NCBI GenBank assembly: GCA_001771185.1
Contig: METB01000001.1
Coordinates: forward strand, 375,200 to 439,199
Length of the DNA: 64,000 bases
Direction: 5' to 3'
Origin: a candidate division Kazan bacterium RIFCSPHIGHO2_01_FULL_44_14
GTDB taxonomy: Bacteria; Patescibacteriota; Kazan-3B-28
The notes beneath the pieces are model-generated. The model saw nothing but the letters and a program-made list of their open reading frames with translations. It was not told the origin of the DNA and ran no database searches. Each line of letters starts with the position of its first letter. Positions within the stretch are counted from its first letter, which is position 1. Both the position numbers and the translations under genes were made by a program. Below are positions 1 through 64,000 of the stretch, in pieces.

Positions 1-1794
1 GTGGTGACTGAAAAAGGTAATTATCACGCCAAAGCGGTCATAGTGGTTAATGGTGAATTGCTCTTGGTTGACCCAGAACAACCCGGTAAAAGGGAAGCCG
101 TTGAAGCCGTCCAGGCCTTTGAGCTTTCAAGGGTTGGGTTAGACCAGCTACTCACTGGGCTTGGGGTCCATCCCGAAGATAAAGAGTGGATTACAAAAAA
201 TGTTTTGGTCTTTGATGGAGACAAGAATTATCGCAAAGAGTCCATAGTCAAACCAACCGACCGAATGACCGAATATGAAAAAGCCATCAATGATTATGTG
301 TCGGGCGGAACTGATATTGCAGGGACTCCTTTGGAGAACAAAGCAGAACGAAAGCAATATAGAATCAATATTAACCAAGAATATAAATTGGCTCAACAAG
401 CATTGACTGCCGAAGAGCAGGAACAAATCAAAACCGAGCTAAAAGAATACTACGACCGATATCATTATCCCAATGCTGAATATAATGATCCGGACGCCAT
501 TAAAATGAGTAGCGGGTTAAAAGCGGAGCACTTGGGCCGACTGGATAAGGCCTTTGAAAACGACCTTGAAAGAGCGGTAGTGTCCTATGCTTATCTCAAG
601 ACCATTTTAAGTACACCAGAGAAACGAGCAGAACAAACTAAATATATAGAAAGCCAACTCGGCCATTACTCACATCTTGATTTGGACAACGCCAGAAAAG
701 TCATCAAGACAACAGCCATAACTTCAGTGGATAAGCTTACTTTGGGTCAGAGAGCAAAACTCCGAATTGATTTTGACAAAAAAAATCCGATTTACAGTCC
801 CTATCTGAAACTGCTTCGGACTAGACAAGCGGTACGAGGACTCACCAACACCGAACAGGACTATTTAATCAAGCATGGCAACTTAAAGATGGGAGTCGAG
901 CGACCGGCGGAGAAACCAGAGCCGTCAGTATTGGGCTCATTGGATTATGACAATCAAGAAAAAGAGTGGGTTGCCGGAGCCAATAATGAATTTGTCGGAG
1001 CAAGAAAAAAGAAAAGTAATATTGAACAAAAAGCCAGGGAAATCAGAAAATCGTTCGAAGTCACTGACTCTGGGGCTTTGCGTAAACAGCTCGACCAACT
1101 GTCTGACCAGCAAAAAATCTCCGAGCTCAAACATCAACTTGGTGCACTATTTTCTGGTGGTCAGAAAGAGGGGAAAACCACAAAACCAACAAAGAAAATT
1201 GAAGACAGCCCTATAGGACCAGAAACATTACCTGGCGCTGAACAGATAGTACTTCCAAATGACCAAGAACTCGTCGAATTTTTAGGGGAGAAACTAGATA
1301 AATATTACGAACTATACGAACAAGGAGACAAAAAAACCGAGCAAAAGATGGCAAACATTTTCGCTCTTTTGAAAGAGCTTGTACACGAAGGGGTTATTGA
1401 TAAAACAGAATTTGCAGAAGAAATGAGCCGACGGTTGTTATCTAATGAGGTAGTACTAGACCATGGATACAGCCAGAAGGACCAGGATAAGTATTTTGAA
1501 TCCGCCTACAATAAAGTGAAGGATTATGTTGATAATTACCGTAAAATATCCGACCAAGAAAAACAGGACCGAAAGCAAGCTATTGCCGACGGAATGTTTG
1601 CCCAACGCGGGAGTGAAGTGCTCGTCAGCGACTTAAAGCCAAATATGGTATTTGAAGGCAATGTTTATGCACCAGGTGTTCAAACCCCCGGTTGGTCAGA
1701 CCTTTTGATACCCAAAAACAGACCTCTGTCCCAGGAGGAAATCACGCGCATAAAAACTAAGTTCCCGGGCTCAAAGCTCTCAGTGGGGAAGTAA
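1..1794 (+). CDS. Hypothetical large charged/coiled-coil protein, 5'-truncated by the window edge
   Basis: Open frame runs from base 1 to a stop at 1794. Lys/Glu/Gln-rich with no motif I recognise. Confidence 0.45.
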   Translation: MVTEKGNYHAKAVIVVNGELLLVDPEQPGKREAVEAVQAFELSRVGLDQLLTGLGVHPEDKEWITKNVLVFDGDKNYRKESIVKPTDRMTEYEKAINDYVSGGTDIAGTPLENKAERKQYRININQEYKLAQQALTAEEQEQIKTELKEYYDRYHYPNAEYNDPDAIKMSSGLKAEHLGRLDKAFENDLERAVVSYAYLKTILSTPEKRAEQTKYIESQLGHYSHLDLDNARKVIKTTAITSVDKLTLGQRAKLRIDFDKKNPIYSPYLKLLRTRQAVRGLTNTEQDYLIKHGNLKMGVERPAEKPEPSVLGSLDYDNQEKEWVAGANNEFVGARKKKSNIEQKAREIRKSFEVTDSGALRKQLDQLSDQQKISELKHQLGALFSGGQKEGKTTKPTKKIEDSPIGPETLPGAEQIVLPNDQELVEFLGEKLDKYYELYEQGDKKTEQKMANIFALLKELVHEGVIDKTEFAEEMSRRLLSNEVVLDHGYSQKDQDKYFESAYNKVKDYVDNYRKISDQEKQDRKQAIADGMFAQRGSEVLVSDLKPNMVFEGNVYAPGVQTPGWSDLLIPKNRPLSQEEITRIKTKFPGSKLSVGK

Positions 1795-1816
1795 CATCGG
1801 GTTTCTCTGGTCTCCG

Positions 1817-3607
1817 CTAAACCTCAATCACCACAGGCAGGACTAGTGGGCGACGTTCGGTTTCGCGGAAGAGAAATTCACCCACGCTTTCACGGAGCTT
1901 GGTCTTGATATTAGTCCAGTCATCCGGCACTTTGCCAGTATGCTCTGCAAAAATCTCTTTCACTTTTTGACGGGTCTGATTAATCAGGTCGCCTTTTTCC
2001 CGCATATAGACAAACCCGCGGGAAATGATATCCGGACTACCGACGATTTTGCCGTTTCTATCAACCAGAGCGATTAACACAATCATCCCTTCCCTGGCCA
2101 TGGCTTGACGATCGCGAAGAACGACCTCTTTGACATCGCCTACCCCTAAACCATCTACCATGATAGAACCGACTGGGATTTTTTGGCTACCCTTGCGAGC
2201 TTTGCCTTGGCGAAATTCAACCACATCACCGTCTTCTATAATCAAAATATTGGCAGGACGGATTCCGGTCTCTAGTGCCACCTCTTTGTGAGACACCAAC
2301 ATGTGGTATTCGCCATGTACTGGGATAAACCAGCGCGGACGAACCATCTCTAGCATCTGTTTCATTTCATCGCGGTAAGCATGGCCAGTGACATGCACCT
2401 GCATCTTTTTGTCGAAGATAACATTGGCACCCTGCCGATAAAGATTGTTAATCACGGCGTTGATTGAGCGTTCATTACCGGGGATAGCCGAAGAGGAAAT
2501 CACCACCGTATCACCAGTCCCCAGTTTGACTTGCTTGTGTTCACCAAACGCCATCCGCTGAAGTGCCGAACCCTCTTGTCCTTGGCTACCCGTACTCAAA
2601 ATCACAATTTGAGAATCGGGATACTTTTTGATATTCCGCAAATCGACCATCAGACCTTTAGGGGTCTTAATATAACCGGCTTTACTGGCGACATCGAAAT
2701 ATTTAATCATGCTTCGACCAGTAATCGCGACTTTCCGCCGATACTTCACAGCGGCGGCGATGACGTGTTGCATTCGGTCGATCCGGGAAGCAAAGGAGGC
2801 CACGATCAACCGACCACGAGTGTTGGCAAAAATTTCCATAAAGGCATCCGCAATCACTTGCTCGGACGGGGTCCGACCAGGAGTGTGAACATTGGTGCTT
2901 TCGCTCATCAGAAGCAGTGGTCGCTCCCGACCAATTTGCTCAAACTTAGCATAGTCGGCCTGAATCCCATCGGGCGGGGTGGGGTCGAATTTGAAATCGC
3001 CAGTGTAAATGACTTTGCCTTCCGGAGTATCGACAATAATGGAAAAAGCATCAGGGATACTGTGATTGACCCGAGCAAAGGAAACCGTAAAAACGCCCAA
3101 CCGAATTCGGTCGGTGGGCTGATAGGTAATAACTTTAACATTGCCGGTATCAGAGAATTCTTCCAGGTTGACTTTGATTAACTCGGCGGCTAACCGCGGG
3201 GCATAAACCGGCACACCCAGACGAGGAACAACATGTTGAATAGCGCCAATATGATCTTCGTGACCGTGAGTGATGATAATCCCGCGGAGCTTTTTTTGGT
3301 TGCGCTCTAGGTAGGTTGTGTCCGGAATCACATAGTCAATCCCAGGCATTGATTCGTCTGGCATCATCATCCCGCAATCAAGCACGATAATATCGTTGCC
3401 GTATTCGACTACGATCATATTTTTACCCATACCGCCAACCCCACCCAAAGGAATAACTTTGAGAGTAGGAGCCCCGGAAGGGCGATGGACAGGACGACTG
3501 GCGACTGGCCGGCGATGCGATGGATGAGCCGAACGCGACGGATGAACCGGACGAGATGACCGAGACGAGTGAGTTGGCCGAGACGGCCGAGCAGAACGAT
3601 TATTCAT
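1817..3607 (-). CDS. rnj: Ribonuclease J (metallo-beta-lactamase / beta-CASP RNase)
   Basis: Contains IIITHGHEDHIGA (HxHxDH metallo-beta-lactamase motif) and an RNase J-like core starting KVIPLGGVGGMGKNMIVVEY. Carries an unusual Ser/Arg/Pro-rich 48-aa N-terminal extension. Confidence 0.85.
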   Translation of the reverse strand: MNNRSARPSRPTHSSRSSRPVHPSRSAHPSHRRPVASRPVHRPSGAPTLKVIPLGGVGGMGKNMIVVEYGNDIIVLDCGMMMPDESMPGIDYVIPDTTYLERNQKKLRGIIITHGHEDHIGAIQHVVPRLGVPVYAPRLAAELIKVNLEEFSDTGNVKVITYQPTDRIRLGVFTVSFARVNHSIPDAFSIIVDTPEGKVIYTGDFKFDPTPPDGIQADYAKFEQIGRERPLLLMSESTNVHTPGRTPSEQVIADAFMEIFANTRGRLIVASFASRIDRMQHVIAAAVKYRRKVAITGRSMIKYFDVASKAGYIKTPKGLMVDLRNIKKYPDSQIVILSTGSQGQEGSALQRMAFGEHKQVKLGTGDTVVISSSAIPGNERSINAVINNLYRQGANVIFDKKMQVHVTGHAYRDEMKQMLEMVRPRWFIPVHGEYHMLVSHKEVALETGIRPANILIIEDGDVVEFRQGKARKGSQKIPVGSIMVDGLGVGDVKEVVLRDRQAMAREGMIVLIALVDRNGKIVGSPDIISRGFVYMREKGDLINQTRQKVKEIFAEHTGKVPDDWTNIKTKLRESVGEFLFRETERRPLVLPVVIEV

Positions 3608-3617
3608 AGATGAGTCC

Positions 3618-4229
3618 TTAGAAGATAGATGATTGAACCGAGAGGGTGGGGGACTTGGTTTCTGACAATTGGTCGATTTTGCCCAGTAAAATCGGGATTT
3701 TTTTGAAATCGGACATCAGGGTGGCTCGCAGTCGCGGGTCATAGAGTGCGGCGGCTGGATGATAAATTGGGAAAAAGATTTGATTACCCCTGCGTTTGGC
3801 CGTCCCGCGAATTTCGGAAATTTTTTCGGCCGGTAGAAACCAATGCAGTGCGTGACGGCCAAGTAAAACAATTAATTTTGGCTGAATCAAAGCCAATTCG
3901 CGAGTTAAAAACGATTTATGTTCCTCCACCTCTTCGGGCAGAGGGTCACGATTCTCGGGCGGACGGCATTTCACTACATTAGTGATATAAATATCTTCTC
4001 GCTGCCAACCGATCGTGGACAAGGCCTCGGCCAAAAGTTTCCCAGCCGAACCAACAAATGGATGACCGAGTTCATCTTCCATTTTGCCGGGGGCCTCACC
4101 GATAAACACAACCGGACTATTAATGTTGCCGTCGCCCGGAACAGCTTGTTGACACCCACCTCTTAGAGAACAATGATGGGATTTGATCTCTGCGACTAGC
4201 TTGGCAAATTGACTGCTTTTATCTGACAT
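3618..4229 (-). CDS. Uracil-DNA glycosylase, family 4
   Basis: VVFIGEAPGKMEDELGHPFVGSAGKLL motif (GEAPG...G.PF.G.AG) is typical of family-4 UDG. Confidence 0.8.
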   Translation of the reverse strand: MSDKSSQFAKLVAEIKSHHCSLRGGCQQAVPGDGNINSPVVFIGEAPGKMEDELGHPFVGSAGKLLAEALSTIGWQREDIYITNVVKCRPPENRDPLPEEVEEHKSFLTRELALIQPKLIVLLGRHALHWFLPAEKISEIRGTAKRRGNQIFFPIYHPAAALYDPRLRATLMSDFKKIPILLGKIDQLSETKSPTLSVQSSIF

Positions 4230-4473
4230 AAAACCAAATGAGTGCTACAACCACAGCTCCGAGTAGGAGCCACCCCCAGCCAGAGCCAGAACTGCTTTTG
4301 GGTTCATGGCGCTTGATTGACTGTGGGTTAACCACATAATCATTTTGGGGAGGTAAAAAGATTTGGCGGGCTTTCACTAACTTGGCTTGAGTCCGGCCAA
4401 GCTCCGTGGCACAACGCCCACAAAAAATAGTGGTGGGAGAATTATCGTGCCCGCAATTGTGGCAATGTGCCAT
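4219..4473 (-). CDS. Small zinc-ribbon protein with C-terminal TM helix
   Basis: CxxC...CxxC pairs (CHNCGH...CGRC) and a hydrophobic C-terminus. Confidence 0.4.
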   Translation of the reverse strand: MAHCHNCGHDNSPTTIFCGRCATELGRTQAKLVKARQIFLPPQNDYVVNPQSIKRHEPKSSSGSGWGWLLLGAVVVALIWFYVR

Positions 4474-4476
4474 AAA

Positions 4477-6579
4477 CTATTGCTTACTAGAGTCACCATC
4501 GAGAGTTGCTTTGTGGGAAAGATTGATTCGTCCGAGATTATCAATCTCTGTAACTACCACATCTAGCATATCACCCTCTTTGACCACATCGGTTACCCGA
4601 TCAATTCGACGGTCAGCCAATTGCGAAATATGGACAAGCCCTTCCCGACCAGGGAGAACTTCCACAAAAGCACCAAAGTCCATAATTCGAGTGACTCGGC
4701 CGTGGAATTTTTCGCCGGGTTTGATTTCGCGCATCATGTCGCGAATAGTTTGAGCGGCTTGCTCTCCCAATTTGGGGTCGCTAGAAGTAATGAAGGCGTT
4801 GCCGTCTTCTTCAATCGAGATATTGGTCACCCCCTTACCGCCAGCTCGATCAATAATCTCATTAATTACCCGCCCGCCCGGTCCAATCACTTCACCAATT
4901 CGGTCTTGTGGGACTTTGACCACAATCACCCGAGGCGCAAATGGGGATAGTTCAGGACGAGGAGCGGAAATAATCTTGCCCATTTCCGCCAACAAAAATT
5001 CGCGGGCTTGCTTGGCTTGGGCCAAGGCCTCGCTCATAATTTGCTTAGTAATCCCAGCTACTTTAATATCCATTTGAAGAGCCGTAATCCCATCCCGACT
5101 GCCAGCCACTTTAAAGTCCATATCGCCGTTGAAGTCCTCAATCCCGGCGATGTCAGTTAGAATTTTGTATTTGCCTTCACCAGTAACCAAGCCCATGGCG
5201 ATTCCAGCAACTGGTTTCTTAATTGGCACCCCAGCGTCCATCAAAGACAGGGTACTACCACAGACCGAAGCCATCGAACTGGAACCATTACTGGCCAAGA
5301 TTTCCGATACTACCCGGATGGTGTACGGGAAATCTTCGCGAGAGGGAATCATGGGCATCAATGCCCGTTCAGCTAAAGCCCCGTGACCAATTTCCCGTCT
5401 ACCAGTAGTCCGCATTGGTTTAACTTCACCGGTTGCATAGGGAGGAAAATTGTAGTGATGCATATACCGTTTAGTAGTGTCTAATTCCATCGTGTCCAAA
5501 ACCTGCTCGTCGTCTAGTGACCCTAAGGTAACCGTTGAGAGAGCTTGGGTTTCCCCTCGAGTGAATAGAGCCGAACCGTGAGGCCGTGGCAAAACGCCGA
5601 CCTCAATTGACAAGGGACGGATTTGATCCAACTTGCGGCCATCAGGACGCTTGTCGTGTTCTAAAATATTCCGACGGAATTCTTCGCTAACTACTTTTGA
5701 AAAGATGTCAGCCACCACTGCTTCGGGGTTTTCCTCACTAATGAATTCTTCCCAAATGGCCTGCCGCAAAGTATCCAACTTAGTATTGCGAACGATCTTT
5801 TCGGGATGATATAGGGCCTCTTCAAGTTGGCCACCCAGCCGAGTGGCGATATTGGTCTTAAGTTCTGCCGGAGTAGTTGTCACTTCATATTTATCATTCG
5901 CGACATTCAGACGCTTGACTAATTCATGCTGAATCTCGATGGCTGGCTGAAGTGATTTGTGCGCAAATTCGATTGCATCAACCATCTTGGCTTCAGATAC
6001 TTCCAAAGCCCCGGCCTCAACCATCATAATTGCATCTCTAGTCCCGGCTACCACTAAATCAAGCTGACTTTTGGCCCGCTGTTCGTAAGTTGGGTTGAGA
6101 ATAAATTTGTCATCAACTAGTCCAACCCGAACCCCAGCCACTGGACCATTGAAAGGCGCCCCGGCCTGCATCAACGCCGCCGAAGCAGCCGTAATTGATA
6201 ATACATCCGGATCATGAACTAGGTCGGCTGATAGAACTGTGATGACTACCTGGACATCATTATGGAAGCCCTTTGGGAAAAGGGGACGCAGAGGACGATC
6301 AATCAGCCGAGCTGACAAAATGGCATCCTCACTTGGACGGCCTTCTCGCTTGATAAACCGGCTACCCGAAATCTTGCCGGAAGCATAAAACCGCTCCTCA
6401 TAATCGATCATCAATGGGAAGAAATCAATATTCTCCCGCGGGGTTGCAGCTACCACAGCGGTAGCCAACACCACCGTGTCACCAATCCGCAAAGTAACTG
6501 ACCCATTGGCTAGTCCGGCTAGCCGACCAGTTTCCAACGTAAGCTTGGCTTCGCCAAGCTGGGTTTCAAATTTTTCCAT
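4477..6579 (-). CDS. pnp: Polynucleotide phosphorylase
   Basis: Two RNase PH domains followed by KH and S1 domains. Start chosen at MEKFETQ because it follows an AAGGAG Shine-Dalgarno; the track ORF extends further to 6630. Confidence 0.9.
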   Translation of the reverse strand: MEKFETQLGEAKLTLETGRLAGLANGSVTLRIGDTVVLATAVVAATPRENIDFFPLMIDYEERFYASGKISGSRFIKREGRPSEDAILSARLIDRPLRPLFPKGFHNDVQVVITVLSADLVHDPDVLSITAASAALMQAGAPFNGPVAGVRVGLVDDKFILNPTYEQRAKSQLDLVVAGTRDAIMMVEAGALEVSEAKMVDAIEFAHKSLQPAIEIQHELVKRLNVANDKYEVTTTPAELKTNIATRLGGQLEEALYHPEKIVRNTKLDTLRQAIWEEFISEENPEAVVADIFSKVVSEEFRRNILEHDKRPDGRKLDQIRPLSIEVGVLPRPHGSALFTRGETQALSTVTLGSLDDEQVLDTMELDTTKRYMHHYNFPPYATGEVKPMRTTGRREIGHGALAERALMPMIPSREDFPYTIRVVSEILASNGSSSMASVCGSTLSLMDAGVPIKKPVAGIAMGLVTGEGKYKILTDIAGIEDFNGDMDFKVAGSRDGITALQMDIKVAGITKQIMSEALAQAKQAREFLLAEMGKIISAPRPELSPFAPRVIVVKVPQDRIGEVIGPGGRVINEIIDRAGGKGVTNISIEEDGNAFITSSDPKLGEQAAQTIRDMMREIKPGEKFHGRVTRIMDFGAFVEVLPGREGLVHISQLADRRIDRVTDVVKEGDMLDVVVTEIDNLGRINLSHKATLDGDSSKQ

Positions 6580-6696
6580 CTTACTCCTTTTATCCGGAAA
6601 ACCCGGGCAGTCCCTGGGCGAGTGAGGCAAAGTCAGGAGTAAAAATAAATCCTGTCAACCGATTTACGCTTACTGCTGACTTCACTTGACCCAAAA

Positions 6697-6966
6697 CTAC
6701 TTCCGAATCTTCAATTTTTTAATGACGCTATTATAAACTTTTACATTATGGGTTTCGAGGTAGGCCAGCAGTTTGCGCCGGTTGCCTACCATCTTGAACA
6801 GACCATGCCGGGAGTGAAAATCCTTGGCATGGGTTTTGAGATGCTTGGTTAATTCATTAATTTTCTCGGTCAACAAGGCAATTTGCACCTCTGCCGAACC
6901 AGTATCCTTTTCGTGAGACCGATGCTCGGAGATGATTTTTTTCTTTTTTTCAGCTTGAATAGCCAT
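6697..6966 (-). CDS. rpsO: 30S ribosomal protein S15
   Basis: [10 protein letters not shown]...[27 protein letters not shown] is an S15 signature. Classic rpsO-pnp gene order. Confidence 0.9.
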
Positions 6967-7039
6967 AAATAACTCTAAAAACTTACCCAGCAATAATATC
7001 ACCTAGGGAGAACAAAATCAAGGGTTTAATCGGAGAATT

Positions 7040-8221
7040 CTAGGCCTCCAGCGCCTCTTTTTCTTGACTGCCCAGAGGAGCTCCTCCGAGCCGACGAGTT
7101 TGGTATTCGCGGACTTTTTCGAGAACAATTGGTTCGGCTTCGCTAATGGTCATGTCGAGCAACTTAAACCCGGCTGCTCCCGGATGCCCACCACCACCAA
7201 ACAGACCAGCCACTTCCATGGCATCTACCCCTTTAGCGGTCCGGATGCTTCCAGAGACGACTCGCGCTTCTTTCTCAGACAACAACAGCACAATGTCGGC
7301 ACCAGGGATACTGGTCATTAATTCGTCAATTAAACCACTGGCTTCTTCTGAACTAGCACCGGTGCTAATAAGGTCCTCTGGGGTAACCGTTGCCCAAGCC
7401 AATTTGGTAGTCATATCAAACTGGATCCGAGATAACACCTGCCCCCAGAGTTTGAGCTGAGACAAGGGCTTGGTCTTAAACAAATGCTTGATGATTTCCT
7501 GCTGACGAGCGCCAAAGCCAACTAATTGGGCCGCAACCGTCAGCGACTTGGGGGTAGTATTGGCATTTTGGAACGAGCCGGTATCGGAAATGATCCCGGT
7601 CAACAAACAAGTGGCGATTTCAGGGTCGATCAGATTCGGCCCCAGCGCTTCAATTAAACCAATTAAAATTTCGGCTGTGGAAGTGGCGGTGAGATCAACT
7701 AAATTAACACTGCCAAAATAAGCGTTGCTAGCATGATGATCAATATTGATGACTGGGACTTCCTGGAATAGGGTAGGGTATCGGTCGTAGGCCTGACCCA
7801 ATTGATGTAAGTCAGCAGCGTCTAGCACAATGATTGCATCATACTTGAACTGCCCCTGAACAAAACTAACATTCTCCGGCTGATACCGACCTCGCTTGGG
7901 CGTAATAATAATGTTCAACTTACCGTCTTCAAAGTTGTAAGACAGTTTGTCGGCTTCGGCCACGGGGCTATCGAGAGTGATGATAAAATCACGAACCCCG
8001 TCAATATCGGTCGCCACCTCGCTGATACTTGGTAAAAATTGATAGACCTGGCTGACAGGATCGAGAATCCCCAAAGACACTTCCTTGTTGAGTTTTTTAA
8101 AAACCTGTAGTAGCGCTAGAGCTGAACCGACCGAATCGCCGTCTGGTCGGCTCGGCACGACCAATATCCGCTGGGCGCGGTTGATTAACTCGACGGTCTG
8201 TTGCTTGGGAGTCGTTTCCAT
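7040..8221 (-). CDS. nrnA: DHH/DHHA1 phosphoesterase (NrnA-like oligoribonuclease / pAp phosphatase)
   Basis: DHH motif (INIDHHASN) and DHHA1 GGGGH motif (GGGGHPGAAG). Confidence 0.7.
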   Translation of the reverse strand: METTPKQQTVELINRAQRILVVPSRPDGDSVGSALALLQVFKKLNKEVSLGILDPVSQVYQFLPSISEVATDIDGVRDFIITLDSPVAEADKLSYNFEDGKLNIIITPKRGRYQPENVSFVQGQFKYDAIIVLDAADLHQLGQAYDRYPTLFQEVPVINIDHHASNAYFGSVNLVDLTATSTAEILIGLIEALGPNLIDPEIATCLLTGIISDTGSFQNANTTPKSLTVAAQLVGFGARQQEIIKHLFKTKPLSQLKLWGQVLSRIQFDMTTKLAWATVTPEDLISTGASSEEASGLIDELMTSIPGADIVLLLSEKEARVVSGSIRTAKGVDAMEVAGLFGGGGHPGAAGFKLLDMTISEAEPIVLEKVREYQTRRLGGAPLGSQEKEALEA

Positions 8222-8461
8222 ATTTGACAGCTCAACATACTGAAATAATCGGGAGGTGTCAATCGAACTCGGCTATTTACAGTTCCACTAATAGGCATTA
8301 CTCTAGGGTCTGTAAGAACTTCTTATGCCTAGTAGAGAATTTTAGAATAATTATATTATCACCAATATAATCACCTCCTAGAAAGTCACATCTCTCTAGA
8401 CAAACAAGTTGCCAGTAGCCACTATAATAAAAATACTACTTTCTAAAATCTTCTACTGGGT

Positions 8462-8695
8462 ATGCCAATTATTAAGTCAGCCAAAAAACAGGTTCGCAGC
8501 TCGGCCAAAAAACGCCGACTAAATGCGACTCGGCGTCGAACAATGAAAGAAGCCGTCAAGCAAGTTCGGACTACTCCTTCGGCTGAAAAACTCCGGGTGG
8601 CTTTTAAAGCCCTCGACAAAGCGGCTAAGCGGGGAATAGTGCATCGGAATAAAGCCGCTCGGCTAAAGTCCCGCTTGAGTAAAGCAATTAAGTAG
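8462..8695 (+). CDS. rpsT: 30S ribosomal protein S20
   Basis: MPIIKSAKKQVRSSAKKRRLN...HRNKAARLKSRL resembles S20. Confidence 0.85.
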   Translation: MPIIKSAKKQVRSSAKKRRLNATRRRTMKEAVKQVRTTPSAEKLRVAFKALDKAAKRGIVHRNKAARLKSRLSKAIK

Positions 8696-9635
8696 TAGCT
8701 AAAGTTAGCGTAAATAAATCAAGAGCGTCCGAGGGATCGTACGCCCCGATTTTGATTTGCCAATCAAAGTGAGCCAACCGCTGATAGGCCCGAACTAGTT
8801 GGGACCTCTGAAACCGGGCTGTTATCTGCCAATTAGCCCTAACTACGAATGGTGGCAACTGTGTTAACCTAGCCCCGTCACTCATTTGGACACCGGCAGT
8901 TTTTAAATCACTAATCCGAATTAGATTGCGCAATTGATAGGCAATCGCCCCCATCAACCGAGTTTCGTCTTCGCCCGCCAGCAAACTAGTCGCTACAATT
9001 CGGTGGGCCGAGTTTAAATCCCGACCCAAGGCCGAAGTGACCAAAGCGAAAATGTTAGTTTCCAATGAATCGGTCACTAATAAATCAACGGTGGCTTGGG
9101 TAACGGGCTGTCCATCGGCATAGGCAAACAATTTATTTAATTCATTCTCTACCCGCCAAAGATTGCCACCGGTCTTGGTCAACAAACACTCCAGCACGGC
9201 CGGATTGATTGCCACCCCTCGTTTTTGGGCTAAGCCCTGCACCACCCGGCGTAAAGCCACCCCACCCAGAGGGATAAATTCTTCGGCTTGTTTGGGCTGG
9301 TTGAGTAATTTAAATAATGATTGGCGCTTATCAAATGGTTGGGTTTCGTAAAAAATTGCCGTGACTTCTTCCGGTAACCCGGACTTCAATAAATTAACTA
9401 ACGCGGTTTTAACTTCAGCCGAAGCGCCAGACAATGTATCAGACAGGATCACTAGCCGAGGGCCACCCAATAGAGTTTGAGCCAACAAAACAGACCGTAG
9501 GTTATACCCAGTTAAATCAGTCCCTAGCAGCATCGCTAAATTATCTACCGGGTGCTTACTTAAAAATTTCTGCCGGATTGCAGTCAGTTTGACTTTGGCC
9601 TGATAAGTATCTTCACCGTGAAGCAATAAAATCAT
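8688..9635 (-). CDS. holA: DNA polymerase III delta subunit
   Basis: About 315 aa, LLHGED-type N-terminus, delta-like architecture. Assignment is by overall resemblance only. Confidence 0.5.
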   Translation of the reverse strand: MILLLHGEDTYQAKVKLTAIRQKFLSKHPVDNLAMLLGTDLTGYNLRSVLLAQTLLGGPRLVILSDTLSGASAEVKTALVNLLKSGLPEEVTAIFYETQPFDKRQSLFKLLNQPKQAEEFIPLGGVALRRVVQGLAQKRGVAINPAVLECLLTKTGGNLWRVENELNKLFAYADGQPVTQATVDLLVTDSLETNIFALVTSALGRDLNSAHRIVATSLLAGEDETRLMGAIAYQLRNLIRISDLKTAGVQMSDGARLTQLPPFVVRANWQITARFQRSQLVRAYQRLAHFDWQIKIGAYDPSDALDLFTLTLATT

Positions 9636-11095
9636 TCGATGGGTAAATTGGTTTGTTCTTGTCCCGCTTCGGTTGGTAAAACATTATTAAGGTCGGCTTC
9701 AACTTTATTGGCCTCTTCTACCCCGCGCAGATATTTGGCCGGCCAAGGGATGTAATGACTTTTGAAAGTATCGTTATAAAGTAGTTGGCTATTTTGATAA
9801 ACCTTGCGATATAGAACAACATCGGCTCCGCGATGAGCGATTTCAACTTGTTTGATTCCACCAACCGGCATGGTCGAAGTATCGATATAAATCGGTTCAG
9901 GATAGTCGGTTATATTAGAAACATACGGTCCAGTCATTTCAATCGTCCGACCGGTGTCGGTGCCATAAAAATCAAAGTGGAGTTCATTGCCAACAATATA
10001 AGTATCCATCAAAATACTGCCCGGTGTATCATTGGTAAATTTAAGATCGGGGTAGGGTTGATAAATCGTGGCGTCGGTACCGGGCGGTTCATAATAAGCC
10101 ACTCGGTAAGAATGATTTCGCCGCTCAACGACTGGTAGCCCACCGTTCAAGATCGCTCTAAACGCAGTAGTTGAAACTTGGCATAATCCACCGCCAAATT
10201 CTGGTTCGGTCTTATCACCCTTAATCACCAACTCGGGCAAATAGCCGGTGCTGCCGTCGACCGCTCCTAATGCTCGGATGAACGAGAAGATGCTTTTGGG
10301 AGCGATGATTATCCCGTCAAACTTAGCTGCTCCAGTAGCAATGTTGTGTCGCCGATTGCGGGGGCTCCCAGTAAAATTAGATACTCCACGAGCGATTAGA
10401 GTGTTGATTCCTAATGTGTTGGTCTCGGCCAAAGTAACGGTAGCTGGCCGAGTGGTAATCGGCAAAACGATTGGAGCTGGGTTAAGCAAATTCCGAGCGA
10501 TTAACTCGACCGTTTTATTCATATCCAATGTCTGCCCGGCCTGGTCAGCCATAAATTCAGTCGCCCGGTTATTCTTAATTGTCAGTTTTGCATCGCGTTG
10601 AGGTTTGACTATGCGACTTCCGATTTCGCTAAGATATTGATTTAACTTTGGCCGATTAAAACTATGGACCAAGTCGGTTTCGCTGACGATCGGCTGATGA
10701 GTCCCGACCAAAGCAAAACTCCGCTCGGATAAGCGTTGAGCAAACTGCCCGCGTCGGCCAACTAAAATCGCCTCGTCCGCTAATTTACTGCCATCCAATT
10801 CAAATCCAAACTGGTTGGGATCCATTTCCCAACTTTGGCCTTCAAACTCAAGCCGAATATTCCCAAGCGGTAAACCATCAACTCGCTTACTAATTAATTG
10901 AACAGCTTGAGACCTGGTTCGGCCACCTAAATCGATTTCTAAGAACTGGACTCCGGGGAGAACCCGCCGAGCGTAAATCACATCAACCCCAAAATATGCC
11001 CCTACAGCAACAATCAACAAACCGCCTACTCCGAGCGACATAAATTGGAGCAGGCGGATTTGATGAGAAGTTAATTTGGAGGGGTGACTATCCAT
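9632..11095 (-). CDS. VanW/YoaR-like membrane-anchored cell-wall protein
   Basis: N-terminal TM helix and a long extracytoplasmic domain. Resemblance to the VanW family is weak. Confidence 0.35.
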   Translation of the reverse strand: MDSHPSKLTSHQIRLLQFMSLGVGGLLIVAVGAYFGVDVIYARRVLPGVQFLEIDLGGRTRSQAVQLISKRVDGLPLGNIRLEFEGQSWEMDPNQFGFELDGSKLADEAILVGRRGQFAQRLSERSFALVGTHQPIVSETDLVHSFNRPKLNQYLSEIGSRIVKPQRDAKLTIKNNRATEFMADQAGQTLDMNKTVELIARNLLNPAPIVLPITTRPATVTLAETNTLGINTLIARGVSNFTGSPRNRRHNIATGAAKFDGIIIAPKSIFSFIRALGAVDGSTGYLPELVIKGDKTEPEFGGGLCQVSTTAFRAILNGGLPVVERRNHSYRVAYYEPPGTDATIYQPYPDLKFTNDTPGSILMDTYIVGNELHFDFYGTDTGRTIEMTGPYVSNITDYPEPIYIDTSTMPVGGIKQVEIAHRGADVVLYRKVYQNSQLLYNDTFKSHYIPWPAKYLRGVEEANKVEADLNNVLPTEAGQEQTNLPIE

Positions 11096-11303
11096 CGCTA
11101 ATAATTTCTTGAAGAATCTGTTTGGCCAAAGTTTGCTGGTCGGACTGATGCTCGCTTCGAGTCATCACTTCCATTACCATAATGGTTTCGGCAGGATAGG
11201 GCAATTTATCAGACAAGGGGACTTCAGTCCCGTTTTCTAATATCAGAGTGTCTGTCTGATCGCCCTTTTTCAGGGCCGCCGATAGTACTAATTTAGCCCC
11301 CAT
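11088..11303 (-). CDS. Hypothetical small protein
   Basis: 71-aa ORF co-oriented with and between flanking genes. No motif found. Confidence 0.3.
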   Translation of the reverse strand: MGAKLVLSAALKKGDQTDTLILENGTEVPLSDKLPYPAETIMVMEVMTRSEHQSDQQTLAKQILQEIISDG

Positions 11304-11357
11304 AACTATTTAATCACCAATAACGCAACTAATAATCAATAATCAAAAAGGGGACAG

Positions 11358-13370
11358 TTAGCGGAGAAACAGGCCGACCGCCAACAAAGCCACGATATTA
11401 ATAATTTTAATCATCGGGTTAATCGCGGGACCGGCGGTATCTTTGTAGGGATCTCCGACCGTGTCTCCGGTCACCGCGGCAGCATGAGCAAGTGAGCCCT
11501 TCCCACCCAAGTGTCCTTCCTCAATGTATTTCTTAGCGTTATCCCAAGCCGCTCCGCCGGTAGTCATGGAAATCGCTACAAAAATGCCCGTGACAATACT
11601 CCCGACCAACAACCCCCCGAGTGCCTTGGGGCCCAACAGCCAACCCACCAACAATGGAGTGACTACTGGAAGTAATGCCGGGATAATCATCTCTCGAATC
11701 GCTGCCCGAGTAACAATGTCAACTGCTCGAGCGTAGTTAGGCCGAGCCGTCCCGTCCATAATTCCAGCGATGGTTTTAAATTGATGCCGGACTTCTTTTA
11801 CTACCGCCGCCGCGGTTTTCCCAACTGTTTCCATTGACAGGGCAGCAAACAAATAGGGGAGCAAACCTCCCAGGAACAAGCCAATTAATACCAGCGGGTC
11901 GCCCAACCCGAATTGAACTGATTGACCCTGCAGATTACTTAACTCTTGAGTGTAAGCCGAAAACAACACGATTGCGGCCAACCCAGCCGAACCAATCGCG
12001 TAACCCTTAGTCACCGCCTTAGTAGTATTCCCAATCGCATCTAGTAGATCGGTGACCTGTCGAACTTTCTCTGGAAGCCCAGCCATTGCGGCAATCCCGC
12101 CAGCATTATCGGTAATCGGACCATACGCATCCACTGCGACAATAATCCCTACCATCGACAACATGCTGACAGCGGCAATCGCCACTCCAAACAGACCAGC
12201 AAAATAGTACGCCCCAAAAATGGCTGCCGCAATTACCAACACCGGTAACGTGGTTGATTTCATCCCCACCGCCAATCCCGCGATTACATTAGTTCCATGC
12301 CCAGTTTCGGAAGCGTGAGCAATTTGTCTAACTGGGGCAAACCGGGAAGCCGTGTAGTATTCCGTAATCCAAATAATCAGCCCGGTTACTCCTAGCCCAA
12401 CCAAAGCGCAATAAAACAAATTTAAATAACTAACTCCGGCCAGATTGGCCAATAGATACCGGCTGGCTCCATAAAACCCACTTAACGCCAACACTCCGGC
12501 GACAATCAACCCTTGGTAGAGAGCACCCATAATGTTGTGGCTTTTTTTTGATAACCGTACAAACCAAGTTCCAATAATTGAAGCAATAATTGAAATCCCG
12601 CCGAGAACTAGTGGGAAAACTATCATCAGCGGATTGCCGGCAAACAAGAGCGCCGACAATACCATGGCAGCCACGATTGTAACGGCATAGGTTTCGAATA
12701 AATCAGCCGCCATCCCAGCACAATCCCCAACATTATCACCAACATTATCAGCAATTACGGCCGGGTTCCTGGGGTCATCTTCGGGGATACCGGCTTCAAC
12801 CTTACCGACCAAGTCAGCGCCAACATCCGCTCCTTTGGTGAAGATACCGCCACCGAGTCGGGCGAAGACCGAGATCAAACTTCCGCCGAAGCCCAGACCG
12901 ACCAAAGCATTGATATCATGAAAAATTGCATAAAACCCCGCCACTCCAAGCAGTCCCAACCCGACCACAAATAAACCCGTGACGGCTCCACCTCTAAATG
13001 CCACGGTCAAGGCCTGGCTTAACCCCAGTTCAGCCGCAGCCGCAGTCCTGACATTGGCTCTGACTGAAATATGCATACCAATAAATCCAGCTAATCCTGA
13101 CAGGACCGCCCCAACCAGAAACCCAACTGCCGGCAACAACCCAAGCACAACATAGAGGATAAGAGCTAGGGCTAGAGCCACTATCCCAATCGTAAAGTAT
13201 TGCCGTTTAAGATAGGCCGAAGCACCCTCTTGGATTGCCCGAGCAATTTCCATCATCTTGCTGCTGCCGGTTGGTTGGGACAAAACCCAAATTGACAGTC
13301 CACTAGCATAGAGGACGGCTAACCCACCGGTAATAATGGCGAAGATGATACTTAGGTTGGTTGGATTCAT
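11358..13370 (-). CDS. hppA: Membrane-bound proton/sodium-translocating pyrophosphatase
   Basis: Polytopic membrane protein with [18 protein letters not shown] and DTVGDPYKD motifs characteristic of H+-PPase. Confidence 0.9.
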
Positions 13371-13421
13371 GGGTTAAACACAAATTAACAATAATTGGTT
13401 ATTATATCACTCCTTATTCTA

Positions 13422-14573
13422 TTACTTTTTAGGGGGCTCTGTCAGAGCCCGGCGATAAACTGCCAAAGTTTCTTTGGCCACCCGAGCGAAAGAGTATTTC
13501 TTGGCCTGACGAAAACCCTTATCCCGCAACTCTTTTTGCAGCCGGAAGGTGGTGGCTAATTTATACATGGCTTGAGCAATATCTTCAATATTAGTAGGAT
13601 CAAAATACAGGGCGGCCTCTCCCAAAACCTCCGGCATGACTGAAGTATTTGATGACAAAACCGGGATCCCTGATGCCATCGCTTCCAGCGGTGGCAATCC
13701 GAATCCTTCATAAAGTGACGGAAAAATAAAGGCCTCGGCCTCGGAATAAAAATACGGCAAATCGCTATCTGCGACATACCCAGTCAAAATCACCGCATCC
13801 TGCAAATTTAGTTGTTTAATCAGGGCCGGGATTTCTGAAGCCAAAGGATCGGCCTTCCCGACTAACACTAATTGATAATCGATATCATATCGATGTCGCA
13901 GCAGAGCAAAAGCCCGAACTAGCCGAGCTAAATTTTTGTGATGTCTTTGCTGCCCAACATACAGAAAGAAGGGACGAGAAATGTTGTATTTAGTTTTAAC
14001 CATCTCGACCTTTTTGGGGTCTTCAACTGGCTGGTACCGCTTCGGGGCTGCTTCATACACAACATCAATTTTGTCTGGGTTAATCCCCAAGTACTTTACC
14101 AAATCCCGTTTGGTCCCCTGGGAAATCGCAATAATTCGAGCCGCATTTAAACATGACTGACGAATCACATATCGATAAATAATTCGCCTAAACCAACTCG
14201 TTTGTTTCCGACCCGGGTAGAACCAAAGGGTTAGGTCGTGAATCGTCACTACACTTTTGATTCGCCGAAACCAGACCGGAGAATTAAAATTGGTGTAATG
14301 GATTAAGTCCAAACCAGCCCGGCTCAAAGCCCGGGGGTAAAGAAATTGTTCGCTGTAGGTGTAGTGAGGGAAACGAACCGCTCGCTTCTCTAGATTGGCA
14401 GCATACAGCGGGAAAAATTCGGCCACCTCGGGCAAGACAAAGACCGTAAACTTATCTTCGGTATCGAGCCGAATCAAGTTGGCGACCAGTTCTTCGGTGT
14501 AGGTACCGATTCCAGCAGCTTGGGCAGTCCCAAATAACCGAGCATCGATCCCAATCCGGTAGTGTTTATTCAT
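13422..14573 (-). CDS. Glycosyltransferase family 4 (GT-B)
   Basis: EGFGLPPLEAMASGIPV motif in the C-terminal half. Confidence 0.75.
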   Translation of the reverse strand: MNKHYRIGIDARLFGTAQAAGIGTYTEELVANLIRLDTEDKFTVFVLPEVAEFFPLYAANLEKRAVRFPHYTYSEQFLYPRALSRAGLDLIHYTNFNSPVWFRRIKSVVTIHDLTLWFYPGRKQTSWFRRIIYRYVIRQSCLNAARIIAISQGTKRDLVKYLGINPDKIDVVYEAAPKRYQPVEDPKKVEMVKTKYNISRPFFLYVGQQRHHKNLARLVRAFALLRHRYDIDYQLVLVGKADPLASEIPALIKQLNLQDAVILTGYVADSDLPYFYSEAEAFIFPSLYEGFGLPPLEAMASGIPVLSSNTSVMPEVLGEAALYFDPTNIEDIAQAMYKLATTFRLQKELRDKGFRQAKKYSFARVAKETLAVYRRALTEPPKK

Positions 14574-14574
14574 A

Positions 14575-15801
14575 TTAATTCGCTCTCTCGCCAGGGCGGG
14601 TTACTACCGCCATCATAGCAAACAGCAACCAGAATAAGCTGGCCAAGTCGTTTTTCCAATAAGTCGAATCCACCAGGCCATGGATCAGGATTGCCGACAT
14701 AGCAGTAACCAGACCAATGGTTTGAGAATTGAACTGCCTGGCCATCCGATAAAAGAACTTAACTACCAACCAGAGCCAACCAGCCAGCCCCAATAATCCA
14801 GTATTAATCCAAAACTGCAAATAAACATTGTGAGCATGAAGAATGGCCGTCTCCCAGGGTGGAGAGAAAAGTTGGTTAGCGTAACTTAAATATTGATCTC
14901 GGAACTCCCCCAAACCGATTCCAGTCAACCAATGTTTCTTAATTATCAACATGGCTGTTTGCCAGACCTGCCATCGGACGCTGACCGACGACCGAGCGGT
15001 CAGATTCACCATGGCCTGCAATCTGGGGCTATCCCACTGACTAATAACTGCCAGGCCTGGTAGAATAATTCCCCAAATCCATTCCCACCACCGACGGCGC
15101 CAGTACAAAATCACCCAGACCAAACTCGCTCCAATCAAAGCCAGCCAACCCCCAAACGAGAAAGAAAAGTAGAGAGCAACTCCGCCCAGACCCCAAGCTA
15201 AATAGGTTACCCATCTTTGCCATGGTTTCCCGGTTTGAACCAGAATAATCCCCAATAGCAAAATCGGGACCAGATACATTGATAAATAGTTGGCCGAGGC
15301 AAACCAACCACTGGCCCTCCCGTCTACGGTAACAAATTGTTGAATCACAACCTGCCAGTTGGCCATTACCGAGAGCGGGATGGTTGATAAAATCAGCGCC
15401 GAAATATAATTGTTTAAATCTTCCCGGCCCAGTAGCCAACTAGTTAGCCAGTACATTATGACCGGGACCACAAACCAGCCCTTAAAAATCCCCAAACTTA
15501 GTTGGAGATCGGGGGATACGGCTGTTCCGATAATTAACCCCAACAACAGCAGTCCACCAGCCCAACTCACAGATTGGACGGCTGACCAAAAAGAACGCCA
15601 AGCCCCCTGTGGATATTTTATTACCATCACCATCGCCGACACCATTACCAACAATTCAACTAAGTTGGTCGGGAGCGACCCAACTGATACTTTCACCAAA
15701 TAGGTCGGGATTAAAAGCCAAACTAACCAAAGCGCTCCCCGGGGATTAACCCAAGCAACTATCCCAAACACTATCGCGCTTATAAGTGCCCACATATTCA
15801 T
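14575..15801 (-). CDS. O-antigen ligase/polymerase-like polytopic membrane protein
   Basis: At least 10 TM helices, Wzy_C-like. Start trimmed to MNMWAL to remove the overlap with the upstream paralog. Confidence 0.5.
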   Translation of the reverse strand: MNMWALISAIVFGIVAWVNPRGALWLVWLLIPTYLVKVSVGSLPTNLVELLVMVSAMVMVIKYPQGAWRSFWSAVQSVSWAGGLLLLGLIIGTAVSPDLQLSLGIFKGWFVVPVIMYWLTSWLLGREDLNNYISALILSTIPLSVMANWQVVIQQFVTVDGRASGWFASANYLSMYLVPILLLGIILVQTGKPWQRWVTYLAWGLGGVALYFSFSFGGWLALIGASLVWVILYWRRRWWEWIWGIILPGLAVISQWDSPRLQAMVNLTARSSVSVRWQVWQTAMLIIKKHWLTGIGLGEFRDQYLSYANQLFSPPWETAILHAHNVYLQFWINTGLLGLAGWLWLVVKFFYRMARQFNSQTIGLVTAMSAILIHGLVDSTYWKNDLASLFWLLFAMMAVVTRPGERAN

Positions 15802-16991
15802 TCCTGCTCCTTTAATCCTACCCCGATTATCAACCACCAGATAATTAAGATGGTCGCCGTTAGCCAAGCATTTACAAACAATGACGCCCCCATTAGTCCG
15901 GCCGTCACCGCCCACAACAGTGGTCCGAAAATTGTGGCGTCAACAGTCCAACTCCGCCAAGTTCGCTTGAGGATGATGATCAGCCAATTCAAAAATGCCA
16001 ATAAGCCAACCAACCCGCTAGCGGCAGCCATGGTTAGTAAGCTGCTGTCGAAACCATTTTCGGCTTGTCGAGATAACCGCTCCGTACCGGCCGGGGAATA
16101 TTGATAGCGCTGACTGGCAATCGCGTTGTAGCCCACTCCAAAAATCGGTTTAGCTTTAATCAATCGCCACCCGGCTTGCCAGGATTCGATCCGATATCGG
16201 ACGGTTACATCCAATTGCCAGACCCCTGACAAGCGGTCTTGCAACCGCGGAATAGACATAAACGCTAACGCCACAATGATTAACCCAATACCGACAACTC
16301 GCCGATATCTCATCCACCCAATCATTAGTAAAATGACCACCATCGCCAACAGAGCGCTCCTGGAAAAAGTCGCCAGCACTGATACGATTAGGAACACCGA
16401 AACAACTGCAATGATGACTTTGTCCCGCCGACTGGTTGCTCGCCCCCACATTAATATCCCCAACCCAACTCCAAACGATAAAAATATCCCAACCAAGTTC
16501 GGGTCCAAGAAAGTCGATACCAACCGTCCGTTGTGCGGATCTAATCCTAGATATTCAAATAAAACCAAGTCAGGGAAGAGCCCTAACTGAAGCCAGCCCA
16601 AAACCGCCACCCACAAAAACAAAACCAATAGCCAGCCCGCATAGACCACGGACCGTTTGGCATTAAGGTGCGGCCACAGAACAATTGGGAGTAAACCATA
16701 AATTATGAATCGCCCCAAAAACAATAGTGCAATTAGTCCATTGGACACTCCAAGAGCCGAGAGATTTACTAACCATGATAGAGCGATAGCAACCATCAGT
16801 ATGGACCATCCAAACAGGACTGGCCGAGGAGGCCAACTTGACCAATGCTTTACCATCATGCCCAACCCAATCAAAACGACCCCAGTCACTGCGATGTCTA
16901 CTGCCGGAATAGATAGACCAGCGATTGGCCACTTAATTAACTGGCCCAGACCAACTCCGATTAAGATGGGAATAATTAACCACTTATCCAT
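15798..16991 (-). CDS. O-antigen ligase/polymerase-like polytopic membrane protein (paralog)
   Basis: Polytopic membrane protein with a similar overall architecture to the neighbouring gene. Confidence 0.5.
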   Translation of the reverse strand: MDKWLIIPILIGVGLGQLIKWPIAGLSIPAVDIAVTGVVLIGLGMMVKHWSSWPPRPVLFGWSILMVAIALSWLVNLSALGVSNGLIALLFLGRFIIYGLLPIVLWPHLNAKRSVVYAGWLLVLFLWVAVLGWLQLGLFPDLVLFEYLGLDPHNGRLVSTFLDPNLVGIFLSFGVGLGILMWGRATSRRDKVIIAVVSVFLIVSVLATFSRSALLAMVVILLMIGWMRYRRVVGIGLIIVALAFMSIPRLQDRLSGVWQLDVTVRYRIESWQAGWRLIKAKPIFGVGYNAIASQRYQYSPAGTERLSRQAENGFDSSLLTMAAASGLVGLLAFLNWLIIILKRTWRSWTVDATIFGPLLWAVTAGLMGASLFVNAWLTATILIIWWLIIGVGLKEQE

Positions 16992-18066
16992 AGCGCTGAA
17001 CGATTTGCCAAGTTAATTCTGCGGTCCGTCGCCAACCGAACTCCCGGACTCGTCTAAGTCCGGCTTGTCGAAACTGCTCACGAAGGTCAGCCGAAGATAG
17101 CAATTTGGCCATAGCTTCTGCCAGAGCCCCCGGATTATCCGCCGATACTTTTATAGCCGCATCTCCAACCACTTCGGGGAGAGAGGCCCGGTCACTCACA
17201 ATTGTCGGCACCCCGCAGGCCATCGCTTCAAGCGGGGGAATCCCAAATCCTTCATAAAGCGAAGGGAATACAAAAATATCCGCCAAATTATAAACCGCCG
17301 GCCGATCGTTATCAGTGATGTAGCCGGGAAAAATAATCCGATTGTTGGCTTGTCTCAAAGTTGATTCGGACTGCCAACCAGCCCCCCCAGCCAAAACAAG
17401 AGCGACCTCGGGAAAGCGAGGACCGATTTGGTTAAAGGCCTTGATCAGTTGTTCAAGATTTTTCCGGGGCTCAATTGTCCCTAAATACAAAATAAAGTTT
17501 TTAGGCAAATGATATTTGGTCCGGACGACTGGATCGGCCAATAATGGTTTGAACTGTTCCGCCGCCGCCATCGGGGTAACTGTGATTTGGGCCGATGCCA
17601 CCCCACACAAATTCATGGCTTCTTGCTTGGTAAATTCTGAAATCGCCAAGAGATGGACTGACCGCTTAAAAGCTCGATTGGCAAATATTCGTTCTAGCCA
17701 GATCGCTTTGGATAGATGTGTCCGAGGGAATCTCCAAGCCGTGAAGTCAAATAATGTGGTGATAACTGGAACTGCCGAAGTTAACGCCGGGACAATAAAA
17801 CTAAGCGTCGCCAAAAAAACATCCACCGGCCGACGCCGTAACCACCACATCACTTGCCAGTGCCACCAAACCGACTGGCTAAAACTTTGGACCCGCCACT
17901 TCCCCGCGGGCAGGTTGACGGTCTGTCCGGCGTGAATTAGTAAAACCAGTTCCGCGTCGAAACCGCTAATAAGCCAGGCCCGGACCAATTGGTAGACATA
18001 TTCGCCCTTGCCCGCTCGAGTGGGGTGAGTCGCTTCTCTAAAATCAATTGCAATTTTCATTGTCAT
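16984..18066 (-). CDS. Glycosyltransferase family 4
   Basis: EGFGIPPLEAMACGVP motif. Confidence 0.75.
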   Translation of the reverse strand: MTMKIAIDFREATHPTRAGKGEYVYQLVRAWLISGFDAELVLLIHAGQTVNLPAGKWRVQSFSQSVWWHWQVMWWLRRRPVDVFLATLSFIVPALTSAVPVITTLFDFTAWRFPRTHLSKAIWLERIFANRAFKRSVHLLAISEFTKQEAMNLCGVASAQITVTPMAAAEQFKPLLADPVVRTKYHLPKNFILYLGTIEPRKNLEQLIKAFNQIGPRFPEVALVLAGGAGWQSESTLRQANNRIIFPGYITDNDRPAVYNLADIFVFPSLYEGFGIPPLEAMACGVPTIVSDRASLPEVVGDAAIKVSADNPGALAEAMAKLLSSADLREQFRQAGLRRVREFGWRRTAELTWQIVQRYG

Positions 18067-19481
18067 CGGCCAAGCAATTCCTTAACCACTGCTCGCGGAA
18101 CGGCTCGGGTAATCAACACCATTGCTCCATAACTGATTGCGCCAAGCCCCAAATTAATAAGTAGGTTGACTGACCCGACCCACCAAATTACTCCGCCCAT
18201 TATCAAAGCGCTGAGCGAGGCCTTGGCAAAGACGCCCCATTGAGGAACAAACCGAAGGTCTCGATAGACGATAATTAAGACACAGACAACCACTAGCAAT
18301 TCAGTGGCTACCGTCGTGGCGGCTGCCCCCATATATGAATAGCGGGGGATAAAGACCCAGTTAGTAACAATATTAAAAACCATGGCCAATAAATACGGCC
18401 GAACCAAGATACTTTGACGGCCAGCCGCAATCACACTGTAGTTTAGAGTCGAACCAACGAATGACAATGTAGCCGCCCAAATTAACAATTTAAGCGGAAC
18501 CCCCGAAGCAGCAAAATCGGGACCAGCGATTGCAGTCATTAACGGAGTTGCAATCAACATTGTCCCGATTGCTAATGGCCAAGCTGCTAACGCCATAATG
18601 TCAAACGCCCGGCGGAAGACCCGAACCGCCCGGTCCCGATTTTCGCTTAACGCTTGAGTGATTATTGGGAAAACCGAGCTCATGAAAATAGTCGGAACGG
18701 TCAAAAGCACTTCAATGATTTTATAGGGTGCTCCATAAATCCCAACCGCGTGGCTGTCCTGCATTACTGACAACATCACAGTATCAATCCTGAAATAAAT
18801 CGTTGCCATAACCATCACCACCCCAAGAGGCAGAGCTTCTCGCAAAAACTTCACCCAATATCGGACATCCCATCGAGGGACGAGAGAGGCCATCGAAGTA
18901 GCCCACCACCACTGCCACCCAAGTGAAAAAATATTAGCAATGGCCGTCCCCCAAAGAATCCCAACTAAGCCCAAATCGTTTTTAATTGCCCACCACACCA
19001 GACCTAAATAAAACGCTCGGGTCACAACATTGACAATCGCTACTTTTTGCATTTGTAGCCGAGCTTGGAACAAACTGATTGGGACCTGCAAAAGGGCCAA
19101 TGAAGTTTGCGACAAAGCCCCCACCAAGATTCCTTGATGAATCACGGTATCCGGGTAAATCATCAGCGCCACAAGGTACCCGAGCCCAAAAACCGCTCCA
19201 CTCAAAACCAGTTTCAACCCCATTATATTCCCCAAAACATAACTTTCTTGGGCAGGGAATTTGGTGATTTCCCTAACCTGGAGTAAGAAAAACCCGAAGT
19301 CCACTACCACTCCGATTAGGGACAAATACGCAAAAATAACCGTGTACTGACCATACCCACTAACCCCCAAATACCGCGTCAAGTACGCGATGGCCACAAG
19401 CGAAATGGCGGTCACGATGATTCGCGAAATCACTTGAACAATCGTGTTGTACGCAATCCGTTTGGTGGCACTAGCTTCCAT
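18063..19481 (-). CDS. Polysaccharide biosynthesis flippase (Wzx/MOP family)
   Basis: About 12 TM helices, 472 aa, sits in the glycosyltransferase cluster. Confidence 0.65.
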   Translation of the reverse strand: MEASATKRIAYNTIVQVISRIIVTAISLVAIAYLTRYLGVSGYGQYTVIFAYLSLIGVVVDFGFFLLQVREITKFPAQESYVLGNIMGLKLVLSGAVFGLGYLVALMIYPDTVIHQGILVGALSQTSLALLQVPISLFQARLQMQKVAIVNVVTRAFYLGLVWWAIKNDLGLVGILWGTAIANIFSLGWQWWWATSMASLVPRWDVRYWVKFLREALPLGVVMVMATIYFRIDTVMLSVMQDSHAVGIYGAPYKIIEVLLTVPTIFMSSVFPIITQALSENRDRAVRVFRRAFDIMALAAWPLAIGTMLIATPLMTAIAGPDFAASGVPLKLLIWAATLSFVGSTLNYSVIAAGRQSILVRPYLLAMVFNIVTNWVFIPRYSYMGAAATTVATELLVVVCVLIIVYRDLRFVPQWGVFAKASLSALIMGGVIWWVGSVNLLINLGLGAISYGAMVLITRAVPRAVVKELLGR

Positions 19482-20067
19482 TGGGTTTTTCGATTACCGC
19501 CATATATTGAATTTTTACTCTAGGTAAATACCATTTCGGGAAAAACTTAGGGGAATAGGAGCAGCTTGTGACTACCTGATACGGTTGCAGGATTTGTTCC
19601 CACTGGGATTTGGCCATTAGTCGTTCGTTCCCAAAATCCCGGCGGGGATAACGATGGTTAGGGACCGAGAACACTACCCGCCGAGCAACCCGCAATTGTT
19701 CATTGAATATCTTGTGGATGTCAGCGTCGGAGAAATGTTCCATCAGTCCCTGGTGAAAAACCAAGTCAAAAGATAGGTCGGAGTAGGGAAGAGAAAAGGT
19801 ATCAGCAACTTCAAACTTAGCCAATCCGTTGAATCGGGCGGATTCTGTTTTGGCCTTCTCAATCACTTCGGGACTAATATCGATTCCGGTTACATTTAAA
19901 CCGAGCCATGAGAAAAAGGTACTCATTGCTCCACTCCCAACTCCGACCTCAAGAATGTTTTTGGCCCCAGCTTCTAAGATTACAGACAAAAACTCTTTCT
20001 GCCCATACAGATTGCTTAGCAGTCCCTTTAGGGTTAGAGGAGCTTGATAATACTTGTTCCAATCCAT
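19471..20067 (-). CDS. Class I SAM-dependent methyltransferase
   Basis: ILEVGVGSGAMS glycine-rich SAM-binding motif. Confidence 0.6.
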   Translation of the reverse strand: MDWNKYYQAPLTLKGLLSNLYGQKEFLSVILEAGAKNILEVGVGSGAMSTFFSWLGLNVTGIDISPEVIEKAKTESARFNGLAKFEVADTFSLPYSDLSFDLVFHQGLMEHFSDADIHKIFNEQLRVARRVVFSVPNHRYPRRDFGNERLMAKSQWEQILQPYQVVTSCSYSPKFFPKWYLPRVKIQYMAVIEKPNGS

Positions 20068-20069
20068 GA

Positions 20070-20537
20070 CTAGGCCGGTTTGACTACTACTCGCCGGCTA
20101 GGGCCAATCCCAGTGCTCTCGCTCATAACTCCCGCTTCATTGACTAGCGCCAGATGAATTAGCCGGCGTTCAAAAGATGACATAGGCGGAAGATACACTG
20201 CCGTCCCAGTGGCTTTGACCTGACTCGCTGCGTCGCGAGCGATTTGTATCAGCCGCTCACGTTGCTGTTGATGAAATCCGCCAATATTCAAAGATAAACT
20301 TACCGTTTCGATTGGGAAATCACGCCGGACCATTAACCGGAGTAGGTGTTGTAACGCCAACAATGGGTCGGGCGAGGGCGAGATAAAAATTTCATCTCGA
20401 TCGGTTTTCATTTCAACAATTAACACTCCGTCTTCAGTGGCTACAGTAATTTCTGGGACGAGATCAAACGGGGCACATAATTCCCGCAACCGGTCCTGAA
20501 TTTTTTCCTCAATTGGGGTTAGTTTATTGGTCGCCAT
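20070..20537 (-). CDS. jag: Jag/KhpB RNA-binding protein (KH + R3H)
   Basis: C-terminal R3H motif and the conserved jag-yidC-yidD-rnpA-rpmH order. Start set at MATNKL to avoid overlap with yidC. Confidence 0.7.
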   Translation of the reverse strand: MATNKLTPIEEKIQDRLRELCAPFDLVPEITVATEDGVLIVEMKTDRDEIFISPSPDPLLALQHLLRLMVRRDFPIETVSLSLNIGGFHQQQRERLIQIARDAASQVKATGTAVYLPPMSSFERRLIHLALVNEAGVMSESTGIGPSRRVVVKPA

Positions 20538-21324
20538 GATGGGTGATAGTAGCCACGGCTTTTTCTTCGTGGCCAAATGACTTATAAATAATAACTTGCT
20601 GGATCGCCATAACAATCGTAGTGGTCGCCCAGTATAATCCTAAAGCAGAGGGGAGGGTCAAAGCAATCACCAGAGTCATGACCGGGAAAATATATAGCAT
20701 GGCTTGGTTGGTGATGTTTTGTTGCCCGGTTGCCTTGGTGGTCTTGGCAGTATATCGGATGGTTACCTGGCTCTGAACCAACTGGGCTACTCCGGCCAAT
20801 ATGGCTAAGTATATATTACGGGAGGTTAAATCTACCATGAGGGCCGGGATGTGGGTAAATTGAAGGAAAACCGTGTGCAGTTCCACTGGGGGATGCGGGA
20901 ACCAACCATAAAGATGGACCAAGCTGGCGGTGTTTAAACCAGCCCAGAATACTCGGTACAGCGCCAACAAAATCGGCAATTGAATAATCAGCGGCAGACA
21001 GCTGCCGAAGAGATTGATTTTGTGTTCTTTGTAAATTTTCATAATCTCTTCGGACTGTTTCTTTTGGTCGTCCTTGTAGTCGGCTTTGATTTTTTCAATA
21101 TACGGTTGGACCTTCTGAATGTCGTGCTGGGACTTCAAACTGTTCCGATATGAGGGTTGTAAAATCAATCGGATAAGAACCGTCAGAGCAATGATGGCCA
21201 ACCCGAGGTCTTGGCCTGGGATATAAACATAGAACAACACCAGAATATTCAAAAGCGGAACATACAAAAGCTTCCCAATCCAGCCGTTCCACATTGCCTC
21301 GCTAATTTGCAGTTTGTTATTCAT
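20524..21324 (-). CDS. yidC: Membrane protein insertase YidC (short form)
   Basis: Five TM helices and a conserved C-terminal half. Position between jag and yidD fits. Confidence 0.8.
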   Translation of the reverse strand: MNNKLQISEAMWNGWIGKLLYVPLLNILVLFYVYIPGQDLGLAIIALTVLIRLILQPSYRNSLKSQHDIQKVQPYIEKIKADYKDDQKKQSEEIMKIYKEHKINLFGSCLPLIIQLPILLALYRVFWAGLNTASLVHLYGWFPHPPVELHTVFLQFTHIPALMVDLTSRNIYLAILAGVAQLVQSQVTIRYTAKTTKATGQQNITNQAMLYIFPVMTLVIALTLPSALGLYWATTTIVMAIQQVIIYKSFGHEEKAVATITHHGDQ

Positions 21325-21447
21325 CCCGTTAGAAATAGCGCCCCAGCGTTTTTGCCCTGGCGTTAGCGATATAAATGTAATTTTATAATAACCATCTGTC
21401 TAGTTTGCTTCTGTTCGTCCCGGCAGGTGATTGTTAACGGGATTCAT
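21325..21447. repeat. IR-bounded ~120-bp mini-element (MITE-like): CCCGTTAGAAAT ... (A/T)TT(G/C)TTAACGGG
   Basis: Terminal inverted repeats. Homologous at both ends to the element at 22151..22269 and to the termini of the GIY-YIG element at 37205..37481. Abuts the yidC start codon. Confidence 0.6.
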
Positions 21448-21451
21448 TTTG

Positions 21452-21700
21452 TTAATTGGTTTGTTTATTTAAAACTAGATCAATGCCGGGAGCCGCCCAC
21501 GGATGGCACCGCGAAACCCTAGCCATCCCCAAAAACACCCCGCGGATTACTCCATGCTGTTCGATTGATTGCTTAACATATTCGCTACAGGTTGGCTGAA
21601 GTCGACAAACCCCGGTTGGATGCCACAGTCCCGGCCAACCCTGGTGGGGGACAAGCGTGTTTTGATACAGCGTGATTGCCTTGATCAATAAAGTTTTCAT
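21452..21700 (-). CDS. yidD: Membrane protein insertion efficiency factor YidD
   Basis: CRLQPTCSEY motif and small size. Confidence 0.8.
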   Translation of the reverse strand: MKTLLIKAITLYQNTLVPHQGWPGLWHPTGVCRLQPTCSEYVKQSIEQHGVIRGVFLGMARVSRCHPWAAPGIDLVLNKQTN

Positions 21701-21999
21701 TTGATTTGATTCAGAATGCTGCCCAGTTCCGACTTAATCTGCTGGAAAGATAGGTCGAGGATTGGCTTACGAGCGATAATAATTACCCCGGTGTTAGCCG
21801 ACAGATTTTTCTGGAGAATCACCCTGATCCGACGGCGAATTTTGTTCCTGGCTGCTGCTCGCTTATCCACCTTTTGCCCAGCCACAATCCGAGGCCGGGG
21901 AGCTGGAGTTTGCTTCATATAATACACCGTAAAAGCAGGGCGGTAGATGCGTCTGCCTCGGCGCATCACTTCATCCAACCGATCGGCATCTGTTTTCAT
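21697..21999 (-). CDS. rnpA: RNase P protein component
   Basis: Basic ~100-aa protein (KVDKRAAARNKIRRRIR) located immediately downstream of rpmH. Start set at MKTDAD. Confidence 0.75.
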   Translation of the reverse strand: MKTDADRLDEVMRRGRRIYRPAFTVYYMKQTPAPRPRIVAGQKVDKRAAARNKIRRRIRVILQKNLSANTGVIIIARKPILDLSFQQIKSELGSILNQIK

Positions 22000-22015
22000 G
22001 ATAAACCCAGCGCCG

Positions 22016-22150
22016 TTAGGCGCTGATCCGTTTGCGTCCCTTGGCCCGCCGACGCTGCAACACGGCCCGTCCGTCCTTGGTTGCCATCCGGGCACGAAAG
22101 CCATGGACCCTGGCCCGCTTTATTTTTTTGGGCTGGTAAGTTCTTTTCAT
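22016..22150 (-). CDS. rpmH: 50S ribosomal protein L34
   Basis: Hand translation gives [44 protein letters not shown]. At 44 aa it is below the ORF-track cutoff. Confidence 0.9.
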
Positions 22151-22269
22151 CCCGTTAGAAATAGGAAACCTAGCGTTTCCGTTTCTGGCTTAAAATTATC
22201 CTCGTATATACTTCCTCGTTTATTCTCCCTAATCCTTGTCGACTGTCCCGATAGGTGATTTCTAACGGG
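22151..22269. repeat. IR-bounded ~120-bp mini-element: CCCGTTAGAAAT ... ATTTCTAACGGG
   Basis: Perfect 12-bp terminal IR. Abuts the rpmH start codon. Confidence 0.6.
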
Positions 22270-22280
22270 ATTCATTTGAT

Positions 22281-22545
22281 TTACCTACCTAGTATAGGCA
22301 GATTTATCGGTTCAGGTCAACGAAAGTAGATGAAAGTTCGCTCCATTGTACAAATGTGGATAACTCTGATAAATTGAAGTGTGCCCCGTAGAGAAATTTT
22401 GAAAATGCTGACGCATTGTTTATTGCTCTGAGAGGATTAAAATATTGTTACGGAACACAGTTATCCCCAACGGCTGACGGTGGGGATAACCCACTCAAAA
22501 TTCTTCTAACGGGGTGTGCGACAGGGGAAATTATTGGGGAAAATT
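22281..22545. promoter_or_regulatory. Probable oriC / dnaA promoter region
   Basis: Intergenic region between rpmH and dnaA. One perfect DnaA box (TGTGGATAA) and two near-consensus boxes (TTATCCCCA, TGGGGATAA). Confidence 0.55.
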
Positions 22546-23916
22546 ATGGACGACAAGGAAAAGTTGTGGCGAGCGGTCTTGGGAGAAATTGAAGTCGGCA
22601 TGAGCCCGGCGAATTTCCAGACCTGGTTTAAAAACACCTCCCTTGATGACATCCAAGAAACCAGCGGGATAGTGATAATTCGAGTGCCAAACGACTTTAC
22701 TAAGGGTTGGTTGCAGCAAAAATATCAAAAAGAGATTCACCGCTGTCTCAACAAACACCTTGGCCGGGTGGTAGTAGTCCAATATATAGTTGGAACCAAA
22801 AGAATAGTTCCTCAAGAGGGACGCCCGACCGACGCCCAACTTCCCGCCAACGTAAAACCGATCGAAGAGGTGGTGGTTGAAACCCCGCCAGAGGGACTTA
22901 ACCCCAAACTAACCTTTGAACAGTTTGTGGTGGGGGAGAATAGTAAACTTTGTCATGCCGCCGCCGAATCAGTTGCCAGACAACCGGGGGCCAATTACAA
23001 CCCACTATTTATCTATGGCGGAGTGGGTCTGGGGAAAACCCATCTTTTGCAAGCCATCGGTAACGAGATTCTAAAAAACAATCCCAAAGCCAGGGTCACC
23101 TATATCACTTCTGAACGATTCACTAATGAAATGGTGGAGGCCATCCGGCAAAAAGAGACCAAGGGGTTCAAAGATCGATATCGCCGACTAGATTGTTTAT
23201 TAATCGACGATATCCAATTCGTTTCCGGGAAAGAGCAAACCCAAGAGGAGTTTTTCCATACCTTTAACGCTCTACACAACGCCGGGAAGCAAATCGTGAT
23301 GACTTCCGACCGACCACCGAAAGCCATCCCAGCCCTGGAAGAGCGGCTCCGGTCTCGATTTGGGTGGGGAATGACCGCCGATATTTCCGCTCCGTCCTAT
23401 GAAACCCGGCTGGCAATTCTCCAATCTAAAGCCGCTGCCCAAAAGAAAGAGGTGGCAACCGATATTTTGGAGTATATCGCCAAGTCGGTTAAAAATAATG
23501 TTCGGGAGTTGGAGGGCGCTTTGACCCGAGTTTTGGCCTTTGCTGACCTGAACAATGCCACCCCGACCCTGGATGATGCTAAAAACTTACTCGGGGGGAT
23601 TCTAAATTCCCCAGGTAAAAAAATCGTCAGACCATCAGAAATTATCCGAGCAGTCGCCAACCACTTTAATTTAAAAAAAGAGGATATCTGCGGCCGAAAA
23701 CGGACCAGAGAGGTGGTGGTCCCTAGGCAAATTTTAACTTATTTTTTAAGAGAAGAGTTGGATATGCCCTATGCCCAGATTGGTCATGAGATTGGGGGAA
23801 GGGATCACACTACAATCATCCACGACTATAACAAAATTAAAGAAACAATCATCAATAATGATAGTTTAGACCAAGAAATCACCCAAATAAAAAATAAACT
23901 TTATGTGGTGGATTGA
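22546..23916 (+). CDS. dnaA: Chromosomal replication initiator DnaA
   Basis: Walker A (GGVGLGKTHL), Walker B/sensor region and a C-terminal DNA-binding domain. An alternative GTG start exists at 22516. Confidence 0.9.
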   Translation: MDDKEKLWRAVLGEIEVGMSPANFQTWFKNTSLDDIQETSGIVIIRVPNDFTKGWLQQKYQKEIHRCLNKHLGRVVVVQYIVGTKRIVPQEGRPTDAQLPANVKPIEEVVVETPPEGLNPKLTFEQFVVGENSKLCHAAAESVARQPGANYNPLFIYGGVGLGKTHLLQAIGNEILKNNPKARVTYITSERFTNEMVEAIRQKETKGFKDRYRRLDCLLIDDIQFVSGKEQTQEEFFHTFNALHNAGKQIVMTSDRPPKAIPALEERLRSRFGWGMTADISAPSYETRLAILQSKAAAQKKEVATDILEYIAKSVKNNVRELEGALTRVLAFADLNNATPTLDDAKNLLGGILNSPGKKIVRPSEIIRAVANHFNLKKEDICGRKRTREVVVPRQILTYFLREELDMPYAQIGHEIGGRDHTTIIHDYNKIKETIINNDSLDQEITQIKNKLYVVD

Positions 23917-24078
23917 GTGGGGAGAGACCTGAAATGGGTAAAGTTATCCACAACTTATCCCCAAACTACCAACTATTTACCCCCAACCTGGGTTTCTAGA
24001 AAATCACTCCCACAAACTATAATCTAAGTACTACCCAAAACACACACCTCTATAATCTACTACTAATTTTTTACTCTT

Positions 24079-25212
24079 ATGAATGAAGAAATTTCTATAA
24101 AGGATAGGATTGGGGCTGATATTTCTGTATCAGTGGTATTAGACAAATTAAGAAGTGCATTACAAGGAGTTGAAAGAGTAGTAACTAGTCGGAGTACTTT
24201 ACCGATTTTAAATAATGTTCTGATTAAGACCACTGGTAGTGGGGTAGAGATTATCGCAACTGATTTAGAAATTGGAATAAAATTCTTTTTGGGAGGGAAA
24301 ATAGATAAAGAAGGAAGTATTACAATCCCAGGAAGAACCTTAATTGGATTGATTAATACTCTACATGGAGACACAATTACTCTGTCGAGTAAAAATAATA
24401 TTCTCCAAGTTGTTTCTGGAGAAACTAAAGCCAGTGTTAATGGGGTTCCGGCTGATGATTTTCCAGTTATCCCAGAAGTAGAAAAAGGGAAAGTGGTAAG
24501 TGTAAAATCAGATGTATTTAAAGAACTATTGGCACAGGTTGATTTCGCGGCTTCAAGTGAAGAATCTAGACCGGTCTTAACTGGAGTGTATTTAATTTCA
24601 GGTGGAGGAACTTTAACGGCGGTGGCGACGGATAGTTATCGGTTGTCGGAGGTGGTGGTCAAAGAAAAATTAAGCGCTGATTTTTCGGTGATTATCCCAG
24701 TTAGAACTTTGCAAGAAATCAAGCGGGTGGTTGGAGACACTCCCCAATTTGAGCTTAGAATTGGAGACAACCAAATTATGGTGGTAACCGACAATGCGAC
24801 CCTAGTGTCTCGGATTATCGAAGGGGAGTATCCTAACTATAAACAAATTATTCCTCCAAAGAGCGACACTATTGTTGAGGTTGACATCCAAGAATTAACC
24901 GACGCAATCAAGACCGCGGCGATTTTTTCAATGGAGGGATCAAATACGGTTCGATTGAATATCCAATCAAGCGGGACAATTGAGGTGGTGTCGGAGTCAT
25001 CACAGGTCGGTAATTTTAATTCCAAGGTTAAGGCCGAGGTCAGGGGAGAAGGTGGAGAAATTTCGTTTAATGCAAAATATCTGCTCGACGGGTTGAATAG
25101 TTTTGATACCCCCAAGTGTACTCTGGGGATGAGTGGGAAAACCGCAGCCGGGGTATTTCGCCCAAGTGGGGTAGAAGACCGACTATATTTAGTGATGCCT
25201 CTAAGGAGTTAG
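24079..25212 (+). CDS. dnaN: DNA polymerase III beta sliding clamp
   Basis: 377 aa with three-domain clamp-like repeats, located after dnaA. Confidence 0.85.
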   Translation: MNEEISIKDRIGADISVSVVLDKLRSALQGVERVVTSRSTLPILNNVLIKTTGSGVEIIATDLEIGIKFFLGGKIDKEGSITIPGRTLIGLINTLHGDTITLSSKNNILQVVSGETKASVNGVPADDFPVIPEVEKGKVVSVKSDVFKELLAQVDFAASSEESRPVLTGVYLISGGGTLTAVATDSYRLSEVVVKEKLSADFSVIIPVRTLQEIKRVVGDTPQFELRIGDNQIMVVTDNATLVSRIIEGEYPNYKQIIPPKSDTIVEVDIQELTDAIKTAAIFSMEGSNTVRLNIQSSGTIEVVSESSQVGNFNSKVKAEVRGEGGEISFNAKYLLDGLNSFDTPKCTLGMSGKTAAGVFRPSGVEDRLYLVMPLRS

Positions 25213-25219
25213 GCGAGGG

Positions 25220-26335
25220 ATGCGTATCCAGGCCCTTCGGCTCAACCACTTCCGCAATCTAACCACTTTGGATTTGTCCTCTTTGGGTGAGGTGAATGTT
25301 TTGGTGGGGAAAAATGCTCAAGGCAAGACCAATATATTGGAGGCGATTTTCCTGGCGGCGTCGGGGGAGTCGTTTCGAGTTACCCAAGACAGATATTTAG
25401 TCCAACGCGGGGAAATTGATGCACAAGTGTTTATGGAGGCCACGACCAATGATGGTCGGGATAAGTTTGTCCAATTGTTTTGGGCGGTTGACGGGGGGAC
25501 AGTATCAAAATCGATTAAGCTGAACGCTCTGGTGGTCCCGCGAGCGGATTTAATTAAGACCATCCCGGTGGTGATTTTTTCACCGGAGGATATTGACCTG
25601 GTTCGGTTGAGCTCGGGACATCGGCGGAAGTTTTTGAATTTGGCGGTGGCCAGACACGATGCCGAATATCGGCAGGACTTAATGGAATATACTCGGATCT
25701 GGCGGCAGAGAAACCAACTATTATTACTAATCAAGCAGGGCCGAGAGTCGGAGGCGGAATTGGATGTGTGGGACAACCAATTGGCCGAGGTCGGTTCACG
25801 GATAGTTCGGAAACGGGCCGATTTTGTGTCAGACATCGCTCGGACAGTGGGTGAATATTACAAAACATTCGTACCTAATGGTAACGGGGCCGAACTTCGG
25901 TTGCGCTACGCTCCCAGTATTGGTTTGCCGAATAAAAATGATTATCTGGCGCAAATCCAAAGAGTCCGGCGGTTGGATATCGCTCGGGCAACGACAACCC
26001 ATGGGGTTCATCGAGACGATTTAGTGTTTATTTTGAATGACAGCGACATTCGGTACACGGCATCTCGGGGGGAGTTCCGCAGTGCCGTGTTGGCGTTGAA
26101 GTTGGCCGAAGGCAAATACCTGTATGGTAAGTTGGGGGACCGACCAGTGTTTTTGTTGGATGATGTTTTTTCAGAATTGGACGACGACAGAAGGGTGGCA
26201 TTGGCCGAGGAGATGAAGCAATACCAAACCTTCATTACCACCAATGACGCCAACATGGCGACATTGTTTAACCATCCAAAGGTATTTGAGGTGGTGAAAG
26301 GGGTCATCGCCACGCCGGAGACAGAAGCACAATAG
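25220..26335 (+). CDS. recF: DNA replication/repair protein RecF
   Basis: Walker A (GKNAQGKTNILEAI), an ABC/SMC signature-like region and D-loop (LLDDVFSELD). Confidence 0.85.
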   Translation: MRIQALRLNHFRNLTTLDLSSLGEVNVLVGKNAQGKTNILEAIFLAASGESFRVTQDRYLVQRGEIDAQVFMEATTNDGRDKFVQLFWAVDGGTVSKSIKLNALVVPRADLIKTIPVVIFSPEDIDLVRLSSGHRRKFLNLAVARHDAEYRQDLMEYTRIWRQRNQLLLLIKQGRESEAELDVWDNQLAEVGSRIVRKRADFVSDIARTVGEYYKTFVPNGNGAELRLRYAPSIGLPNKNDYLAQIQRVRRLDIARATTTHGVHRDDLVFILNDSDIRYTASRGEFRSAVLALKLAEGKYLYGKLGDRPVFLLDDVFSELDDDRRVALAEEMKQYQTFITTNDANMATLFNHPKVFEVVKGVIATPETEAQ

Positions 26336-26366
26336 TAGTTTCTTGTGCTCTCCGCTTTTTCATTCC

Positions 26367-26422
26367 GTCATTCCTACGAAGGCAGGAATCTTCCCCATCG
26401 TCATTCTGGCTTGTCCAGAATC
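26367..26422. repeat. Two tandem short palindromes (GTCATTC....GAATCT units)
   Basis: The units resemble the termini of the MITE family at 34524 and 35984. They sit just after the recF stop. Confidence 0.4.
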
Positions 26423-26649
26423 TTTTCAACATTCTTTTGCCACCCCATTTGCTTGCCCAAATATTATTTTGCTACCACTTTGCGTGGTCCTTGCGTGGTA
26501 GCACCGAAAGGACGGCCAGTCGTCGGGGCTATTCAATGGCTAAATCCGTGGGCGCTCTCGCTGAACTCGTCGTCCGTCAGCTGACGGACTCAAACAAGTG
26601 CCTTAAGCGACGGCGATTTTCCAAATGGCTCACGCTCGACTCCGGAGGG

Positions 26650-26700
26650 CGGATGAGGATGGGGTTACTTCTGACAAAGTGGACAGAAGTGAGTGCCGCG
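26650..26700 (-). pseudogene. Divergent duplicate of the mutM 3' end (..GRGTHFCPLCQK stop plus about 10 nt)
   Basis: About 85% nucleotide identity to 27513..27560. Minus-strand translation ends GRGTHFCPLCQK*, against GRGTHYCPICQK* in the real mutM. Confidence 0.55.
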
Positions 26701-26782
26701 ACCACTGTTTGACAAAAATCCGCTCCGGGAGTATGTTTTTGGTGTCTGTAGTTTTTGAACATTACAATCAAGGAGTGGATAG

Positions 26783-27322
26783 ATGATGGACAAGCAAGGA
26801 ACATCAGGGGTTACGTGGTGGATAGGGGTACTAATGGGGGCGGTGTTGGGAGTGGCCGTTGAGGCCCTTGTCTGCATGGTGCCGGTGGTCAATGGACTCC
26901 CGGCCGAAGTCAAAGCCACTGGCGCAGCAGACTCGGCGTTTGTTGGTGCGTTGTTTGGTGGGTGGTTGATTACAATAGGGATTGTGATCCTCCCCTTATT
27001 GGGTTATATCCCCTACTCCCTGACATCTGCCATTCGCTACTACATCGGGATGACGCCGACCGAGCGCCGGGCCTGGCGACTTCGGAGGAAGCTAGTGCGC
27101 GTCGCAGCTCGGAATAAGCGGATATTGCGCGAGGCCCAAGCTCGGGTCGAGATCGCTCGGTTGGAGGAGCAAAAGATCGCTGAACACCAAAGGACGGTCG
27201 ATGAGTTGGTCACCTGTGACCAGGAGGAGTACAAAACGGCGATGCGGATAACTCGGGCCCTTGAGCCGTCGTTAGCGGCAACGCCATCTCCCAAGCGATC
27301 TTCCCAAGCACATTTTCAGTAA
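26783..27322 (+). CDS. Hypothetical membrane protein (2 TM helices plus charged coiled-coil tail)
   Basis: A rho-independent terminator follows it. It lies inside the segment bounded by the mutM 3'-end duplicates. Confidence 0.45.
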   Translation: MMDKQGTSGVTWWIGVLMGAVLGVAVEALVCMVPVVNGLPAEVKATGAADSAFVGALFGGWLITIGIVILPLLGYIPYSLTSAIRYYIGMTPTERRAWRLRRKLVRVAARNKRILREAQARVEIARLEEQKIAEHQRTVDELVTCDQEEYKTAMRITRALEPSLAATPSPKRSSQAHFQ

Positions 27323-27393
27323 ACCCCGGATCTTCCGCGGATCTGTTTGTCGGGGGGTACCCCATCCCCTATCAAACCTTCAGTAAACCTATA

Positions 27394-27419
27394 AACCGCG
27401 GGTCTCCCGCGGTTTTTTT
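27394..27419 (+). terminator. Rho-independent terminator
   Basis: AACCGCGGG tctc CCGCGGTT hairpin followed by TTTTTTTA. Confidence 0.55.
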
Positions 27420-27519
27420 ATATCCGCCGGGTGGCGGATGATTCTATTGAATCATTTCTAGCCTCTCGACTTCGCTCGAGGTCAATGTTGACAAATCGGC
27501 CCCTCGGCTACGCTCGGGG

Positions 27520-28491
27520 TTACTTCTGACAAATTGGGCAATAGTGAGTACCTCGTCCATTGAGGCGGATTTTTTTGATGGTGCTGCCACAGCGTTTGCG
27601 GCAAGGTAGGTCTTTGCGGTCATAAGCCACGAGGTAGTTTTGCATTTGCCCCATTGCGCCCTCGGGGGTGCGGTGGGTGTTGACGCTGGTGCCCATGTAT
27701 TTGATACCTTTTTCTAAAACCTTTTTAATAGCAGAAACGAGTTTGGTGGTGTCGGCTTTGGTGATGGATTTGCCGAGTCGGGTTGGTTTGATGCCGGCGT
27801 AAAAAAGGGCTTCATCGGAATAGATATTGCCAATGCCGGTGACGAGAGATTGGTCTAAAATGATGGTTTTGATGTTGCTCTTGGGGCGACGCTGGATGGC
27901 GGAGTATAAAAAGGCGGGAGTAAAGTTTTTGTCGAACGGCTCCATCCCAAGGTTGGAAAAGAATTTGTCATTTGGGACTTCGGCGGTGGGAGTGAGTTTG
28001 ACCCAGCCGAACCGGCGTTGGTCATTGAAATAGAGATTTCCTTTACTTAACTCAAACCAAACCCGAGTGTGGCGGGACGGCATGGTTTCGATAAAGTTTT
28101 TGTCGGGATGGCCGTAGTTGAGGCGTCCTTTTTCTAATTTGTCACCCCGAACTTGTTTCAGGATCTTGGTTTTAGATGCCGAAACGAGTTCGGCATGACG
28201 AGAGTGGGGGATATAAATCAACTGCCCCGTCATTTTTAGGTGAATCAATAAAGAAAGATCTGACCCGCCCGCACTTCGAGCTGTGGCGGGTTGTTTTGCC
28301 AACGAAACAATAATGCCCTTGCCTCGACGGGTGATGTTTTTAATACTTGCCCCGCGGAGACCTTGTCTCTTTGCGGGGGTGAATCCGAGAGTGCTTCTGG
28401 CCGAGAGAATTTTGACCTGTTTAATTTTCTGCCCGACGATGTGTCGGGAGAGGCCTCTTACTACCGTCTCTACCTCGGGTAACTCTGGCAT
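27520..28491 (-). CDS. mutM: Formamidopyrimidine-DNA glycosylase (Fpg/MutM) with ~50-aa internal insertion
   Basis: MPELPEVE N-terminus with catalytic Pro2/Glu3, H2TH region, and a C-terminal zinc finger CRKRCGSTIKKIRLNGRGTHYCPICQK. Confidence 0.8.
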   Translation of the reverse strand: MPELPEVETVVRGLSRHIVGQKIKQVKILSARSTLGFTPAKRQGLRGASIKNITRRGKGIIVSLAKQPATARSAGGSDLSLLIHLKMTGQLIYIPHSRHAELVSASKTKILKQVRGDKLEKGRLNYGHPDKNFIETMPSRHTRVWFELSKGNLYFNDQRRFGWVKLTPTAEVPNDKFFSNLGMEPFDKNFTPAFLYSAIQRRPKSNIKTIILDQSLVTGIGNIYSDEALFYAGIKPTRLGKSITKADTTKLVSAIKKVLEKGIKYMGTSVNTHRTPEGAMGQMQNYLVAYDRKDLPCRKRCGSTIKKIRLNGRGTHYCPICQK

Positions 28492-28623
28492 AATGCAATC
28501 TCCTGGGTTATTGTTCCAATCCGCCAGTGGGCGGACTTCCGGGAATTCTTCCCTACAGCTTCGGGGAGCTCGGGCATACTGAAGAATTAAAAATTAAAAG
28601 TGGTTAGAGTTGGTGGGAATGGT

Positions 28624-28803
28624 TTATAGGGGGTAGAACGCTTGCCGGGTCCACTTGTCAAAAACCTGTGTCTTTTCTATCCCAAGAGAGGTGGTAATCA
28701 GTCGGGTATCATAGCGGGTGTTAAGGGCAAACAAGAAGCCAAGCATAATCGCAAGAAGGGCAAGGATGGGCCAAATATATTTTTCCCAGGGAGCAGTTTT
28801 CAT
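28624..28803 (-). CDS. Possible 59-aa single-TM protein (below the ORF-track cutoff)
   Basis: Hand translation gives MKTAPWEKYIWPILALLAIMLGFLFALNTRYD... No clear Shine-Dalgarno. Confidence 0.2.
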   Translation of the reverse strand: MKTAPWEKYIWPILALLAIMLGFLFALNTRYDTRLITTSLGIEKTQVFDKWTRQAFYPL

Positions 28804-28859
28804 GGTAGTGAAATTAATTAGTATAAGATTTTTTGAGAAGGACTTCGGGTTTAGGTTAA

Positions 28860-29447
28860 TTATTTATAGTGTTTGGGGTTGTGAGTAGCTCGGGTGTGTT
28901 GATCTGTGGCAGGGGGAGTATTAAGGCGGGTTACGATCGCCCAAAAGTGGGAATACATTTTTTCTTGTGCTTCATTGGTCAAAGTATTGTTGTGCAATAT
29001 GTCATTGCGCCACTGATTTAGATCCTTTAACTTAGTGACTAACGGGGTGTCTAACCTAAGCTCCTCACGAGCGAACTCGATCTTGCCATAGAAATTGGCA
29101 GTTTTTAGAAGGAGTTTTTTAATTTTTTTCTTAACACTTGAGTCGGAGGTTACATGGGAGCTTATATAATCGTCTAGCTCCCGCTCGCATACAAAGTGGT
29201 ATAGAATGAGTTCTGTTTTTTTGATTGCGATGTTAAACAATTCACCTCCACGAACCTGCTTTTTGTAGTGATTGTTAAATACTCGGGAGGCGGTAGCAGA
29301 AGTTCTTGTGGCTCTATTTGCCAACAGTTGTTTCAAAAGAGGAGCATCCTCTATATCGTTGGTTATTGCCATAAAAACCAATGGGTAGTAGAGCTTTTTA
29401 AGCTTTTCTCGTACTCCTTGGCTATTTGGAGTAATTGCACGGCTCAT
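28860..29447 (-). CDS. Hypothetical protein with possible HEPN-like RNxxxH motif
   Basis: C-terminal WRNDILHNN fits the R-x4-6-H pattern of HEPN RNases. The start codon overlaps the stop of the polA-fragment pseudo-ORF. Confidence 0.4.
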   Translation of the reverse strand: MSRAITPNSQGVREKLKKLYYPLVFMAITNDIEDAPLLKQLLANRATRTSATASRVFNNHYKKQVRGGELFNIAIKKTELILYHFVCERELDDYISSHVTSDSSVKKKIKKLLLKTANFYGKIEFAREELRLDTPLVTKLKDLNQWRNDILHNNTLTNEAQEKMYSHFWAIVTRLNTPPATDQHTRATHNPKHYK

Positions 29448-29448
29448 A

Positions 29449-29568
29449 TCTTTTTGGTTTCTCCCCAGCTTACTCCAGCTTCGACAACCACATGGATAGG
29501 GACATCGAGCTGATAGACATTTTCCATTTTGTCGCGGACGAGTTTGGTGATGGACTCTATCATTGATA
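29449..29568 (-). pseudogene. Divergent duplicate of the polA 3' end (39 codons)
   Basis: Minus-strand translation MIESITKLVRDKMENVYQLDVPIHVVVEAGVSWGETKKI* matches the PolA C-terminus KKVAKLVKDKMENVYQLDVPIHVDAEAGVNWGETKPA*. About 85% nucleotide identity to 30662..30780. Confidence 0.6.
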
Positions 29569-29826
29569 TCCTAATATTTCCAGAGTGGCCTTGACGGATG
29601 GATTAGTAGTGTTCAATAGCGTTACCCTGCCGGGGTATTTCTCGAATAACGGTCGCAGAAACTCATCCCCCCAAGAAGGAGCAAAGGCATTAACGCCGGC
29701 AAAATCAATTTCCAATGATTCGCCCGAGGAAATATCTGTAAGCTGTGATTGTAATGCCAAGGCGGCGTCTCGGCCAGCTGGTCGCGACATCAAGATGGCG
29801 CCAAATTTTTCTAATTTAATCAGCAT
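29560..29826 (-). CDS. STAS-like domain protein (DUF4325-like)
   Basis: 88 aa. ...LEIDFAGVNAFAPSWGDEFLRPLF resembles the DUF4325/STAS fold that is frequently encoded next to GHKL ATPases. Confidence 0.45.
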   Translation of the reverse strand: MLIKLEKFGAILMSRPAGRDAALALQSQLTDISSGESLEIDFAGVNAFAPSWGDEFLRPLFEKYPGRVTLLNTTNPSVKATLEILGYQ

Positions 29827-29843
29827 AACCCTAAGTCAAAGAA

Positions 29844-30590
29844 TTAGAAGTAGAGAACCGCTAGGCAGCCGCGCAAAAAGGGAGCCAGTTGAACCTTTAA
29901 ATCAGTATCATTCTGTCGTAGTTCAAGTTTCGCATCGCCGGATTGGAAAGTAAGACGCAGAGGATTTTCGGTAACCACTTTGCGGGTGAGTTTCAAGCCG
30001 TTGCCCCTCGCTTCCGGGTCGCGACCGGATATTCTTTCGGTGAAAGCGAGCCAAAGGGCGTCTTGGTGGGTTTGGAGATTAGGACGGACGCGCTGGAGGG
30101 TATGTAACACGCCTACGCCACGATCGGCCATCACTAAGTATCTATCGAAGATGCTGTAGTAGAAATAAATCCCGGGCAGGTCAGGCCAATTACCAATATT
30201 GTGGTCAAATGAATTGTTGCCAATCTCACCAGCAACAATAGTGATTAAGGGAGTTAAATAGCGTAACGTTGGCACTTTGGTTAGTTCGTAGGCCATTCGT
30301 TCTATGCGGGCAGAAAATACATCACGGGTGGCGCAGTACTGGTCTGGTGAGGGCACGATCCGATTCTCTGGCACGGTCGCCCAGTGGAGCGCGGAGTTCA
30401 CCAGGGGCGCAGTTCTTTTTAGGCGTTTGGCATAAATAGTGGCCTCGATATCTTCGGCAAGATAGTAGCGGTGCCCCGTGGCAGAGGCGCGATGGGACTT
30501 GAGTGCTCCGCTACTGTCCCAGCGTCTTAGGGTGTCCATCGAAACCCCGAGCCGTTTGGCCGCCTCGCCTATGTAGAGATGTTTAGTCAT
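29844..30590 (-). CDS. MerR/excisionase-type HTH fused to GHKL (HATPase_c) ATPase domain
   Basis: N-terminal IGEAAKRLGVSMDTLRRW helix-turn-helix. C-terminal half has an N-box-like EIGNNSFDH, DRGVGV (G1) and GRDPEARGNGLKL (G2). Confidence 0.5.
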   Translation of the reverse strand: MTKHLYIGEAAKRLGVSMDTLRRWDSSGALKSHRASATGHRYYLAEDIEATIYAKRLKRTAPLVNSALHWATVPENRIVPSPDQYCATRDVFSARIERMAYELTKVPTLRYLTPLITIVAGEIGNNSFDHNIGNWPDLPGIYFYYSIFDRYLVMADRGVGVLHTLQRVRPNLQTHQDALWLAFTERISGRDPEARGNGLKLTRKVVTENPLRLTFQSGDAKLELRQNDTDLKVQLAPFLRGCLAVLYF

Positions 30591-30661
30591 ACCTGTAATC
30601 TATGTATTTTACGACCTAATTATATCAAAATGCATAGATTGCGTCAATGGGCGAGTTGGGG

Positions 30662-32848
30662 CTAGGCAGGTTTGGTTTCGCCCCAGTTTACACCAGCTTC
30701 GGCATCGACATGGATGGGGACATCGAGCTGATAAACATTTTCCATTTTGTCCTTTACGAGTTTGGCGACCTTTTTGATGTCTTTGGTCGGGACTTCCAGC
30801 ACTAGTTCGTCGTGGACTTGGAGAAGCATTCGAGAACCTGGACTTGCTTTCGGCAGGGCTTTGGCGAGTTCAATCATGGCGACTTTCAGTAAGTCAGCGG
30901 CGGTGCCTTGGACGGGCATATTGATAGCGGCGCGGATGGAAGCGTTGCGGACGGCGGGGACTTGGGATTTAATTTCTGGGATGTAGCGACGACGGCCAAA
31001 CAAAGTTTCAACATAGCCATGCTGTTTAGCGAAGGCGGCGGTGTCGTCCATATATTGTTTGATTTCCGGATGAAGTTCGAAGTATTTATGAATATAGTTG
31101 GTGGCCTGGTGGATGGTCATATTAGTTCGAGCGGCCAGGCCGTAAGGGGAGACGCCGTAGATGATGCCGAAGTTAATCACCTTGGCATTTCGGCGCATGT
31201 CTTTGGTGACATCTTTAATTTTGACGCCGTTGACTTCAGCGGCGACGGTAGTGTGGATGTCCTCACCTTTATTGAAAGTCCGAATCATTCGCTTGTCGTG
31301 AGCGAGGGAGGCAATAACCCGCAGTTCGATTTGAGAATAATCAGCAGAGATTAACCGGAAACTCTTGGGGGCAATAAAGGCCTTGCGGATTTCGGCGCCC
31401 AAGTCAGAACGGATGGGAATGTTTTGAAGGTTGGGGTCTTTGGATGAAAGCCGTCCAGTGGAAGTGTCTTGGGCGTAAGTGGTGTGGACGCGGTTGTTTT
31501 TGTCGACTAGTTTAGGCAGGGTTTCGAGGTAGGTGTTCTTGAGTTTGGTGAGCTGACGATATTCTAAAATATGTTTGATAACAGGATGAGCGCGGTAGAT
31601 TTTTTCAAGTTCCGATACCCCGGTGGAATAGCCGGTCTTGCCAGTCAGTCGACGGCCAGGAGTTTTGGCGATATCTAAAGTTGGGAGTCCAAGGTCTTTG
31701 AATAAAAAAGTTGCCAGTTGAGCAGGGGAACTGATGTTAAATGGCTGGTCGGCGTATTTGTGGATATTCTTCTCGAGTTTTTCAATGCGAATGGAGATTT
31801 GGTCGTTTAGTTTTTTGAGCAGTTTAATGTCCAGCAAAATACCCGCTCGTTCCATTTTGCGGAGGATGGGGTCAAGTTGTTGGTCGAGGTCTTTCACGGT
31901 TTTTTTCTGGGGCCCTTTAGACCGACGGGCCTTATCAAAAAAAGATGCTTGTTTCCCAGCCGGTGGGGTTGTGAGGGTCCCGTTGGGAATTTTTTCATAG
32001 AGGGTCTTGAAGCCCATCCGCCGGAAGAATTCGGCAACTCGGAATTTATCGAAAGCGATGGCCTCGGCTTTGGCTAAATCAAGCTTGATAGGGATGGCGG
32101 TATGAATAGTGGCCAACCCCTGACTTTTGATGGCGTCCGGTTTACTCTTTTTTAATTTATCGGCGATGGTGGGAGAAATCTTCTCCAAGTTTTCATAGAT
32201 GGTTTCGATAGTCCCAAATTCTTGTAGAAGTTTGAGGGCAGTGACTTCACCAATGCCAGCCACCCCGGGGATGTTGTCAGAGGGGTCACCGCGGAGTCCT
32301 TTAAAATCGATAACTTGGTCGGGGCGGATGCCTTTGGTTTTTAAAACTTCTTCGGGGGTGTAGATGACGATATCGGAAAAACCTTTGCGCGGGGCATATA
32401 CAAAAATATGGTCGTTTACTAGTTGGAGGGCGTCCATATCACCGGTGGCAATGTAGGTATCGAGGGTGGCCGGGGCTTGCTTGGCCAATGTTCCAATAAT
32501 GTCATCCGCTTCAAAACCGTCTTTCAAAAAGACCGGGACATTGAAACTTTCGAGCAAGGCCTGAACTTCGGGGATTTGGTCGTAGAGTTCCTGGGGAGCT
32601 TTAATGCGAGTGGCCTTGTACTCAACATATTCTTTGTGGCGGAAAGTCGGGGCATTGGTATCAAAAGCCACTGCGATATAGTCGGGCTTGAGGCGGGTGT
32701 AAATGTTGATTAACATCACGGCAAAACCATAAATTGCCGTGGTGGGAGCGCCTGATGGGGAGGTGAGATTGGCACGTGAAAAAGCGTGGAAGGCACGGTG
32801 GACCAGGGCGTTGCCATCAATAAGGACTAGTTTTTTTCTAATAGTCAT
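30662..32848 (-). CDS. polA: DNA polymerase I (5'-3' exonuclease plus polymerase domains; no room for a 3'-5' exonuclease domain)
   Basis: N-terminal LVLIDGNALVHRAFHAF 5'-nuclease motif. C-terminal motif A (DYSQIELR), motif B (RRNAKVINFGIIYG) and motif C (QVHDEL). Only 728 aa. Confidence 0.9.
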   Translation of the reverse strand: MTIRKKLVLIDGNALVHRAFHAFSRANLTSPSGAPTTAIYGFAVMLINIYTRLKPDYIAVAFDTNAPTFRHKEYVEYKATRIKAPQELYDQIPEVQALLESFNVPVFLKDGFEADDIIGTLAKQAPATLDTYIATGDMDALQLVNDHIFVYAPRKGFSDIVIYTPEEVLKTKGIRPDQVIDFKGLRGDPSDNIPGVAGIGEVTALKLLQEFGTIETIYENLEKISPTIADKLKKSKPDAIKSQGLATIHTAIPIKLDLAKAEAIAFDKFRVAEFFRRMGFKTLYEKIPNGTLTTPPAGKQASFFDKARRSKGPQKKTVKDLDQQLDPILRKMERAGILLDIKLLKKLNDQISIRIEKLEKNIHKYADQPFNISSPAQLATFLFKDLGLPTLDIAKTPGRRLTGKTGYSTGVSELEKIYRAHPVIKHILEYRQLTKLKNTYLETLPKLVDKNNRVHTTYAQDTSTGRLSSKDPNLQNIPIRSDLGAEIRKAFIAPKSFRLISADYSQIELRVIASLAHDKRMIRTFNKGEDIHTTVAAEVNGVKIKDVTKDMRRNAKVINFGIIYGVSPYGLAARTNMTIHQATNYIHKYFELHPEIKQYMDDTAAFAKQHGYVETLFGRRRYIPEIKSQVPAVRNASIRAAINMPVQGTAADLLKVAMIELAKALPKASPGSRMLLQVHDELVLEVPTKDIKKVAKLVKDKMENVYQLDVPIHVDAEAGVNWGETKPA

Positions 32849-32977
32849 ATGTATATATTATACCTGACCATCCTGGTCGTCCCCGCGTAGGCGGGGACCC
32901 AGACAGAAAAAGATTTTTAATTTTCTTTTCTGGGTTCCCGTTTCCACGGGAACGACGGAGAAGATCAGGTAAGAAAA

Positions 32978-32998
32978 AGGCCTCCAGAGAGGAGGCCT
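32978..32998 (-). terminator. Rho-independent terminator for gene 33005..33460
   Basis: AGGCCTCC...GGAGGCCT hairpin followed on the minus strand by TTTTTCTT. Confidence 0.45.
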
Positions 32999-33004
32999 GA
33001 AAAA

Positions 33005-33460
33005 TCAACCAGAAGCCGAAAAGGTGTTGGTGGGAGGAGGGAGAGTAAGTGTACCAAGAGAAGGATAAAACCGATCGGCGAAAAGATTAGATTTTCGGTT
33101 CTCGATGTTGTAGAACCGATCGAGCACCGCAGTGAACAGGTTGAGGGTGAAGTACTTTTGGAAAGCCGGTAGGACTGAAAGGATTTCTGGCGGTGGGTCC
33201 TGAAGCGGGTTGGCAGTGATCTCGCCGTCGAACCACATGAAGGCAACGACGATGGCAATTTGTGGAATGGTATTGCATTCCCGAGATTGGCGGACGAGGT
33301 CGATTAATTCGTCGTGCCCGCAAGCACTTCCAAACTCGTCCAGCAGTAAAAACTCGGTTCCCGTTAGAACCCGGCGAACTCGCTGGTCGTTGGCGACTTT
33401 TATGAAATCGATTTGGGCAGAGGACAAACATTTTTTCCAAACCGATTCTTTTTTGCCCAT
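33005..33460 (-). CDS. Hypothetical protein
   Basis: Strong Shine-Dalgarno (AGGAGG, 8 nt upstream) and a terminator downstream. No motif recognised. Confidence 0.45.
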   Translation of the reverse strand: MGKKESVWKKCLSSAQIDFIKVANDQRVRRVLTGTEFLLLDEFGSACGHDELIDLVRQSRECNTIPQIAIVVAFMWFDGEITANPLQDPPPEILSVLPAFQKYFTLNLFTAVLDRFYNIENRKSNLFADRFYPSLGTLTLPPPTNTFSASG

Positions 33461-33643
33461 GGGTCATCCTCCTAAAAGTAAAGTACAAATCGGACATATC
33501 AGTATAGCATAAGCAAAAGGCCTCCTCTTGGAGACCTTATCCTCTCAATCTTAATAGGGAGGGAGAGTAGCGAGCTTGGCCTTTGGGCCGGGCTTCGCCC
33601 GTGAGCGTCGAGAGGGAACCCACTGGGTCCCTCTCGAGACAAA

Positions 33644-34510
33644 TTACCGAATTTGGTAGGTCAGGTTGACAGTGACTTTAATGCTGAAGTTGCCTGGTTC
33701 TGGAGTGGGGGCAACTACTTTTTCTCCACCACCCATACCGTCGTAAAGTGGGATTGGATTGTCATTGTATTCGTTGACCGACATCAGCCGACCAATTCTA
33801 AAACCGCCGTCTTCGGCCATTTGCTTGGCCTTGTCTTTGGCCTTGCTCATCGCCTCTTTTCTGGCTTCCGCTAGTTTGCTGTCGGGATTTTCTAAAGTAA
33901 AGACAACTTGCCCAACCTCGTTAGCACCGGCTTTGGTGGCAGCGGCGACTACATCGGTAGTGATATTGAGGTCGCGGATTGTAATTTGATAAGAGTGTTG
34001 GGCGCGGTATCCTGTAACAGTCGAAGTCCCATTGGAACGATAGGACTGTTCGGGGTAGAGGTTGTAGTTGGTGGTCTTAATGTCTTTGTCTTCAATCCCG
34101 AGGGTGGTGAGAGTATCTTTGATTTTTTGAGAAATGTCTGTAACTTGTTTTTCAACATTGGCCACGGTGTTGGCCAACTTGTTGACCCCAACAGTAACCT
34201 TGGCGATGTCGGGAGTGGCATAAACGGTAGCGTCAGCAGAGACATTCAATCCCTCGGGTTGGGTGGGATTGCTGACGCGGTTGCCAAACATATTGATGGC
34301 TCCGATAACTACACCAACGATGACCACTAAAGTTACTAAATCGACAAGTCGTTTGACGAGGTAGTTATTAGTAGGTGGCTTCGGGGTCGGTTGGGTAAAA
34401 ACAGGCGGTGGAGTTGTAGGGGTCGAAGGTGTCGGTGAAGTTGGTGATTGGTTGAAGTTGATTGGGCCAGAGGGCTCAATCGGATTTAGATTAGCGTCGA
34501 ATTCTACCAT
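33644..34510 (-). CDS. SIMPL/DUF541 family envelope protein with Pro/Thr-rich N-terminal linker and TM anchor
   Basis: C-terminal region ...YRAQHSYQITIRDLNITTDVVAAATKAGANEVGQVVFTLENPD... resembles DUF541. Confidence 0.55.
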   Translation of the reverse strand: MVEFDANLNPIEPSGPINFNQSPTSPTPSTPTTPPPVFTQPTPKPPTNNYLVKRLVDLVTLVVIVGVVIGAINMFGNRVSNPTQPEGLNVSADATVYATPDIAKVTVGVNKLANTVANVEKQVTDISQKIKDTLTTLGIEDKDIKTTNYNLYPEQSYRSNGTSTVTGYRAQHSYQITIRDLNITTDVVAAATKAGANEVGQVVFTLENPDSKLAEARKEAMSKAKDKAKQMAEDGGFRIGRLMSVNEYNDNPIPLYDGMGGGEKVVAPTPEPGNFSIKVTVNLTYQIR

Positions 34511-34523
34511 AGGGCTCCTTTCT

Positions 34524-34630
34524 TGCTGTCATTCTGAACGTAGTGAAGAATCTAGTGATAGCGTTCTGCCACACAGCAGAACTAGATCCTTCGACTCTTC
34601 TGCTGTACAGCAGAATCGCTCAGGATGACA
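34524..34630. repeat. MITE-like ~107-bp element with TGTCATTCTGAACG / CGCTCAGGATGACA terminal IRs
   Basis: Over its internal sequence it is essentially the reverse complement of the element at 35984..36079. Its termini match the IRs of the GIY-YIG element at 40750..41112. Confidence 0.6.
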
Positions 34631-34648
34631 TATTATGATATTAACGGT

Positions 34649-35974
34649 TCATTGTAGCAAACTTTTAATATACTCGCGCTCGTCGTAGGGGATGAGACCG
34701 GTTCGGGTGGCCATCATGGTTTGAGCGCCAAGCGCCAGGAACAAGACGGTGTCGTCGGGTTGGGCTTGTTCAAGCGCAAACCGGACGGCAGCTTTCCGAT
34801 CAACGATGATATAGAGGTTTTCATCTTCGTGAAACTTTTCCGGGGGAATCCCAGGGCGGATTTGATTGATAATGTCCATCGGGTCTTCGTTTCCGGGATC
34901 TTCTTCAGTCAGGATAATTGTGTCAGCAAAGTTGCTGGCAATTTTGCCAAGGACTGGACGTTTAGTTTTATCTCGATCGCCGGCTGACCCGAATACGGCG
35001 ATTAGTTTTTTGGGTGAAAACTCACGGACGGCCGAAAAGACCTTTTCAAAACCGTCTGGGGTGTGGGCATAGTCACAAATCACGGTGAATGGTTGGCCGA
35101 CCTTAATTCGGTCCATCCGGCCAGGGACGCTAGTGACACTCTCAAGCCCTTGTTTGATAATGGGGGTTGGTACTCCCAGAGCAAAGGCGGCGGAAGCGGC
35201 CGCCAAGGCGTTTTGGATATTGAATGTCCCGGGCAAGTGTAGCCGAACCGGGAGAGTTCCGGTTGGAGTCCGCATCTCAAACGAACTACCAGTCGGAGAG
35301 AGTTGAATAGCAGTGGCGGAAAGGGAGCTCTCGCGGGTCTCTAATGGTAGTTCTCTTTCAATGGTGTAATAAAAAGTATGGTCGGAAGGATACTTGGCGA
35401 GATAAGAAGAGGTCGGGTCGTCAAAATTTAACACCATAATTTTCGGGACGCCAGATTGGCGGGGTGAGGCGTATAGTTCGCGAAACAACTTGGCTTTGGC
35501 GTCGCGATACTCTTCAAAGGTTCGGTGATAGTCGAAGTGGTCTTGGGTGAGATTAGTGAAGACGGCTACATCATAGAAAATTCCCCAAGTTCGATGTTGG
35601 TTTAAAGCGTGAGACGAGGTTTCGATTACGGCGTATTTACATTTGGCGTTTACCATCCGGCGAAGCAATTTTTGGAGAGCGAAGGGGGACAGGGTGGTCA
35701 TTTTACTTTCGTTAACCCAACGCTTGTCACCAATCCAGAAGTTGACTGTCGTAGCGAGTCCGACTTTGGCCCCGCTGACGGCTAAAATATTGGCTAACAT
35801 GTTGCAGGTAGTAGTTTTCCCGTTGGTCCCGGTTACTCCAATTACGATTAGTTTTTGAGAGGGGAAGCCGCTTAGAGTTGAAGCCAAAACTCCTCTACCT
35901 TTGTGGTAGGTGTTGTAGAGAAAAGTGTCGGGGGCGAAGGCCCGGCCAAGAATTTTTTTGAGGAGATATTTCAT
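34649..35974 (-). CDS. Mur ligase family protein (MurE/Mpl-like)
   Basis: GVTGTNGKTTT P-loop and Mur ligase middle and C-terminal domains. Start is ambiguous among 35974, 35989 and 36052. Confidence 0.6.
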   Translation of the reverse strand: MKYLLKKILGRAFAPDTFLYNTYHKGRGVLASTLSGFPSQKLIVIGVTGTNGKTTTCNMLANILAVSGAKVGLATTVNFWIGDKRWVNESKMTTLSPFALQKLLRRMVNAKCKYAVIETSSHALNQHRTWGIFYDVAVFTNLTQDHFDYHRTFEEYRDAKAKLFRELYASPRQSGVPKIMVLNFDDPTSSYLAKYPSDHTFYYTIERELPLETRESSLSATAIQLSPTGSSFEMRTPTGTLPVRLHLPGTFNIQNALAAASAAFALGVPTPIIKQGLESVTSVPGRMDRIKVGQPFTVICDYAHTPDGFEKVFSAVREFSPKKLIAVFGSAGDRDKTKRPVLGKIASNFADTIILTEEDPGNEDPMDIINQIRPGIPPEKFHEDENLYIIVDRKAAVRFALEQAQPDDTVLFLALGAQTMMATRTGLIPYDEREYIKSLLQ

Positions 35975-35983
35975 GGTTTGTTT

Positions 35984-36079
35984 TGTCATCCTGAGCGGAA
36001 ACGAAGGATCTAGTTCTGCTGTACAGCAGAACGCTATCGCTAGATTCTTCATCCCGGCAGGCCGGGATTCAGAATGACG
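35984..36079. repeat. MITE-like ~96-bp element, inverted copy of 34524..34630
   Basis: TGTCATCCTGAGCG terminus. Internal ...ctagttctgctgtacagcagaacgctatcgctagattcttca... is the reverse complement of element A. Confidence 0.6.
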
Positions 36080-36088
36080 GGAAAATTA

Positions 36089-37138
36089 TCATCGGAAGCG
36101 ACTGATGAACGAATAGATTCGATAAAGAGAGCGATTCAGGGGCAACTCGAGCGTACCTATATATTCTACTGCTTGTCCGCCAAAGCCCTGCTTGAATCGG
36201 GTGATGCCAGCCCAAGGATGGTCGGGGTCGGGATGAATCCCACCGAGGTCATAAAATCGCATCCCTCGGCGCTTGGCCATGGTCATTCCAAACCAATGTA
36301 GCAGGTAAGGGGCCATCAGATTTTTATAGGTATCGCTGGAGGCCCCATGGACATAGGTGGTAGTATCGCCGAAGGTGACCAAAAAGATACTACCGAGAGG
36401 TGTATCGTTAATAATTTTTTCGTCGACATCAACCAACTTCTCGGCAAACAGTAGATTCCCCATCCCGGCTTGGTGGAGGGTGTGGATTTGAGTGATGTAG
36501 TAATTGGTTGAGTGGGGAATAAAGCCCTGGCGGCGACCGGTCTGGGTGGCTAGTCGAGCGAATTCTTTAATGTCTTCTTCACCAGTGCCGGACTTGATTA
36601 AAACTTCGTGTTTAGTCGCTACGTTAATGTTGTAGCGGGTTTTGGGTTTCATCTGTTGACGCAAAACTTCATCGCTAGTGTCTAATTTTACCAGCTGAAT
36701 GTGGCGGGGCTGGATGTTTTTATAAGGATTCGGGATAAAATTATTTGAGCGGTAAAAGGACAAGGTTAGAGCATCGTGAGCGAAAGCGTTGGGATCGATT
36801 CGAAACAGAATGGTTCGGTTGGTATGGCCCAACCGATTAATTTCTTGCAGTAAGAGCTTAGCGCTCTCTTGTTGGAGTTGAGCTGAAAGCCGTTTATTTA
36901 CGATGCTACCCCGCGGGGAATAGAGGATATACCAACCAAATCCGAGTGATAGTCGGATTACTAGCAGCTGATTGACGATTTCCCCGTCGTGTTCAACGGC
37001 TAACCGCCAGATAGGGTTGCCGAGCTTGAGCTGGAATTCACCCCAGGCCCAACTTTGCAGAAAATGCCGATCGGGTCGGGTGAGTAGGGCAGAGTCCCAA
37101 ATCTCTTGAGCCAGGGCTGACGGGGGAAGTAGTTTCAT
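36089..37138 (-). CDS. FemAB-family peptidoglycan interpeptide bridge aminoacyltransferase
   Basis: N-terminal ...FLQSWAWGEFQ... is a hallmark of the FemAB family. About 350 aa. Confidence 0.7.
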   Translation of the reverse strand: MKLLPPSALAQEIWDSALLTRPDRHFLQSWAWGEFQLKLGNPIWRLAVEHDGEIVNQLLVIRLSLGFGWYILYSPRGSIVNKRLSAQLQQESAKLLLQEINRLGHTNRTILFRIDPNAFAHDALTLSFYRSNNFIPNPYKNIQPRHIQLVKLDTSDEVLRQQMKPKTRYNINVATKHEVLIKSGTGEEDIKEFARLATQTGRRQGFIPHSTNYYITQIHTLHQAGMGNLLFAEKLVDVDEKIINDTPLGSIFLVTFGDTTTYVHGASSDTYKNLMAPYLLHWFGMTMAKRRGMRFYDLGGIHPDPDHPWAGITRFKQGFGGQAVEYIGTLELPLNRSLYRIYSFISRFR

Positions 37139-37204
37139 ACATGCTTATTATAGCAGAAAAGTGGCTTCTGGACTGCTATTCTTATGGTATAATTGGGACG
37201 CGGT

Positions 37205-37481
37205 CCCGTTAGAGACCAGATAGTATGTACTATGTCTATATATCGCGTAGTAGTAAGTCGGGCCGGTTGTATACTGGGTTTACTTCCAATCTACGGAAAC
37301 GCCCGATAGTGCATAGTAGTAATATGGGTGGTTACACTTCTGGCCGTGGGCCTTATCGTTTGGTTTACTACGAGGCGTGTAACAACATTGAGGACGCTTT
37401 GGCGCGTGAGTTGTATTTAAAGTCAGGTATGGGTAAGAGATATATAAAAAATCGTATTCGGCGTTTCCTGTCTCTAACGGG
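37205..37481 (+). mobile_element. GIY-YIG element bounded by perfect 12-bp IRs CCCGTTAGAGAC / GTCTCTAACGGG
   Basis: The IRs flank the GIY-YIG ORF. The same IR core bounds the non-coding mini-elements at 21325, 22151, 46451 and 47234. Confidence 0.55.
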
Positions 37482-37485
37482 ATGA
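37225..37485 (+). CDS. GIY-YIG nuclease family protein (COG2827/UPF0213-like)
   Basis: MYYVYISRSSKSGRLYTGFTSNLRKR matches the GIY-YIG core (YVY...G.LY.G.T.NL..R). Two paralogs lie elsewhere in the window. Confidence 0.7.
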   Translation: MYYVYISRSSKSGRLYTGFTSNLRKRPIVHSSNMGGYTSGRGPYRLVYYEACNNIEDALARELYLKSGMGKRYIKNRIRRFLSLTG

Positions 37486-38519
37486 AGATTTTAGCAATTG
37501 AGACATCCTGTGACGATACTGGGGTGGCCATTGTAGAAAATGGTCATCGGGTTTTAGTGAACCTAGTCGCTTCTCAAGAGAAATTACATGCGACTTTTGG
37601 CGGGGTGGTGCCCGAGGTAGCTTCGAGAGAGCACCTTAAGGCGGTTTTCCCGTTGATTGATTTGGCGTTGCAAAAAGCCAAATCAACTCCAAAGAAGATT
37701 GATGCGATTGCCGTGACAGTAGGCCCCGGGCTGTTGGGGTCGTTATTGGTAGGAGTAAATGCCGCCAAAGTTTTAGGTTATTTGTGGGGGAAACCGGTCG
37801 TTCCAGTCAATCATCTAATGGGACATATTTATGCCGGGTTTATTAATCGGCCCAAAGTGGGATTACCGGTATTGGCTTTGGTGGTTAGTGGCGGTCATAG
37901 TGAATTGGTGCTGATAAAGAAACAGGGTGAGTATAAATATTTGGGCGGGACGCGAGACGACGCGGCGGGAGAAGCGTTTGATAAAGTTGCGCGATTATTA
38001 GGGTTAGGATATCCGGGAGGACCAGCAGTAGCCGCAGAGGCGGCTAAATTACAAATTACAAATGACAAATTACAAATGTTGAGGAGAAGAGGGATTGTTT
38101 TGCCGAGGCCGATGTTGGGAGAAGATAATTTGGATTTTAGTTTTTCAGGATTAAAGACGGCAGTAGCCATCGTAGTAGCGAATTCCAAATTACATCCGCC
38201 AGCTGGCGGACCAAATGACAACCAGGTTAGAGCGGAGATCGCTCACGAATTCCAGTCGGCGGTAGTGGATGTCTTGGTGGGCAAATTATTCCGAGCGGTC
38301 ATTCAATATCAGCCCAAAACAATTGTGTTGGGAGGCGGGGTAGTGGCTAATCGCGAACTACGCAAACGAGTGGAGGAGTTGGCCGGAAAACATAATTGGC
38401 GGTTAGCAATTCCGGACTTTCAATACTGTACGGATAATGCGGCAATGGTCGGAGCGGCGGCATGGCATATTGGGATAAGTAAAAATTCGCAGTGGTACAA
38501 TGTTAATGTGATAAGTTAG
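37482..38519 (+). CDS. tsaD: tRNA N6-adenosine threonylcarbamoyltransferase TsaD (Kae1/YgjD)
   Basis: MKILAIETSCDDTGVAIV N-terminus and HxxGH metal site (HLMGHIYAG). Confidence 0.9.
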   Translation: MKILAIETSCDDTGVAIVENGHRVLVNLVASQEKLHATFGGVVPEVASREHLKAVFPLIDLALQKAKSTPKKIDAIAVTVGPGLLGSLLVGVNAAKVLGYLWGKPVVPVNHLMGHIYAGFINRPKVGLPVLALVVSGGHSELVLIKKQGEYKYLGGTRDDAAGEAFDKVARLLGLGYPGGPAVAAEAAKLQITNDKLQMLRRRGIVLPRPMLGEDNLDFSFSGLKTAVAIVVANSKLHPPAGGPNDNQVRAEIAHEFQSAVVDVLVGKLFRAVIQYQPKTIVLGGGVVANRELRKRVEELAGKHNWRLAIPDFQYCTDNAAMVGAAAWHIGISKNSQWYNVNVIS

Positions 38520-38556
38520 GTGGGCATAGGATATATTTTCTAAATTCTTCTACGGG

Positions 38557-40704
38557 GTGGATAAGACATTTGACTTCAAAAAACTAGAGTCGGGGCTATA
38601 TGACTCGTGGGAAAAATCGGGAGTGTTCACGCCTAAAATAGAGACCGGCAAACAGCCGTATACGATTATTATGCCGCCACCTAATGCTAATGCCAGTTTG
38701 CATATTGGGCATGCTTTATTTGTGACGGTCGAAGATATTATGGTGCGTTACCATCGGATGAAGGGGGAGCCGACGCTGTGGTTACCTGGGGCGGATCATG
38801 CCGGGATCGCGACCCAAGTATCTTTTGAAAAAGAATTGGCCAAGCAAGATAAAACCCGGTTCGATTTGGGGAGAGATGAGTTCGTGAAACAAACCTTTGA
38901 TTTTACGGTTAAGAATCGGATAACGATGGAAAACCAATTGCGAGCTCTGGGGGCAAGTTGCGATTGGACCAGGAAAAAGTTTACTCTCGATTCGGATGTC
39001 AGCGAGGCGGTGTTTACAACTTTCAAAAAAATGTATGACGAAGGACTAATCTACCGGGGAGAGCGAATTGTGAACTGGTGTCCTAGGTGTGCCACCTCAC
39101 TATCCGACTTGGAAGTTGAGCACAAGGAAACCGAAGGAGTGCTTACATATATTAAATATCCGGTGGTGGGGGGTGGAGAAATTGTGGTGGCAACGACTCG
39201 GCCGGAGACGATGTTGGGTGACACGGCCGTAGCGGTGAACCCCAACGACAAGCGATATGTCAAACTGGTCGGACAAAAAGTTTTATTGCCGTTAATGGAA
39301 CGGGAAATCCCGATTATCACAGACATAGTGGTGGATATGGAGTTTGGAACAGGGGCGGTGAAAGTGACCCCGGCGCATGACTCAACCGATTTTGAAATCG
39401 GTCAACGGCATGGATTGCCGACGATTTCGGTGATTGGTCAAGATTTAAAAATGACAGAAAGCGCTGGCCGGTATGCGGGGATGAAGACGAAAGAAGCGCG
39501 AGAGAAGGTGATAGCGGATTTGCAAACAGTCGGGTTGATTGAAAAAACCCAGCCACATCTTCACAGTGTTGGCCGATGTCAGCGGTGCGATTCGGTGGTT
39601 GAGCCAATTATTTCTAAACAGTGGTTTGTGAAAATCGCTTCTTTGGCCAAGCCGGCAATCGAGGCAGTAAAGCGGGGGGCGATCAAATTTATCCCACAGC
39701 ATTTTGAGAAACTCTACTTTAACTGGATGGAAAATATTCGGGATTGGAACATCAGTCGGCAGTTGTGGTGGGGACACCAGATTCCTGTCTGGTACTGCCA
39801 AGCCCAGCAAGTTAAAAGTGATAAGTTAAAAGTGATAAGTGAAGGAGGGGATAATTTTATAGTTTCAGCAGAGAGGCCGGGGAAGTGTCCGGTGTGCGGA
39901 AAGTGTGAAATGTGTCAGGACACAGATACGCTCGACACTTGGTTCTCATCAGGGCTGTGGCCATTTACGACATTAGGTTGGCCAAAGTCAACCGAAGATT
40001 TTAAATATTTTTATCCCACTACAATGATGGAGACGGGGTGGGATATTATCTTTTTCTGGGTGGCTCGAATGATTATGCTGGGGATTTATTGCACTGGCAA
40101 ACCGCCATTTGAGTTGGTCTATTTGAATGGGTTGGTTCGTGACCAAGAGGGGAACAAAATCTCTAAGTCCAAAGGGAATGTGATTGATCCAATGATGATG
40201 GTTGAGAAATACGGCGCCGATGCTCTGCGGATGGGGCTAGTAGTGGGGACAGCAGCGGGGAACGATACGGCAATGTCGGAAGATAAAGTTAGGGCTTACC
40301 GGAACTTTGCTAACAAGATTTGGAACGCGGCGCGGTTTATTAATTTGGAAGTCAGTACGCCAAAGGCCGTTAAAGAAGTAGAGCTGACGGCCGAGGACAC
40401 GGCTTGGTTGAAAGAATTTGACGAAATGATACGCGAGACGACCAAGATGATGGAGCAATATCAGCTGGGTCAGGCAGCAGAAAAACTTTACGGTTATTTT
40501 TGGCACACATTTTGCGACAAGCATATCGAAGCAGCCAAGCCGCGATTGAAGGATGAGCAGCAAAAAGAAACTGCCGCTGCAGTTCTGGATCACATTCTAA
40601 AAAACTCTCTGATTATGCTTCATCCATTTGTACCATTCGTGACGGAAGCAGTTTGGGGCGAGCTCTACGATGATCAATTAATTACGGCCGCTTGGCCGAA
40701 ATAG
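38557..40704 (+). CDS. valS: Valyl-tRNA synthetase (short form without C-terminal coiled-coil)
   Basis: HIGH motif (PPPNANASLHIGHA), KMSKS motif (KISKSKGN), TTRPETMLGDTAVAVNP editing-domain signature. Only 715 aa. Confidence 0.8.
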   Translation: MDKTFDFKKLESGLYDSWEKSGVFTPKIETGKQPYTIIMPPPNANASLHIGHALFVTVEDIMVRYHRMKGEPTLWLPGADHAGIATQVSFEKELAKQDKTRFDLGRDEFVKQTFDFTVKNRITMENQLRALGASCDWTRKKFTLDSDVSEAVFTTFKKMYDEGLIYRGERIVNWCPRCATSLSDLEVEHKETEGVLTYIKYPVVGGGEIVVATTRPETMLGDTAVAVNPNDKRYVKLVGQKVLLPLMEREIPIITDIVVDMEFGTGAVKVTPAHDSTDFEIGQRHGLPTISVIGQDLKMTESAGRYAGMKTKEAREKVIADLQTVGLIEKTQPHLHSVGRCQRCDSVVEPIISKQWFVKIASLAKPAIEAVKRGAIKFIPQHFEKLYFNWMENIRDWNISRQLWWGHQIPVWYCQAQQVKSDKLKVISEGGDNFIVSAERPGKCPVCGKCEMCQDTDTLDTWFSSGLWPFTTLGWPKSTEDFKYFYPTTMMETGWDIIFFWVARMIMLGIYCTGKPPFELVYLNGLVRDQEGNKISKSKGNVIDPMMMVEKYGADALRMGLVVGTAAGNDTAMSEDKVRAYRNFANKIWNAARFINLEVSTPKAVKEVELTAEDTAWLKEFDEMIRETTKMMEQYQLGQAAEKLYGYFWHTFCDKHIEAAKPRLKDEQQKETAAAVLDHILKNSLIMLHPFVPFVTEAVWGELYDDQLITAAWPK

Positions 40705-40749
40705 GATTAGGATTTCGGTTTGTTTTTATATTGTTCCAAGGTGTCTTTT

Positions 40750-41112
40750 TTGTCATCCCGAGCGCAGTCGAGGGATCTGGCTATGAGTGCGAGACAATAC
40801 TATGTTTATATCTTGGCGAACCATAGTCGGGTTTTATATATTGGTGTAACCAATAATTTGACGCGACGGGTATACGAGCATAATCATGATTTAGTCCCGG
40901 GTTTTACACGCAAGTATAAAATTCATCGGTTGGTTTATCAGGAACATTGTGACGACGTTGAAAACGCTATTGCCAGAGAAAAACAGTTGAAAAATTGGAG
41001 ACGAGACAAGAAAGTAGCTTTAATTAACCGAATCAACCCAGAGTGGGAAGATTTGGTAGGTGTAGTAACGGGCTAGATCCCTCGATTCGCTCCGCTCACT
41101 CGGGATGACAAA
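40750..41112 (+). mobile_element. GIY-YIG element bounded by ~29-bp IRs TTGTCATCCCGAGCG..CGAGGGATCT
   Basis: The left IR (40750..40778) and right IR (41075..41112) are reverse complements. The termini match the MITE family at 34524 and 35984. Confidence 0.55.
40783..41076 (+). CDS. GIY-YIG nuclease family protein
   Basis: MSARQYYVYILANHSRVLYIGVTNNLTRRVYEHN matches the GIY-YIG core. Confidence 0.7.
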   Translation: MSARQYYVYILANHSRVLYIGVTNNLTRRVYEHNHDLVPGFTRKYKIHRLVYQEHCDDVENAIAREKQLKNWRRDKKVALINRINPEWEDLVGVVTG

Positions 41113-41266
41113 GTCGATGGTTGATTACAATAACAAAGGGGCTACTCGTCTAGTAGCCCCAAGCCTTATTACGTGAAGGACGTTGGCGTTGCCAACCTAT
41201 AGGATTCACCTCCTTGGTTTTGAGAATAAGGAACATCGGCTTACGCCAGCTTGAATGTAGCACGGG

Positions 41267-42034
41267 TTAGTTCCCATAACCAGGCAGGATAGAGGGGAGG
41301 TTGTAAGTAGTGCCGGCTGAACTGCCGCCAGTTGATTGGTTGGCATATTGTGGTCGGGCGACTTTGAGGACTCCACCTGAAGGGAACTCCATTAAAACCC
41401 AGATTCTGGTTTCAGCGACAATCTCGGCGTTGTAATTGGTTTGATAATTGGCAATCGCATTAACATCTTGGATCGGGGCGTAGGCCAAACGGTCTTGAAG
41501 CCAGGTGGTCTCGTCGCCAGTTTTAGTATTGAAACTGCGGATAATGTCGTTCGAGAAAATCACTAACACATTAGTCCCTTTTTGATACCAAGCCCGACCA
41601 CCGTCCTGATAAGCGTAAGCCAAATCGCTATTGGCGGGTGGGAGGATTCCTGCCAAGGCCGATGGTTGGTAGATCTCGGTATCGGAGCGGTCGCTTAGGA
41701 AGTAAGAGGCGGTTGGTGCAGTGAGAGTGTCGGAAGGTGATGAGTAGAAAGAGTCGGCTGGGCGATAAACTAAGTTAATAGTGGCCTTGGCGTCTTGGCC
41801 AATCTTGGCCGGGTTGTCAGGGAGATGAATATCCAGAAACCCCGGGGTAGGTACTTGGATAGCAGGGCCAGTAACCGAAGTATTTTGTAATAATGACGCC
41901 AAAACATCCGATTGAGTAGATTGAGAATGGGCTGGAGCGGGCTGGTAGTTGCGGACAGCGGGCAAGACCTCGGCGAAGACCAGGCCGAGGAGAAGAAAGA
42001 GAGCGAATAAGTTACGGAGTTTAACCATAAACAA
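41267..42034 (-). CDS. Secreted hypothetical protein (signal peptide)
   Basis: N-terminal signal sequence MFMVKLRNLFALFLLLGLVFA. A hairpin at 41140..41162 may act as a terminator. Confidence 0.45.
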   Translation of the reverse strand: MFMVKLRNLFALFLLLGLVFAEVLPAVRNYQPAPAHSQSTQSDVLASLLQNTSVTGPAIQVPTPGFLDIHLPDNPAKIGQDAKATINLVYRPADSFYSSPSDTLTAPTASYFLSDRSDTEIYQPSALAGILPPANSDLAYAYQDGGRAWYQKGTNVLVIFSNDIIRSFNTKTGDETTWLQDRLAYAPIQDVNAIANYQTNYNAEIVAETRIWVLMEFPSGGVLKVARPQYANQSTGGSSAGTTYNLPSILPGYGN

Positions 42035-42082
42035 GCGGGTTGAGTCCGCTTACTTTTCACCTGGTCTTATTATACCATGGTC

Positions 42083-43732
42083 TTATTCGGCAATCACTCG
42101 TAAAAGTTCATCTAGGGTAGTAATCCCGGCAGAAACCTTGGCTATCCCATCTTGGGCCAGAGTGGTCATCCCTTGGCTGACAGCAAGTTGCTTAATCTCG
42201 TTTGAAGATGCCCCGGAAAGAATTTTGGCTTGAATTTCAGGGGTGACTTTAAGCAGTTCGAAAATTCCAATTCGTCCACGGTAGCCGGTACCATTACATT
42301 TATCACAACCTTTGACGAGGGGAACCGTGGCGGGGATTTGAGCATCGGGCAGGATTGATTTGATTTTGGCAATGAAGATTGTGTCTGGCGCAGAAGTAGC
42401 AGTTTTGCAATCGGAGCAGATTTTGCGGACTAACCGTTGAGCAATAATTAACCTAAGAGCGTCGGCGAATAAATTGGGTTTAGCATCCAAGTCCACCAAC
42501 CTCGGGATGGCTCCAGCAGCATCGTTCGTGTGAAGAGTGGAGAGAACTAGGTGGCCGGTCAGCGAAGCATTAACAGCAATGTCAGCGGTTTCCTGATCTC
42601 GGATTTCTCCGACTAAAATAATATCTGGGTCTTGGCGAACGATGGCTCGCAGAGCGTTAGCAAAGTCATAATTTTCTTCTGGGTTAACTTGGGTTTGGGT
42701 GACGCCGTTGAGTTGGTACTCGATTGGGTCCTCGACAGTGATGATTTTAGTGGTAGGAGAGTTGATAGTGTTCAACACAGCGTAGAGAGTGGTGGTTTTC
42801 CCGGAGCCGGTTGGGCCAGTATTCAAAATTAGACCATTGGGTTGGTGAATGGCTTCATCGATAACTTGGCGATCACGTTGGCTTAATCCTAATTCATCTA
42901 GGGAAACAAACTTCCCCGTTTGGGGGAGTAGCCGCATAACCACTGATTCGCCATATTGGGTTGGCAAAACAGAAACTCGGATGTCGTAATGTTCGTCCTC
43001 GGCGGTGATAGAAAAACGGCCGTCTTGAGAACTTTCTTTAATATTTAATTTGAGAGTAGCCAGGAGTTTAATTCGGCTAAGAACGGTTTCGTGGGTGGCT
43101 TTGGGCAGGGTGGCAATGTCTTGGAGGACGCCGTCCAATCGATACCGCAACCGGACATCGGTTTGAGTTGGTTCGATATGAATGTCGGAAGCCCCTAAGC
43201 CAGTGGCTCCAGCAAAAATCAATTCAACCAAATCGCTGGTTGAGGTCTTGGCTAACTTGGTTTGAAAATTTTTCAGGTCGGTAAGTTTGGTAATCGAAGT
43301 CCCGGGTTTGCCGAGATTGATGGAGGTAGTAATTGGGTGCCCATCCTTGGGAGCGAAAGTGTCATAGAGGCCGATGACATAGCGTATTGATGAATCAGAC
43401 ACCAGGACTGGTTGGAACTGATATTCATCCATGGCGTCTAGTTGTTTAAGCGCAGTTAGCGTAGCGGGGGAGTTGGGGTTGGTGAGAGCCAACATAACTT
43501 TAGTCCCGGTTTTTTCAAAAGCAAAAATTTGAGCCGATTCAACTAACTCTTTGGGAACAATCGCAACGGCAGCCGGGTCGGGCTGAAGGTTATTTAAGTT
43601 TCGATATTCTAAATTGAACTGGGCTGCCTGGGTTTTGGTCAGTTCTTCTTCCTTAGTCCGCTGAAGATGCTTCACGGTCTGTTCTAATGGAGCTTGATTG
43701 TCGTCTGGTTGGGGGTTAGATTGATTAGTCAT
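42083..43732 (-). CDS. pilB: Type IV pilus / type II secretion assembly ATPase (PilB/GspE family)
   Basis: Walker A (GPTGSGKTTT), Asp and His boxes, and a tetracysteine CxxC...CDKCNGTGY zinc motif. N-terminal GSPII_E_N-like domain. Start set at MTNQSN. Confidence 0.8.
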   Translation of the reverse strand: MTNQSNPQPDDNQAPLEQTVKHLQRTKEEELTKTQAAQFNLEYRNLNNLQPDPAAVAIVPKELVESAQIFAFEKTGTKVMLALTNPNSPATLTALKQLDAMDEYQFQPVLVSDSSIRYVIGLYDTFAPKDGHPITTSINLGKPGTSITKLTDLKNFQTKLAKTSTSDLVELIFAGATGLGASDIHIEPTQTDVRLRYRLDGVLQDIATLPKATHETVLSRIKLLATLKLNIKESSQDGRFSITAEDEHYDIRVSVLPTQYGESVVMRLLPQTGKFVSLDELGLSQRDRQVIDEAIHQPNGLILNTGPTGSGKTTTLYAVLNTINSPTTKIITVEDPIEYQLNGVTQTQVNPEENYDFANALRAIVRQDPDIILVGEIRDQETADIAVNASLTGHLVLSTLHTNDAAGAIPRLVDLDAKPNLFADALRLIIAQRLVRKICSDCKTATSAPDTIFIAKIKSILPDAQIPATVPLVKGCDKCNGTGYRGRIGIFELLKVTPEIQAKILSGASSNEIKQLAVSQGMTTLAQDGIAKVSAGITTLDELLRVIAE

Positions 43733-43742
43733 GGAGAATAAT

Positions 43743-44657
43743 TTAAGAAGTGGGGAGGGCTTTGCCAAGGACGATGGCTTTATCGAGGGCGCCTTCGATG
43801 GGGAAGTTTTCGAGTCGGACTCGAGCGACATTTTCCCATAGACCGGCCTCTTCTACTGTAGCAGAAAAGGCGAAGGTCAAAGATGCGGTTGGATTATTGT
43901 GGGTAAGCTCGATCCGGTATTCTCCCATCCAGCCACTGCCAATTAATTGGGGCTGACCAGTTTGACCAACCGTGAGGGAATCACTGCCTTGGATGTGATT
44001 GAGTCCGCGTGGGAGTAAATCGTCGACAACGAAAACGGCTACGACTTGGTCGCCACTGGCGCTGTCTGGGACATTGCTTACACTCACGCTAACTTCAATT
44101 TTGAAATCAACCTGGGTTTGGCCATCAGCCAGAGCATCAACATAGTGAGTGTAACTGCCGTCAGGAGCCAACCGAACTTGTTTGGAGATACTGTAAGTAA
44201 ATTTCAATCCGCTAACGGGTTCCTCTTGTCCTGGTTGAGTAACGACTGGTAGGCCTCCGCTATTGAGGTCAGTTGGGTCAGTCCCTAAAATAATTTCAAT
44301 TCCATCAGCGACACCATCGCCGTCAGTGTCGGGGTTGGTTGGGTCGGTTCCGGGATCATCGAGGCCGTTGTAAATGCCGGAGTTATTTTCTTTGGAGTTT
44401 TCAATTCCATCATTGTCGTGGTCGCCGGGGCCGGTAACTTTTGGGCTAACCGCGGGAGTGGTTTCGTCGGGGATGTCTAACTCCCCGGCTGGATTGGTGA
44501 TGTCGGTATCGCGTTCAGCCATGGTCCGAGTACCCCAGCGCTCTTCGATCCCGGAAGTTTCTCTAATAAAAGTCGCCCCCAAGGTTGCGATAATAACCAC
44601 ACTGACAATGGTGGCGCCGGTGACGATGGCAAAACCAGATCCAACCCCGATACGCAT
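43743..44657 (-). CDS. Surface protein: N-terminal TM/pilin-like anchor, Ca-binding TSP3-like Asp repeats, C-terminal DUF11-like domain
   Basis: N-terminal MRIGVGSGFAIVTGATIVSVVIIATLG is hydrophobic (G|F but no Glu at +5). DPTNPDTDGDGVADG repeat. C-terminal ...VAVFVVDDLLPRGLNHIQGSD...GWMGEYRIEL... resembles DUF11. Confidence 0.4.
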   Translation of the reverse strand: MRIGVGSGFAIVTGATIVSVVIIATLGATFIRETSGIEERWGTRTMAERDTDITNPAGELDIPDETTPAVSPKVTGPGDHDNDGIENSKENNSGIYNGLDDPGTDPTNPDTDGDGVADGIEIILGTDPTDLNSGGLPVVTQPGQEEPVSGLKFTYSISKQVRLAPDGSYTHYVDALADGQTQVDFKIEVSVSVSNVPDSASGDQVVAVFVVDDLLPRGLNHIQGSDSLTVGQTGQPQLIGSGWMGEYRIELTHNNPTASLTFAFSATVEEAGLWENVARVRLENFPIEGALDKAIVLGKALPTS

Positions 44658-44659
44658 AA

Positions 44660-46450
44660 TTACTCCCCGGTTAGATTACGCAGTTCGGCTAATTGGGCAG
44701 GGTCAGAAGTGACGATTTTATCTTCCACATAACTAGCCACAACTTTAATGGCGGCATGGTTAGTGCCGGCAAAGAAAAGTCCTTCACCAACTTCGGACTC
44801 GAGCAGTAGGAACTTTTCACCTTGGGTCAAATTGAAGGTCTCGGCGACGACATCAATCGAAGCCGGGGACTGGCGGAAGAGCAGTTGAAGAGACGAGTTG
44901 GCTACCACTGCCTTACCATATTTGGAGCCCAAAAAGTCCTCTACATCCTGGGTAATAGTGGTGAGCCCGAGATAATATTTGCGAGCTCGTTTGGCGATAC
45001 TATATAAGAATTTAGCCGAGTCCTCGTATTGCATTAAAATCCAGGCCTCGTCGATGATGAGCAGACGCTTTTTAATATTGAAGCGGATTTTATTCCAAAT
45101 ATAATTCAACACCACATACATAGCGATGGGGCGAAGGGCGTCCTCCAAATCCCGAATATTGAAGACAACTAAACCGGTGTCTAAATCAAAATTGGTTGGT
45201 TTGTTGAAGATGCCAGCGAAAGTCCCGCGGGTATATTTGCTAAGTCGTTGAGACAAACTTTCGGCTCCCTGCATGTTGTCCAAAACATTTTGCAAGTCCT
45301 CCATCGTCGGCATTGGGTTTTTGTGGGTGGCGGTGTCGTTGGTGATATCTTTGAGGGCGTAGGTTTCATGTAAGGCCTTGTCCATCAAAGCATCTTCTTC
45401 GGGAGTCAAAGTCCCGACCAGCAAATTCATCAGGCCAAGCAAAGTGACGATGGCGGAGCGAAGGACTTTTTCGCCGTCAGCATCGACGCCCAGGTCGGGC
45501 AGGTCAAATGGATTAATCCGTTTGTCGCTGTTGAGCGAGATAGAAATAAATGAACCGCCAATGGCATTGGCCAGGGTCTCGTATTCATTCTCTGGATCGA
45601 TGACAATCGTGTCAGTTCCGAACATCGCACTGCGCAAAACCTCGAGTTTGACCGCATAGGACTTACCTCCACCGGACTTGGCGAAGACAGCCATGTTGGC
45701 ATTTTCTAAATCGAACCGGTCAAATAAAATCAGCGAATTGTTGTGCCGGTTGATACCATACAGAACACCTTTGCCGGTAGTCAGGTCAACCGAAGTGAAG
45801 GGGAAAGTGGTAGCAAGTGAGGAACTGGTCATGTTGCGGACAATATCTAACTCATCTAAGCCCAGTGGCAAAGAAGAATTAAAGCCCTGCTCCATTTGAA
45901 GTAAAGCATGCTTGGTGTAAACTAATTGGCCGCCCAGCGTGGTTTCAATGTGTTGGGTAATCGATTCCAACTCTTCGGGGGTCTTGGCGTAGATGGTGAA
46001 ATACAAACCATAATGGAAGAACCGTTCCATCCCGCGTTGCAGACGGTCACGGAGTTCCTCGGCATCTTGGTAGGCGACTTCCAGTTCGGGGTCGCGAACA
46101 GCGCCCTTTTCTTGGTTGATTCGAAGCGAGGACTCCATTTCGGCCACTTTCCGGCGGAGCGTATTCATAATGGCAGTACTGTCAATCGGGTAGATGTGCA
46201 TCGAAATGTCCAAATCAACATCATAGTTAATGACTGGGTTGAGCCAGTTGGTTTCAATATATTGAGGGTAGGTGAGCACAAACAGGGTTCGGACAAACCG
46301 GCCATTGAGCTCAATGGAATCATTTTTGATTTCCATAGAAGCCGGGGCAACCAAATCACGAATTGAAACTAGGCCAGCTTCAAATTGTTCGACGGCTTTG
46401 CGGGCGTCAGCTTCTTTTTGGGGCTTAGGTTTTCTTTTGAATAGAGCCAT
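44660..46450 (-). CDS. VirB4/TrbE-family type IV secretion ATPase
   Basis: P-loop FAKSGGGKSYAVK and the VirB4-typical Walker B LLIIDEAW. About 600 aa, comparable to the Gram-positive/CPR VirB4 class. Confidence 0.7.
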   Translation of the reverse strand: MALFKRKPKPQKEADARKAVEQFEAGLVSIRDLVAPASMEIKNDSIELNGRFVRTLFVLTYPQYIETNWLNPVINYDVDLDISMHIYPIDSTAIMNTLRRKVAEMESSLRINQEKGAVRDPELEVAYQDAEELRDRLQRGMERFFHYGLYFTIYAKTPEELESITQHIETTLGGQLVYTKHALLQMEQGFNSSLPLGLDELDIVRNMTSSSLATTFPFTSVDLTTGKGVLYGINRHNNSLILFDRFDLENANMAVFAKSGGGKSYAVKLEVLRSAMFGTDTIVIDPENEYETLANAIGGSFISISLNSDKRINPFDLPDLGVDADGEKVLRSAIVTLLGLMNLLVGTLTPEEDALMDKALHETYALKDITNDTATHKNPMPTMEDLQNVLDNMQGAESLSQRLSKYTRGTFAGIFNKPTNFDLDTGLVVFNIRDLEDALRPIAMYVVLNYIWNKIRFNIKKRLLIIDEAWILMQYEDSAKFLYSIAKRARKYYLGLTTITQDVEDFLGSKYGKAVVANSSLQLLFRQSPASIDVVAETFNLTQGEKFLLLESEVGEGLFFAGTNHAAIKVVASYVEDKIVTSDPAQLAELRNLTGE

Positions 46451-46532
46451 CCCGTTAAAAATTTTTACTAATGTATGTGTATTGCATCTTGGTGGTCTGT
46501 TGTTTGTGCCCGTTTTCTAGATTTTTAACGGG
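46451..46532 (-). promoter_or_regulatory. Conserved ~85-nt leader element with 12-bp IR (CCCGTTAAAAAT / ATTTTTAACGGG), copy 1
   Basis: About 85% identical to 47234..47320. Ends ...TAACGGG directly at the ATG of the VirB4 gene. Confidence 0.5.
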
Positions 46533-46540
46533 ACAGGTAG

Positions 46541-47233
46541 TTATTGTCCTGGGTTGGTATCCTTAATATGCTGGATGACTGAAACATCGACATTACTGAC
46601 CGAAAATAGTTTTTGTCTCCGGGCGGTATCAGTATTGTAGGTAGTATAGAACAGCTCAATCAATTCTTGAGTGTTGAGTTGGACATTATGCAACCCCAGC
46701 CCAGCCAGACCAGACGAGGCCAAGGAAGTCCGTTCCATCAACTTGGTTTTAACTTCCTCAAATCGGCCACCCAATGAAACCGGCCCACTCTTTTTACCAA
46801 AAAGTCCAGCCAGAAATCCGCCGGTAGGGAGTTCGACGCCGGTATCGTAGGGGATAACTAGATAGAAGGTTTTACTCATGATGTTAGCGACACCGATGAG
46901 TTCGCGGACGAAGTTGGTGTACTCGGTAGTTTGAGTTCGAAGCAGGTCATTGGTTTGTTGACGGCTAAGGGTGTCGAGTTGGGCCAAGTAATTGTCCAAA
47001 TCCAACATTCGGGACTGGACAACGATTTGGATTGGGAATCCTAGGCCGTTGAGAAAGGCCTGGTACTGCTGCATCATCGCTTCTTGTTCGTCCCTGGATT
47101 TGAGGTTGAAGTTGATGGCGTTGACCATCAATACAGTCCGAAATCCGCCGGTCTTTAAAATCACTATCCCATCGCGGACTTCCTTGATAGGTAGGTACTT
47201 TTGAGTACTGTTGGGCTGCTTTGATTTAGCCAT
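46541..47233 (-). CDS. VirB4 N-terminal-domain paralog (no ATPase domain)
   Basis: LPIKEVRDGIVILKTGGFRTVLMVNAINF... parallels the VirB4 N-terminus SIRDLVAPASMEIKNDSIELNGRFVRTLFVLTYP... The same leader element precedes it. Confidence 0.4.
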   Translation of the reverse strand: MAKSKQPNSTQKYLPIKEVRDGIVILKTGGFRTVLMVNAINFNLKSRDEQEAMMQQYQAFLNGLGFPIQIVVQSRMLDLDNYLAQLDTLSRQQTNDLLRTQTTEYTNFVRELIGVANIMSKTFYLVIPYDTGVELPTGGFLAGLFGKKSGPVSLGGRFEEVKTKLMERTSLASSGLAGLGLHNVQLNTQELIELFYTTYNTDTARRQKLFSVSNVDVSVIQHIKDTNPGQ

Positions 47234-47320
47234 CTCGTTAAAATTTTTTGTCAGTGTAAGTGTATTGCATCTTGGTGGTTTGTTAGTTTTGCCCGTTTTC
47301 TTGATTCTCTTGGGACAGGT
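47234..47320 (-). promoter_or_regulatory. Conserved ~85-nt leader element, copy 2 (IR degenerated)
   Basis: Shares ...gtgtattgcatcttggtgg.ttgtt.gtt.tgcccgttttct... with copy 1. Ends TAACGAG directly at the ATG. Confidence 0.5.
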
Positions 47321-47322
47321 AA

Positions 47323-47871
47323 TTATTCGTTTTCTGCTAAGACATCTTCTACATCCAGACCGGCTTCGTTAACGAGAGAGGGATTCTCATTTAAATTATT
47401 TACTTGAGTTGTCACCGCCTCCTGATCGTCCGGCTTAATTGTACCACCCGCATCTAAGACCCGAGACAGCTTTTCGAGCTGACTTTGCAATTCTTTGCCT
47501 TGTTTGCGTTCTTGAAGTTCACTTTTAGTGTCTTTGATATCGGTGGCTGACACTTTAATTGTTTCTACCAACTCGCGGGGTTCTTTATGCCACACTCGTT
47601 GTTTATTGGCCAACCAAAACTTGAACAAGTTGACGATAAAGACACCAAAGGGCTGTCCGTTAACTTTGCTAAAAGCAAAGGCAATGCTCAAAGACCCGGC
47701 TACTAAACTGATTAGGACAAACTCGATGCCATAGAGATACTGCATCGCGTAATACTGGTAAGCGATGAAGACGATTGAGGCGCCAGCCAAGACATAAAGG
47801 AATTGCTTTAGGGTCAATGGGCCGACGAGCCGGTCTTCACGGGTAACGTCTTGTGGGATTTTAGCAGGCAT
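47323..47871 (-). CDS. Small two-TM membrane protein, possible VirB3/PrgI-like T4SS component
   Basis: Two adjacent hydrophobic helices followed by a charged tail. Called mainly on position between the VirB6-like and VirB4-like genes; homology was not verified. Confidence 0.3.
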   Translation of the reverse strand: MPAKIPQDVTREDRLVGPLTLKQFLYVLAGASIVFIAYQYYAMQYLYGIEFVLISLVAGSLSIAFAFSKVNGQPFGVFIVNLFKFWLANKQRVWHKEPRELVETIKVSATDIKDTKSELQERKQGKELQSQLEKLSRVLDAGGTIKPDDQEAVTTQVNNLNENPSLVNEAGLDVEDVLAENE

Positions 47872-47880
47872 AAGATTTGA

Positions 47881-50607
47881 TTAAGATTTAGGTTTGTTAG
47901 TGATAATACTATCCAAGGTTTTTAGGACTCGGTTGACATCCAATTCCCTGCCATCTAGTTCTAAACTGTTTAAGTCGAAATGGTCTAGCGCTTGAGTGAT
48001 GTTTCCATTTTGAGTAGCATTAAGAACCGAGTTGCGAGATTCCTGGGCGGCCTGGATGGGGTCGGCAGTGTTTTGGAGTGCGGTCAAGATTTCCTGACGA
48101 AGTTTAGGGATTTCATTCTCAAGGTAATCTTTCGGAGAATCCCCGGTTGGAGACGAGGTCTTGTTCAGAGAGGCCGTCACATTGGAAGTGTATTGTGACT
48201 GGTTATTGATTTGAGCATTGATAGCCGACTGTTGCTGATTAACGCTTTGTTCGGCCGCAGTCCGGTTGGCCTCTTCGGTGGCTTTTTGCTGTTCAAGCCC
48301 AGAAATCTGTTGGTTATTTTCGATGATGGTTTTAATACTAGTTAAAGCATTGGGACTGGTGGCCCCAGCGGCAAAGATTCGGGCGTTGTTGATGTCTTCG
48401 GGTTTAATACCGGATGATAATACCGATGCCAGTTTTGCCGAAGTTGTTTCGTCAACCCCGATACCTTTGAGATAGTCATTGGTTTTTATCTCTCGAGCCG
48501 CTTGGTTCGTAGTTGTTGACGCGATGTTATCAAGTTCCTTCTTTTGGTCTGAAGTTAAATTGTTGACAGTGGCTTTGTCGGTATTGGAGGACAGTTCGGA
48601 GAGATTATCGCGGAGACCGGGATTATCAACCAATGCTTTTAGGGTTTGAGGGTCTAATTGTTTGCCGGCCTCTACGGCACGGTTAGCGGCTTCTTGCTCG
48701 GCAGTGCTAAGACCCTTTAACCCGTCAGCGGCTGTTTCGGTTTCTTGGCTTAGTGCCTGAATGGCCGTATTTAATTTATTCAGGCCGTCCTCTAGTGACT
48801 TTAGCGTGGCAGAACTTTTGGCCAGGTCGCCATAGTTGGCCCCGCCTGCACCAGAAACGCCAGCGGTTTCGTCGTCTGCTTCACCGGATTTGGGTGGGGC
48901 ATATTTGCCTTTGCTCCAGCGATATCCGGCTTGTTTTAATAAATCATCTCCTGTCCGGCTTTCCATACTTCCATCTGGTTGCAGTGTTTTAAATGGTTGG
49001 TCTAATAGATTATTGTGATCTTTTTCGATTTGTATCCGTTCCTCTTTATCACGGGTCGCATTGCGGACACGGCGCATAACCGCTTGGGCAATCTTAAGTT
49101 TGCGGGCGTTCAAAAGGGTAGGGCTAGCACCGTATGCTTCGTAGGCCTCCTTAAGTTCGTCGGCAGCGCCCTTACCAGTTGGTTCGGTTTTCATTTTGAC
49201 ATCAACCATGTCGGCCAAGAAGGAGTTGTCGCGGTCAGCCGCTTGGTCACGCTTAGAGACCAGACCTGGGTTTCTGTTTTCAAATTCTAATTTCAGGGCG
49301 GTCTTCTCGGCTGAGCTTAAGTCATCCATCGAACTTGCACCAAACCGAGGTAATTGGCTTTCGATATATTTGTTTTCCTTGTTGTCGTAATCGGCTAGAG
49401 TGCGCTCATCTCCGGGCTGGAGTTTATCCATTACACCCTTGCGAGTAGCCAATTCACCGACTTTCTTGGCCGACTTCACGCGGGTATCAAGCGCGGCCAT
49501 ATTGACATCCATTTGCCGGAGCAGTCCGCCGGCCTTTGAACCCTTAAATCCTTCCATACCCAATTGCCAGTATTTACCGGCAGTAGCAGAGATAGCTTTA
49601 CTGGAGGCCTGGAACGGTTTGTTGGCCAGGTCAGTCATAAACTTGGTGGCTGCGCTGATTGGGACTTTTAGCGTTCCTGGTGTGTTGGCGGCGGCTAGCA
49701 TTAAAGCAATTACGACGATGTAGTACATAAAGGTCGCAGCACTGGCGCCACTGTTTAATCCAGCATTGCTACCGGCAGGGCTAGTAAATGAATCGATGAT
49801 TAATTGTCCGATCGAGTTGGTGTCACTGGGCTTTAACATACTGGCTATGCCTAAAAGCAAGTAGGCGAGTGGCAAAACCAGAATCCAGCGAATTAAATCG
49901 CTCCACCAAGTTTGAGCCATACCCTGCAAATCCTTGTGGGGGAGCAAGCTCAAAGCAAACATGATTGGGCCAAAGATGGTCAAAATAATTAGACGGACTG
50001 CTCGCTCAATCAAAACAAACGCCAGTCGGAAGAAAACATAGGTGCTAATGGCGTAGACGGCCAACATCATGAGAGAGAGGCCGATGTATTTTACGAGGTC
50101 GACGTCATAACCTCCAACGACTTTGGGCGAGAAGAGCAGGTTAATGTCATTAACGAAGGTTTCTATCTGAGATGGCTCAAATCCAAGCATAGTGTGAGCG
50201 GTGTTTTTAAGAGCGTCGCCCACTTCAATCAATACCAATACGATTTGATAACTTAAGTTGGCTAATGCTACTGAAGTAATCAGCCCAGTAATGGCTTTTT
50301 TAAAGTTGTATCCACCCGAGCGGGTGATAATCATGATGGCGAAAGCCACCAATGCCAAGAAGAAAAGGACATTAGCTGCCATTGTCATAACTCCCCAGGC
50401 CTGGAGTACTGCCGGGCTACCAAGAATTAGATTCTGTCCCTTAAGGACCACTTCATTGATGATCCATAGCAAAAAACTATTAATCATCGCCAAAAATGCT
50501 TCAATGCCGATAATTAACCCCCCAACGATGACCTTGAGTACTGGTTGGGCAATAATACCTACGCCAAGTCCGAGAGCTGCCAGAAGAGTGATTGTAATCG
50601 GATCCAT
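47881..50607 (-). CDS. VirB6/TrbL-like polytopic membrane protein with ~550-aa hydrophilic coiled-coil/low-complexity C-terminal extension
   Basis: At least six TM helices in the first ~350 aa, then an Ala/Gln/Asn/Ser/Thr-rich coiled region. Start set at MDPITITLL. Confidence 0.45.
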   Translation of the reverse strand: MDPITITLLAALGLGVGIIAQPVLKVIVGGLIIGIEAFLAMINSFLLWIINEVVLKGQNLILGSPAVLQAWGVMTMAANVLFFLALVAFAIMIITRSGGYNFKKAITGLITSVALANLSYQIVLVLIEVGDALKNTAHTMLGFEPSQIETFVNDINLLFSPKVVGGYDVDLVKYIGLSLMMLAVYAISTYVFFRLAFVLIERAVRLIILTIFGPIMFALSLLPHKDLQGMAQTWWSDLIRWILVLPLAYLLLGIASMLKPSDTNSIGQLIIDSFTSPAGSNAGLNSGASAATFMYYIVVIALMLAAANTPGTLKVPISAATKFMTDLANKPFQASSKAISATAGKYWQLGMEGFKGSKAGGLLRQMDVNMAALDTRVKSAKKVGELATRKGVMDKLQPGDERTLADYDNKENKYIESQLPRFGASSMDDLSSAEKTALKLEFENRNPGLVSKRDQAADRDNSFLADMVDVKMKTEPTGKGAADELKEAYEAYGASPTLLNARKLKIAQAVMRRVRNATRDKEERIQIEKDHNNLLDQPFKTLQPDGSMESRTGDDLLKQAGYRWSKGKYAPPKSGEADDETAGVSGAGGANYGDLAKSSATLKSLEDGLNKLNTAIQALSQETETAADGLKGLSTAEQEAANRAVEAGKQLDPQTLKALVDNPGLRDNLSELSSNTDKATVNNLTSDQKKELDNIASTTTNQAAREIKTNDYLKGIGVDETTSAKLASVLSSGIKPEDINNARIFAAGATSPNALTSIKTIIENNQQISGLEQQKATEEANRTAAEQSVNQQQSAINAQINNQSQYTSNVTASLNKTSSPTGDSPKDYLENEIPKLRQEILTALQNTADPIQAAQESRNSVLNATQNGNITQALDHFDLNSLELDGRELDVNRVLKTLDSIITNKPKS

Positions 50608-50836
50608 AGTTTTGGTGTTTATTTTTTTGCTGGTTGAGTTGAGCCAAATAAGATTAGCCACCCAACAAGTAATTATTTAATTATAGCAAAAAATAGGGAA
50701 TTAGTCAAGAGGGAACTGGGCGGGGCTAAAATGGCCCAGAAACCGTTATATCAGATACGAAGTTTAGTCAAAGACCGGGAAATCAGGCATAATAGTAGTA
50801 GTTTACAAATCGGTAAAAAGAGGATGTAATCTTGCG

Positions 50837-52282
50837 ATGATAGAGGAGCCGCAAAATCAGTCCCAGAGCCCAAAATCGCCCCAGGATGAATTAGACGAAT
50901 TGTTGCGCCAAAGTAGAGCGACTCGGCCAATGTCTGGTATTAAATTGCCGGACAACAAACCAACAGGGGATCGGAATTGGTTGGGGGTAGGTATTGTCGG
51001 GCTGGCAGTTATTTTGGTTGCCGGGACGGGGTATTTGTTATTGAGCGGAATCAAATTTGGGACTGGAGAGGTAATTTTGGGGCTTAATCAGAGTCCGGTG
51101 GCTCTGTCGATAGACGATAAAAGTTACGGTCAGGTCAGCAACGGCGACATGATTCGCTTAAAAGTTGGTCAACATACATTGGTTTTGACCAGAGAGGGCT
51201 TTTTGAATTTGACCGAGATGGTGGAAGTCAGCCGGAGTCAGCAGTTGGCGATTAATTTGGAACTACTGCCAATCCCAGAAATCCAAACTGTGATTGACCA
51301 CCCGGTTAGTTTTGTGCGATTGAATCAAGACGGCTCCGAGATGGCTTATCTTGATTCCCAAGATAAGAGTTTTAAAACCATCAAACTGGATGATTCAAGT
51401 ATTGCTAACTTGTTCAAAGGCAGTTTCTCTGGGGTGACTGATGTGATGTGGTCACGAGTTGGTCAATCGGCGTTGGTGAAAATAACCGGGCGACCGACTT
51501 TGTCGAATATGTTGGATAATCGAGCGGTTCAGGGTCGGTATATCCCGCTCGGGACTCCGGGCGGTCGGCCCGATCAGGCCCCGGCCAAATCGAACGGAGT
51601 AAGCACTTGGTTATTTGACGATGACCGCAAACCGGCTAGCGGTTGGCAGCCGATTTTATTAAGCGATAGTGTTCGGGAGGCAGTATTTAGTGCGGACGGG
51701 AGTTCAATTATTTATATTTACGAAACCGCCGATGGTGAATACTCGCTAGTGCGGGCTTGGCCAGACGGGTTGGAATGGGAACGGCTGATTGTGGAGATGC
51801 CTCGACTGGAAACCCCGCAATTTACTTGGGGACCAGACGATAGATATGTATTAGTTCAGACCGCGGGTAAATTAATGCTCTTGGATTTAATAGCCAAAAC
51901 ATTGTCTGAACCGTTCCCGGATTATGCGGCGGGAAGCCAATTTGCTTTTTCAACTGATGGGACAAGAGTGGCGTATTTAGCGAAGTCAGAGGATGGCACT
52001 ATCCGGTTGAAGACCTATGACTTTTTGTCTGGGGTGGCGGTGGTAGTGGAAGGTCTGGCTGTGAATGGTGAAACCAGTATGGTTTGGACGACTGGGAATT
52101 CGCTAATGGTGGCGACTGGCGGACAGTCGTTTGAACTGGTTAATGTAGAACGAGGGACTCGGATGACAATTCCTCTGGCCGGGAACACGACCAGTTCTCA
52201 AATAGAGCGGATGGAATACAGCAAAACCGCAAAAGTTTTGATGTTGGTAACCGATGCGGGGGTATCGATGATGAAAGTGTGA
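50837..52282 (+). CDS. Hypothetical membrane-anchored protein with beta-propeller-like repeats
   Basis: N-terminal TM helix. Repeated ...DGS.I.Y... / FSTDGTRVAYL... segments reminiscent of TolB/PD40 blades. Divergently oriented to the T4SS-like operon. Confidence 0.4.
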   Translation: MIEEPQNQSQSPKSPQDELDELLRQSRATRPMSGIKLPDNKPTGDRNWLGVGIVGLAVILVAGTGYLLLSGIKFGTGEVILGLNQSPVALSIDDKSYGQVSNGDMIRLKVGQHTLVLTREGFLNLTEMVEVSRSQQLAINLELLPIPEIQTVIDHPVSFVRLNQDGSEMAYLDSQDKSFKTIKLDDSSIANLFKGSFSGVTDVMWSRVGQSALVKITGRPTLSNMLDNRAVQGRYIPLGTPGGRPDQAPAKSNGVSTWLFDDDRKPASGWQPILLSDSVREAVFSADGSSIIYIYETADGEYSLVRAWPDGLEWERLIVEMPRLETPQFTWGPDDRYVLVQTAGKLMLLDLIAKTLSEPFPDYAAGSQFAFSTDGTRVAYLAKSEDGTIRLKTYDFLSGVAVVVEGLAVNGETSMVWTTGNSLMVATGGQSFELVNVERGTRMTIPLAGNTTSSQIERMEYSKTAKVLMLVTDAGVSMMKV

Positions 52283-52353
52283 GCCCCGGCAGGGGTCTGA
52301 TGTGAAAGTAATCTTTGGAATTTGATTATTGATTATGGGGGATTAAGGTTGTT

Positions 52354-54351
52354 ATGGCAGATGATAATGACACCAAGAACCAGAGACGGTTAAAAGTAAA
52401 AAAGATTCGTGAACGGATTGAACGATTGGTTCAACAGTCGCGAATTAATTTGGATTTTTATGCAAGTGTGGCTGCCCAACTAGAACGGGCGAATAAACAA
52501 ATTGATGATGGTCAGCGTCAGGATGAATTTAATCAAGAGGATTTGGCGGATCAGCGAGTCAAGAATCAAGCGGGTGACGAGGACGAAGAAGAAGAGAATG
52601 AAGAGCAGCCCGAGCAACCAGAGCCCGAGCAACCAGAGCAGCAAGAGCAGCAAGAACGGCAAGAGCCAGAACAGCCCGAAGACCAACCATCTGCACGGAA
52701 AGACCAATTAGAAAAACTACGTCAGGCCAGAGAGACGTATCAGAAAGTGCAGAAAGCGGCCGAGACAGCCAAAAAAATGGCCGAAGCGGCTAAGTCAGCC
52801 AAGACGGTGGCGACGGTCGGAGCATTTTTAGCGGAAACCTGGTGGATATGGGTAATCTTATTGGTGTTACTATTACTAGTTGCTTTAGCTTATATGATTT
52901 TTGGTGGGGCGGGGAATAAGGTGCTAGATATGGCTGGTGGTTCTATCCCAATTGCGATGGACTATCAGAATAAAGAACATCAAAAACTGGTAGCGGATGT
53001 AGAGGGGCTAGTAAAAGATGGGGCATTATTAATGAACGAGAATTCGGCTAAGGACTTGTCTTGGCAATCAGATAAAAATGGTAAACCAATTCATGCGTTG
53101 GACTGGCGAACGATGGAAACCTTAAGTTATTTGGCCGGTAAATATAAAATTGGAGTAAAGTTTTTGAAGAGCAATGGACCAGATATGACACGGCGTATGC
53201 CAGTGGCCAAGGGGGAAGAAAATAGCGAGCCGATTGACGCACCGTCGGCGTATAGCTTCGGCCAAGGAATTGCGATTACAAGTATTGGGGTAACTAGTTT
53301 AGAATTAACTGAAGCGATGGGGTTGCCCCAACCTGTTCCAGTACAGGTGAATTGGCAGAAGCAAGTGGTAGAAAAAGCGCTAAGGCCGATTTATGAGCAA
53401 CTGCAGGTAGATGCTAGAGCATTATTTAATGCAACGGTGCAGGCGAATGCTCAAGCTGACACCGATGAAAAGGGGTTGGAGGTGTTGGCCAGAGCACATG
53501 AACAAGCAGTGACGGACTCGGCCAAGAATCCTCAGGCCAAAATTAAAGATAATTATATGATAGCTAAAGAAGCGCTTGATAATCTGATTATTAATCTTGA
53601 ACGAATGCGTGAGGTTGGGAAGTGTTGGGAGGAAAAACCATGGTTGGACCCGCGGGCTTGTCGATTTAGTACTAAGGCCAGTGGATATTTAGGCGGGGCA
53701 AGCGGCCTTTTTGAAAAATCTGGTACCGCGTTTATCGATGGTTGGGGAGAACAAACGGATAGTGGGCCAATCCATCAGGGGCTGTGGGCCACTTTTAGGG
53801 CAATGCAAGTGGCGAACATGTTGGGATGGAATGGGAACGAAGAAGAGATTGATTTGTGGAAGGCCTACGAGGCCAGACAAAATATTCGTAAGCTTGCGTT
53901 GGATATTTTACGGATGCCAGTGGCATTGGCTGGTGAAGGGCAGGATTTTAATGCGGACTTGGTGGCTAAACAATTAATCATTTATAGTCCAGAAGATGAC
54001 TTAGACAATGGGTTGCCTGATTTTGATGTCTACCCTAGAGGGACAATCGCAGTCGATGAGGGGGGAGTTGGTTATGACTCAACTGGGCACGATAATGTGA
54101 TTGATGTGCGGGATAATCATTTTATGTCACTACCAATTGATGGCGGTATATTTAGTAAGCTTGGTACTGTTTTTATCTATAAGACCGACAGCGCTGGGCA
54201 AATTGCCAAAGAGATACTTGAATGGGCAGCGGCCAGTTTTACCCTTGGAGGGAGTAAGATGATGGATTTGTGGGATGGGGGAGGAATTGAGAAACCAGGT
54301 GAAGAAAGGGTTAAAGTTTCTTATAGAAGTTTTGTCCATATTGGGTTTTGA
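52354..54351 (+). CDS. Hypothetical protein: N-terminal coiled-coil, acidic (E/Q/P) QPEQPE repeat tract, TM helix, ~450-aa C-terminal domain
   Basis: EEEENEEQPEQPEPEQPEQQEQQERQEPEQPEDQ low-complexity tract and TM segment WWIWVILLVLLLLVALAYMIF. Confidence 0.4.
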   Translation: MADDNDTKNQRRLKVKKIRERIERLVQQSRINLDFYASVAAQLERANKQIDDGQRQDEFNQEDLADQRVKNQAGDEDEEEENEEQPEQPEPEQPEQQEQQERQEPEQPEDQPSARKDQLEKLRQARETYQKVQKAAETAKKMAEAAKSAKTVATVGAFLAETWWIWVILLVLLLLVALAYMIFGGAGNKVLDMAGGSIPIAMDYQNKEHQKLVADVEGLVKDGALLMNENSAKDLSWQSDKNGKPIHALDWRTMETLSYLAGKYKIGVKFLKSNGPDMTRRMPVAKGEENSEPIDAPSAYSFGQGIAITSIGVTSLELTEAMGLPQPVPVQVNWQKQVVEKALRPIYEQLQVDARALFNATVQANAQADTDEKGLEVLARAHEQAVTDSAKNPQAKIKDNYMIAKEALDNLIINLERMREVGKCWEEKPWLDPRACRFSTKASGYLGGASGLFEKSGTAFIDGWGEQTDSGPIHQGLWATFRAMQVANMLGWNGNEEEIDLWKAYEARQNIRKLALDILRMPVALAGEGQDFNADLVAKQLIIYSPEDDLDNGLPDFDVYPRGTIAVDEGGVGYDSTGHDNVIDVRDNHFMSLPIDGGIFSKLGTVFIYKTDSAGQIAKEILEWAAASFTLGGSKMMDLWDGGGIEKPGEERVKVSYRSFVHIGF

Positions 54352-54464
54352 TGTAGTGTAGGGGTTGATAAACGGGTTTTTGGTGGGGTAAACAAGCAAC
54401 ACTGAGCGTCAATAGCCGAGCGAGCTATGTCGAGCTCGTGCGTAGCGCGAAGTTGTTGCGCAGT

Positions 54465-54554
54465 GGAGGCGTGGCCGAGTGGTTTATGGCGCTAGTCTCG
54501 AAAACTGGTTGGGGAGTAATCCCCTCGGAGGTTCAAATCCTCCCGCCTCCGCCA
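54465..54554 (+). tRNA. tRNA-Ser (anticodon CGA), type II with long variable arm, CCA encoded
   Basis: Acceptor stem GGAGGCG/CGCCTCC. Anticodon stem CTAGT/ACTGG with loop CTCGAAA. T-arm GGTTCAAATCC. Confidence 0.85.
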
Positions 54555-54609
54555 TACTTCGCCAAGGCTTCGAGTGGCCTGTGGCCAGATATGTAATAAT
54601 GGGGTAGTT

Positions 54610-55095
54610 ATGGCAGACCCAAAGCAAGAAGTTGGCACTCTCCGATATGAATGGACTGCGCTTGAATTCCCTCGGGTGGAGCGGACTAGAGTTTGGTATT
54701 TGGTGGCTGGGTTAGTTGGGCTTGGATTGTTGGCGTATACCATATATACCAGGCAATGGGCGGGAACAGCTGTCGTGCTAATGATTGGGGTGGTAGTTTA
54801 TCTGATGGGGAGAGTTGTCCCAAGAACTTTTGTTCATCGGTTAACAAGCCGTGGGGTAGAAGTGGGAGATAAATTTTATCCGTACACAGAGTTGAGAGCG
54901 TTTTGGGTGATTAATACCTCTAACAGTCGGACATTAAATCTGATATCAGCTAAGAAATTTAGTTTGCTTTTAACTTTACAATTAGAAGGGGCTGATGTAG
55001 AAAAGGTAAGAGAAGTTTTGTTGGAGTTTTTGCCAGAAGAGCCCGGGCGAGGCGAAGATGTGATTGACCGGGTTGGCAGGTTCTTTCGGTTTTAA
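54610..55095 (+). CDS. Hypothetical membrane protein (two TM helices, bPH/DUF304-like)
   Basis: Start set at MADPKQ, preceded by a GGGG Shine-Dalgarno-like stretch. Two adjacent TM helices. Confidence 0.4.
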   Translation: MADPKQEVGTLRYEWTALEFPRVERTRVWYLVAGLVGLGLLAYTIYTRQWAGTAVVLMIGVVVYLMGRVVPRTFVHRLTSRGVEVGDKFYPYTELRAFWVINTSNSRTLNLISAKKFSLLLTLQLEGADVEKVREVLLEFLPEEPGRGEDVIDRVGRFFRF

Positions 55096-55174
55096 TTATT
55101 ATGCGCCCGCCTGCAACGCTATGCGTAGCATTGCGGGCTGGCCCGTAGCTCTGTGGGCTGGCAGGGGGTTAGGA

Positions 55175-55426
55175 GTGTATTACATCTATGTTTTATTTTC
55201 AAGTAAAGATACGCACTTCTATGTTGGTTATACGAAGGATTTAAGGAAACGGGTAGAAGTGCACAACGTCGATGCTGTGGACGCCACAAAGTCACGCCGA
55301 CCGTTAAAACTGGTGTATTATGAGGCATGCTTGTCGGAGAACGCGGCGTTGGTGCGAGAGAAGCAACTTAAAACAGGGTTTGGTAGAGCGTATTTAAAAA
55401 CAAGGATTAACATTATGCGCCCGTAG
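55175..55426 (+). CDS. GIY-YIG nuclease family protein (probable GTG start)
   Basis: (V)YYIYVLFSSKDTHFYVGYTKDLRKRVEVHN matches the GIY-YIG core. The track ORF extends upstream to 55064 but the domain starts here. Stop codon overlaps the tRNA-Arg 5' end. Confidence 0.5.
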   Translation: MYYIYVLFSSKDTHFYVGYTKDLRKRVEVHNVDAVDATKSRRPLKLVYYEACLSENAALVREKQLKTGFGRAYLKTRINIMRP

Positions 55427-55493
55427 CTCAGGGGATTAGAGCGCGTAGCTACGGACTACGAGGTCGGGGGTTCGAATCCCTCCGGGCGTACCA
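55417..55493 (+). tRNA. tRNA-Arg (anticodon ACG)
   Basis: GCGCCCGTAGCTCAGGGGATTAGAGCG... cloverleaf. Anticodon stem CGTAG/CTACG with loop CTACGGA. T-arm GGTTCGAATCC. CCA encoded. Confidence 0.85.
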
Positions 55494-55521
55494 CGTCAAT
55501 TTGGTGGATTGAAAATAAAAT

Positions 55522-55646
55522 GGGGCCCCCGAAATGTTCTAGTTCTGACGGATGGAGGAACGAGGATTTTGGGGAGAGGAAGAATGACGAGGCCTAAAAG
55601 CACCCCGGCAGGCCGGGATAGCGTGAAGCCGAGTCCATTCTGACGA
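55522..55646 (+). ncRNA. Conserved ~125-nt structured element directly upstream of tRNA-Ser(GCT), copy 1
   Basis: About 80% identical to 56247..56383. Contains a hairpin with compensatory substitutions (CCCCGGCaggGCCGGG here, CCCCGCCAT..ATGGCGGG in copy 2). Ends at the tRNA 5' end. Confidence 0.4.
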
Positions 55647-55736
55647 GGAGAGGTGGCTGAGTGGCCGAAAGCGACACACTGCTAACGTGTTATACCCGTA
55701 AGGGTATCGCGGGTTCGAATCCCGCCCTCTCCTCCA
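55647..55736 (+). tRNA. tRNA-Ser (anticodon GCT), type II
   Basis: Acceptor stem GGAGAGG/CCTCTCC. Anticodon loop CTGCTAA. Long variable arm. T-arm GGTTCGAATCC. CCA encoded. Confidence 0.8.
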
Positions 55737-55743
55737 GAATTTT

Positions 55744-56205
55744 ATGAAACCAGACCATCAGAAATTTTTGCAGGTGGCTATTACTGAAGCCCAAAAGGCC
55801 GGTGTCAAAAAAGAAGTGCCGATTGGTGCAGTGATTGTAGACGCAAATGGCAATATTATCGGGCGAGGCAGAAATCAGACCCACGCAAAGAAAGATGGGT
55901 TAGGACATGCAGAATTGGTAGCGTTACGGCAAGCCCAGAGAAAATTGGGTGATTGGCGGTTTCCCGGAGCGAAAATATATGTAACACTTGAGCCCTGTTT
56001 GATGTGCTTGGGGGCGATTGGGAATGCCAGGATTAAGGAAGTTTATTATGGGTTAGCCGACCCGTTGTTTGGGTCGATTGAGAGTAAACTAACAAATAAG
56101 CAGGTAAAGAAAATGTTCCCAAAGTTAGAATGTTTTAAACTTCCAGACGATGGGACGGTGGCTGGTCTAATGAAACAGTTTTTTCATGGCTTAAGAAAAC
56201 GGTAG
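55744..56205 (+). CDS. tadA: tRNA-specific adenosine deaminase
   Basis: HAELVAL...PCLMCLGAI motif (H-A-E plus PCxxC zinc site). About 150 aa. Confidence 0.85.
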   Translation: MKPDHQKFLQVAITEAQKAGVKKEVPIGAVIVDANGNIIGRGRNQTHAKKDGLGHAELVALRQAQRKLGDWRFPGAKIYVTLEPCLMCLGAIGNARIKEVYYGLADPLFGSIESKLTNKQVKKMFPKLECFKLPDDGTVAGLMKQFFHGLRKR

Positions 56206-56246
56206 GGTACAATAGAGGCGTTAGGCAGTTTAATATTTTTGATAAA

Positions 56247-56383
56247 CGGGGTCCCCGAAATGCTCTAGTCCCGACGAATGGAGGAACGAGGATTTTGGGG
56301 AGAGGAGAAATGACGAGACCCAAAAGCACCCCGCCATCTGTAAACAATGGCGGGATAGTGTAAAGTTGAGTCCATTTGGACGA
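56247..56383 (+). ncRNA. Conserved structured element upstream of tRNA-Ser(TGA), copy 2
   Basis: See copy 1. Same 5' block GGGGNCCCCGAAATG.TCTAGT.C.GACG.ATGGAGGAACGAGGATTTTGGGGAGAGGA and same 3' block GTCCATT.GGACGAGG. Confidence 0.4.
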
Positions 56384-56473
56384 GGAGGCGTGGCCGAGCG
56401 GTTTATGGCGCCAGTCTTGAAAACTGGTTGGGGAGCAATCCTCTCACAGGTTCGAATCCTGTCGCCTCCGCCA
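56384..56473 (+). tRNA. tRNA-Ser (anticodon TGA), type II, CCA encoded
   Basis: Acceptor stem GGAGGCG. Anticodon stem CCAGT/ACTGG with loop CTTGAAA. T-arm GGTTCGAATCC. Confidence 0.85.
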
Positions 56474-56492
56474 GACAAATATTCAGGGAACA

Positions 56493-56523
56493 AAAAAGAA
56501 GCCCCAGAGGGGCTTCTTTTGAT
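56493..56523. terminator. Bidirectional rho-independent terminator
   Basis: GAAGCCCC agag GGGCTTC hairpin flanked by A-tract and T-tract (AAAAAAGAAGCCCCAGAGGGGCTTCTTTTGA). Confidence 0.6.
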
Positions 56524-56541
56524 TATGTAGTTGGAACTAAG

Positions 56542-56865
56542 TTATTGAATCAATCCAATAACTACATTAACGATGGCATATGACAGACCGATAATGACCA
56601 CACCCACAAGGGCGTTGGTAATCATGGTTTTGCCTGATTCAGCACCTTTGGCGCCACCGGTGATATAGGTTATACCACCAAACACCAAATATCCAACAGC
56701 GATGATGCCGGCAATGCTAAACACCCAAGTTATAAGTGCACCAATGGTGGCTTGGATGGAGGTGCCTTCTGTTATATCGGTAACATTACCACCTTGGGCG
56801 AATGCTGGTAGTGCAAGCCACAAAGAAGTGACGATACCAGTACCGATTGATAATACCTTTTTCAT
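56542..56865 (-). CDS. VirB2/TrbC-like pilin candidate (signal peptide plus two hydrophobic helices)
   Basis: Signal peptide MKKVLSIGTGIVTSLWLALPAFA|QGG. Two glycine-rich hydrophobic segments separated by a short GGAKGAESGK loop. About 107 aa. Paralogous to the next gene; both end LIQ. Confidence 0.4.
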   Translation of the reverse strand: MKKVLSIGTGIVTSLWLALPAFAQGGNVTDITEGTSIQATIGALITWVFSIAGIIAVGYLVFGGITYITGGAKGAESGKTMITNALVGVVIIGLSYAIVNVVIGLIQ

Positions 56866-56904
56866 ATTACGACCCTTTAATTATTAATATGAACCGAAGT
56901 ACCT

Positions 56905-57225
56905 TTATTGTATCAAACTGATAGCCAAATTAATAATAGCGGTGGCAAGCCCAACAATAATCCCACCGACAATTGTGGCGGTAATGGTTTTCTTCCCGGC
57001 TTCGGCTTGACCAGTAATATATTGGATGCCGCCAAAAACCAGCATTAATACCATAATTAATCCGGCAATCCCCAGGATGTAAACTTGGAGTCCTTCAACG
57101 ATTGAAATAACTTTGTTAATCAGACCGGCAAGTTTGCTCATGCCGATTCCGGCTCCAACAGAAAGACCGGCGTTATTTGGTTGGGCATAGGCCGTCAGTA
57201 CCCATTTGGTAATCCAATTTATCAT
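56905..57225 (-). CDS. VirB2/TrbC-like pilin candidate (paralog)
   Basis: Same architecture. ...VFGGIQYITGQAEAGKKTI... aligns with ...VFGGITYITGGAKGAESGKTMI... in the neighbour. Confidence 0.4.
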   Translation of the reverse strand: MINWITKWVLTAYAQPNNAGLSVGAGIGMSKLAGLINKVISIVEGLQVYILGIAGLIMVLMLVFGGIQYITGQAEAGKKTITATIVGGIIVGLATAIINLAISLIQ

Positions 57226-58577
57226 TCGAGTTTGTTGATGTCTCTGACGGCTACATCAATGGCAACTTCGGGACTAATTTTGTCTTTAACTACACTATCA
57301 ATCATTCGGCCAAAAATACTTTCGATCTCGGGAGTGTTCTTACGATACCAGGATTTGGCATAGTCAATTTGTTGAGCGACTGGAGCGTAGTAGCGGCGAC
57401 TGGTCATGGTATCTTGAAGTTCTTTGCTGGCCGGGATGTGTCCGGTGGCGCGGAAGAAAGCACTTTGAGAATTGCGCTTGGTCATAAATTTGATAAAGTC
57501 CCAGGCCTCATTGGGATGCTGACTATTCTTAGAGACGGTCTCGCCCCAATAGTTAGCGATGGTGATTGGATTTTGGATTTGGCGTTGAGGCAGGACGGCC
57601 GTTTCGAATCGAAGTTTGGGAGCAAACTGTTGGATTAGCGGAACATGATAAGCGTAACCAAACATCATGGCGGCTTTCCCTTCGATAAAGGCCTGAACAT
57701 CGGAGGGGAAGACCCGACTGCCATCGGCATTTTTGGCATCAGTATAGGTATAGACGGGAGACCCTGGGGTAGCAAATTGAGTGTAGTAACTTAAGGCGTT
57801 TTGACTGGCCATAAAGGGTGGGTTGGTGTCAGGTGCTGGCAGATTAAAAGTCGCGGTGGTATGATCGGCCGAGGTCATTTCGGCACCATATTGCATCATT
57901 AGAGCAGCTAGGATATCAGCGGCTCGGGGGATACCATCATTACCGCCAAGGGTGATGGCGGAACGGGTAATATTGCCCCGGCTATCTTTTTCGGTGAGTT
58001 TGGGAATCAGATCAACTAGGTCCTGAAGCGTCCGTGGCGGTTGTTTGATTTTCTTGGCACTAAAGATGTCGGTGTTATAGAAGAGCATTAGGTCGTCTAT
58101 ATAGTAAGGTACTGCGTAGATGCGATTGTTAGAGATAAAGTCGGTTTGAACGACATCGGGGAAGAGATTTCGGTAATCCTTAACACTCATCAGACCGGCC
58201 GGCATCGGAGCAATCTGATTAATCTGGTAGGGGAGCCAGTCATTATGGAGCATGAACATGTCCGGGCCAGCACCGTCAGCGATTAATTTGATCAGATTCT
58301 GCTGATAGTCGTAAATAGTTTCGCCGGGCTTTAAACTGATTTTCTTTACCTCGATGGTAATGTTCGGGTGTTTACTGGTGTAACTGTTAATAAGTTCGTC
58401 GAGGGCATCGCTCTCATCCCATAGTCGCCAATACTCCAAAGTAATTGGTTCATTGGAAATGACCGGAGGCGCTTCGGTAGTATCACTGCTACCGCCTCTT
58501 TTGCACGACAAAGCAGTCAGGGAGACCCCAATTAAAAGGGCGAGAAAAATCGAGTAGAGACGGTGGCGGTTGGTCAT
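57222..58577 (-). CDS. ABC transporter extracellular solute-binding lipoprotein (family 1, sugar-type)
   Basis: Lipoprotein signal (...LTALSC). About 450-aa periplasmic binding protein fold. Confidence 0.65.
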   Translation of the reverse strand: MTNRHRLYSIFLALLIGVSLTALSCKRGGSSDTTEAPPVISNEPITLEYWRLWDESDALDELINSYTSKHPNITIEVKKISLKPGETIYDYQQNLIKLIADGAGPDMFMLHNDWLPYQINQIAPMPAGLMSVKDYRNLFPDVVQTDFISNNRIYAVPYYIDDLMLFYNTDIFSAKKIKQPPRTLQDLVDLIPKLTEKDSRGNITRSAITLGGNDGIPRAADILAALMMQYGAEMTSADHTTATFNLPAPDTNPPFMASQNALSYYTQFATPGSPVYTYTDAKNADGSRVFPSDVQAFIEGKAAMMFGYAYHVPLIQQFAPKLRFETAVLPQRQIQNPITIANYWGETVSKNSQHPNEAWDFIKFMTKRNSQSAFFRATGHIPASKELQDTMTSRRYYAPVAQQIDYAKSWYRKNTPEIESIFGRMIDSVVKDKISPEVAIDVAVRDINKLE

Positions 58578-59446
58578 TTGCGGTTTGCGAATCGGTTGAT
58601 TAATTGCTGACGAAGTTGAGGTTGGTCGAGGGCGTATTCAATAATGGTAGCGAGGTATGAAGCCGGGTCTCCGGTGGTGAGCCATTTCCCACCAACTACT
58701 TTGCGGGTGACAACCGGAGCGATTTTGATGAGATGTTTGATGGCGTCGGCGGTCCAAAATTCATTGTCTTTGCCGTGCCTAGTTTGTTTCAGAGCCCGAA
58801 AGATATCGGGAGTAAAAAGATAACGGCCAAATGATGCTAAATGAGAAGGGGCTTGTTGCGGTGAGGGCTTTTCGACAATGTCTTCTAGGAAAGGTGTATC
58901 CGACCGCAACTTTACTATGCCATATTTTGATACTTCTTTGCTATCTACTTCTTGTACGCCGATAATGCTACAGTGGTGTTTGCGGTAGGTGTCGATGAGT
59001 TGTTTGGAAAAAGAGATTTTTGATTTAACCAGATCGTCGCCAAAAGCGTAGATGAAGGGCTCGTTGCCAATCAGATCTTGAGCGGTAATCAAGGGGAGAG
59101 CATTGCCATAGCCCTCGATTTGTCGGACATAGACAAACTTGGCCAGTTTACTGATTTGTTTCATTTGCTGAACCAGGGCTTTTTTGCCTTGGGCAAGCAA
59201 CTGATGTTCCAGTTCAAAAGACGGATCAAAGTGATCTTCGACCGATTTCTTTTGCCAGTTAGTGACCAAGATGATTTCTTTGATTCCGGCATCATGCAGT
59301 TCCTCGGCGATGTACTGGACGATTGGTTTGTCGATGATTGGCAGCATTTCTTTGGGACTGGCTTTGGTGATTGGTAGAAACCGAGTGCCAAATCCAGCGA
59401 CAGCGATTACGGCTTTACGGACCGGGGGCAGTTTAGCGGGAGTCAT
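58574..59446 (-). CDS. galU: UTP--glucose-1-phosphate uridylyltransferase
   Basis: VRKAVIAVAGFGTRFLPITKASPKEMLPIIDKP motif. Confidence 0.85.
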   Translation of the reverse strand: MTPAKLPPVRKAVIAVAGFGTRFLPITKASPKEMLPIIDKPIVQYIAEELHDAGIKEIILVTNWQKKSVEDHFDPSFELEHQLLAQGKKALVQQMKQISKLAKFVYVRQIEGYGNALPLITAQDLIGNEPFIYAFGDDLVKSKISFSKQLIDTYRKHHCSIIGVQEVDSKEVSKYGIVKLRSDTPFLEDIVEKPSPQQAPSHLASFGRYLFTPDIFRALKQTRHGKDNEFWTADAIKHLIKIAPVVTRKVVGGKWLTTGDPASYLATIIEYALDQPQLRQQLINRFANRK

Positions 59447-59879
59447 CTTGAATTTGAATTATTTTGGTATGACTAGTGGAAGCCAAAGGCATAATGATAG
59501 TTAAGATTCCATTATTTAGCGATGCTCGAGTGCGGTCTGGATCGATCGGTTTAGGGAGATCAACGGTTCGGCTTAAATTCCCCCAGTGGCATTCTTGGAG
59601 ATAGAAGTGTTCTTTCTCCTCGCTCCTACCTTGCCAACTGTTTTTGTTAATCGTTAATTGATTTGGGGTGATGGTGACACTAATATCGTGGATACCGGCT
59701 CCGGCAATCGGGGACCTAGCAATCAATTTGTTACCGGTTCGCAGTAGATCAACCGGAAGCTCGCTAGCATCGACACTATCAGTTGCCAAATCTTCGGCTT
59801 CAACTTCCTCACCATCACGAAAGGTGATGGTCTTACTCCCGGCCGACTGGTTTTGAGCGAAAAATGTATTGCGCAGCAT
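59433..59879 (-). CDS. Hsp20/alpha-crystallin family small heat-shock protein
   Basis: Alpha-crystallin domain ending SLNNGILTIIMP. About 148 aa. Confidence 0.7.
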   Translation of the reverse strand: MLRNTFFAQNQSAGSKTITFRDGEEVEAEDLATDSVDASELPVDLLRTGNKLIARSPIAGAGIHDISVTITPNQLTINKNSWQGRSEEKEHFYLQECHWGNLSRTVDLPKPIDPDRTRASLNNGILTIIMPLASTSHTKIIQIQDDSR

Positions 59880-59954
59880 CTCCTATCAATTATAAACTGC
59901 ATATCCTGAAGCGCAATTTCGGTAATGGTTTTGTTATAATAGGAATATCTATCA

Positions 59955-62279
59955 ATGATGAGACCGATAGCTTACATTTTGGCTGTTGGATTATTGGCTG
60001 GAGTGATTCAGCCGGTTCCGGTTGCTCAGGTTTTGGCGGCCAGCCAGTTTGCAGCTGAAGTGGTTTTGGTGGGTCCGTCACTTAATTTAAAAGCCGGGGC
60101 GATAGGGGGGTTTGAAGTGGTGGTCAGGAATGCCGGGACGACAACTTGGGCTAACACCGGAGCCAATGCGGTAAAACTAGGGACGATCAAGACCCAAGAT
60201 CACTCGGGTAAATTTTATCATTCGAGTTGGCTGTCTTCGAATCGGGTAGTCACGATGCAAGAGGATGTAGCGGCTACCGGACAACTGGCTCATTTTTCAA
60301 TTATGGTAATGGCTAGCGGGGGAGGCAAGACAATCGAACATTTTGGTCTGGTGATTGAAGGGGTAACTTGGATTGGCGGAATTGATATTCCGTTGACCAT
60401 TAATGTCCAGCCGGCGATATTCAAGACGGGATTGACCCAACAGTCGGTGAATAAGGTGACACTCAAGGCCAAAGAAACCACCACGGTCAGTGTCAGTTTT
60501 CAAAATTTGGGAGATATCGCTTGGCAAAATAGCGGAGGGGTAGCAGTAAAGATCGGGACAATATCCCCATTCGACCATGCCGGGAAGTTGTATCACTCAA
60601 GTTGGTTGAGCTCAAACCGGGTGACTTCGGCGAGTACAATCGTGGAACCAAATGGAACCGGAATATTTAATTTTACGATTCAGGCACCCAGTCAAGTTGG
60701 AACCTTCAAAGAAGAATTTGGTCTGGTGGCCGAAGGGGTAACTTGGTTTGATGCGCGATTTGGGTTAGAGGTTACGGTGGTCCCGGCAATTTACAGTGCC
60801 AAATATATTCAGCAATCGTCTGGGGTGATTTCTCTTTCGCCGGGAGACGGTTCGGTGTTGTGGGTGGACTTCCAAAATACCGGAAACACCACTTGGTCAG
60901 CCGAAGAAGTAAATGCAACAAGGTTAGGGACGGCCAGGACGCTGGACCGAGCCAGTGGATTTTATGACTCTAGTTGGTTATCGACCAACCGCACGGCCAC
61001 GATTACTCCTAGCCAAGTGAAACCGGGCGAAACAGCTCGTTTTACTTTTACGATTAAGGCGCCGGACCGAATTGGACAGTATCGGGAATATTTTCGAGTA
61101 GTAATCGAGGGAGTAAGTTGGTTGCCGGATGTCGGTTTATATTGGGACATCCATGTGGACGAAGAGTTGGTGATTGCTAGTCCGATTCGAGTTGGGATTA
61201 CTTCAACAACGAGTAGTATTACTGTTCAAGGCAACATGGCTATCCGGCGGGGCTCGGATAAAGGGCTGGTGCGCAAAGTTTATGGTGGGTCGGTTAGCGT
61301 TACTGCACTGAATTCTGGGTATCGATTGAGTACTGGGGAAGAAGTTAAAGATTATTTGCGGATCGTGCCAATTAATCAAGGGGTAATTAGTGTGTCGACT
61401 GACGGAGTTGGTTCTTATGACACTTTTCGGGGAATTGTTGAAGTCAGACGGTCAAGTTTGTCTAATAATGTTTGGGTGGTCAATACACTAGAGTTGGAGG
61501 ACTACTTAAAAGGGATTGCTGAAGTGCCAGACAGTTGGCCGGTAGAGTCGCAGAGAGCCCAGATGGTAGCGGCCAGAACTTTTGCAGCCAAGAAACGGTT
61601 GGCGCCCCGGGCCGATATTTTTGATATGTATGACGATACTCGGGATCAAGTTTATTACGGTTATGATTATGAAGTTCAAAAACCGAATCTAGTGGCGGCG
61701 GCTGAAGCCACTCGGGGGCTAGTGATTAAATATGGAGGACAACCAATCTCGGCTTATTTTTTCTCCGATAGCGGTGGGGCGACCGAGAATGTGGAAAATG
61801 TGTGGGGGAAGGGTAACCCGGCATCAGCCATTCCATATTTAAAGGGGGTACTGGATCCGTACGCTAAACCAATCGATTGGAGTGCTACATTAACCCAAGA
61901 TTATTTGCAAGGAAGATTTGATAGTCAACTGGGGATTGCAGCAAATGGTAGTGAAATTATCGACAAAATTGATGTGGTGGAGCGGTTCCCGTCTGGTCGG
62001 GCCAAGACAGTGAACTTTACCTTACGTAGCGGACGAGTGGTGGCGGTACCGTTTTATGATTTTGATTATCTAACTAACAATAATGATATTAAAAGTATGA
62101 ACTTTACGGTTCAAACAGTCGGGTTTGTTGATAAGCCCGACTTTATGTTTGTTGGTCAAGGATGGGGACACGGAGTGGGTTTGCCACAATGGGGAGCGAG
62201 ACGGATGGCCGAAGCTGGCAAGAATTTTCAGGAGATTTTAACTTACTACTACACCGGTGTCCAAATCGCCGCGCTTTGA
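59955..62279 (+). CDS. SpoIID/LytB-domain protein with signal peptide and three or four tandem ~100-aa N-terminal repeat domains
   Basis: C-terminal SpoIID region (VAARTFAAKK...FFSDSGGATENVENVWG). N-terminal repeats each contain ...TW.N.G...V.LGT......G.FYHSSWLSSNR... Confidence 0.75.
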   Translation: MMRPIAYILAVGLLAGVIQPVPVAQVLAASQFAAEVVLVGPSLNLKAGAIGGFEVVVRNAGTTTWANTGANAVKLGTIKTQDHSGKFYHSSWLSSNRVVTMQEDVAATGQLAHFSIMVMASGGGKTIEHFGLVIEGVTWIGGIDIPLTINVQPAIFKTGLTQQSVNKVTLKAKETTTVSVSFQNLGDIAWQNSGGVAVKIGTISPFDHAGKLYHSSWLSSNRVTSASTIVEPNGTGIFNFTIQAPSQVGTFKEEFGLVAEGVTWFDARFGLEVTVVPAIYSAKYIQQSSGVISLSPGDGSVLWVDFQNTGNTTWSAEEVNATRLGTARTLDRASGFYDSSWLSTNRTATITPSQVKPGETARFTFTIKAPDRIGQYREYFRVVIEGVSWLPDVGLYWDIHVDEELVIASPIRVGITSTTSSITVQGNMAIRRGSDKGLVRKVYGGSVSVTALNSGYRLSTGEEVKDYLRIVPINQGVISVSTDGVGSYDTFRGIVEVRRSSLSNNVWVVNTLELEDYLKGIAEVPDSWPVESQRAQMVAARTFAAKKRLAPRADIFDMYDDTRDQVYYGYDYEVQKPNLVAAAEATRGLVIKYGGQPISAYFFSDSGGATENVENVWGKGNPASAIPYLKGVLDPYAKPIDWSATLTQDYLQGRFDSQLGIAANGSEIIDKIDVVERFPSGRAKTVNFTLRSGRVVAVPFYDFDYLTNNNDIKSMNFTVQTVGFVDKPDFMFVGQGWGHGVGLPQWGARRMAEAGKNFQEILTYYYTGVQIAAL

Positions 62280-62952
62280 TGGGGTGGTGTGGTTTATTAA
62301 AGAAGGGATAGCCCCATCTCGATGTGTTGGTTGCGGCAAAGTTGGGACTTGGCTGTGCACTGATTGTGCTAGCCAAATTTTATTTTTGAAGGTTCAAAAT
62401 TGTTATCGGTGCGGTCGGTTAATGCCTCGTGGGCGAACTTGTGACAATTGCCGTCGGCAGACGAATTTGGACGGAGTAGTGGTAGCGACCCATTTTGAAA
62501 TTGGTCCAATTCGTGAGTTGATTCACGAGTTGAAATACAGCGGAACAGTTGAGTTAGCTAATCTTCTGGGGGCAATGTTGGTGCGTACAATTTTAGTGAA
62601 TGAGTTGGCAGATTTTGTATTGGTGCCGGTCCCATTGCATGGCAAGCGGATAATTGAGCGAGGGTTTAACCAAGCCGAGCTTTTAACTCGCCAAATAATC
62701 GAACGGACGGGGATGGAAACTGAATTGATTTTGAGTCGGGTAAAGGCAACTTTGTCGCAAACCAAACTGACTCGGGTGGAACGGTTGAGAAATATTTCTG
62801 GGGCTTTTGAATGCCGAGTCGCGTTAGAGGGCATTAACATATTGTTGGTAGATGATGTGATGACAACAGGGGCAACCTTGGAGGAATGCGCTAAAACATT
62901 AAAACGAGCCGGGGCTAAACGGGTTTGGGGAGTGGTGGTTGCCAGAGGTTGA
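62257..62952 (+). CDS. comFC: ComF-family phosphoribosyltransferase (ComFC-like)
   Basis: N-terminal double zinc-finger (CVGCG...CTDC, CYRCG...CDNC) and PRTase motif ILLVDDVMTTGATL. GTG start is ambiguous among 62257, 62284 and 62287. Confidence 0.65.
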   Translation: MSKSPRFDGVVWFIKEGIAPSRCVGCGKVGTWLCTDCASQILFLKVQNCYRCGRLMPRGRTCDNCRRQTNLDGVVVATHFEIGPIRELIHELKYSGTVELANLLGAMLVRTILVNELADFVLVPVPLHGKRIIERGFNQAELLTRQIIERTGMETELILSRVKATLSQTKLTRVERLRNISGAFECRVALEGINILLVDDVMTTGATLEECAKTLKRAGAKRVWGVVVARG

Positions 62953-63265
62953 TTTTATTTTTTCAAGCACCTGTGCGGTGCTTAACCCGCGACTACTTTT
63001 GTCTTGCCAAAAGTAGCCAAAAGCGCTGGCCAACATCCTCGGGTCTATTCATTGGCTAAATCGCTGGGCGCTTCCGCCGAACTCGTTGTTTCACTCCTCA
63101 AACAACGGCTTCGCCCCAAGCGATTTAGCTCAATTCAGCCTGCCTGCCGGTAGGCAGGAACGACCCTCGTTCTAGGGCCAATAAAGAATGGATTTAGATA
63201 CCTGGCTGGCTTGATGGGTCCCAACAGAAATAGACGACCTCGTTCCAAAGGGTCGTAAAATAAAA

Positions 63266-63290
63266 AGCCCGACGAGGGTCGGGCAAGATG
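63266..63290 (-). terminator. Rho-independent terminator for gene 63300..63542
   Basis: GCCCGAC cctc GTCGGGC hairpin followed on the minus strand by TTTTTATTTT. Confidence 0.45.
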
Positions 63291-63299
63291 AGATTGGCA

Positions 63300-63542
63300 C
63301 TAGAGGGCTGTTTCGAGATTGGTACAAAAACTTCTGCAGCCAAATAGGCCTTCGTGACGTTTGTGATTCTCGTCTTCTATGATGACGGGAGTTTCACCGC
63401 AGCCACCTTCTACGCGAGAAATGCCGAAAATCTCAATGACTCCATGTTCTGCAATACTTTCCAGACGCTCTTGGATTTCGGAGCTATATCCTTCGTCAAC
63501 ACCACGCACTAGCCAAATCCCTGGCTTTTCTGTCTCCGTCAT
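63300..63542 (-). CDS. Hypothetical small Cys-containing protein
   Basis: Start at MTETEK has an AAGGAG Shine-Dalgarno 6 nt upstream. About 80 aa. No motif recognised. Confidence 0.4.
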   Translation of the reverse strand: MTETEKPGIWLVRGVDEGYSSEIQERLESIAEHGVIEIFGISRVEGGCGETPVIIEDENHKRHEGLFGCRSFCTNLETAL

Positions 63543-63624
63543 GGTTCTACTCCTTACAAAGAACAAAAATAGAAGTCGGCTTGAGTATATCACTATTGGG
63601 GATAGGGGTTGATATAATGCTTTT

Positions 63625-64000
63625 ATGAACCCAAGTATTTTTCGGGCCTACGATATTAGAGGGGTTTACCCAACCGAGTTAGATGAGCAAGATGCTTATA
63701 AAATTGCTCGGGCAGTAGTTGAATATGCTCGTCCTAAAACTGTGGCTGTAGGTAGGGATGCTCGTTTGTCAGCACCGAGTATTGCTCAAGCAGTAATGTT
63801 GGGGTTTGAAGATAGTGGCTGTGAAGTGACGGATCTAGGGATGGTAGCTTCTGATATGGTGTCGTGGGCAAATGGAGCATTAGGATTTGATTTGACGGTG
63901 AGCGTGTCAGCATCGCATAACCCGAAAGAATGGATTGGGTTGAAATTTACTTGGCAGGGAGGATGTGCGATGGGTGGCGAGGGAGAATTGCAGGAAATCC
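63625..64000 (+). CDS. Phosphohexomutase (phosphomannomutase/phosphoglucomutase or GlmM), 3'-truncated by the window edge
   Basis: MNPSIFRAYDIRG N-terminus and the SASHNP active-site serine loop. Confidence 0.7.
   Translation, partial: MNPSIFRAYDIRGVYPTELDEQDAYKIARAVVEYARPKTVAVGRDARLSAPSIAQAVMLGFEDSGCEVTDLGMVASDMVSWANGALGFDLTVSVSASHNPKEWIGLKFTWQGGCAMGGEGELQEI

Follow-up and report, generated by a model that had tools for sequence, protein, structure and literature searches.

The Correia elements of Neisseria are short (80–130 bp) non-coding units with inverted repeats at their ends. They vary in presence between relatives, adjoin gene starts, are co-transcribed with the host gene and can form a hairpin. 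They duplicate the dinucleotide TA, and to our knowledge no cognate nuclease gene of the kind described below has been identified for them. In REPIN-RAYT systems, a small nuclease/transposase gene is located within short inverted repeats, and gene-less hairpin derivatives of the repeats are scattered. RAYTs are HUH/Y1 (IS200-like) enzymes, while REPINs are extragenic and show no registration with start codons. The Rickettsia palindromic elements (RPEs) are small palindromes found within genes, where their insertion adds translated residues to the protein. Free-standing GIY-YIG homing genes, such as T4 Seg and I-TevI, are selfish intergenic insertions with the nuclease as their sole gene. Their enzymes have extra DNA-binding domains, long specific sites and one cognate locus, and the genes are without terminal inverted repeats or target duplications (PMC2988022 and general knowledge). 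Stand-alone GIY-YIG proteins of the UPF0213 type, that is, prokaryotic Slx1-like proteins such as BH0048, EF2693 and E. coli YhbQ, represent the minimal and probably ancestral form of the domain (PMC1564403). A mobile-element context, inverted repeats or an association with start codons were not found for this class in the literature.

Full-text searches of the literature gave no published description of the architecture presented here. In the 64-kb stretch of DNA analysed (the window), a full-length element (G) encoding a GIY-YIG protein is accompanied by five mini copies or remnants of 82–129 bp (R, Y, D, V and V'). With a probability of roughly 80%, these five are MITE-like derivatives of a tiny mobile family of the CPR/Patescibacteria, for which a mechanism of insertion at R|TGNN is proposed; the mobilising enzyme and the geometry of the cut are what we infer. 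Like MITEs, the minis are small, have terminal inverted repeats and no transposase gene, occur in dispersed copies and have their ends in common with G and 80 others, and a target duplication together with an empty site is found for D, Y and R.

Units R and Y, of about 120 bp, end at the ATG of rpmH and yidC, respectively, and are bounded by inverted repeats of 12–14 bp (CCCGTTAGAAAT/ATTTCTAACGGG). Such mini-elements had been claimed in a first-pass annotation of this DNA, and the copies of CCCGTTAGAAAT lie where it had placed them. In the 64-kb window, exact matches are located at 21325 (+), 22151 (+) and 22258 (−), with partners of one to two mismatches at 21430 (−), 37205/37470 and 46451/46521. 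R (119 bp, CCCG...CGGG; 22151–22269, minus strand) is directly upstream of rpmH (L34; 22016–22150, minus strand; Pfam Ribosomal_L34, E = 8e-24), and according to the repeat search its perfect arms of 14 bp (22149–22162/22258–22271) include the AT of the rpmH ATG. Y (117 bp; 21325–21441, minus strand) is placed between yidD and yidC (20524–21324, minus strand; Pfam 60KD_IMP, E = 1.4e-46), next to the start codon of the latter. Its inverted repeat is 12 bp long with two mismatches, and the 5' arm is CCCGTTAaCAAT. The first-pass annotation had rightly located an element here but extended it to 21447; bases 21442–21447 (minus strand) are an upstream copy of ATGAAT, duplicating the first six bases of yidC (21324–21319). 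The flanks of R are ATGAAT and ATGAAA, and those of Y are ATGAAT on both sides. Duplications of the ATGAAT type recur throughout the family.

The alignment of R and Y shows conserved ends and divergent interiors, in accordance with the earlier claim. In R, the 3'-terminal 23 nt, GGTTTCCTATTTCTAACGGGATGA (GFLFLTG*), correspond to CGTTTCCTATCTCTAACGGGATGA (RFLSLTG*), with which the genes of the GIY-YIG family end. At their 5' end, R and Y both carry ATGAATCCCGTTAGA... (MNPVR...), as many full-length copies do at their start. Together with the minis found beside full-length copies in other genomes, these ends support the suggestion that the minis derive from the GIY-YIG element and are non-autonomous. 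Minis and Correia elements share size range, inverted repeats, target duplications, variability between relatives, adjacency to gene starts, transcription with the host gene and the ability to form a hairpin. Unlike Correia elements, the putative autonomous partner of the minis is a 277-bp unit with GIY-YIG only, and insertion is in register with the start codon, which is duplicated and, as it seems, rebuilt.

R is spanned by an ORF of 42 codons (22147–22275, minus strand), which begins with the duplicated start of the host gene (ATGAAT, 22275–22270) and whose TGA overlaps the rpmH ATG (ATGA). A promoter, TTGACC-18-TATACT (22291–22320, minus strand), presents itself as the ancestral rpmH promoter now displaced upstream of R; in the empty site of L008, a homologous TATACT and leader are located immediately before the rpmH ATG. 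The possibility that R and Y encode a small leader peptide (MNPVRNH...FLFLTG) regulating rpmH and yidC, similarly to MifM/yidC2 in Bacillus, would find support in the position of this ORF just behind the promoter and in its preservation in L006, where all 42 codons are intact. The same run-through of 42 codons is found in an independent 119-bp mini (L043m). Nevertheless, this explanation is extremely improbable and largely refuted by Y, the upstream ORF of which stops after 15 codons, and by the Y copy of L006, which has no upstream ATG. The differences between R and its L006 counterpart (four non-synonymous and three synonymous) give no sign of constraint on a protein, the residues shared at the N- and C-termini are an in-frame translation of the repeats, and no Pfam match was obtained for the peptide.

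The copy of the repeat which the first-pass annotation had noticed 30 nt upstream of dnaA is real, but it belongs to a third, complete mini-element, D (129 bp; 22385–22513, plus strand), of which it forms the 3' end. The arms of D, CCCGTAGAGAAATTTTG and CAAAATTCTTCTAACGGG, form an imperfect inverted repeat of about 17 bp. D is flanked by a perfect target duplication, GTGTGC, at 22379–22384 and 22514–22519, and as single-stranded DNA it has a strong predicted fold (z = −5.45). V (82 bp; 46451–46532, minus strand) lies between the stop of a VirB4 paralog and the ATG of virB4. Its inverted repeat, TCCCGTTAAAAAT, has perfect arms of 13 bp (46450–46462/46521–46533), no target duplication is present at its flanks, and it aligns with a class of minis of about 80 bp from metagenomes. 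V' (47234–47322, minus strand), upstream of the VirB4 N-domain paralog, is a decayed duplicate of V, in which the 3' end TTTTAACGAG|ATG is retained and the 5' arm and the folding are lost.

The motif TAACGRGATG occurs five times, against 0.30 expected, and five occurrences were reached in none of 100 shuffles. The five are the ATGs of yidC, rpmH, tsaD, the VirB4-like gene and its paralog, exactly the junctions listed by the first-pass annotation. A match at 33360 is attributed to chance, being located inside a gene with its own strong Shine-Dalgarno (SD) sequence. The sequence at 36053–36088 (CTGAAT|CCCGGCCTGCCGGG|ATGAAG) was considered as an excision footprint and was not counted because it overlaps a different repeat family, also at the L094 site. 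The resemblance of GTTAGAG/CTCTAAC to integron attC cores (GTTRRRY/RYYYAAC) is presumably without meaning, as orientation and context do not fit.

The first-pass annotation had also found the same ends around a GIY-YIG gene and around V, and 13-bp perfect arms were indeed obtained for both. The former, element G (277 bp; 37205–37481, plus strand), is placed at the start of tsaD (37482–38519, plus strand; Pfam TsaD, E = 1.3e-86). Its arms, TCCCGTTAGAGAC and GTCTCTAACGGGA, are located by the repeat search at 37204–37216/37470–37482, and no target duplication is found at its flanks. The nuclease ORF (86 aa; 37225–37485, plus strand) continues across the 3' arm and terminates in a TGA shared in part with the tsaD ATG. 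It is the sole ORF of G, which has no DDE, HUH or serine/tyrosine recombinase transposase.

The protein matches PF01541 (GIY-YIG) at 49.6 bits (E = 5e-13), where the curated cutoff is 22.6, and the PDB profile of the UPF0213 structure 1zg2 with E = 7e-12, while no NCBIfam model matches. The AF2 model (pLDDT 85.7) shows the beta-beta-alpha-beta-alpha fold of GIY-YIG domains followed by one C-terminal helix, and the top fold matches are UPF0213 1zg2, Slx1 (TM 0.62–0.66) and I-TevI (0.51). In the family alignment, residues Y5, Y16, R24, E62 and N76 show little or no variation, and all are present in G; we assume catalytic roles for them by analogy of spacing with I-TevI. Neither Pfam nor the AF2 model revealed a recognisable DNA-binding domain within the 86 aa. 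From its sequence and model, the protein is predicted to be a stand-alone GIY-YIG nuclease of the UPF0213/Slx1-like kind. It belongs to the same minimal single-domain class as the UPF0213 proteins and differs from them in its invariant end, ...RFLSLTG*, which doubles as the 3' repeat.

The GIY-YIG family includes 81 loci from many CPR lineages, each with an 86-aa gene in a unit of 272–280 bp. The near-perfect inverted repeat is 12–17 bp long with a 13-bp consensus YCCCGTTAGAG.../...CTCTAACGGGR, and compensatory changes at six positions show that the arms covary. The ORF runs through the 3' repeat, the arm of which encodes the near-invariant C-terminus. The small genes annotated as "GIY-YIG nuclease family protein" form a very large group, for which at least 1339 clusters were obtained at E < 1e-5, along with over 580 matches in genomes. 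Minis equal in size to those of the window are found beside full-length copies in other CPR genomes. About 12 further R-type minis precede other genes in metagenomes, and eight minis come from other CPR genomes. Elements have multiplied within genomes, before differing genes: L043 and L055, from one MAG, are 95% identical with unrelated flanks. The elements of L020 and L045 are 89% identical.

The elements overwhelmingly end at the start codon of a host gene, as the first reading of the window had suggested. Among the 81 full-length copies, 56 stop precisely where a long ORF starts, usually with the junction ...CTAACGGGATGA, and a further 15 stop within 25 nt of such a start. The host genes are diverse and include RRF (frr), SecY, SMC, TopA, SecA, YchF, MscL, PheT and PGK. 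The fourth base after the start is A in 89% of the family, compared with 42% in the background. In accordance with REPIN-RAYT systems, a small nuclease gene lies within short inverted repeats and gene-less derivatives are scattered; the likeness is organisational only, since the flanked gene is GIY-YIG instead of Y1 and the elements adjoin start codons. With RPEs, the minis share the tolerance of small palindromes at or inside coding sequence. One mini, L108m (78 bp), is open and in frame with the host gene. In contrast to RPEs, the site of insertion is the start codon, and fusion to the host protein is absent from most copies.

Comparison with relatives shows that the elements are insertions and not conserved leaders. 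The presence/absence check proposed by the first-pass annotation gave empty sites at rpmH, yidC, upstream of dnaA, tsaD and leuS, and those at rpmH, yidC and tsaD are in relatives with 67–72% identical proteins. R is present in L005 and L006 (R and Y being noted jointly for L005–L007) and absent from L008 and L010. In the latter two, yidD and yidC overlap or abut (TAATG/TAACATG), while a gap of 127 bp separates them in L005–L007. The site of D is the uninterrupted AAATTGAAGTGTGCA in L006 and L008, one empty-site relative being at 90% identity. G is absent upstream of tsaD in L093 and L094, and a copy at the same site in L092 is decaying. At the start of leuS, the window carries a remnant (...AAATTCTTCTACGGG|GTGGAT; 38520–38556, plus strand) and the gene now starts with GTG. 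The same site is empty in L094 (ATGGAC) and occupied in L092 by a full GIY-YIG element with flanks [TGGA]C...G[TGGA], the ATG being changed to GTG. An example of an empty-site sequence is AAATCAAATGAAAAGA.

Short target duplications are generated by the elements. L088m is flanked by [TGAA]C..G[TGAA] and L056m by ATGAAT on both sides. With a left flank of the form ATGA-N-T, the right flank has the same base as N 26 times out of 29 (permutation p = 0.006). A uniform duplication of 6 or 4 bp was rejected, since the "ATGAT" class (14 loci) is compatible with a duplication of 3 bp only and G and V have none.

It is unlikely that the GIY-YIG gene is a passenger or an allelic homing endonuclease, with an unseen transposase acting on the same repeats and moving the minis. 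We know of no bacterial transposase that is a GIY-YIG protein, and none was found in the literature. Identity is 93–97% for about 100 nt on each side of G and 65–80% beyond, a peak expected from homing co-conversion, which constraint on promoter and 5' coding sequence could also produce; R shows a similar peak, for which constraint on the promoter and the 5' end of the gene is likewise a possible cause. The degeneration in place of the L092 copy also resembles the life cycle of homing genes. G and its family have in common with these genes the nuclease as sole gene of a selfish intergenic insertion, the catalytic fold and the degeneration of a copy in place; co-conversion of the flanks may be a further likeness. 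Unlike them, the CPR family has 86-aa proteins with no extra domain, inverted repeats, target duplications and dozens of loci; neither a single cognate site nor an additional DNA-binding domain was found. Copies precede dozens of unrelated genes and have no flanks in common, a distribution which pure allelic homing cannot yield. Furthermore, GIY-YIG is the sole ORF between the repeats in 81 of 81 loci of fixed length, and its C-terminal codons are the 3' repeat, covarying with the 5' repeat, which indicates that gene and ends evolve as a unit.

Another explanation is that the repeats work mainly as RNA, with the stem in the 5'-UTR as a signal for translation or processing (e.g., by hiding the start codon, by offering an RNase III site or by giving rise to leaderless mRNA) and with R and Y as conserved leaders. 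The predicted folds of R, Y and V are dominated by a long-range stem (z about −2), which takes in the A or AU of the start codon. Folding across the repeats, which the first-pass annotation had proposed to predict, is found in these three, and it is lost in V'. The covariation of the arms, the conservation of R (94% in comparison with L006, against 71–82% for the flanking genes) and the purines at position −2, which could pair as A-U or G.U with the second base of AUG, fit this view as well. Still, we consider it quite improbable. The empty sites in relatives show that host genes function without the element, and V' is stemless yet precedes an intact gene. The interiors of the minis are unrelated: in an alignment of 13 minis the ends alone are conserved, so a conserved structured core was rejected. 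Rfam gathering matches in the window are four tRNAs only, with none to the mini-elements, and only the terminal stem covaries, unlike a structured RNA, riboswitch, intron or ribozyme. Non-Watson-Crick positions of the arms are two G.U against eight A.C, that is, no excess of G.U, and selection on a sense-strand RNA stem was rejected. Mobility of DNA is needed to account for the target duplications and for paralogs that occupy different genes in one genome. A role as RNA could be a secondary effect.

The first-pass annotation contrasted the five genes behind the TAACGRG junctions with others having good SD sites. This contrast is weak, because most genes of the window are without an obvious SD, and several have TATAAT 6–9 nt before the ATG. 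A crude regular expression detected an SD-like motif ahead of the duplicated ATG in only 3 of 49 loci. The related idea of a translation signal co-opted by the host holds for full-length copies as far as geometry is concerned, their ORF terminating as ATGA on the host ATG, but only some minis keep an ORF there. In seven of 12 minis, Y among them, the upstream ORF stops early, and obligatory translational coupling in minis was rejected.

According to the insertion mechanism that we propose for this mobile family, a staggered cut of roughly 4 bp would be made at R|TGNN. The duplicated TGNN, with the terminal A or G of the element, would form an intact host ATG or GTG, and the duplicated TGA would provide the stop of the nuclease ORF, giving ATGA. 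The original host promoter and start region would stay upstream and could drive the element ORF, to which the ATGA overlap would couple translation of the host gene. With the start rebuilt, the promoter kept and translation coupled, insertions at start codons would be nearly harmless and survive in gene-dense genomes, while others would be purged. A bare RTG target is too short for the observed precision without strong selection. Mobilisation would probably depend on the nuclease encoded by the GIY-YIG gene, which would act on the inverted repeats or their hairpin, and the repeat-only minis would move in trans. Spread from strain to strain may also involve homing-like co-conversion.

Somewhat short of an even chance is given to the stronger proposal that the 277-bp unit is an autonomous DNA transposon, with the 86-residue GIY-YIG protein as its sole protein and as a new class of prokaryotic transposase. 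If so, no smaller autonomous mobile DNA element would be known to us. The unit would have evolved to take both its stop codon and the new start of the host from the 4 bp duplicated at R|TGNN, and to be expressed from the initiation signals of the host gene. Such a near-neutral "start-codon parasite" could have come to occupy streamlined genomes across the entire CPR radiation and occasionally have reached beyond it.

The small "GIY-YIG nuclease family protein" genes would acquire a function and a mobility context, which may extend to the UPF0213/YhbQ class. Rebuilt starts, leaving essential genes (rpmH, yidC, tsaD, secY, secA and topA, for example) intact, would show how selfish elements survive in reduced genomes. 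The annotation of CPR genomes is affected in start codons, changes of ATG to GTG (leuS), apparent 5' leaders and small ORFs that are spurious. Engineers of genome tools may take an interest in a nuclease this small whose DNA end is defined and whose target is short, and sites filled or empty among close relatives may serve as sensitive strain-level markers. A second, different GIY-YIG gene with bounding inverted repeats is located in the window at 40749–41112, a hint that stand-alone UPF0213-type GIY-YIG genes may generally be such mobile elements.

The repeat CCCGTTAGAAAT is found as exact copies at 21325 (+), 22151 (+) and 22258 (−) of the window, and close variants are located at 21430 (−), 37205/37470 and 46451/46521. 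Its inverted arms (CCCG... at the 5′ end and ...CGGG at the 3′ end) are perfect over 14 bp in the rpmH-proximal unit and over 13 bp both at the GIY-YIG gene and in the virB4 leader. The units are the mini-elements R at rpmH (22151-22269), Y at yidC (21325-21441) and V at virB4 (46451-46532), a decayed duplicate of V at the VirB4 paralog (V′, 47234-47322) which has lost the 5′ arm, and G at tsaD (37205-37481), a full-length element with an 86-aa GIY-YIG nuclease gene. The first-pass annotation had described the ends of R and Y as common to the GIY-YIG unit and the T4SS leader, and these copies bear it out; when R is aligned with Y, the ends are conserved and the interiors divergent, with two mismatches in the 5′ arm of Y. 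A sixth copy had been reported upstream of dnaA: the repeat exists, but it is actually the 3′ end of a third mini-element, D (22385-22513, 129 bp), which lies in the dnaA-proximal spacer, ends in CCCGTAGAGAAATTTTG and CAAAATTCTTCTAACGGG and carries a perfect direct repeat, GTGTGC, on both sides. A match at 33360 was rejected as a chance occurrence within a gene.

The motif TAACGRGATG occurs five times in the window against 0.30 expected, a count reached by none of the shuffles, and all five matches are start codons, as had been proposed. The genes are those of YidC, L34, TsaD and a VirB4/TraG-like ATPase, all confirmed by Pfam, and a 230-aa ORF, previously named as a VirB4 paralog, which is unannotated. 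The absence of a Shine-Dalgarno sequence does not set these genes apart, as was once suggested, since a clear one is present in few genes of the whole window. In several genes TATAAT lies 6-9 nt upstream of the ATG (for instance at 32848, 37138 and 59955), which suggests that leaderless or very short-leader mRNAs may be common in this organism.

Orthologous loci of relatives at graded evolutionary distances showed the presence/absence pattern expected of insertions, with empty sites at rpmH, yidC, the dnaA spacer, tsaD and leuS. In detail, the yidD-yidC gap of 127 bp is shared with L005-L007 (98% and 90% identical YidC), and the two genes overlap or abut (TAATG, TAACATG) in L008 and L010 (72% and 68% identity). 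At rpmH, L008 reads ...TATACTGGTTAGGTACACGGTGGCC followed by ATGAAAAGG; the window counterpart of this promoter and leader, CCTATACTAGGTAGGTAAATCAA followed by ATGAA, is now upstream of R, and this displaced promoter is the best promoter-like site of the region. In the dnaA-proximal spacer, L006 and L008 carry an uninterrupted AAATTGAAGTGTGCA at the site of D. The femAB-tsaD spacing is only ~60 bp in L093 and L094, where TATAAT lies 8-9 nt upstream of the ATG, and in the window this promoter precedes the 277 bp of G. In L092, whose TsaD is 80% identical, the site is occupied by a decaying copy of G with CCAG as 5′ arm, ATT as start and the changes G18E and G70D. Judged from these alignments, the R, Y, D and G units are insertions. 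The leuS site is empty in L094 (ATGGAC, ATG at 2587); in L092 it is occupied by a full GIY-YIG element of another subtype (2326-2618) with the flanks GGA[TGGA]C...G[TGGA]TAAG, so that leuS there starts with GTG. The window leuS has a 37-bp element remnant and likewise starts with GTG (38557). The initial G of this start codon is apparently the inserted element's own last base. At 1110-1125 of L093, TAATTAAACCC followed by GTGGAC is a possible excision footprint.

The ORF of G belongs to a family of at least 1339 clusters (E < 1e-5), many members of which have exactly 86 aa. Its C-terminus, ...KNRLKRFLSLTG and stop, is near-invariant, and the 3′ arm itself supplies these final codons. With each species represented by one genome, a scan gave >580 confirmed loci, of which 80 were retained for analysis. 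Nearly all of these measure 272-280 bp from CCCG to CGGG, the arms of 12-17 bp are perfect or almost so, and the nuclease ORF passes through the 3′ arm to end in ...CTAACGGGATGA. The 13 arm positions (-1 to 11) are 95-100% Watson-Crick paired, with compensatory double changes at six; the outermost pair is T-A in 63 and C-G in 10 cases, and position 11 is C-G in 36, T-A in 36 and A-T in 4. The element end coincides exactly with the start of a long ORF in 56 of 81 full-length elements, in agreement with the earlier claim of copies at start codons, and lies ≤25 nt away in 15 more; at the fourth base after the start, A accounts for 89%, against a background of 42%. The host genes are varied and include frr, secY, smc, a murG-like glycosyltransferase gene, topA, secA, ychF, mscL, pheT, pgk and tsaD. 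The L043 and L055 elements of one MAG are 95% identical within unrelated flanks and before different genes, and a second pair is 89% identical, which shows that the element has multiplied within genomes. The full-length element is a CPR-wide family.

Other CPR genomes contain short units of 102-119 bp that share these ends, and roughly a dozen copies of the R type, 77-81 bp or 115-120 bp in length, precede other genes in metagenomes. Their interiors are mutually unrelated; in R/V-type copies the inverted repeat is ~22 nt long and imperfect (inner ACCTAKCG / CGMTAGGT), and V is a member of the ~80-bp class. The final 23 nt of a GIY-YIG gene survive in R, which together with the common ends upholds the proposed descent of the mini-elements from the GIY-YIG element. 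The units are probably MITE-like derivatives of a start-codon-associated GIY-YIG element (probability about 0.8).

Most loci have ATGA(A/G)T as their left flank, and where it reads ATGA-N-T, N is matched by the fifth base on the right side in 26 of 29 cases (p = 0.006). The clearest duplications, those of D, the leuS element of L092 and the mini-elements L088m and L056m, fit a 4-bp duplication (TGNN) and a 5-6-bp one (RTGNNN) equally well. Neither model is universal: G and V lack a duplication and the 'ATGAT' class fits 3 bp only. At 21 loci the nuclease ORF can be read in frame from the upstream ATG with no stop in between; 11 of these ORFs lack their own start codon, and their first residues, MNPVRD..., match the reading of R and Y. 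Tandem or nested insertions at one start codon recur: in L006 (at Y, 1660-1690), L014, L048, L072, L084 and L091, the 5′ arm of an element is immediately preceded on its left by a 3′ arm or a remnant of one (e.g., TAACGGGAT), which fits re-use of the regenerated target. As a mechanism, the GIY-YIG protein would be the mobilising enzyme, insertion would proceed by a staggered cut at R|TGNN, and copies would survive by regenerating the host start codon, whose first base would be supplied by the outermost complementary pair (T..A or C..G). This joint mechanism is tentative, at slightly under even odds.

The 86-aa protein of G has a Pfam GIY-YIG match and no NCBIfam model. Its profile matches are UPF0213 proteins and SLX1, and its confidently predicted structure (pLDDT 85.7) has the GIY-YIG topology with a C-terminal helix and matches the folds of UPF0213, Slx1 and I-TevI. 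The catalytic residues are kept in the family. Because Slx1 is a structure-specific nuclease, action of the protein on a hairpin or cruciform made by the repeats is plausible.

An ATGA overlap is the standard geometry of termination-reinitiation coupling in overlapping genes of bacterial operons, and the overlap of the full-length element with its host gene has, by its layout, this geometry. R and an independent 119-bp mini-element have a 42-codon ORF reaching exactly ATGA; in one mini-element the ORF stops at a TAA within the arm, a 78-bp copy shares the reading frame of its host gene, and in 7 of 12, Y included, the upstream ORF stops early. Since these outcomes vary, coupling may be tolerated or useful but is not required. 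RNA folding predicted a long-range stem (z about -2), folding as single-stranded DNA gave z = -5.45 for D and -3.0 for R, and the non-canonical arm positions showed no excess of G.U. As the repeat-only mini-elements are evidently mobile, a DNA-level role as element ends is better supported as the primary function, and an RNA effect is possible as a secondary one.

The window and L006 copies of R share 94% identity, with flanking genes at 71-82%. Sliding profiles gave 92-98% identity across R and its promoter (22128-22327, against L006/L007), and 93-97% across G and ~100 nt of each flank (37103-37580, against L092), with 65-80% further out. These peaks look like co-conversion or recent transfer of a homing-like kind; constraint on promoters and gene 5′ ends is a possible alternative. 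The G-centred peak is present although the L092 copy is degenerating, and no peak was found over Y.

Among known systems, the nearest parallels are MITEs of bacteria, free-standing GIY-YIG homing endonuclease genes, REPIN-RAYT systems and RPEs. Full-text literature searches yielded no account of a GIY-YIG element that has bounding inverted repeats and is registered to start codons; we rate inverted repeats and target duplications as known features of mobile elements, and the enzyme class and target logic as new. GIY-YIG ORFs have been reported in non-intron insertions of CPR rRNA genes (PMC11270868), as has horizontal transfer of GIY-YIG genes out of Patescibacteria (PMC12455944). Closely related GIY-YIG elements with 85-88% mutual identity and a terminal C..G pair are present in L058, L062, L067 and L078, MAGs labelled Thermodesulfobacteriota, delta proteobacterium and Syntrophaceae, i.e., outside CPR; no long ORF starts at the 3′ end of these four, and they could reflect horizontal transfer or mis-binning.

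The GC-skew minimum (~20-22 kb) and the gene order dnaA / rpmH-rnpA-yidD-yidC mark the replication-origin region. The DNA is a contig from a groundwater metagenome, and homologues of its YidC assign the organism to CPR/Patescibacteria, with candidate division Kazan as nearest named relative. D contains a 10-bp hairpin, GTTATCCCCA...TGGGGATAAC, of two inverted DnaA-box-like sequences, and adjoins a consensus DnaA box (TGTGGATAA, 22354-22362) in the dnaA-rpmH spacer at this minimum. The probable origin or dnaA promoter region has thus gained DnaA-box-like sites from a mobile element.

V and V′ each hold a 10-codon ORF (MQYTYISKNF and MQYTYTDKKF) whose stop codon is the 3′-arm TAA, 4 nt upstream of the host ATG; virB4, the N-domain paralog and both leaders look like a tandem duplication postdating the insertion. 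At 36053-36088 (−), upstream of a Mur-ligase-like gene, the sequence CTGAAT, CCCGGCCTGCCGGG, ATGAAG could be an extreme deletion remnant or element footprint, or else an unrelated hairpin; the orthologous spacer of L094 contains a different repeat. A second, different GIY-YIG gene with bounding inverted repeats is located at 40749-41112 (ORF 40783-41076, +), after leuS rather than at a start codon. Its 97-aa protein (Pfam E = 4e-15) is 43% identical to that of G, it likewise ends ...GTAACGGGCTAG (VTG and stop), and its flanks carry ~34-nt compound repeats (TTTGTCATCCCGAGCGCAGTCGAGGGATCTGGC / GCTAGATCCCTCGA...CTCGGGATGACAAA); akin motifs (GTCATTCTGAAT, TTCAGAATGAC) are found at ~36075, at ~34520 and at 340-400 of L094. 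A cluster of four tRNA genes (Rfam tRNA matches) lies at 54465-56470.

Follow-up and report, generated by a model that had tools for sequence, protein, structure and literature searches.

Bacteria of the CPR/Patescibacteria carry tiny genomes with few recognisable mobile elements, and how they gain genes is poorly understood. Among the closest described counterparts of the locus reported here are rhs, CDI and T6SS effector loci, where 3'-end (C-terminal) displacement has been attributed to homology-facilitated illegitimate recombination (Kirchberger et al. 2017, PMC5361080; for rhs, Jackson et al. 2009, as cited in PMC5361080). There, as at the end of mutM in the 64-kb stretch of Kazan DNA analysed here (the window), an intact gene has, beyond a block of foreign DNA, a displaced piece of its 3' end in which a conserved stretch is retained; repeated events can build arrays, the conserved anchor provides the homology and the element bears no recombinase. 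At the effector loci a variable toxin domain is swapped together with an immunity gene and the protein is altered, whereas here a housekeeping repair enzyme is left essentially unchanged, the displaced piece spans only 13-39 codons and the cargo is an unrelated gene which, in the mutM cases, is encoded by the other strand.

The H47 genomic island of E. coli, whose mobility its authors termed 'parasitic' (Azpiroz et al. 2011, PMC3191183; Azpiroz & Lavina 2017, PMC5426353), is likewise a small island with extensive imperfect direct repeats and no recombinase of its own, exchanged in segments of identity between the repeats. It differs in its length of 13 kb, in repeats that were not reported there as ends of housekeeping genes, and in excision and integration that are experimentally RecA-independent, whereas the element here is known from sequence alone. 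Elements that target gene ends and bring a replacement end with them, such as tRNA and tmRNA islands and those of the dusA-specific integrase family (PMC4482086), also leave direct repeats derived from the target end and keep the target intact through the substitute they supply; their derivatives, the cis-mobilisable elements (CIMEs; reviewed in PMC5704250), lack an integrase of their own and can accumulate in tandem. The mutM insert has the direct repeats of a self-encoded integrative element at a gene end (47 nt, 83% identical, with an 18-nt identical block) and no integrase of its own; att-like repeats without their own recombination genes are what a CIME would show. Unlike such elements, the inserts here measure 0.8-1.1 kb, far below typical islands, their repeats are variable and host-specific, and neither a cognate integrase nor an integrase-bearing partner with the same att site was found in the 64-kb window or among the called genes of the related Kazan loci L162-L164; the dusA elements differ further in targeting a gene 5' end. 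Integron cassettes resemble those described here in forming promoter-proximal arrays of one- or two-gene units without their own recombinase, many with orphan cargos. Here, by contrast, the repeats are direct copies of host coding tails with no attC-type imperfect palindromes, no intI or other integrase domain was found in the window ORFs scanned, and the cassettes have their own promoters.

The mutM- and polA-tail cassettes are a variation on kinds of systems already known. They provide concrete, repeated cases in which single genes or two-gene modules sit, integrase-less, at the ends of essential or conserved origin-adjacent genes with the host gene undamaged, and the tail duplicates, a simple sequence signature, could reveal recent acquisitions where island finders based on integrases or tRNAs see nothing.

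A foreign gene between two mutM tails

The window holds only one mutM (Fpg) gene, and the end of its coding sequence recurs on the far side of an 808-bp insert. The features of the locus, with L001 denoting a Kazan relative, are as follows.

26336..26660, no strand assigned: E1, a non-coding element that separates recF from the distal tail, collinear with the DNA 3' of mutM in L001
26661..26707, minus strand: distal repeat copy, the displaced mutM tail, translating as SGRGTHFCPLCQK and stop
26661..26678, with its second copy at 27516-27533: 18-nt identical block GGGGTTACTTCTGACAAA, candidate crossover block, in both copies and in L001
26708..27515, plus strand: insert, 808 bp, GC 0.546 against 0.476 for the window
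26709..26737, plus strand: promoter-like site TTGACA-17-TATGTT, beginning 1 nt inside the insert
26770-26775: RBS AAGGAG, as read in the sequence
26783..27322, plus strand: cargo ORF for a 179-aa orphan protein
27393..27422, plus strand: terminator-like hairpin (27393-27415) and T run of the cargo gene
27516..27562, minus strand: proximal repeat copy, the tail of the working mutM, translating as NGRGTHYCPICQK and stop
27520..28491, minus strand: mutM (Fpg), 323 aa, intact, with Pfam Fapy_DNA_glyco, H2TH and zf-FPG_IleRS

An initial annotation had described divergent duplicates of the mutM 3' end that shared about 10 nt beyond the stop codon. The duplication is real and aligns beyond chance (BLAST E = 2e-8 within +/-8 kb, 3e-5 for the window against itself), with corrected limits of 26661-26707 and 27516-27562: 47 nt, 39/47 = 83% identity and 855 bp from start to start. 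The stretch shared past the stop is 4 nt (CCCC on the coding strand) and not about 10. Each copy comprises the last 13 mutM codons, the stop and these 4 nt, and the proximal copy begins with 1 nt of the Asn codon that precedes the 13. A larger decayed mutM paralogue or pseudogene, which would have undercut the reading, is ruled out: the 13-aa tail is the sole remnant between recF and mutM, and tblastn with three mutM proteins against 26000-27519 returned nothing beyond it (E about 1e-5).

The exact 18-mer GGGGTTACTTCTGACAAA occurs in the window solely at the two tails and, among 176 loci, is present only in the window, L161 and L001; in shuffled sequence about 0.04 matches would be expected when up to 3 mismatches are allowed. 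None of the mismatches between the window's two copies falls inside it (0/8, P = 0.014), and the block is likewise mismatch-free between the window and L001 (P = 3e-4), the trace that a crossover within the longest run of identity would leave. Of the codon changes between the two tails, 4 are synonymous and 3 conservative; all zinc-finger residues are retained, and the distal tail is closer to the mutM tail of L001 (89%) than to its proximal partner (83%). Simulated neutral decay gives P = 0.0005-0.04 for this substitution pattern, a significance that is overstated if one copy is selected and the other alone decays. Judged by these substitutions, the two tails look like the ends of two working alleles rather than a decayed local copy.

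In L001 the intact mutM leads directly into the non-coding DNA, E1, that in the window follows the distal copy. Positions 26570-26678 are 100% identical between the two, 26679-26707 carry 5 mismatches and the homology stops at 26707/26708. The contiguity of mutM and E1 in L001, together with this break, marks 26708-27515 by alignment as an insertion relative to L001 and the distal copy as the probable former end of mutM; comparison with relatives thus upholds the earlier proposal of an insertion. The unoccupied site is that of a distant relative (65% mutM identity) and not of a sister strain, and no closer empty-site relative was found, the best mutM identity being 65% in a genome scan and 52% in a metagenome scan. 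The insert itself has no counterpart in L001 or in any other locus compared.

E1 is 97-100% identical to its L001 counterpart though the L001 backbone genes are 66-70% identical. It gave no Rfam, tRNA or ORF match, and a search for it elsewhere by way of its spurious ORF gave zero matches. A partial paralogue of E1 lies at 63036-63089 of the window, and related palindromes are repeated in L001. dciA lies 3' of recF in L001, L002 and L162 and is missing from the window, so the recF junction has been remodelled.

The gene between the repeats had been described as a plus-strand two-TM gene of 179 aa with its own terminator, and this holds: the ORF at 26783-27322 encodes a protein in which hydropathy marks two segments, residues 8-41 and 50-81, as hydrophobic, and is followed by the terminator-like hairpin. 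The AF2 model (pLDDT 76) has 3 helices, two hydrophobic and one long and charged, a fold too simple for a fold search. The cargo is foreign in composition (GC3 = 0.64) and the protein is an orphan, with no homologue in 5.8 billion proteins (word-indexed) or 1.84 billion (exhaustive) bar a 99% self-match, none among viral contigs, and no Pfam, PHROG or PADLOC match. A known RNA in the insert or E1 was considered and rejected, the Rfam searches at E <= 1, at E <= 10 and at gathering thresholds yielding noise and a false His_leader match; this spurious match is explained by the hairpin and T run of the cargo terminator. ARAGORN found nothing in E1 or the insert, and the fold z-scores reached only -1.7 and -2.0.

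The mutM gene has a history of its own. Its product in the window is 65% identical to that of L001 and 64% to that of L002, some segments being nearer the one and others nearer the other, and between L001 and L002 mutM reaches only 64% where backbone genes share 78-93% of amino acids. These comparisons indicate that mutM is a mosaic, horizontally replaced among Kazan lineages, which would make it an anchor gene that recombines between lineages, and ordinary homology-anchored recombination would suffice in place of a site-specific integrase.

The polA parallel and other duplicated tails

The initial annotation had pointed to the same architecture at polA, and the parallel is borne out by a pair of repeats (29453-29550 and 30671-30768) of 98 nt and 87% identity.

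29444..29563, minus strand: displaced polA tail (repeat core 29453-29550), readable as an ORF of 39 codons with an ATGA overlap at either end
29560-29826, minus strand: STAS/DUF4325 gene of the polA cassette
29567..30651, minus strand: MerR-GHKL + STAS cassette with its own promoter, 83% nucleotide identity to L162 and L164
29844-30590, minus strand: MerR-GHKL gene of the polA cassette
30671..30768, minus strand: proximal copy of the polA 3' coding tail

This cassette encodes MerR-GHKL and STAS proteins only. Against L162 it is 83% identical in nucleotides and 85-91% in amino acids, compared with 66-69% and 36-58% for the backbone, a discrepancy by which it is shown to have moved horizontally. 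In four Kazan genomes (the window, L001, L162/L163 and L164) polA-tail repeats bracket one MerR-STAS cassette, the repeats being 98, 54, 68 and 34 nt long and each made of the host's own sequence; the 83%-identical region leaves out the polA tails. The right junction is the STAS stop codon with its ATGA overlap in 4/4 genomes, and in L164 cassettes apparently stand in tandem, with a polA tail after each. The polA case is the stronger of the two. Inspection for a motif common to the mutM and polA repeats gave nothing convincing.

Duplicated tails also occur at other genes and in other genomes. In L001 the tail of a SIMPL gene is duplicated around a radical-SAM gene, and L042, a distant CPR genome, shows a mutM-tail duplication of its own that encloses a small antisense gene, the tails differing by 5 synonymous changes and 1 nonsense change. 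Outside the Kazan loci one coding-tail duplicate was seen in about 155 other CPR mutM loci, and in the loci sampled these duplicates are concentrated in the Kazan origin-proximal region, where they are frequent. Repeat lengths range over 34-116 nt, built from each host's sequence; repeats beside holA (L066, L105) and recQ (L072) do not involve coding tails and were left out of the count. The suggestion that a recurrent integration mechanism targets gene termini in this lineage survives in part: recurrence is seen at polA, SIMPL and mutM tails and in relatives, but a dedicated mechanism finds no support in repeats that are variable and host-specific or in loci where no recombinase was detected.

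How the cassette may have entered

No integrase, transposase or recombinase domain was found in the mutM insert, the polA cassette or any window ORF scanned, nor an integrase among the called genes of L162-L164. A window without a recombinase and a mosaic mutM together favour homology-anchored recombination by host functions, displacing the mutM tail as a horizontally acquired one-gene cassette came in, and we give this reading a probability of roughly 55%. The 808 bp would represent a self-contained cassette of promoter, RBS, a 179-aa orphan membrane/coiled-coil protein and terminator, whose point of entry would have been the very last part of mutM, through recombination within the conserved zinc-finger-coding tail. 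Two tails would result, one completing mutM and the other (26661-26707) displaced yet still joined to E1, the DNA then downstream. With no integrase on the insert, host functions acting on short conserved homology would be the most likely agents, either in a homology-anchored import of the kind described as homology-facilitated illegitimate recombination or '3'-end displacement', or in a Campbell-type, ends-in crossover within the 18-bp identical block. Once bracketed by copies of a conserved tail, the cassette could use them as homology arms for transfer to relatives, which would explain the presence of the polA-tail cassette in several Kazan genomes. If short conserved homology does drive the process, gene tails would be universal landing pads between quite divergent lineages, and the mosaic mutM alleles would be explained as well.

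Several points count against this reading. In its classical form, homology-facilitated illegitimate recombination usually leads to loss of recipient DNA and not to its duplication, and with 18-47 nt of imperfect homology the repeats barely reach, or fall short of, the length that RecA-mediated exchange usually requires. Random illegitimate joins would give a less regular right junction than that of the polA cassette, and the 'resident' E1 flank has, in view of its 100% identity to L001 over 26570-26678 in so divergent a backbone, itself been exchanged recently. Neither a donor sequence nor an empty-site strain nor a circular form was found, so the direction and mechanism of the event, including its order, which tail came with the insert, and the enzymology, are inferred.

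A site-specific recombinase encoded elsewhere could instead have carried the insert as an integrase-less passenger, CIME- or satellite-like, with the 18-bp block at the mutM stop as att core. The tails would then be attL and attR, and part of attP would be represented by the 29 mutM-like nt that adjoin the insert. This would suit an identical 18-nt block that both copies have at the same end and that recurs in L001, a mutM site that seems to have been reused (by E1 in L001 and the window, by the cassette in the window), and the tandem cassettes of L164, which resemble accretion; in L165, another CPR genome, a MerR-STAS module moreover adjoins tRNA-Gln, where a direct repeat of 37 nt overlaps the 3' end of the tRNA, a classic integrase target. 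We nevertheless regard it as unlikely. No integrase was found in the 64-kb window or the Kazan loci examined, the viral contig collection does not contain the 18-mer, so that no phage or plasmid attP carrying it was seen there, and the polA repeats lack a block of identity at their ends and differ from genome to genome in length and starting point. Related cassettes, furthermore, sit at a polA tail, a tRNA-Gln gene and an intergenic site, unrelated targets with repeats of local sequence, a misfit with one sequence-specific enzyme. Were a hidden recombinase responsible, it would represent a new targeting system. An unlikely but broader possibility is that Kazan bacteria practise a form of cassette capture in which the 3' coding tails of conserved origin-proximal genes (the SIMPL gene, polA and mutM) are recombination sites. 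With each insertion the tail may then be duplicated or replaced, and small cassettes with defence-like or orphan genes may accumulate in arrays, integron-like in effect though without attC or a recognisable integrase; the driver may be an unknown enzyme or purely repeat-mediated 'ends-in' homologous recombination, with the tails as both product and transfer vehicle.

The roles might also be reversed, with E1, as a mobile or recently transferred element, and its attached mutM tail, brought from a previous host, as the newcomer between recF and a pre-existing 179-aa gene. Its near identity to L001, its partial paralogue and the repeated palindromes, and a remodelled junction from which dciA is missing are all compatible with this, but the mismatches against L001 shift from 0/109 to 5/29 exactly at the 18-nt block, so that E1 and the 29-nt tail piece would have no common recent origin. 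The other end of E1, read in sequence, has no second copy of the block, and it is the cargo, for which protein searches found no relative, that deviates in composition; we consider this order of events decidedly improbable. Direct repeats less than 1 kb apart could come from local duplication of the mutM tail by slippage or template switching, followed by decay, the 808 bp being filled in by an unrelated event. That is highly improbable given substitutions that are synonymous or conservative and not random, a distal copy that is nearer to the tail of L001 than to its own neighbour, and DNA of foreign composition between the copies. The genome is metagenome-derived and mutM zinc-finger tails are conserved, distant orthologues reaching 82-85% over 34-39 nt, yet chance similarity, or an assembly artefact joining two strain variants, is scarcely credible: the local E value is 2e-8, the window has one mutM, the longest identical run of 18 nt is too short for joining assembly graphs, the arrangement recurs in L161, an ENA contig that was assembled separately and is 99.9% identical, and several further assemblies show the same architecture.

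Other signatures at the repeats

Candidate fold-back signatures were rejected. An inverted 10-nt match between AAAAATCCGC (26714-26723) and GCGGATTTTT (27565-27574) is at chance level among many similar pairs, as is an inverted 22-nt match of 77% between 26657-26678 and 27346-27367. A DGR VR/TR pair at the mutM tail was likewise dismissed: the window has no RT, and 3/8 of the mutM mismatches and most of the polA mismatches are not at adenines. By way of contrast, the survey did detect a true DGR pair in L046.

Gene order and nearest relatives

The window spans the replication-origin region of a Kazan-group (CPR/Patescibacteria) bacterium, with the following genes:

21697-22104, minus strand, rnpA
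22516-23916, plus strand, dnaA
24079-25212, plus strand, dnaN
25220-26335, plus strand, recF
27520-28491, minus strand, mutM
28860-29447, minus strand, 195-aa gene
29560-29826, minus strand, STAS/DUF4325 gene
29844-30590, minus strand, MerR-HTH/GHKL-like gene
30662-32848, minus strand, polA

The nearest genome found, 'candidate division Kazan bacterium RIFCSPLOWO2_01_FULL_48_13' (L001), shares 65% of mutM amino acids, and a Patescibacteria MAG (L002) is nearly as near by this gene (64%); the MerR-like protein led to two more relatives with conserved synteny, L162/L163 and L164. Backbone proteins of the window are roughly equidistant from L001, L002 and L162 (dnaA 56-58%, dnaN 44-46%, recF 36-37%, polA 56-66%).

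Two ends of mutM

The end of mutM is present twice, as direct repeats of 47 nt with a spacing of 855 bp: a distal copy at 26661-26707 and the end of the working gene at 27516-27562 (E-value = 2e-8, local search). The duplication reported in the initial annotation is therefore real, at 83% identity (39/47) instead of ~85% and extending 4 nt past the stop codon instead of ~10. Each copy takes in a single nucleotide of the codon before the tail (Asn in the working gene, Ser at the distal site), 13 sense codons, and the stop codon with the 4 nt after it; the gene copy translates as NGRGTHYCPICQK and the distal copy as SGRGTHFCPLCQK. The first 18 nt on the plus strand, GGGGTTACTTCTGACAAA, are the same in both, and 8/8 mismatches are confined to the remaining 29 nt (P = 0.014). 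An assembly join is implausible, given that the longest shared run is 18 nt and that a separately assembled ENA contig (L161), 99.9% identical over 26592-28224, has the same structure with both tail copies present. The fragment might also have belonged to a larger, decayed mutM paralogue, as the initial annotation had allowed; this was ruled out, as the interval between recF and mutM holds no mutM-like coding remnant beyond the 13-residue tail.

Four codons differ synonymously between the two tails and three carry conservative replacements (N/S, Y/F, I/L), with the CxxC motif and every other residue preserved. Under a neutral expectation for eight differences, three or fewer amino-acid changes have a probability of 3.7% and equally conservative changes 0.05%, figures that overstate the case if selection held one copy while the other alone decayed, though the direction is still clear. 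Judged on these substitutions, the two tails look like the termini of two functional alleles. Against the L001 tail, identity is 83% for the gene copy, comparable to the 78% over the 3' 424 nt of mutM, and 89% for the distal copy, a gap that is not significant at such length, so that either tail may have arrived with the insert.

An 808-bp insertion

Between the tails, as first described, lies a segment with a 179-aa gene (26708-27515, 808 bp), which its sequence features mark as a compact plus-strand transcription unit:

starting 1 nt inside the segment, plus strand, promoter-like site TTGACA-17-TATGTT
7 nt ahead of the cargo ATG, plus strand, AAGGAG sequence
26783-27322, plus strand, cargo ORF, 179 aa
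27393-27422, plus strand, terminator-like 10-bp GC-rich hairpin and T run

The GC content of the insert is 0.546 and that of the cargo ORF 0.57 (GC3 0.64), against 0.476 for the window and 0.49 for mutM. The cargo protein has two hydrophobic segments (8-41 and 50-81) and a long charged helix. It has no match in Pfam, PHROG or PADLOC. Searches of 5.8 billion clustered proteins and of the viral contigs, and an exhaustive scan of 1.84 billion representatives, gave no homologue other than a 99% identical copy belonging to the organism itself.

L001, a relative but not a sister strain, lacks the insert. There an intact mutM runs straight into non-coding DNA alignable with window 26367-26660, part of the stretch between recF and the distal tail (E1, 26336-26660). 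The alignment spans the distal copy and ends exactly at 26707/26708, past which L001 carries mutM codons matching window mutM from 27563 on, with no counterpart of the 808-bp segment at its mutM terminus. Since the distal copy occupies the position of the L001 terminus and the segment is missing there, the 808 bp are an insertion. Positions 26570-26678 (109 nt, the 18-nt block included) are 100% identical to L001, against five mismatches in the next 29 nt (contrast P = 3e-4). dciA (DUF721), which sits after recF in L001, L002, L162 and L163, is missing from this position (26335-26400) and throughout the 64-kb window, so the recF-side junction has been remodelled too.

The same layout at polA

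The duplicated-gene-end layout does, as first noted, occur twice in the window: the polA tail at 30671-30768 (98 nt) is repeated with 87% identity at 29453-29550, the copies bracketing a cassette with its own promoter, a palindromic operator-like sequence, and MerR-GHKL and STAS genes. The 14 nt differences between them comprise six synonymous and six replacement codon changes (P = 0.011), one of which, K-to-R, requires three nucleotide changes. PolA-tail repeats also surround the cassette in L001 (54 nt, 96%), L162/L163 (68 nt, 94%) and L164 (34 nt, 91%), mirroring each host's own polA and starting at a codon that varies by genome; the cassette is missing from L002, which is closely related to L001. 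In nucleotides the window cassette (29567-30651) matches its L162 and L164 counterparts at 83% (MerR 85%, STAS 91% in amino acids), against 66-69% nt and 36-58% aa for backbone genes, with the tails falling outside the high-identity stretch. This excess over the backbone indicates that the cassette moved horizontally, yet landed at the same gene tail. At the displaced copy the original stop codon is kept and overlaps the start of the 195-aa gene (ATGA), marking this copy as the former terminus. In L164 the order is the end of another STAS-like gene, a polA tail, the cassette and a second polA tail, an order suggestive of a tandem array.

A small ORF can also be read from the displaced polA tail (29444-29563, 39 codons in the window); its ATG lies at or overlaps the STAS stop in 4/4 genomes (also L162 11039-11126, L001 8400-8480 and L164 1207-1260); in the window this overlap, and that of its stop with the next gene's start, are both ATGA. 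Such overlaps may point to translational coupling in relay, or to translation of a C-terminal polA peptide. The 195-aa gene has no Pfam match, one PHROG match of unknown function and an R-x4-H motif (RNDILH) resembling that of HEPN nucleases, and relatives carry DUF3800 and NYN genes at the same position. Together with the MerR-GHKL/STAS module, these make the polA-mutM interval look like a small variable, defence-like island.

Exchange between lineages

L001 and L002 share 78-93% of amino acids in dnaA, dnaN, recF, dciA, polA, the SIMPL gene and the Mur ligase gene, but only 64% in mutM (L001 10001-11038, L002 6053-7036). In 40-codon blocks, window mutM is in places nearer L002 (75% vs 45%) and in others nearer L001 (87.5% vs 55%); the mutM genes of L162 and L164 are very different (35-37% identical). 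By these comparisons mutM is mosaic in the Kazan group and has been replaced horizontally. In two blocks, E1 and L001 share 97-100% identity, against 66-70% nt for the backbone genes of both genomes. The mosaic mutM, its divergence between L001 and L002, and the E1 identity are clear signs of inter-lineage homologous exchange at the locus.

The E1 blocks flank an unalignable middle, with a hairpin at the equivalent position in each genome (window 26336-26678, L001 10996-11374). No Rfam family, tRNA or ORF homologue matched E1; a partial paralogue lies at window 63036-63089, and an E1-related palindrome, GTCCGTCAGCTGACGGAC, has three occurrences in L001, one in frame within mutM. E1 may be a recently exchanged REP/MITE-like element, or could be an undescribed structured RNA.

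How the tails may have been displaced

An insertion that displaced the gene tail is the best reading of the mutM feature, which is recurrent in the Kazan group. Foreign DNA would have entered by recombination at an anchor within the conserved gene tail and pushed the resident tail aside, and this homology-anchored import is the most economical reading. A crossover within the longest identical stretch would leave a mismatch-free 18-nt block, as fits a Campbell-type or ends-in event. A tail-to-tail fragment would topologically be a circle cut within its homology, and could enter a naive genome by ordinary recombination, recreating the duplication. Such tail-displacing import has already been proposed for rhs and T6SS effector loci (PMC5361080), and the E. 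coli island H47, integrase-less and flanked by imperfect repeats, has been shown experimentally to recombine in identity segments (PMC3191183, PMC5426353). The nearest known kin are 3'-end displacement arrays, integrase-less repeat-flanked islands and cis-mobilisable elements, from which the mutM and polA features differ in their targets (origin-adjacent housekeeping gene tails), size (0.8-1.1 kb) and cargo.

Of the recurrent integration mechanism proposed in the initial annotation, the recurrence at Kazan gene tails holds and a dedicated mechanism is not supported; a recombinase is found neither in the 808-bp insert nor in the polA cassette, and integrase, transposase and reverse-transcriptase domains are absent from the Pfam-scanned window ORFs (nearly all those of at least 110 aa). 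A site-specific recombinase acting in trans would account for the shared 18-nt block, the apparent accretion in L164 and a tRNA-adjacent copy of the module in another contig (L165), but we think it unlikely, as no candidate enzyme was found and the repeats are variable and host-specific. Two small stand-alone GIY-YIG nuclease-domain genes (37225-37485, 40720-41076) bracket tsaD and leuS, and another lies near a MerR-STAS module on another CPR contig; such proteins might stimulate local recombination by breaking DNA.

Distribution of tail duplications

When 158 other CPR mutM loci were each scanned for a second copy of their own tail, only one (L042) had it: 43 nt, 86% identical, with five synonymous differences and one nonsense difference, bracketing a ~550-bp segment with one opposite-strand 136-aa gene in the layout of the window. 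Stop-codon-covering direct repeats were then surveyed over 2.38 Mb (2,074 genes of at least 120 aa). Coding-tail duplicates, of the kind that the initial annotation had proposed to look for across the genome, were found at polA, SIMPL and mutM tails: window mutM and polA, L001 polA, the L001 SIMPL gene (116 nt, 99%, around an opposite-strand radical-SAM gene, on a scaffold containing Ns), L162/L163 polA and L042 mutM. Repeats outside coding tails and a VR/TR pair (L040/L046) were dropped from the count. With about six events in ~127 kb of Kazan origin-proximal loci against one in ~2.2 Mb elsewhere, tail duplicates are concentrated in the former, lineage and locus effects being confounded in this sample.

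The dropped pair is a diversity-generating retroelement on a Saccharibacteria contig (L046, likewise L040), where a 125-nt repeat (85.6%, 13168-13292 / 13650-13774) has one copy at the 3' terminus of a gene for 256 aa and its partner beside an Avd-like ORF and a reverse transcriptase. Among CPR genomes the MerR-STAS module is widespread (4,965 matches, varied contexts): it adjoins tRNA-Gln in L165, with a 37-nt repeat overlapping the tRNA end, has 34-nt flanking repeats in L168, and showed no bracketing repeats in six further contigs (L166, L167, L169-L172). In another CPR lineage (L173-L176) it adjoins, with a RelBE pair and downstream of a VirB4-like gene, a repeat-delimited cassette array, in which a HicAB cassette lies between 139-nt direct repeats (76%, 1973-2111 / 2706-2841) and a Fic gene between 63-nt repeats (81%, 4226-4288 / 5535-5596).

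Other repeats in the window

A 110-nt direct repeat (81%, 46436-46545 vs 47220-47327) inside a PrgI / VirB4-TraG-like cluster comprises a gene's last 5 nt, the intergenic region and the first ~14 nt of the next gene, and encloses a gene of 230 aa that matches no Pfam family; its layout is again that of a junction duplicated around one gene. tRNA-Ser(gct) and ~130 nt upstream (55518-55738) are duplicated as tRNA-Ser(tga) with a similar upstream region (56244-56475; 72-79%), the pair bracketing a tadA-like deaminase gene (55744-56205). A 50-nt inverted repeat (92%, 34544-34593 vs 36002-36051) places one arm shortly past the end of the Mur ligase gene (34649-36052) and its partner within the first codons of that gene.

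Follow-up and report, generated by a model that had tools for sequence, protein, structure and literature searches.

Between polA and fpg in a Kazan-group bacterium of the Candidate Phyla Radiation (CPR), three consecutive genes encode a 195-aa protein with a HEPN-like motif, an 88-aa STAS-like protein and a 248-aa protein in which an HTH is joined to a GHKL ATPase domain. Do they form a single island-borne defence module, as the original prediction held, or were they brought side by side by an insertion? Analysis of the 64,000-nucleotide stretch that contains them (the window) and of related loci makes it likely that two independent units were joined by insertion into a polA-fpg hotspot.

Organization of the polA-fpg interval

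The three predicted open reading frames are all present on the minus strand (Table 1). The polA product, a 5'-nuclease and family A polymerase, is encoded by the core gene on one side of the interval.

Table 1. Features of the polA-fpg interval in minus-strand order (window coordinates).
Feature	Position	Strand	Description and basis
polA	30662..32848	-	728 aa; Pfam DNA_pol_A (E=2e-147), 5_3_exonuc_N and 5_3_exonuc
Functional (left) copy of the duplicated polA 3' end	30671..30768	-	98-nt direct repeat; translation; alignment
Sigma-70-like promoter of the cassette	30619..30647	-	TTGACG-17-TATAAT with TG extension; 11/12 consensus matches
Candidate operator	30597..30640	-	inverted repeat AATCTATGCATTTT-N16-AAAATACATAGATT; 14-nt arms, 1 mismatch
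HTH-GHKL gene	29844..30590	-	248 aa; Pfam MerR, AF2/Foldseek, invariant boxes
STAS-like DUF4325 gene	29560..29826	-	88 aa; Pfam PF14213
Displaced original polA 3' end (scar, right repeat copy)	29444..29550	-	repeat; translation; alignment
HEPN-like gene	28860..29447	-	195 aa; R147-N-D-I-L-H152 at bases 28992-29009
Small ORF with hydrophobic stretch	28624..28803	-	59 aa; between the HEPN-like gene and fpg
fpg/mutM	27520..28491	-	Pfam Fapy_DNA_glyco, H2TH and zf-FPG; conserved core gene flanking the hotspot opposite polA

The polA-end scar that the original prediction described is borne out by alignment: the 98 nt at positions 29453-29550 share 87% identity with the true 3' end of polA (30671-30768). 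Its translation ends in KMENVYQLDVPIHVVVEAGVSWGETKKI, compared to KMENVYQLDVPIHVDAEAGVNWGETKPA for polA, whose final two codons and stop (CCT GCC TAG) fall outside the repeat, towards the cassette. As had also been stated, the start of the 195-aa frame overlaps the displaced polA stop, the TGA of the scar and the ATG of the frame sharing an ATGA. The repeat encloses the HTH-GHKL and STAS-like genes only. Because the polA-end duplication brackets this two-gene pair alone, the 195-aa gene is not part of the insert.

The 195-aa protein has two known homologues (P0122 and P0123), both encoded directly after polA with a start that overlaps the polA stop; their loci represent empty sites. For P0123, a 4-nt overlap with the polA stop is followed by fpg; P0122 overlaps the polA C-terminus in locus L007. 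No sign of the HTH-GHKL/STAS pair was found in the available DNA around either homologue. The polA...fpg frame is also present in loci L001 and L008 and in the P0123 contig. The L001 cargo comprises a PIN-like protein of 170 aa and proteins of 195 and 213 aa, together with three polA-end copies, and the cargo of L008 differs too. The polA-fpg interval is a variable cargo hotspot and, with up to three stacked polA-end copies, offers a clean natural case of cargo accumulating at the 3' end of a core gene.

We considered the 195-aa and 213-aa ORFs of L001 as possible homologues of the HEPN-like protein and rejected them. Neither shows similarity by profile A1 (A1, A2 and A3 denote the profiles of the 195-aa HEPN-like, HTH-GHKL and STAS families, respectively), and BLASTP also finds none for the 213-aa ORF. 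The 59-aa ORF of the window, for which a Pfam search gave no match, is possibly extra hotspot cargo, or no gene at all. The GC content of the HEPN-like gene is 0.41, compared to 0.476 for the window. Elsewhere in the window, the repeat pair at 54465/56384, considered as a scar of the same type, corresponds merely to two tRNA-Ser genes. Further long direct-repeat pairs occur at 46445/47228 and 55518/56244.

The HTH-GHKL and STAS-like pair across Patescibacteria

The assignment of the 248-aa protein as an HTH fused to a GHKL domain is upheld by several lines of evidence. Its HTH (aa 5-50) is of the MerR/IS607-TnpA/excisionase type (Pfam MerR, E=8e-11) and is followed by a helical linker and by a Bergerat-fold ATPase/kinase domain at about aa 105-248. 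The AlphaFold2 (AF2) model has a pLDDT of 88.9, and Foldseek relates it to the ATPase domains of TRAP1/Hsp90, MutL, GyrB, TopoII and TopoVI (probability 0.96-1.0, E about 4e-4 to 2e-3). The N box (E122-x3-N126-x3-H130), G1 box (D156xG158xG160) and G2 box (R195-G196-x-G198) are invariant in 30 sequences. In the model, residues 45-129 are all helical, and no alpha/beta domain separates the HTH from the GHKL domain. A likeness to IS607 transposases extending past the HTH, suggested by tblastn with aa 1-131, was rejected on the same model, which displays helices and no resolvase fold. Searching PDB sequences with the A2 profile gave matches to the HTH only, and the sole PADLOC match for all three proteins was that of the HTH to mad1.

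The 88-aa protein was rightly called STAS-like, matching Pfam PF14213 (DUF4325) above the cut-off (E=4.4e-6; 26.7 bits vs 23). Most of its 187 homologues are annotated with the same family, and their lengths mostly range from 87 to 97 aa. It is a single domain whose chain stops directly after the STAS core; a search of PDB sequences with the A3 profile gave nothing meaningful. Ser51 is invariant in 25 sequences, within P-S-W-G/A-D-E-F, and was matched to SpoIIAA S58, CapS S54 and VapS S48 by motif comparison, hhalign to SpoIIAA being not significant.

We surveyed the pair at 80 species-representative loci. In all 78 other Patescibacteria loci with room downstream, the STAS gene lies directly 3' of the HTH-GHKL gene on the same strand, at a spacing of -37 to +29 nt. 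The 83 leaders contain 160 occurrences of the motif [GT][CT]ATAG[AGT]T, compared to a background of 0.048 per 130 nt (about 40-fold). In the window, the inverted repeat overlaps the promoter and holds this family-wide GCATAGATT-type motif; the only operator-like match elsewhere in the 64 kb is at chance level. The family is very widespread among these ultra-small bacteria, being present in at least 545 species-level genomes and in thousands of metagenomic proteins of Patescibacteria, and full-text literature searches found no prior description of it.

We propose that the pair forms the first unit (about 29551-30670), a self-contained cassette with its own promoter and GCATAGATT-type repeats, which would have entered close to the stop codon of polA, with duplication of about 98 nt of the gene's end. 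Autoregulation is most likely, through binding of the GCATAGATT-type sites by the fused HTH. The SpoIIAB/SpoIIAA, CapK/CapS and VapK/VapS systems suggest a mechanism by analogy: most likely, the STAS protein is a binding partner of the GHKL domain, which phosphorylates it at Ser51, and an ATP-dependent partner switch would change DNA binding by the HTH. In this family a GHKL kinase-like domain is joined directly to a DNA-binding domain, and its strict partner is a STAS protein of minimal size; the pair carries a conserved candidate operator. It would offer a simple, testable switch in organisms whose regulation is poorly understood.

Is this pair an ordinary regulator, inherited vertically in the CPR, with incidental local duplications at its flanks? 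Its strict operon structure and the identity of about 50% maintained across many CPR classes point in this direction, as does the single match among 2.9 million viral contigs. The surroundings of the pair argue otherwise. Synteny is not conserved, the neighbours spanning 216 Pfam families in 149 genes, with the commonest family found 4 times, and two copies of the pair occur within single MAGs (L012 and L040; L075 and L083). Direct repeats of 16-94 nt bracket the pair at 13 of 75 loci, compared to 7 of 450 shifted controls (Fisher p=1.3e-7; about 11-fold). This amounts to about 17% of the loci only, and the 62 loci without such repeats fit vertical inheritance. The right repeat copy, however, begins at most about 130 nt from the STAS stop and mostly within 20 nt, and the polA sites are known both filled and empty. 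The repeats overlap the ends of differing neighbour genes or ORFs: in the window, L001 and L008, repeats of the 3' end of the target gene surround the insert and the gene is restored, while L025, L054 and L081 carry repeats of the ends of other neighbour genes or ORFs. We regard a purely vertical history as unlikely; the pair behaves as a mobile unit across Patescibacteria.

No recombinase or integrase domain was found in the cassette, which consists of the HTH-GHKL and STAS genes only. A more radical possibility is that the two genes are themselves a self-mobilising element and thus a mobile cassette of a novel type that is spreading among CPR bacteria. The IS607-TnpA/excisionase-type HTH would then bind the GCATAGATT repeats at the left end of the cassette, and the HTH, together with the GHKL ATPase and the STAS-like protein, which is small and bears Ser, Arg and Asp, would carry out or guide insertion at the ends of genes, leaving target duplications of unusual length (16-150 nt). 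We consider such self-mobilisation most improbable.

The 195-aa HEPN-like protein and its relation to the pair

Proteins of the HEPN superfamily carry an Rx4-6H motif with a polar residue (N/D/H) after the arginine (PMC3710099, Anantharaman et al. 2013). The WRNDILH motif reported for the 195-aa protein is present in the context LNQWRNDILHNNTL, with the R147 codon at 29009-29007 and the H152 codon at 28994-28992. W-R-N-D-x-x-H is invariant in the three-member family, and so is E88, within H-F-[VI]-x-E, although the +4 position from E88 is D, N or D instead of the K/R of the typical Ex3[KR]. The R[NHDQ]x3-5H form is common by itself, occurring in 9 of the 47 window ORFs of at least 150 aa (19%). 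The weight of RNDxxH therefore comes from its invariance among the homologues, the form of the motif alone not being unusual.

Two sequence comparisons connect the family to known HEPN proteins. With phmmer, the 195-aa protein matches P0124, an AbiD (Abi_2) protein, at E=6.3e-5, the motif being aligned with RNICAH of AbiD. The homologue P0122 has a sub-threshold match to PF18735 (HEPN_RiboL-PSP; E=2.9e-4, 21.2 bits vs a cut-off of 28.4). In hhalign, profile A1 against a single AbiD sequence again aligned the motif, at a non-significant probability of 2.7%. The AF2 model, computed from an alignment of 3 sequences only, has a mean pLDDT of 67.8, with a helical core (aa 70-175) at about 80-90. 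The better Foldseek matches in the PDB (probability above about 0.4) are mostly HEPN-fold proteins, namely HepT, 1wwp, SsR10, MtlR/YggD and Csm6, at non-significant E-values of 0.7-3 and TM-scores of 0.32-0.56.

These matches have to be weighed against the possibility that the 195-aa protein is an unrelated helical protein in which RNDxxH is family-specific and serves another role. The protein itself has no HEPN match in Pfam, PADLOC or NCBIfam, the library entry that it matches best is a PHROG with no assigned function, and similar motifs are frequent among the long ORFs of the window, as noted above. Every Foldseek E-value exceeds 0.5, including the fold search of BFVD, which gave one uncharacterised phage protein at a probability of 0.90, the rest being noise. 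Other searches for relatives were negative: a word-indexed protein search returned the protein itself only, the A1 profile found nothing among PDB sequences, A1 patterns gave no confirmed relative among JGI metagenome contigs and IMG/VR viral contigs, and tblastn found no match in GenBank phages. Against such an unrelated protein stand the invariance of R, N, H and the upstream E88, the alignment with RNICAH, the sub-threshold RiboL-PSP match of the homologue and the predominance of HEPN folds among the better structural matches, and we judge this reading rather unlikely. The original suggestion of a HEPN RNase is thus plausible: its sequence and predicted fold make the 195-aa protein a probable HEPN RNase of the AbiD/RiboL-PSP type, and the small polA-coupled family would be a new and very rare branch near AbiD and RiboL-PSP. 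It would constitute the second unit, a rare, separately inherited gene that ancestrally followed polA directly, with its start overlapping the stop. Its product is most likely a dimeric, metal-independent RNase of the AbiD/AbiF/RiboL-PSP kind, which may act as stand-alone toxin or abortive-infection-type cargo.

What did not hold is the grouping of the three genes into one module. The repeat brackets the pair only, and the three genes were found together nowhere else, an outcome that the original prediction had itself named as a refutation. The A1 profile matched at none of the 80 pair loci, an absence that has little power from the HEPN side, as this family has just 3 members. No recurrent third gene was found beside the pair, and AbiEii, the most frequent immune family among its neighbours, occurs 4 times. 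Crude consensus scans detected neither a promoter nor a terminator in the gap between the STAS and 195-aa genes, so the three genes may be co-transcribed here. Two functional links between the units were considered.

The first is modelled on VapKSC which, like CapK-CapS, was described by Chambers et al., EMBO J 2026; both are characterised relatives of the pair and control adjacent toxins or immune operons (PMC13373217). In a lineage-specific toxin-antitoxin or defence trio of this kind, functional though secondarily assembled, the HTH-GHKL kinase would phosphorylate a STAS antitoxin and thereby release the HEPN RNase toxin. VapKSC follows this very logic, comprising a kinase, an antitoxin of the STAS type in which a Ser is conserved, and an RNase toxin (PMC13373217), and DUF4325 genes have been reported to be coupled to a PIN subgroup (PMC5499597). 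The three genes share one strand with no terminator detected between them, and the gene that follows the pair and scar in L001 is weakly PIN-like (E=0.03). However, the homologues of the HEPN-like protein are found directly after polA and show no trace of the pair beside them, so that a STAS antitoxin is apparently dispensable for the putative toxin. The pair, in turn, lacks a nuclease partner at more than 78 loci, the polA scar separates the two units, and the 88-aa STAS protein has no C-terminal inhibitory extension such as VapS needs (PMC13373217). Release of a toxin by this route, like the trio as a whole, appears very unlikely.

The second link would require no protein complex: as a CapK/CapS-type controller of an adjacent pathway, the pair would gate the HEPN-like gene by transcriptional read-through. 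CapKS modules de-repress the variable immune cargo that lies downstream of them (PMC13373217), and the pair has a strong promoter and a candidate operator, with neither a terminator nor a separate promoter found before the 195-aa gene. The scans behind this last point are crude, and the juxtaposition arose from insertion into polA. Across the survey, only 47 of 77 genes downstream of the pair share its strand. No two of the 22 that are tightly spaced are alike, none is recognisably immune cargo, and several look like housekeeping genes by their N-terminal sequence (RuvC-, YchF- and RadC-like). Control by read-through is, in our estimation, distinctly unlikely.

Taken together, these data favor two unrelated units over a conserved three-gene system, and we hold this explanation as a whole to be likely. 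The tempting but false three-gene "defence module" is resolved into its real parts, of which the pair is the more valuable.

Comparison with known systems

Among known systems, the pair comes closest to the kinase-STAS pairs CapK/CapS and VapK/VapS, from which it differs in domain layout; it carries their kinase-STAS theme into the Candidate Phyla Radiation in a reshuffled architecture. As in CapK-CapS, a GHKL anti-sigma-type kinase with an N-terminal HTH precedes a STAS protein in which one Ser is absolutely conserved, the STAS gene always comes right after the kinase gene (here at 78 of 78 loci with room), and the module lies beside variable cargo; like CapK-CapS, the pair is most likely autoregulated through sites in its own region. 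Compared by architecture and not by sequence homology, CapK is HTH-STAS-GHKL, whereas the window protein has no internal STAS domain. CapS combines STAS with a wHTH and is a DNA-binding repressor, in contrast to the bare 88-aa STAS domain of the window, so that the sole HTH of the pair is on the GHKL protein. CapK-CapS modules also mostly precede an immune operon, which the genes downstream of the window-type pair are not.

VapKSC shares with the locus the gene order kinase, STAS, RNase, and its STAS protein is likewise small and has a conserved Ser. It is, however, a reproducible three-gene operon with a PIN toxin, whereas the third gene here is not conserved and its nuclease is HEPN-like. 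VapS has a C-terminal inhibitory helix, while the window protein ends at the STAS core. Unlike in VapKSC, the polA scar parts the pair from the nuclease, whose homologues stand without sign of the pair.

With SpoIIAB-SpoIIAA, the pair shares the collinear N (E-x3-N-x3-H), G1 (DxGxG) and G2 (RxGxG) boxes of SpoIIAB and, by motif comparison, a Ser at the start of a STAS helix at a position comparable to Ser58 of SpoIIAA. Profile comparisons of A2 and A3 with SpoIIAB and SpoIIAA (hhalign; query sequences checked against PDB 1TIL and 1AUZ) are not significant (E=0.12 and 0.52), and the top Foldseek matches of the HTH-GHKL protein are Hsp90, MutL and GyrB, not SpoIIAB. Unlike SpoIIAB-SpoIIAA and RsbW-RsbV, the pair has no sigma-factor partner, its output domain being the fused HTH.

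The 195-aa protein resembles AbiD/AbiF (Abi_2) and RiboL-PSP in its RNxxxH motif with a polar residue after R, its upstream acidic residue, its predicted all-helical fold and its occurrence as a lone toxin- or Abi-like gene within a variable region. It differs from AbiD in length (195 aa vs about 330 aa), with borderline sequence similarity, and from both AbiD and RiboL-PSP in that its family has no Ex3[KR] and holds a fixed and peculiar place, where its genes overlap the stop of polA. HepT of the HEPN-MNT systems (PDB 7bxo, 5yep and 6m6w) gives the best, non-significant structural matches; unlike HepT, the 195-aa protein is encoded with no MNT antitoxin gene adjoining.

The polA–fpg interval and its duplicated polA end

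Between the DUF4325 STAS gene and the gene for the 195-aa HEPN-like protein lies a second polA 3' end, which shares 87% identity with the true one. Its translation ends with ...VPIHVVVEAGVSWGETKKI before the stop, and the PolA C-terminus reads ...VPIHVDAEAGVNWGETKPA before its own. The TGA of this scar overlaps the ATG of the 195-aa gene. The duplication encloses just the HTH-GHKL and STAS genes (the pair), while the 195-aa gene lies outside it and keeps its junction with the polA stop that was there originally. Because the repeat does not reach the final two polA codons and the stop (CCT GCC TAG), these come from the cassette side.

Coordinates of genes, repeats and scars in the window and in fetched loci
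Feature	Sequence	Coordinates	Strand	Basis or remark
polA	window	32848-30662	-	ORF + Pfam
HTH-GHKL, 248 aa	window	30590-29844	-	ORF list
DUF4325 STAS, 88 aa	window	29826-29560	-	ORF + Pfam
98-nt copy of polA 3' end	window	29550-29453	-	direct repeat
195-aa ORF	window	29447-28860	-	ORF list
59-aa ORF	window	between 195-aa ORF and fpg	-	ORF list
fpg	window	28491-27520	-	Pfam
Duplicated fpg 3' end	window	26661-26707 and 27516-27562 (insert 26708-27515)		83% identity over 47 nt
Further direct repeat	window	46445-46523/47228-47306		79-93 nt, 85-88% identity (both further repeats)
Further direct repeat	window	55518-55610/56244-56336
Pair-flanking repeat	L050	4814-4906/6038-6130		distant CPR lineage
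Pair-flanking repeat	L081	4735-4871/6032-6140		distant CPR lineage
Pair-flanking repeat	L054	2683-2723/3965-4005		distant CPR lineage
Three tandem polA 3'-end copies	L001	5788-5870, 7040-7122, 8227-8277		related Kazan genome

Two homologues of the 195-aa protein, P0122 and P0123, are also encoded next to polA. The locus of P0123 (213 aa) has the order FemAB-murE-SIMPL-polA-P0123-fpg-...-recF-dnaN-dnaA, with a 4-nt overlap between the start of the gene and the polA stop; the listed neighbours, ~6 kb on each side, include neither an HTH-GHKL nor a STAS gene. On locus L007, the P0122 start lies within the final codons of a polA gene (...NWGERNG, then stop). In these loci, the ancestral arrangement of the 195-aa gene after polA can be seen. 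Since the homologues directly follow polA and the duplication surrounds the pair only, the window corresponds to an 'empty site' plus a ~1.1-kb cassette and a 98-nt duplication.

In the 728-aa PolA, 5'-nuclease and polymerase domains are found, and no 3'-5' exonuclease domain is detectable by Pfam between them (aa ~265-340). Fpg has 323 aa vs 287-288 aa in relatives; its N-terminal Pfam match covers aa 1-163 for a 117-position model, which implies a ~45-aa insertion.

Composition and apparent mobility of the HTH-GHKL/STAS pair

Pfam identifies a MerR-type HTH as the sole match in the 248-aa protein, closest to the IS607-transposase N-terminus and excisionase-type HTHs. AF2, with a 30-sequence alignment, gives a model with a pLDDT of 88.9, whose C-terminal domain Foldseek matches to the GHKL fold (MutL, GyrB, TopoII, TopoVI, Hsp90) with probabilities up to 1.0. 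Invariant residues of the family (E122-x3-N126-x3-H130, D156-x-G-x-G160, and R195-G-x-G198) are collinear with the N, G1, and G2 boxes of SpoIIAB (PDB 1TIL), the profile comparison itself not being significant. Weak tblastn/NCBIfam matches of aa 1-131 to IS607-family serine transposases (~30-34% identity) concern the HTH part; a resolvase-like region after the HTH was rejected, the predicted structure being helical there instead. The protein has 4970 relatives at E<=1e-3 (~50% identity), which span the Woese-, Gottesman-, Levy-, Roizman-, Peregrini-, Magasanik- and other CPR groups. The 88-aa protein exceeds the DUF4325 threshold and has 187 relatives (~55-65% identity); its P-S51-W-[GA]-D-E-F motif is invariant.

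A scan of one genome per GTDB species yielded at least 545 relatives, and the 80 best loci were retrieved. Of these, 78 have room for a gene downstream, and every one of the 78 has a STAS gene there on the same strand, spaced by -37 to +29 nt and frequently overlapping by 4 nt. The HEPN-like family profile matched none of the 80. The 149 immediate neighbour genes represent 216 Pfam families, of which the commonest, AbiEii, occurs four times. No two of the 22 tightly spaced genes 3' of the pair are alike, and several look like housekeeping genes by N-terminal sequence (RuvC-, YchF-, RadC-, and phosphoglycerate-mutase-like). Given the strict pairing, the lack of a HEPN-like gene and the lack of a recurrent neighbour, the pair is therefore a complete unit. 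The original prediction had read the HEPN-like, STAS and HTH-GHKL genes as one candidate defence-like module. The features that it described are all present (ORFs, polA-end scar, start/stop overlap, WRNDILH motif) and its domain calls hold, but the three genes occur together at no other locus among the 80, and in the window the scar separates the HEPN-like gene from the pair: the proposed defence trio dissolves. A true protein-level trio of the VapKSC kind is highly improbable. Between the STAS and 195-aa genes, neither a terminator nor a promoter was detected. Read-through from the cassette promoter could now drive the HEPN-like gene as an accidental regulatory link; we consider this unlikely.

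Two MAGs (CAZWLI01, CAYXST01) carry two copies of the pair each (L012 and L040, L075 and L083), which is unusual for a housekeeping regulator. Several pair-bearing MAGs (L010, L021, L024, L025, L030, and others) are titled 'uncultured Gammaproteobacteria bacterium'; with a CPR-typical pair, these are probably mislabelled bins. At some loci, genes resembling defence or toxin genes adjoin the pair: a 555-aa HATPase_c_3 protein, DUF3800 and Fic in L003 (3868-5535), and PhdYeFM/ParE in L004 (7687-8189).

Flanking direct repeats were sought as sequence from the 300 nt preceding the HTH gene that recurs within ~130 nt of the STAS stop. They were present at 13 of 75 testable loci, compared to 7 of 450 shifted controls (Fisher p=1.3e-7). 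The repeats measure 16-94 nt with 83-100% identity, and the right copy is mostly within 20 nt of the STAS stop. They overlap the polA end in the window, L001 and L008, and the ends of other ORFs elsewhere (284-aa in L025; minus-strand 414-aa in L054 and 239-aa in L081). In length they far exceed the target-site duplications of ordinary transposons. The pair acts like a ~1.1-1.2-kb cassette in which no recognisable recombinase is encoded; staggered cuts, Campbell-type recombination of a one-repeat circle, and mobilisation in trans are candidate routes of insertion.

In L001, the polA-end copies mark off from one another the pair, another cassette that encodes a PIN-like 170-aa protein and an unrelated 195-aa one, and a 213-aa gene that precedes fpg. 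L008 has yet other cargo 5' of fpg. The polA–fpg interval is thus a cargo hotspot. The functional polA tail of L001 resembles that of L008, and its scars resemble the tail of the window; this mixed likeness suggests exchange between lineages.

The fpg 3' end (...GRGTHYCPICQK) is likewise duplicated, which makes another scar like that of polA; its scar ORF ends ...GRGTHFCPLCQK. The ~0.8-kb insert has a high GC content (0.546) and, on the plus strand, a 179-aa ORF without a Pfam match, whose product has hydrophobic stretches and is charged in its C-terminal half. Of two further repeats, the one at 46445/47228 flanks a 230-aa gene clustered with a 596-aa ATPase-like ORF and the one at 55518/56244 flanks tRNA-Ser(gct) and a deaminase-like ORF; each may be a scar or a repeated leader. 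The 54465/56384 repeat was rejected as a scar, being merely two tRNA-Ser genes.

In the window, the pair leader contains a near-consensus promoter (TTGACG-17-TATAAT, 30647-30619), overlapped by the inverted repeat AATCTATGCATTTT-N16-AAAATACATAGATT. The 83 family leaders contain 160 copies of the core motif [GT][CT]ATAG[AGT]T, with at least two in 61 of them, against a background of 0.048 copies per 130 nt in the remainder of the loci. A longer form, T-G-[CT]-A-T-A-G-[AG]-T-T-T, overlaps the -35/-10 region in 2-3 copies (30597-30640 in the window); the strict motif occurs once elsewhere in the 64 kb, at chance level. The copies, mostly direct repeats but inverted in Kazan loci, are conserved across CPR classes. 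Most simply, they would serve autoregulation through the HTH that is fused into the 248-aa protein.

The 195-aa HEPN-like protein

The protein is identical to the database entry hypothetical protein A3K24_02055 of candidate division Kazan bacterium RIFCSPHIGHO2_01_FULL_44_14, a member of the Kazan group of CPR bacteria. A full HMMER scan of 1.84 billion representative proteins returned P0122 (E=1.8e-17), P0123 (E=5.8e-8), P0124 (E=6.3e-5) and no others, so that it is nearly an orphan. The predicted WRNDILH motif is indeed present in its C-terminal part (residues 146-152). Of 47 long window ORFs, 9 contain R[NHDQ]x3-5H, so the motif is not rare by chance, and any weight given to it must rest on conservation and fold. 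The three-member alignment shows two invariant stretches, L-N-x-W-R-N-D-x-x-H and, upstream of it, H-F-x-x-E. P0124 is a genuine AbiD/Abi_2 protein (Pfam E=1.3e-42, PADLOC AbiD E=4e-53), and HEPN families include AbiD and AbiF, with RiboL-PSP-HEPN described as a distant relative of both (PMC3710099). P0122 has a sub-threshold match to HEPN_RiboL-PSP (E=2.9e-4), and phrog_5483, of unknown function, is matched by the window protein (E=3e-8) and P0123 (E=6e-6).

The AF2 model, built from an alignment of three sequences (mean pLDDT 67.8, core ~80-90), is all-helical, with RNxxxH within helix 134-153. Most of its better-scoring PDB matches have the HEPN fold (HepT toxins 7bxo, 5yep, and 6m6w; 1wwp; SsR10 (2q00, 2jpu); MtlR/YggD; Csm6), none being significant because the E-values are 0.7-3. 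Taken together, the 195-aa protein is likely a HEPN family member, its gene would form a small additional branch of that superfamily, and RNase activity would be expected from the family (PMC3710099).

Proposed mechanism and comparison with kinase-STAS systems

The observations cover the order and conservation of the genes, the folds and motifs, the repeats of the operator and the scar left by insertion; the mechanism proposed below goes beyond them. The HTH-GHKL protein would bind GCATAGATT sites at its own promoter, and its GHKL domain would bind the STAS protein and phosphorylate Ser51 using ATP. Phosphorylation may then act as a partner switch on DNA binding or oligomerisation. Separately, the 195-aa protein would dimerise, which would create a composite RNxxxH active site, and once activated it would cleave RNA like single-gene Abi toxins.

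In the literature library searched, three papers mention DUF4325 and none of them deals with this CPR family, nor was any paper found on partner-switching together with Patescibacteria. The CPR-wide kinase-STAS-HTH cassette, apparently undescribed and apparently mobile, is worth follow-up, as is the stacked-scar hotspot at polA.

Among described systems, CapK/CapS and VapKSC come closest. CapK is an ssDNA-activated HTH-STAS-GHKL kinase, and CapS, a repressor of STAS-wHTH layout, is phosphorylated on a conserved Ser; the CapK gene is always followed by a STAS gene and usually then by an immune operon (PMC13373217). In VapKSC, the kinase phosphorylates a STAS antitoxin, which releases a PIN toxin (PMC13373217). 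Strict kinase-STAS pairing and an HTH on the kinase are features that the CPR pair has in common with them, as is, by motif comparison, the conserved Ser. However, its kinase has no internal STAS domain in the AF2 model, unlike CapK, and its STAS protein carries neither the wHTH of CapS nor a C-terminal extension. Unlike VapKSC it has no conserved third gene, and unlike CapK/CapS no immune cargo comes next. By analogy, the pair probably works in a partner-switch manner; with these likenesses and differences, it is therefore best described as a partner-switch-like pair that is a member of neither CapK/CapS nor VapKSC.
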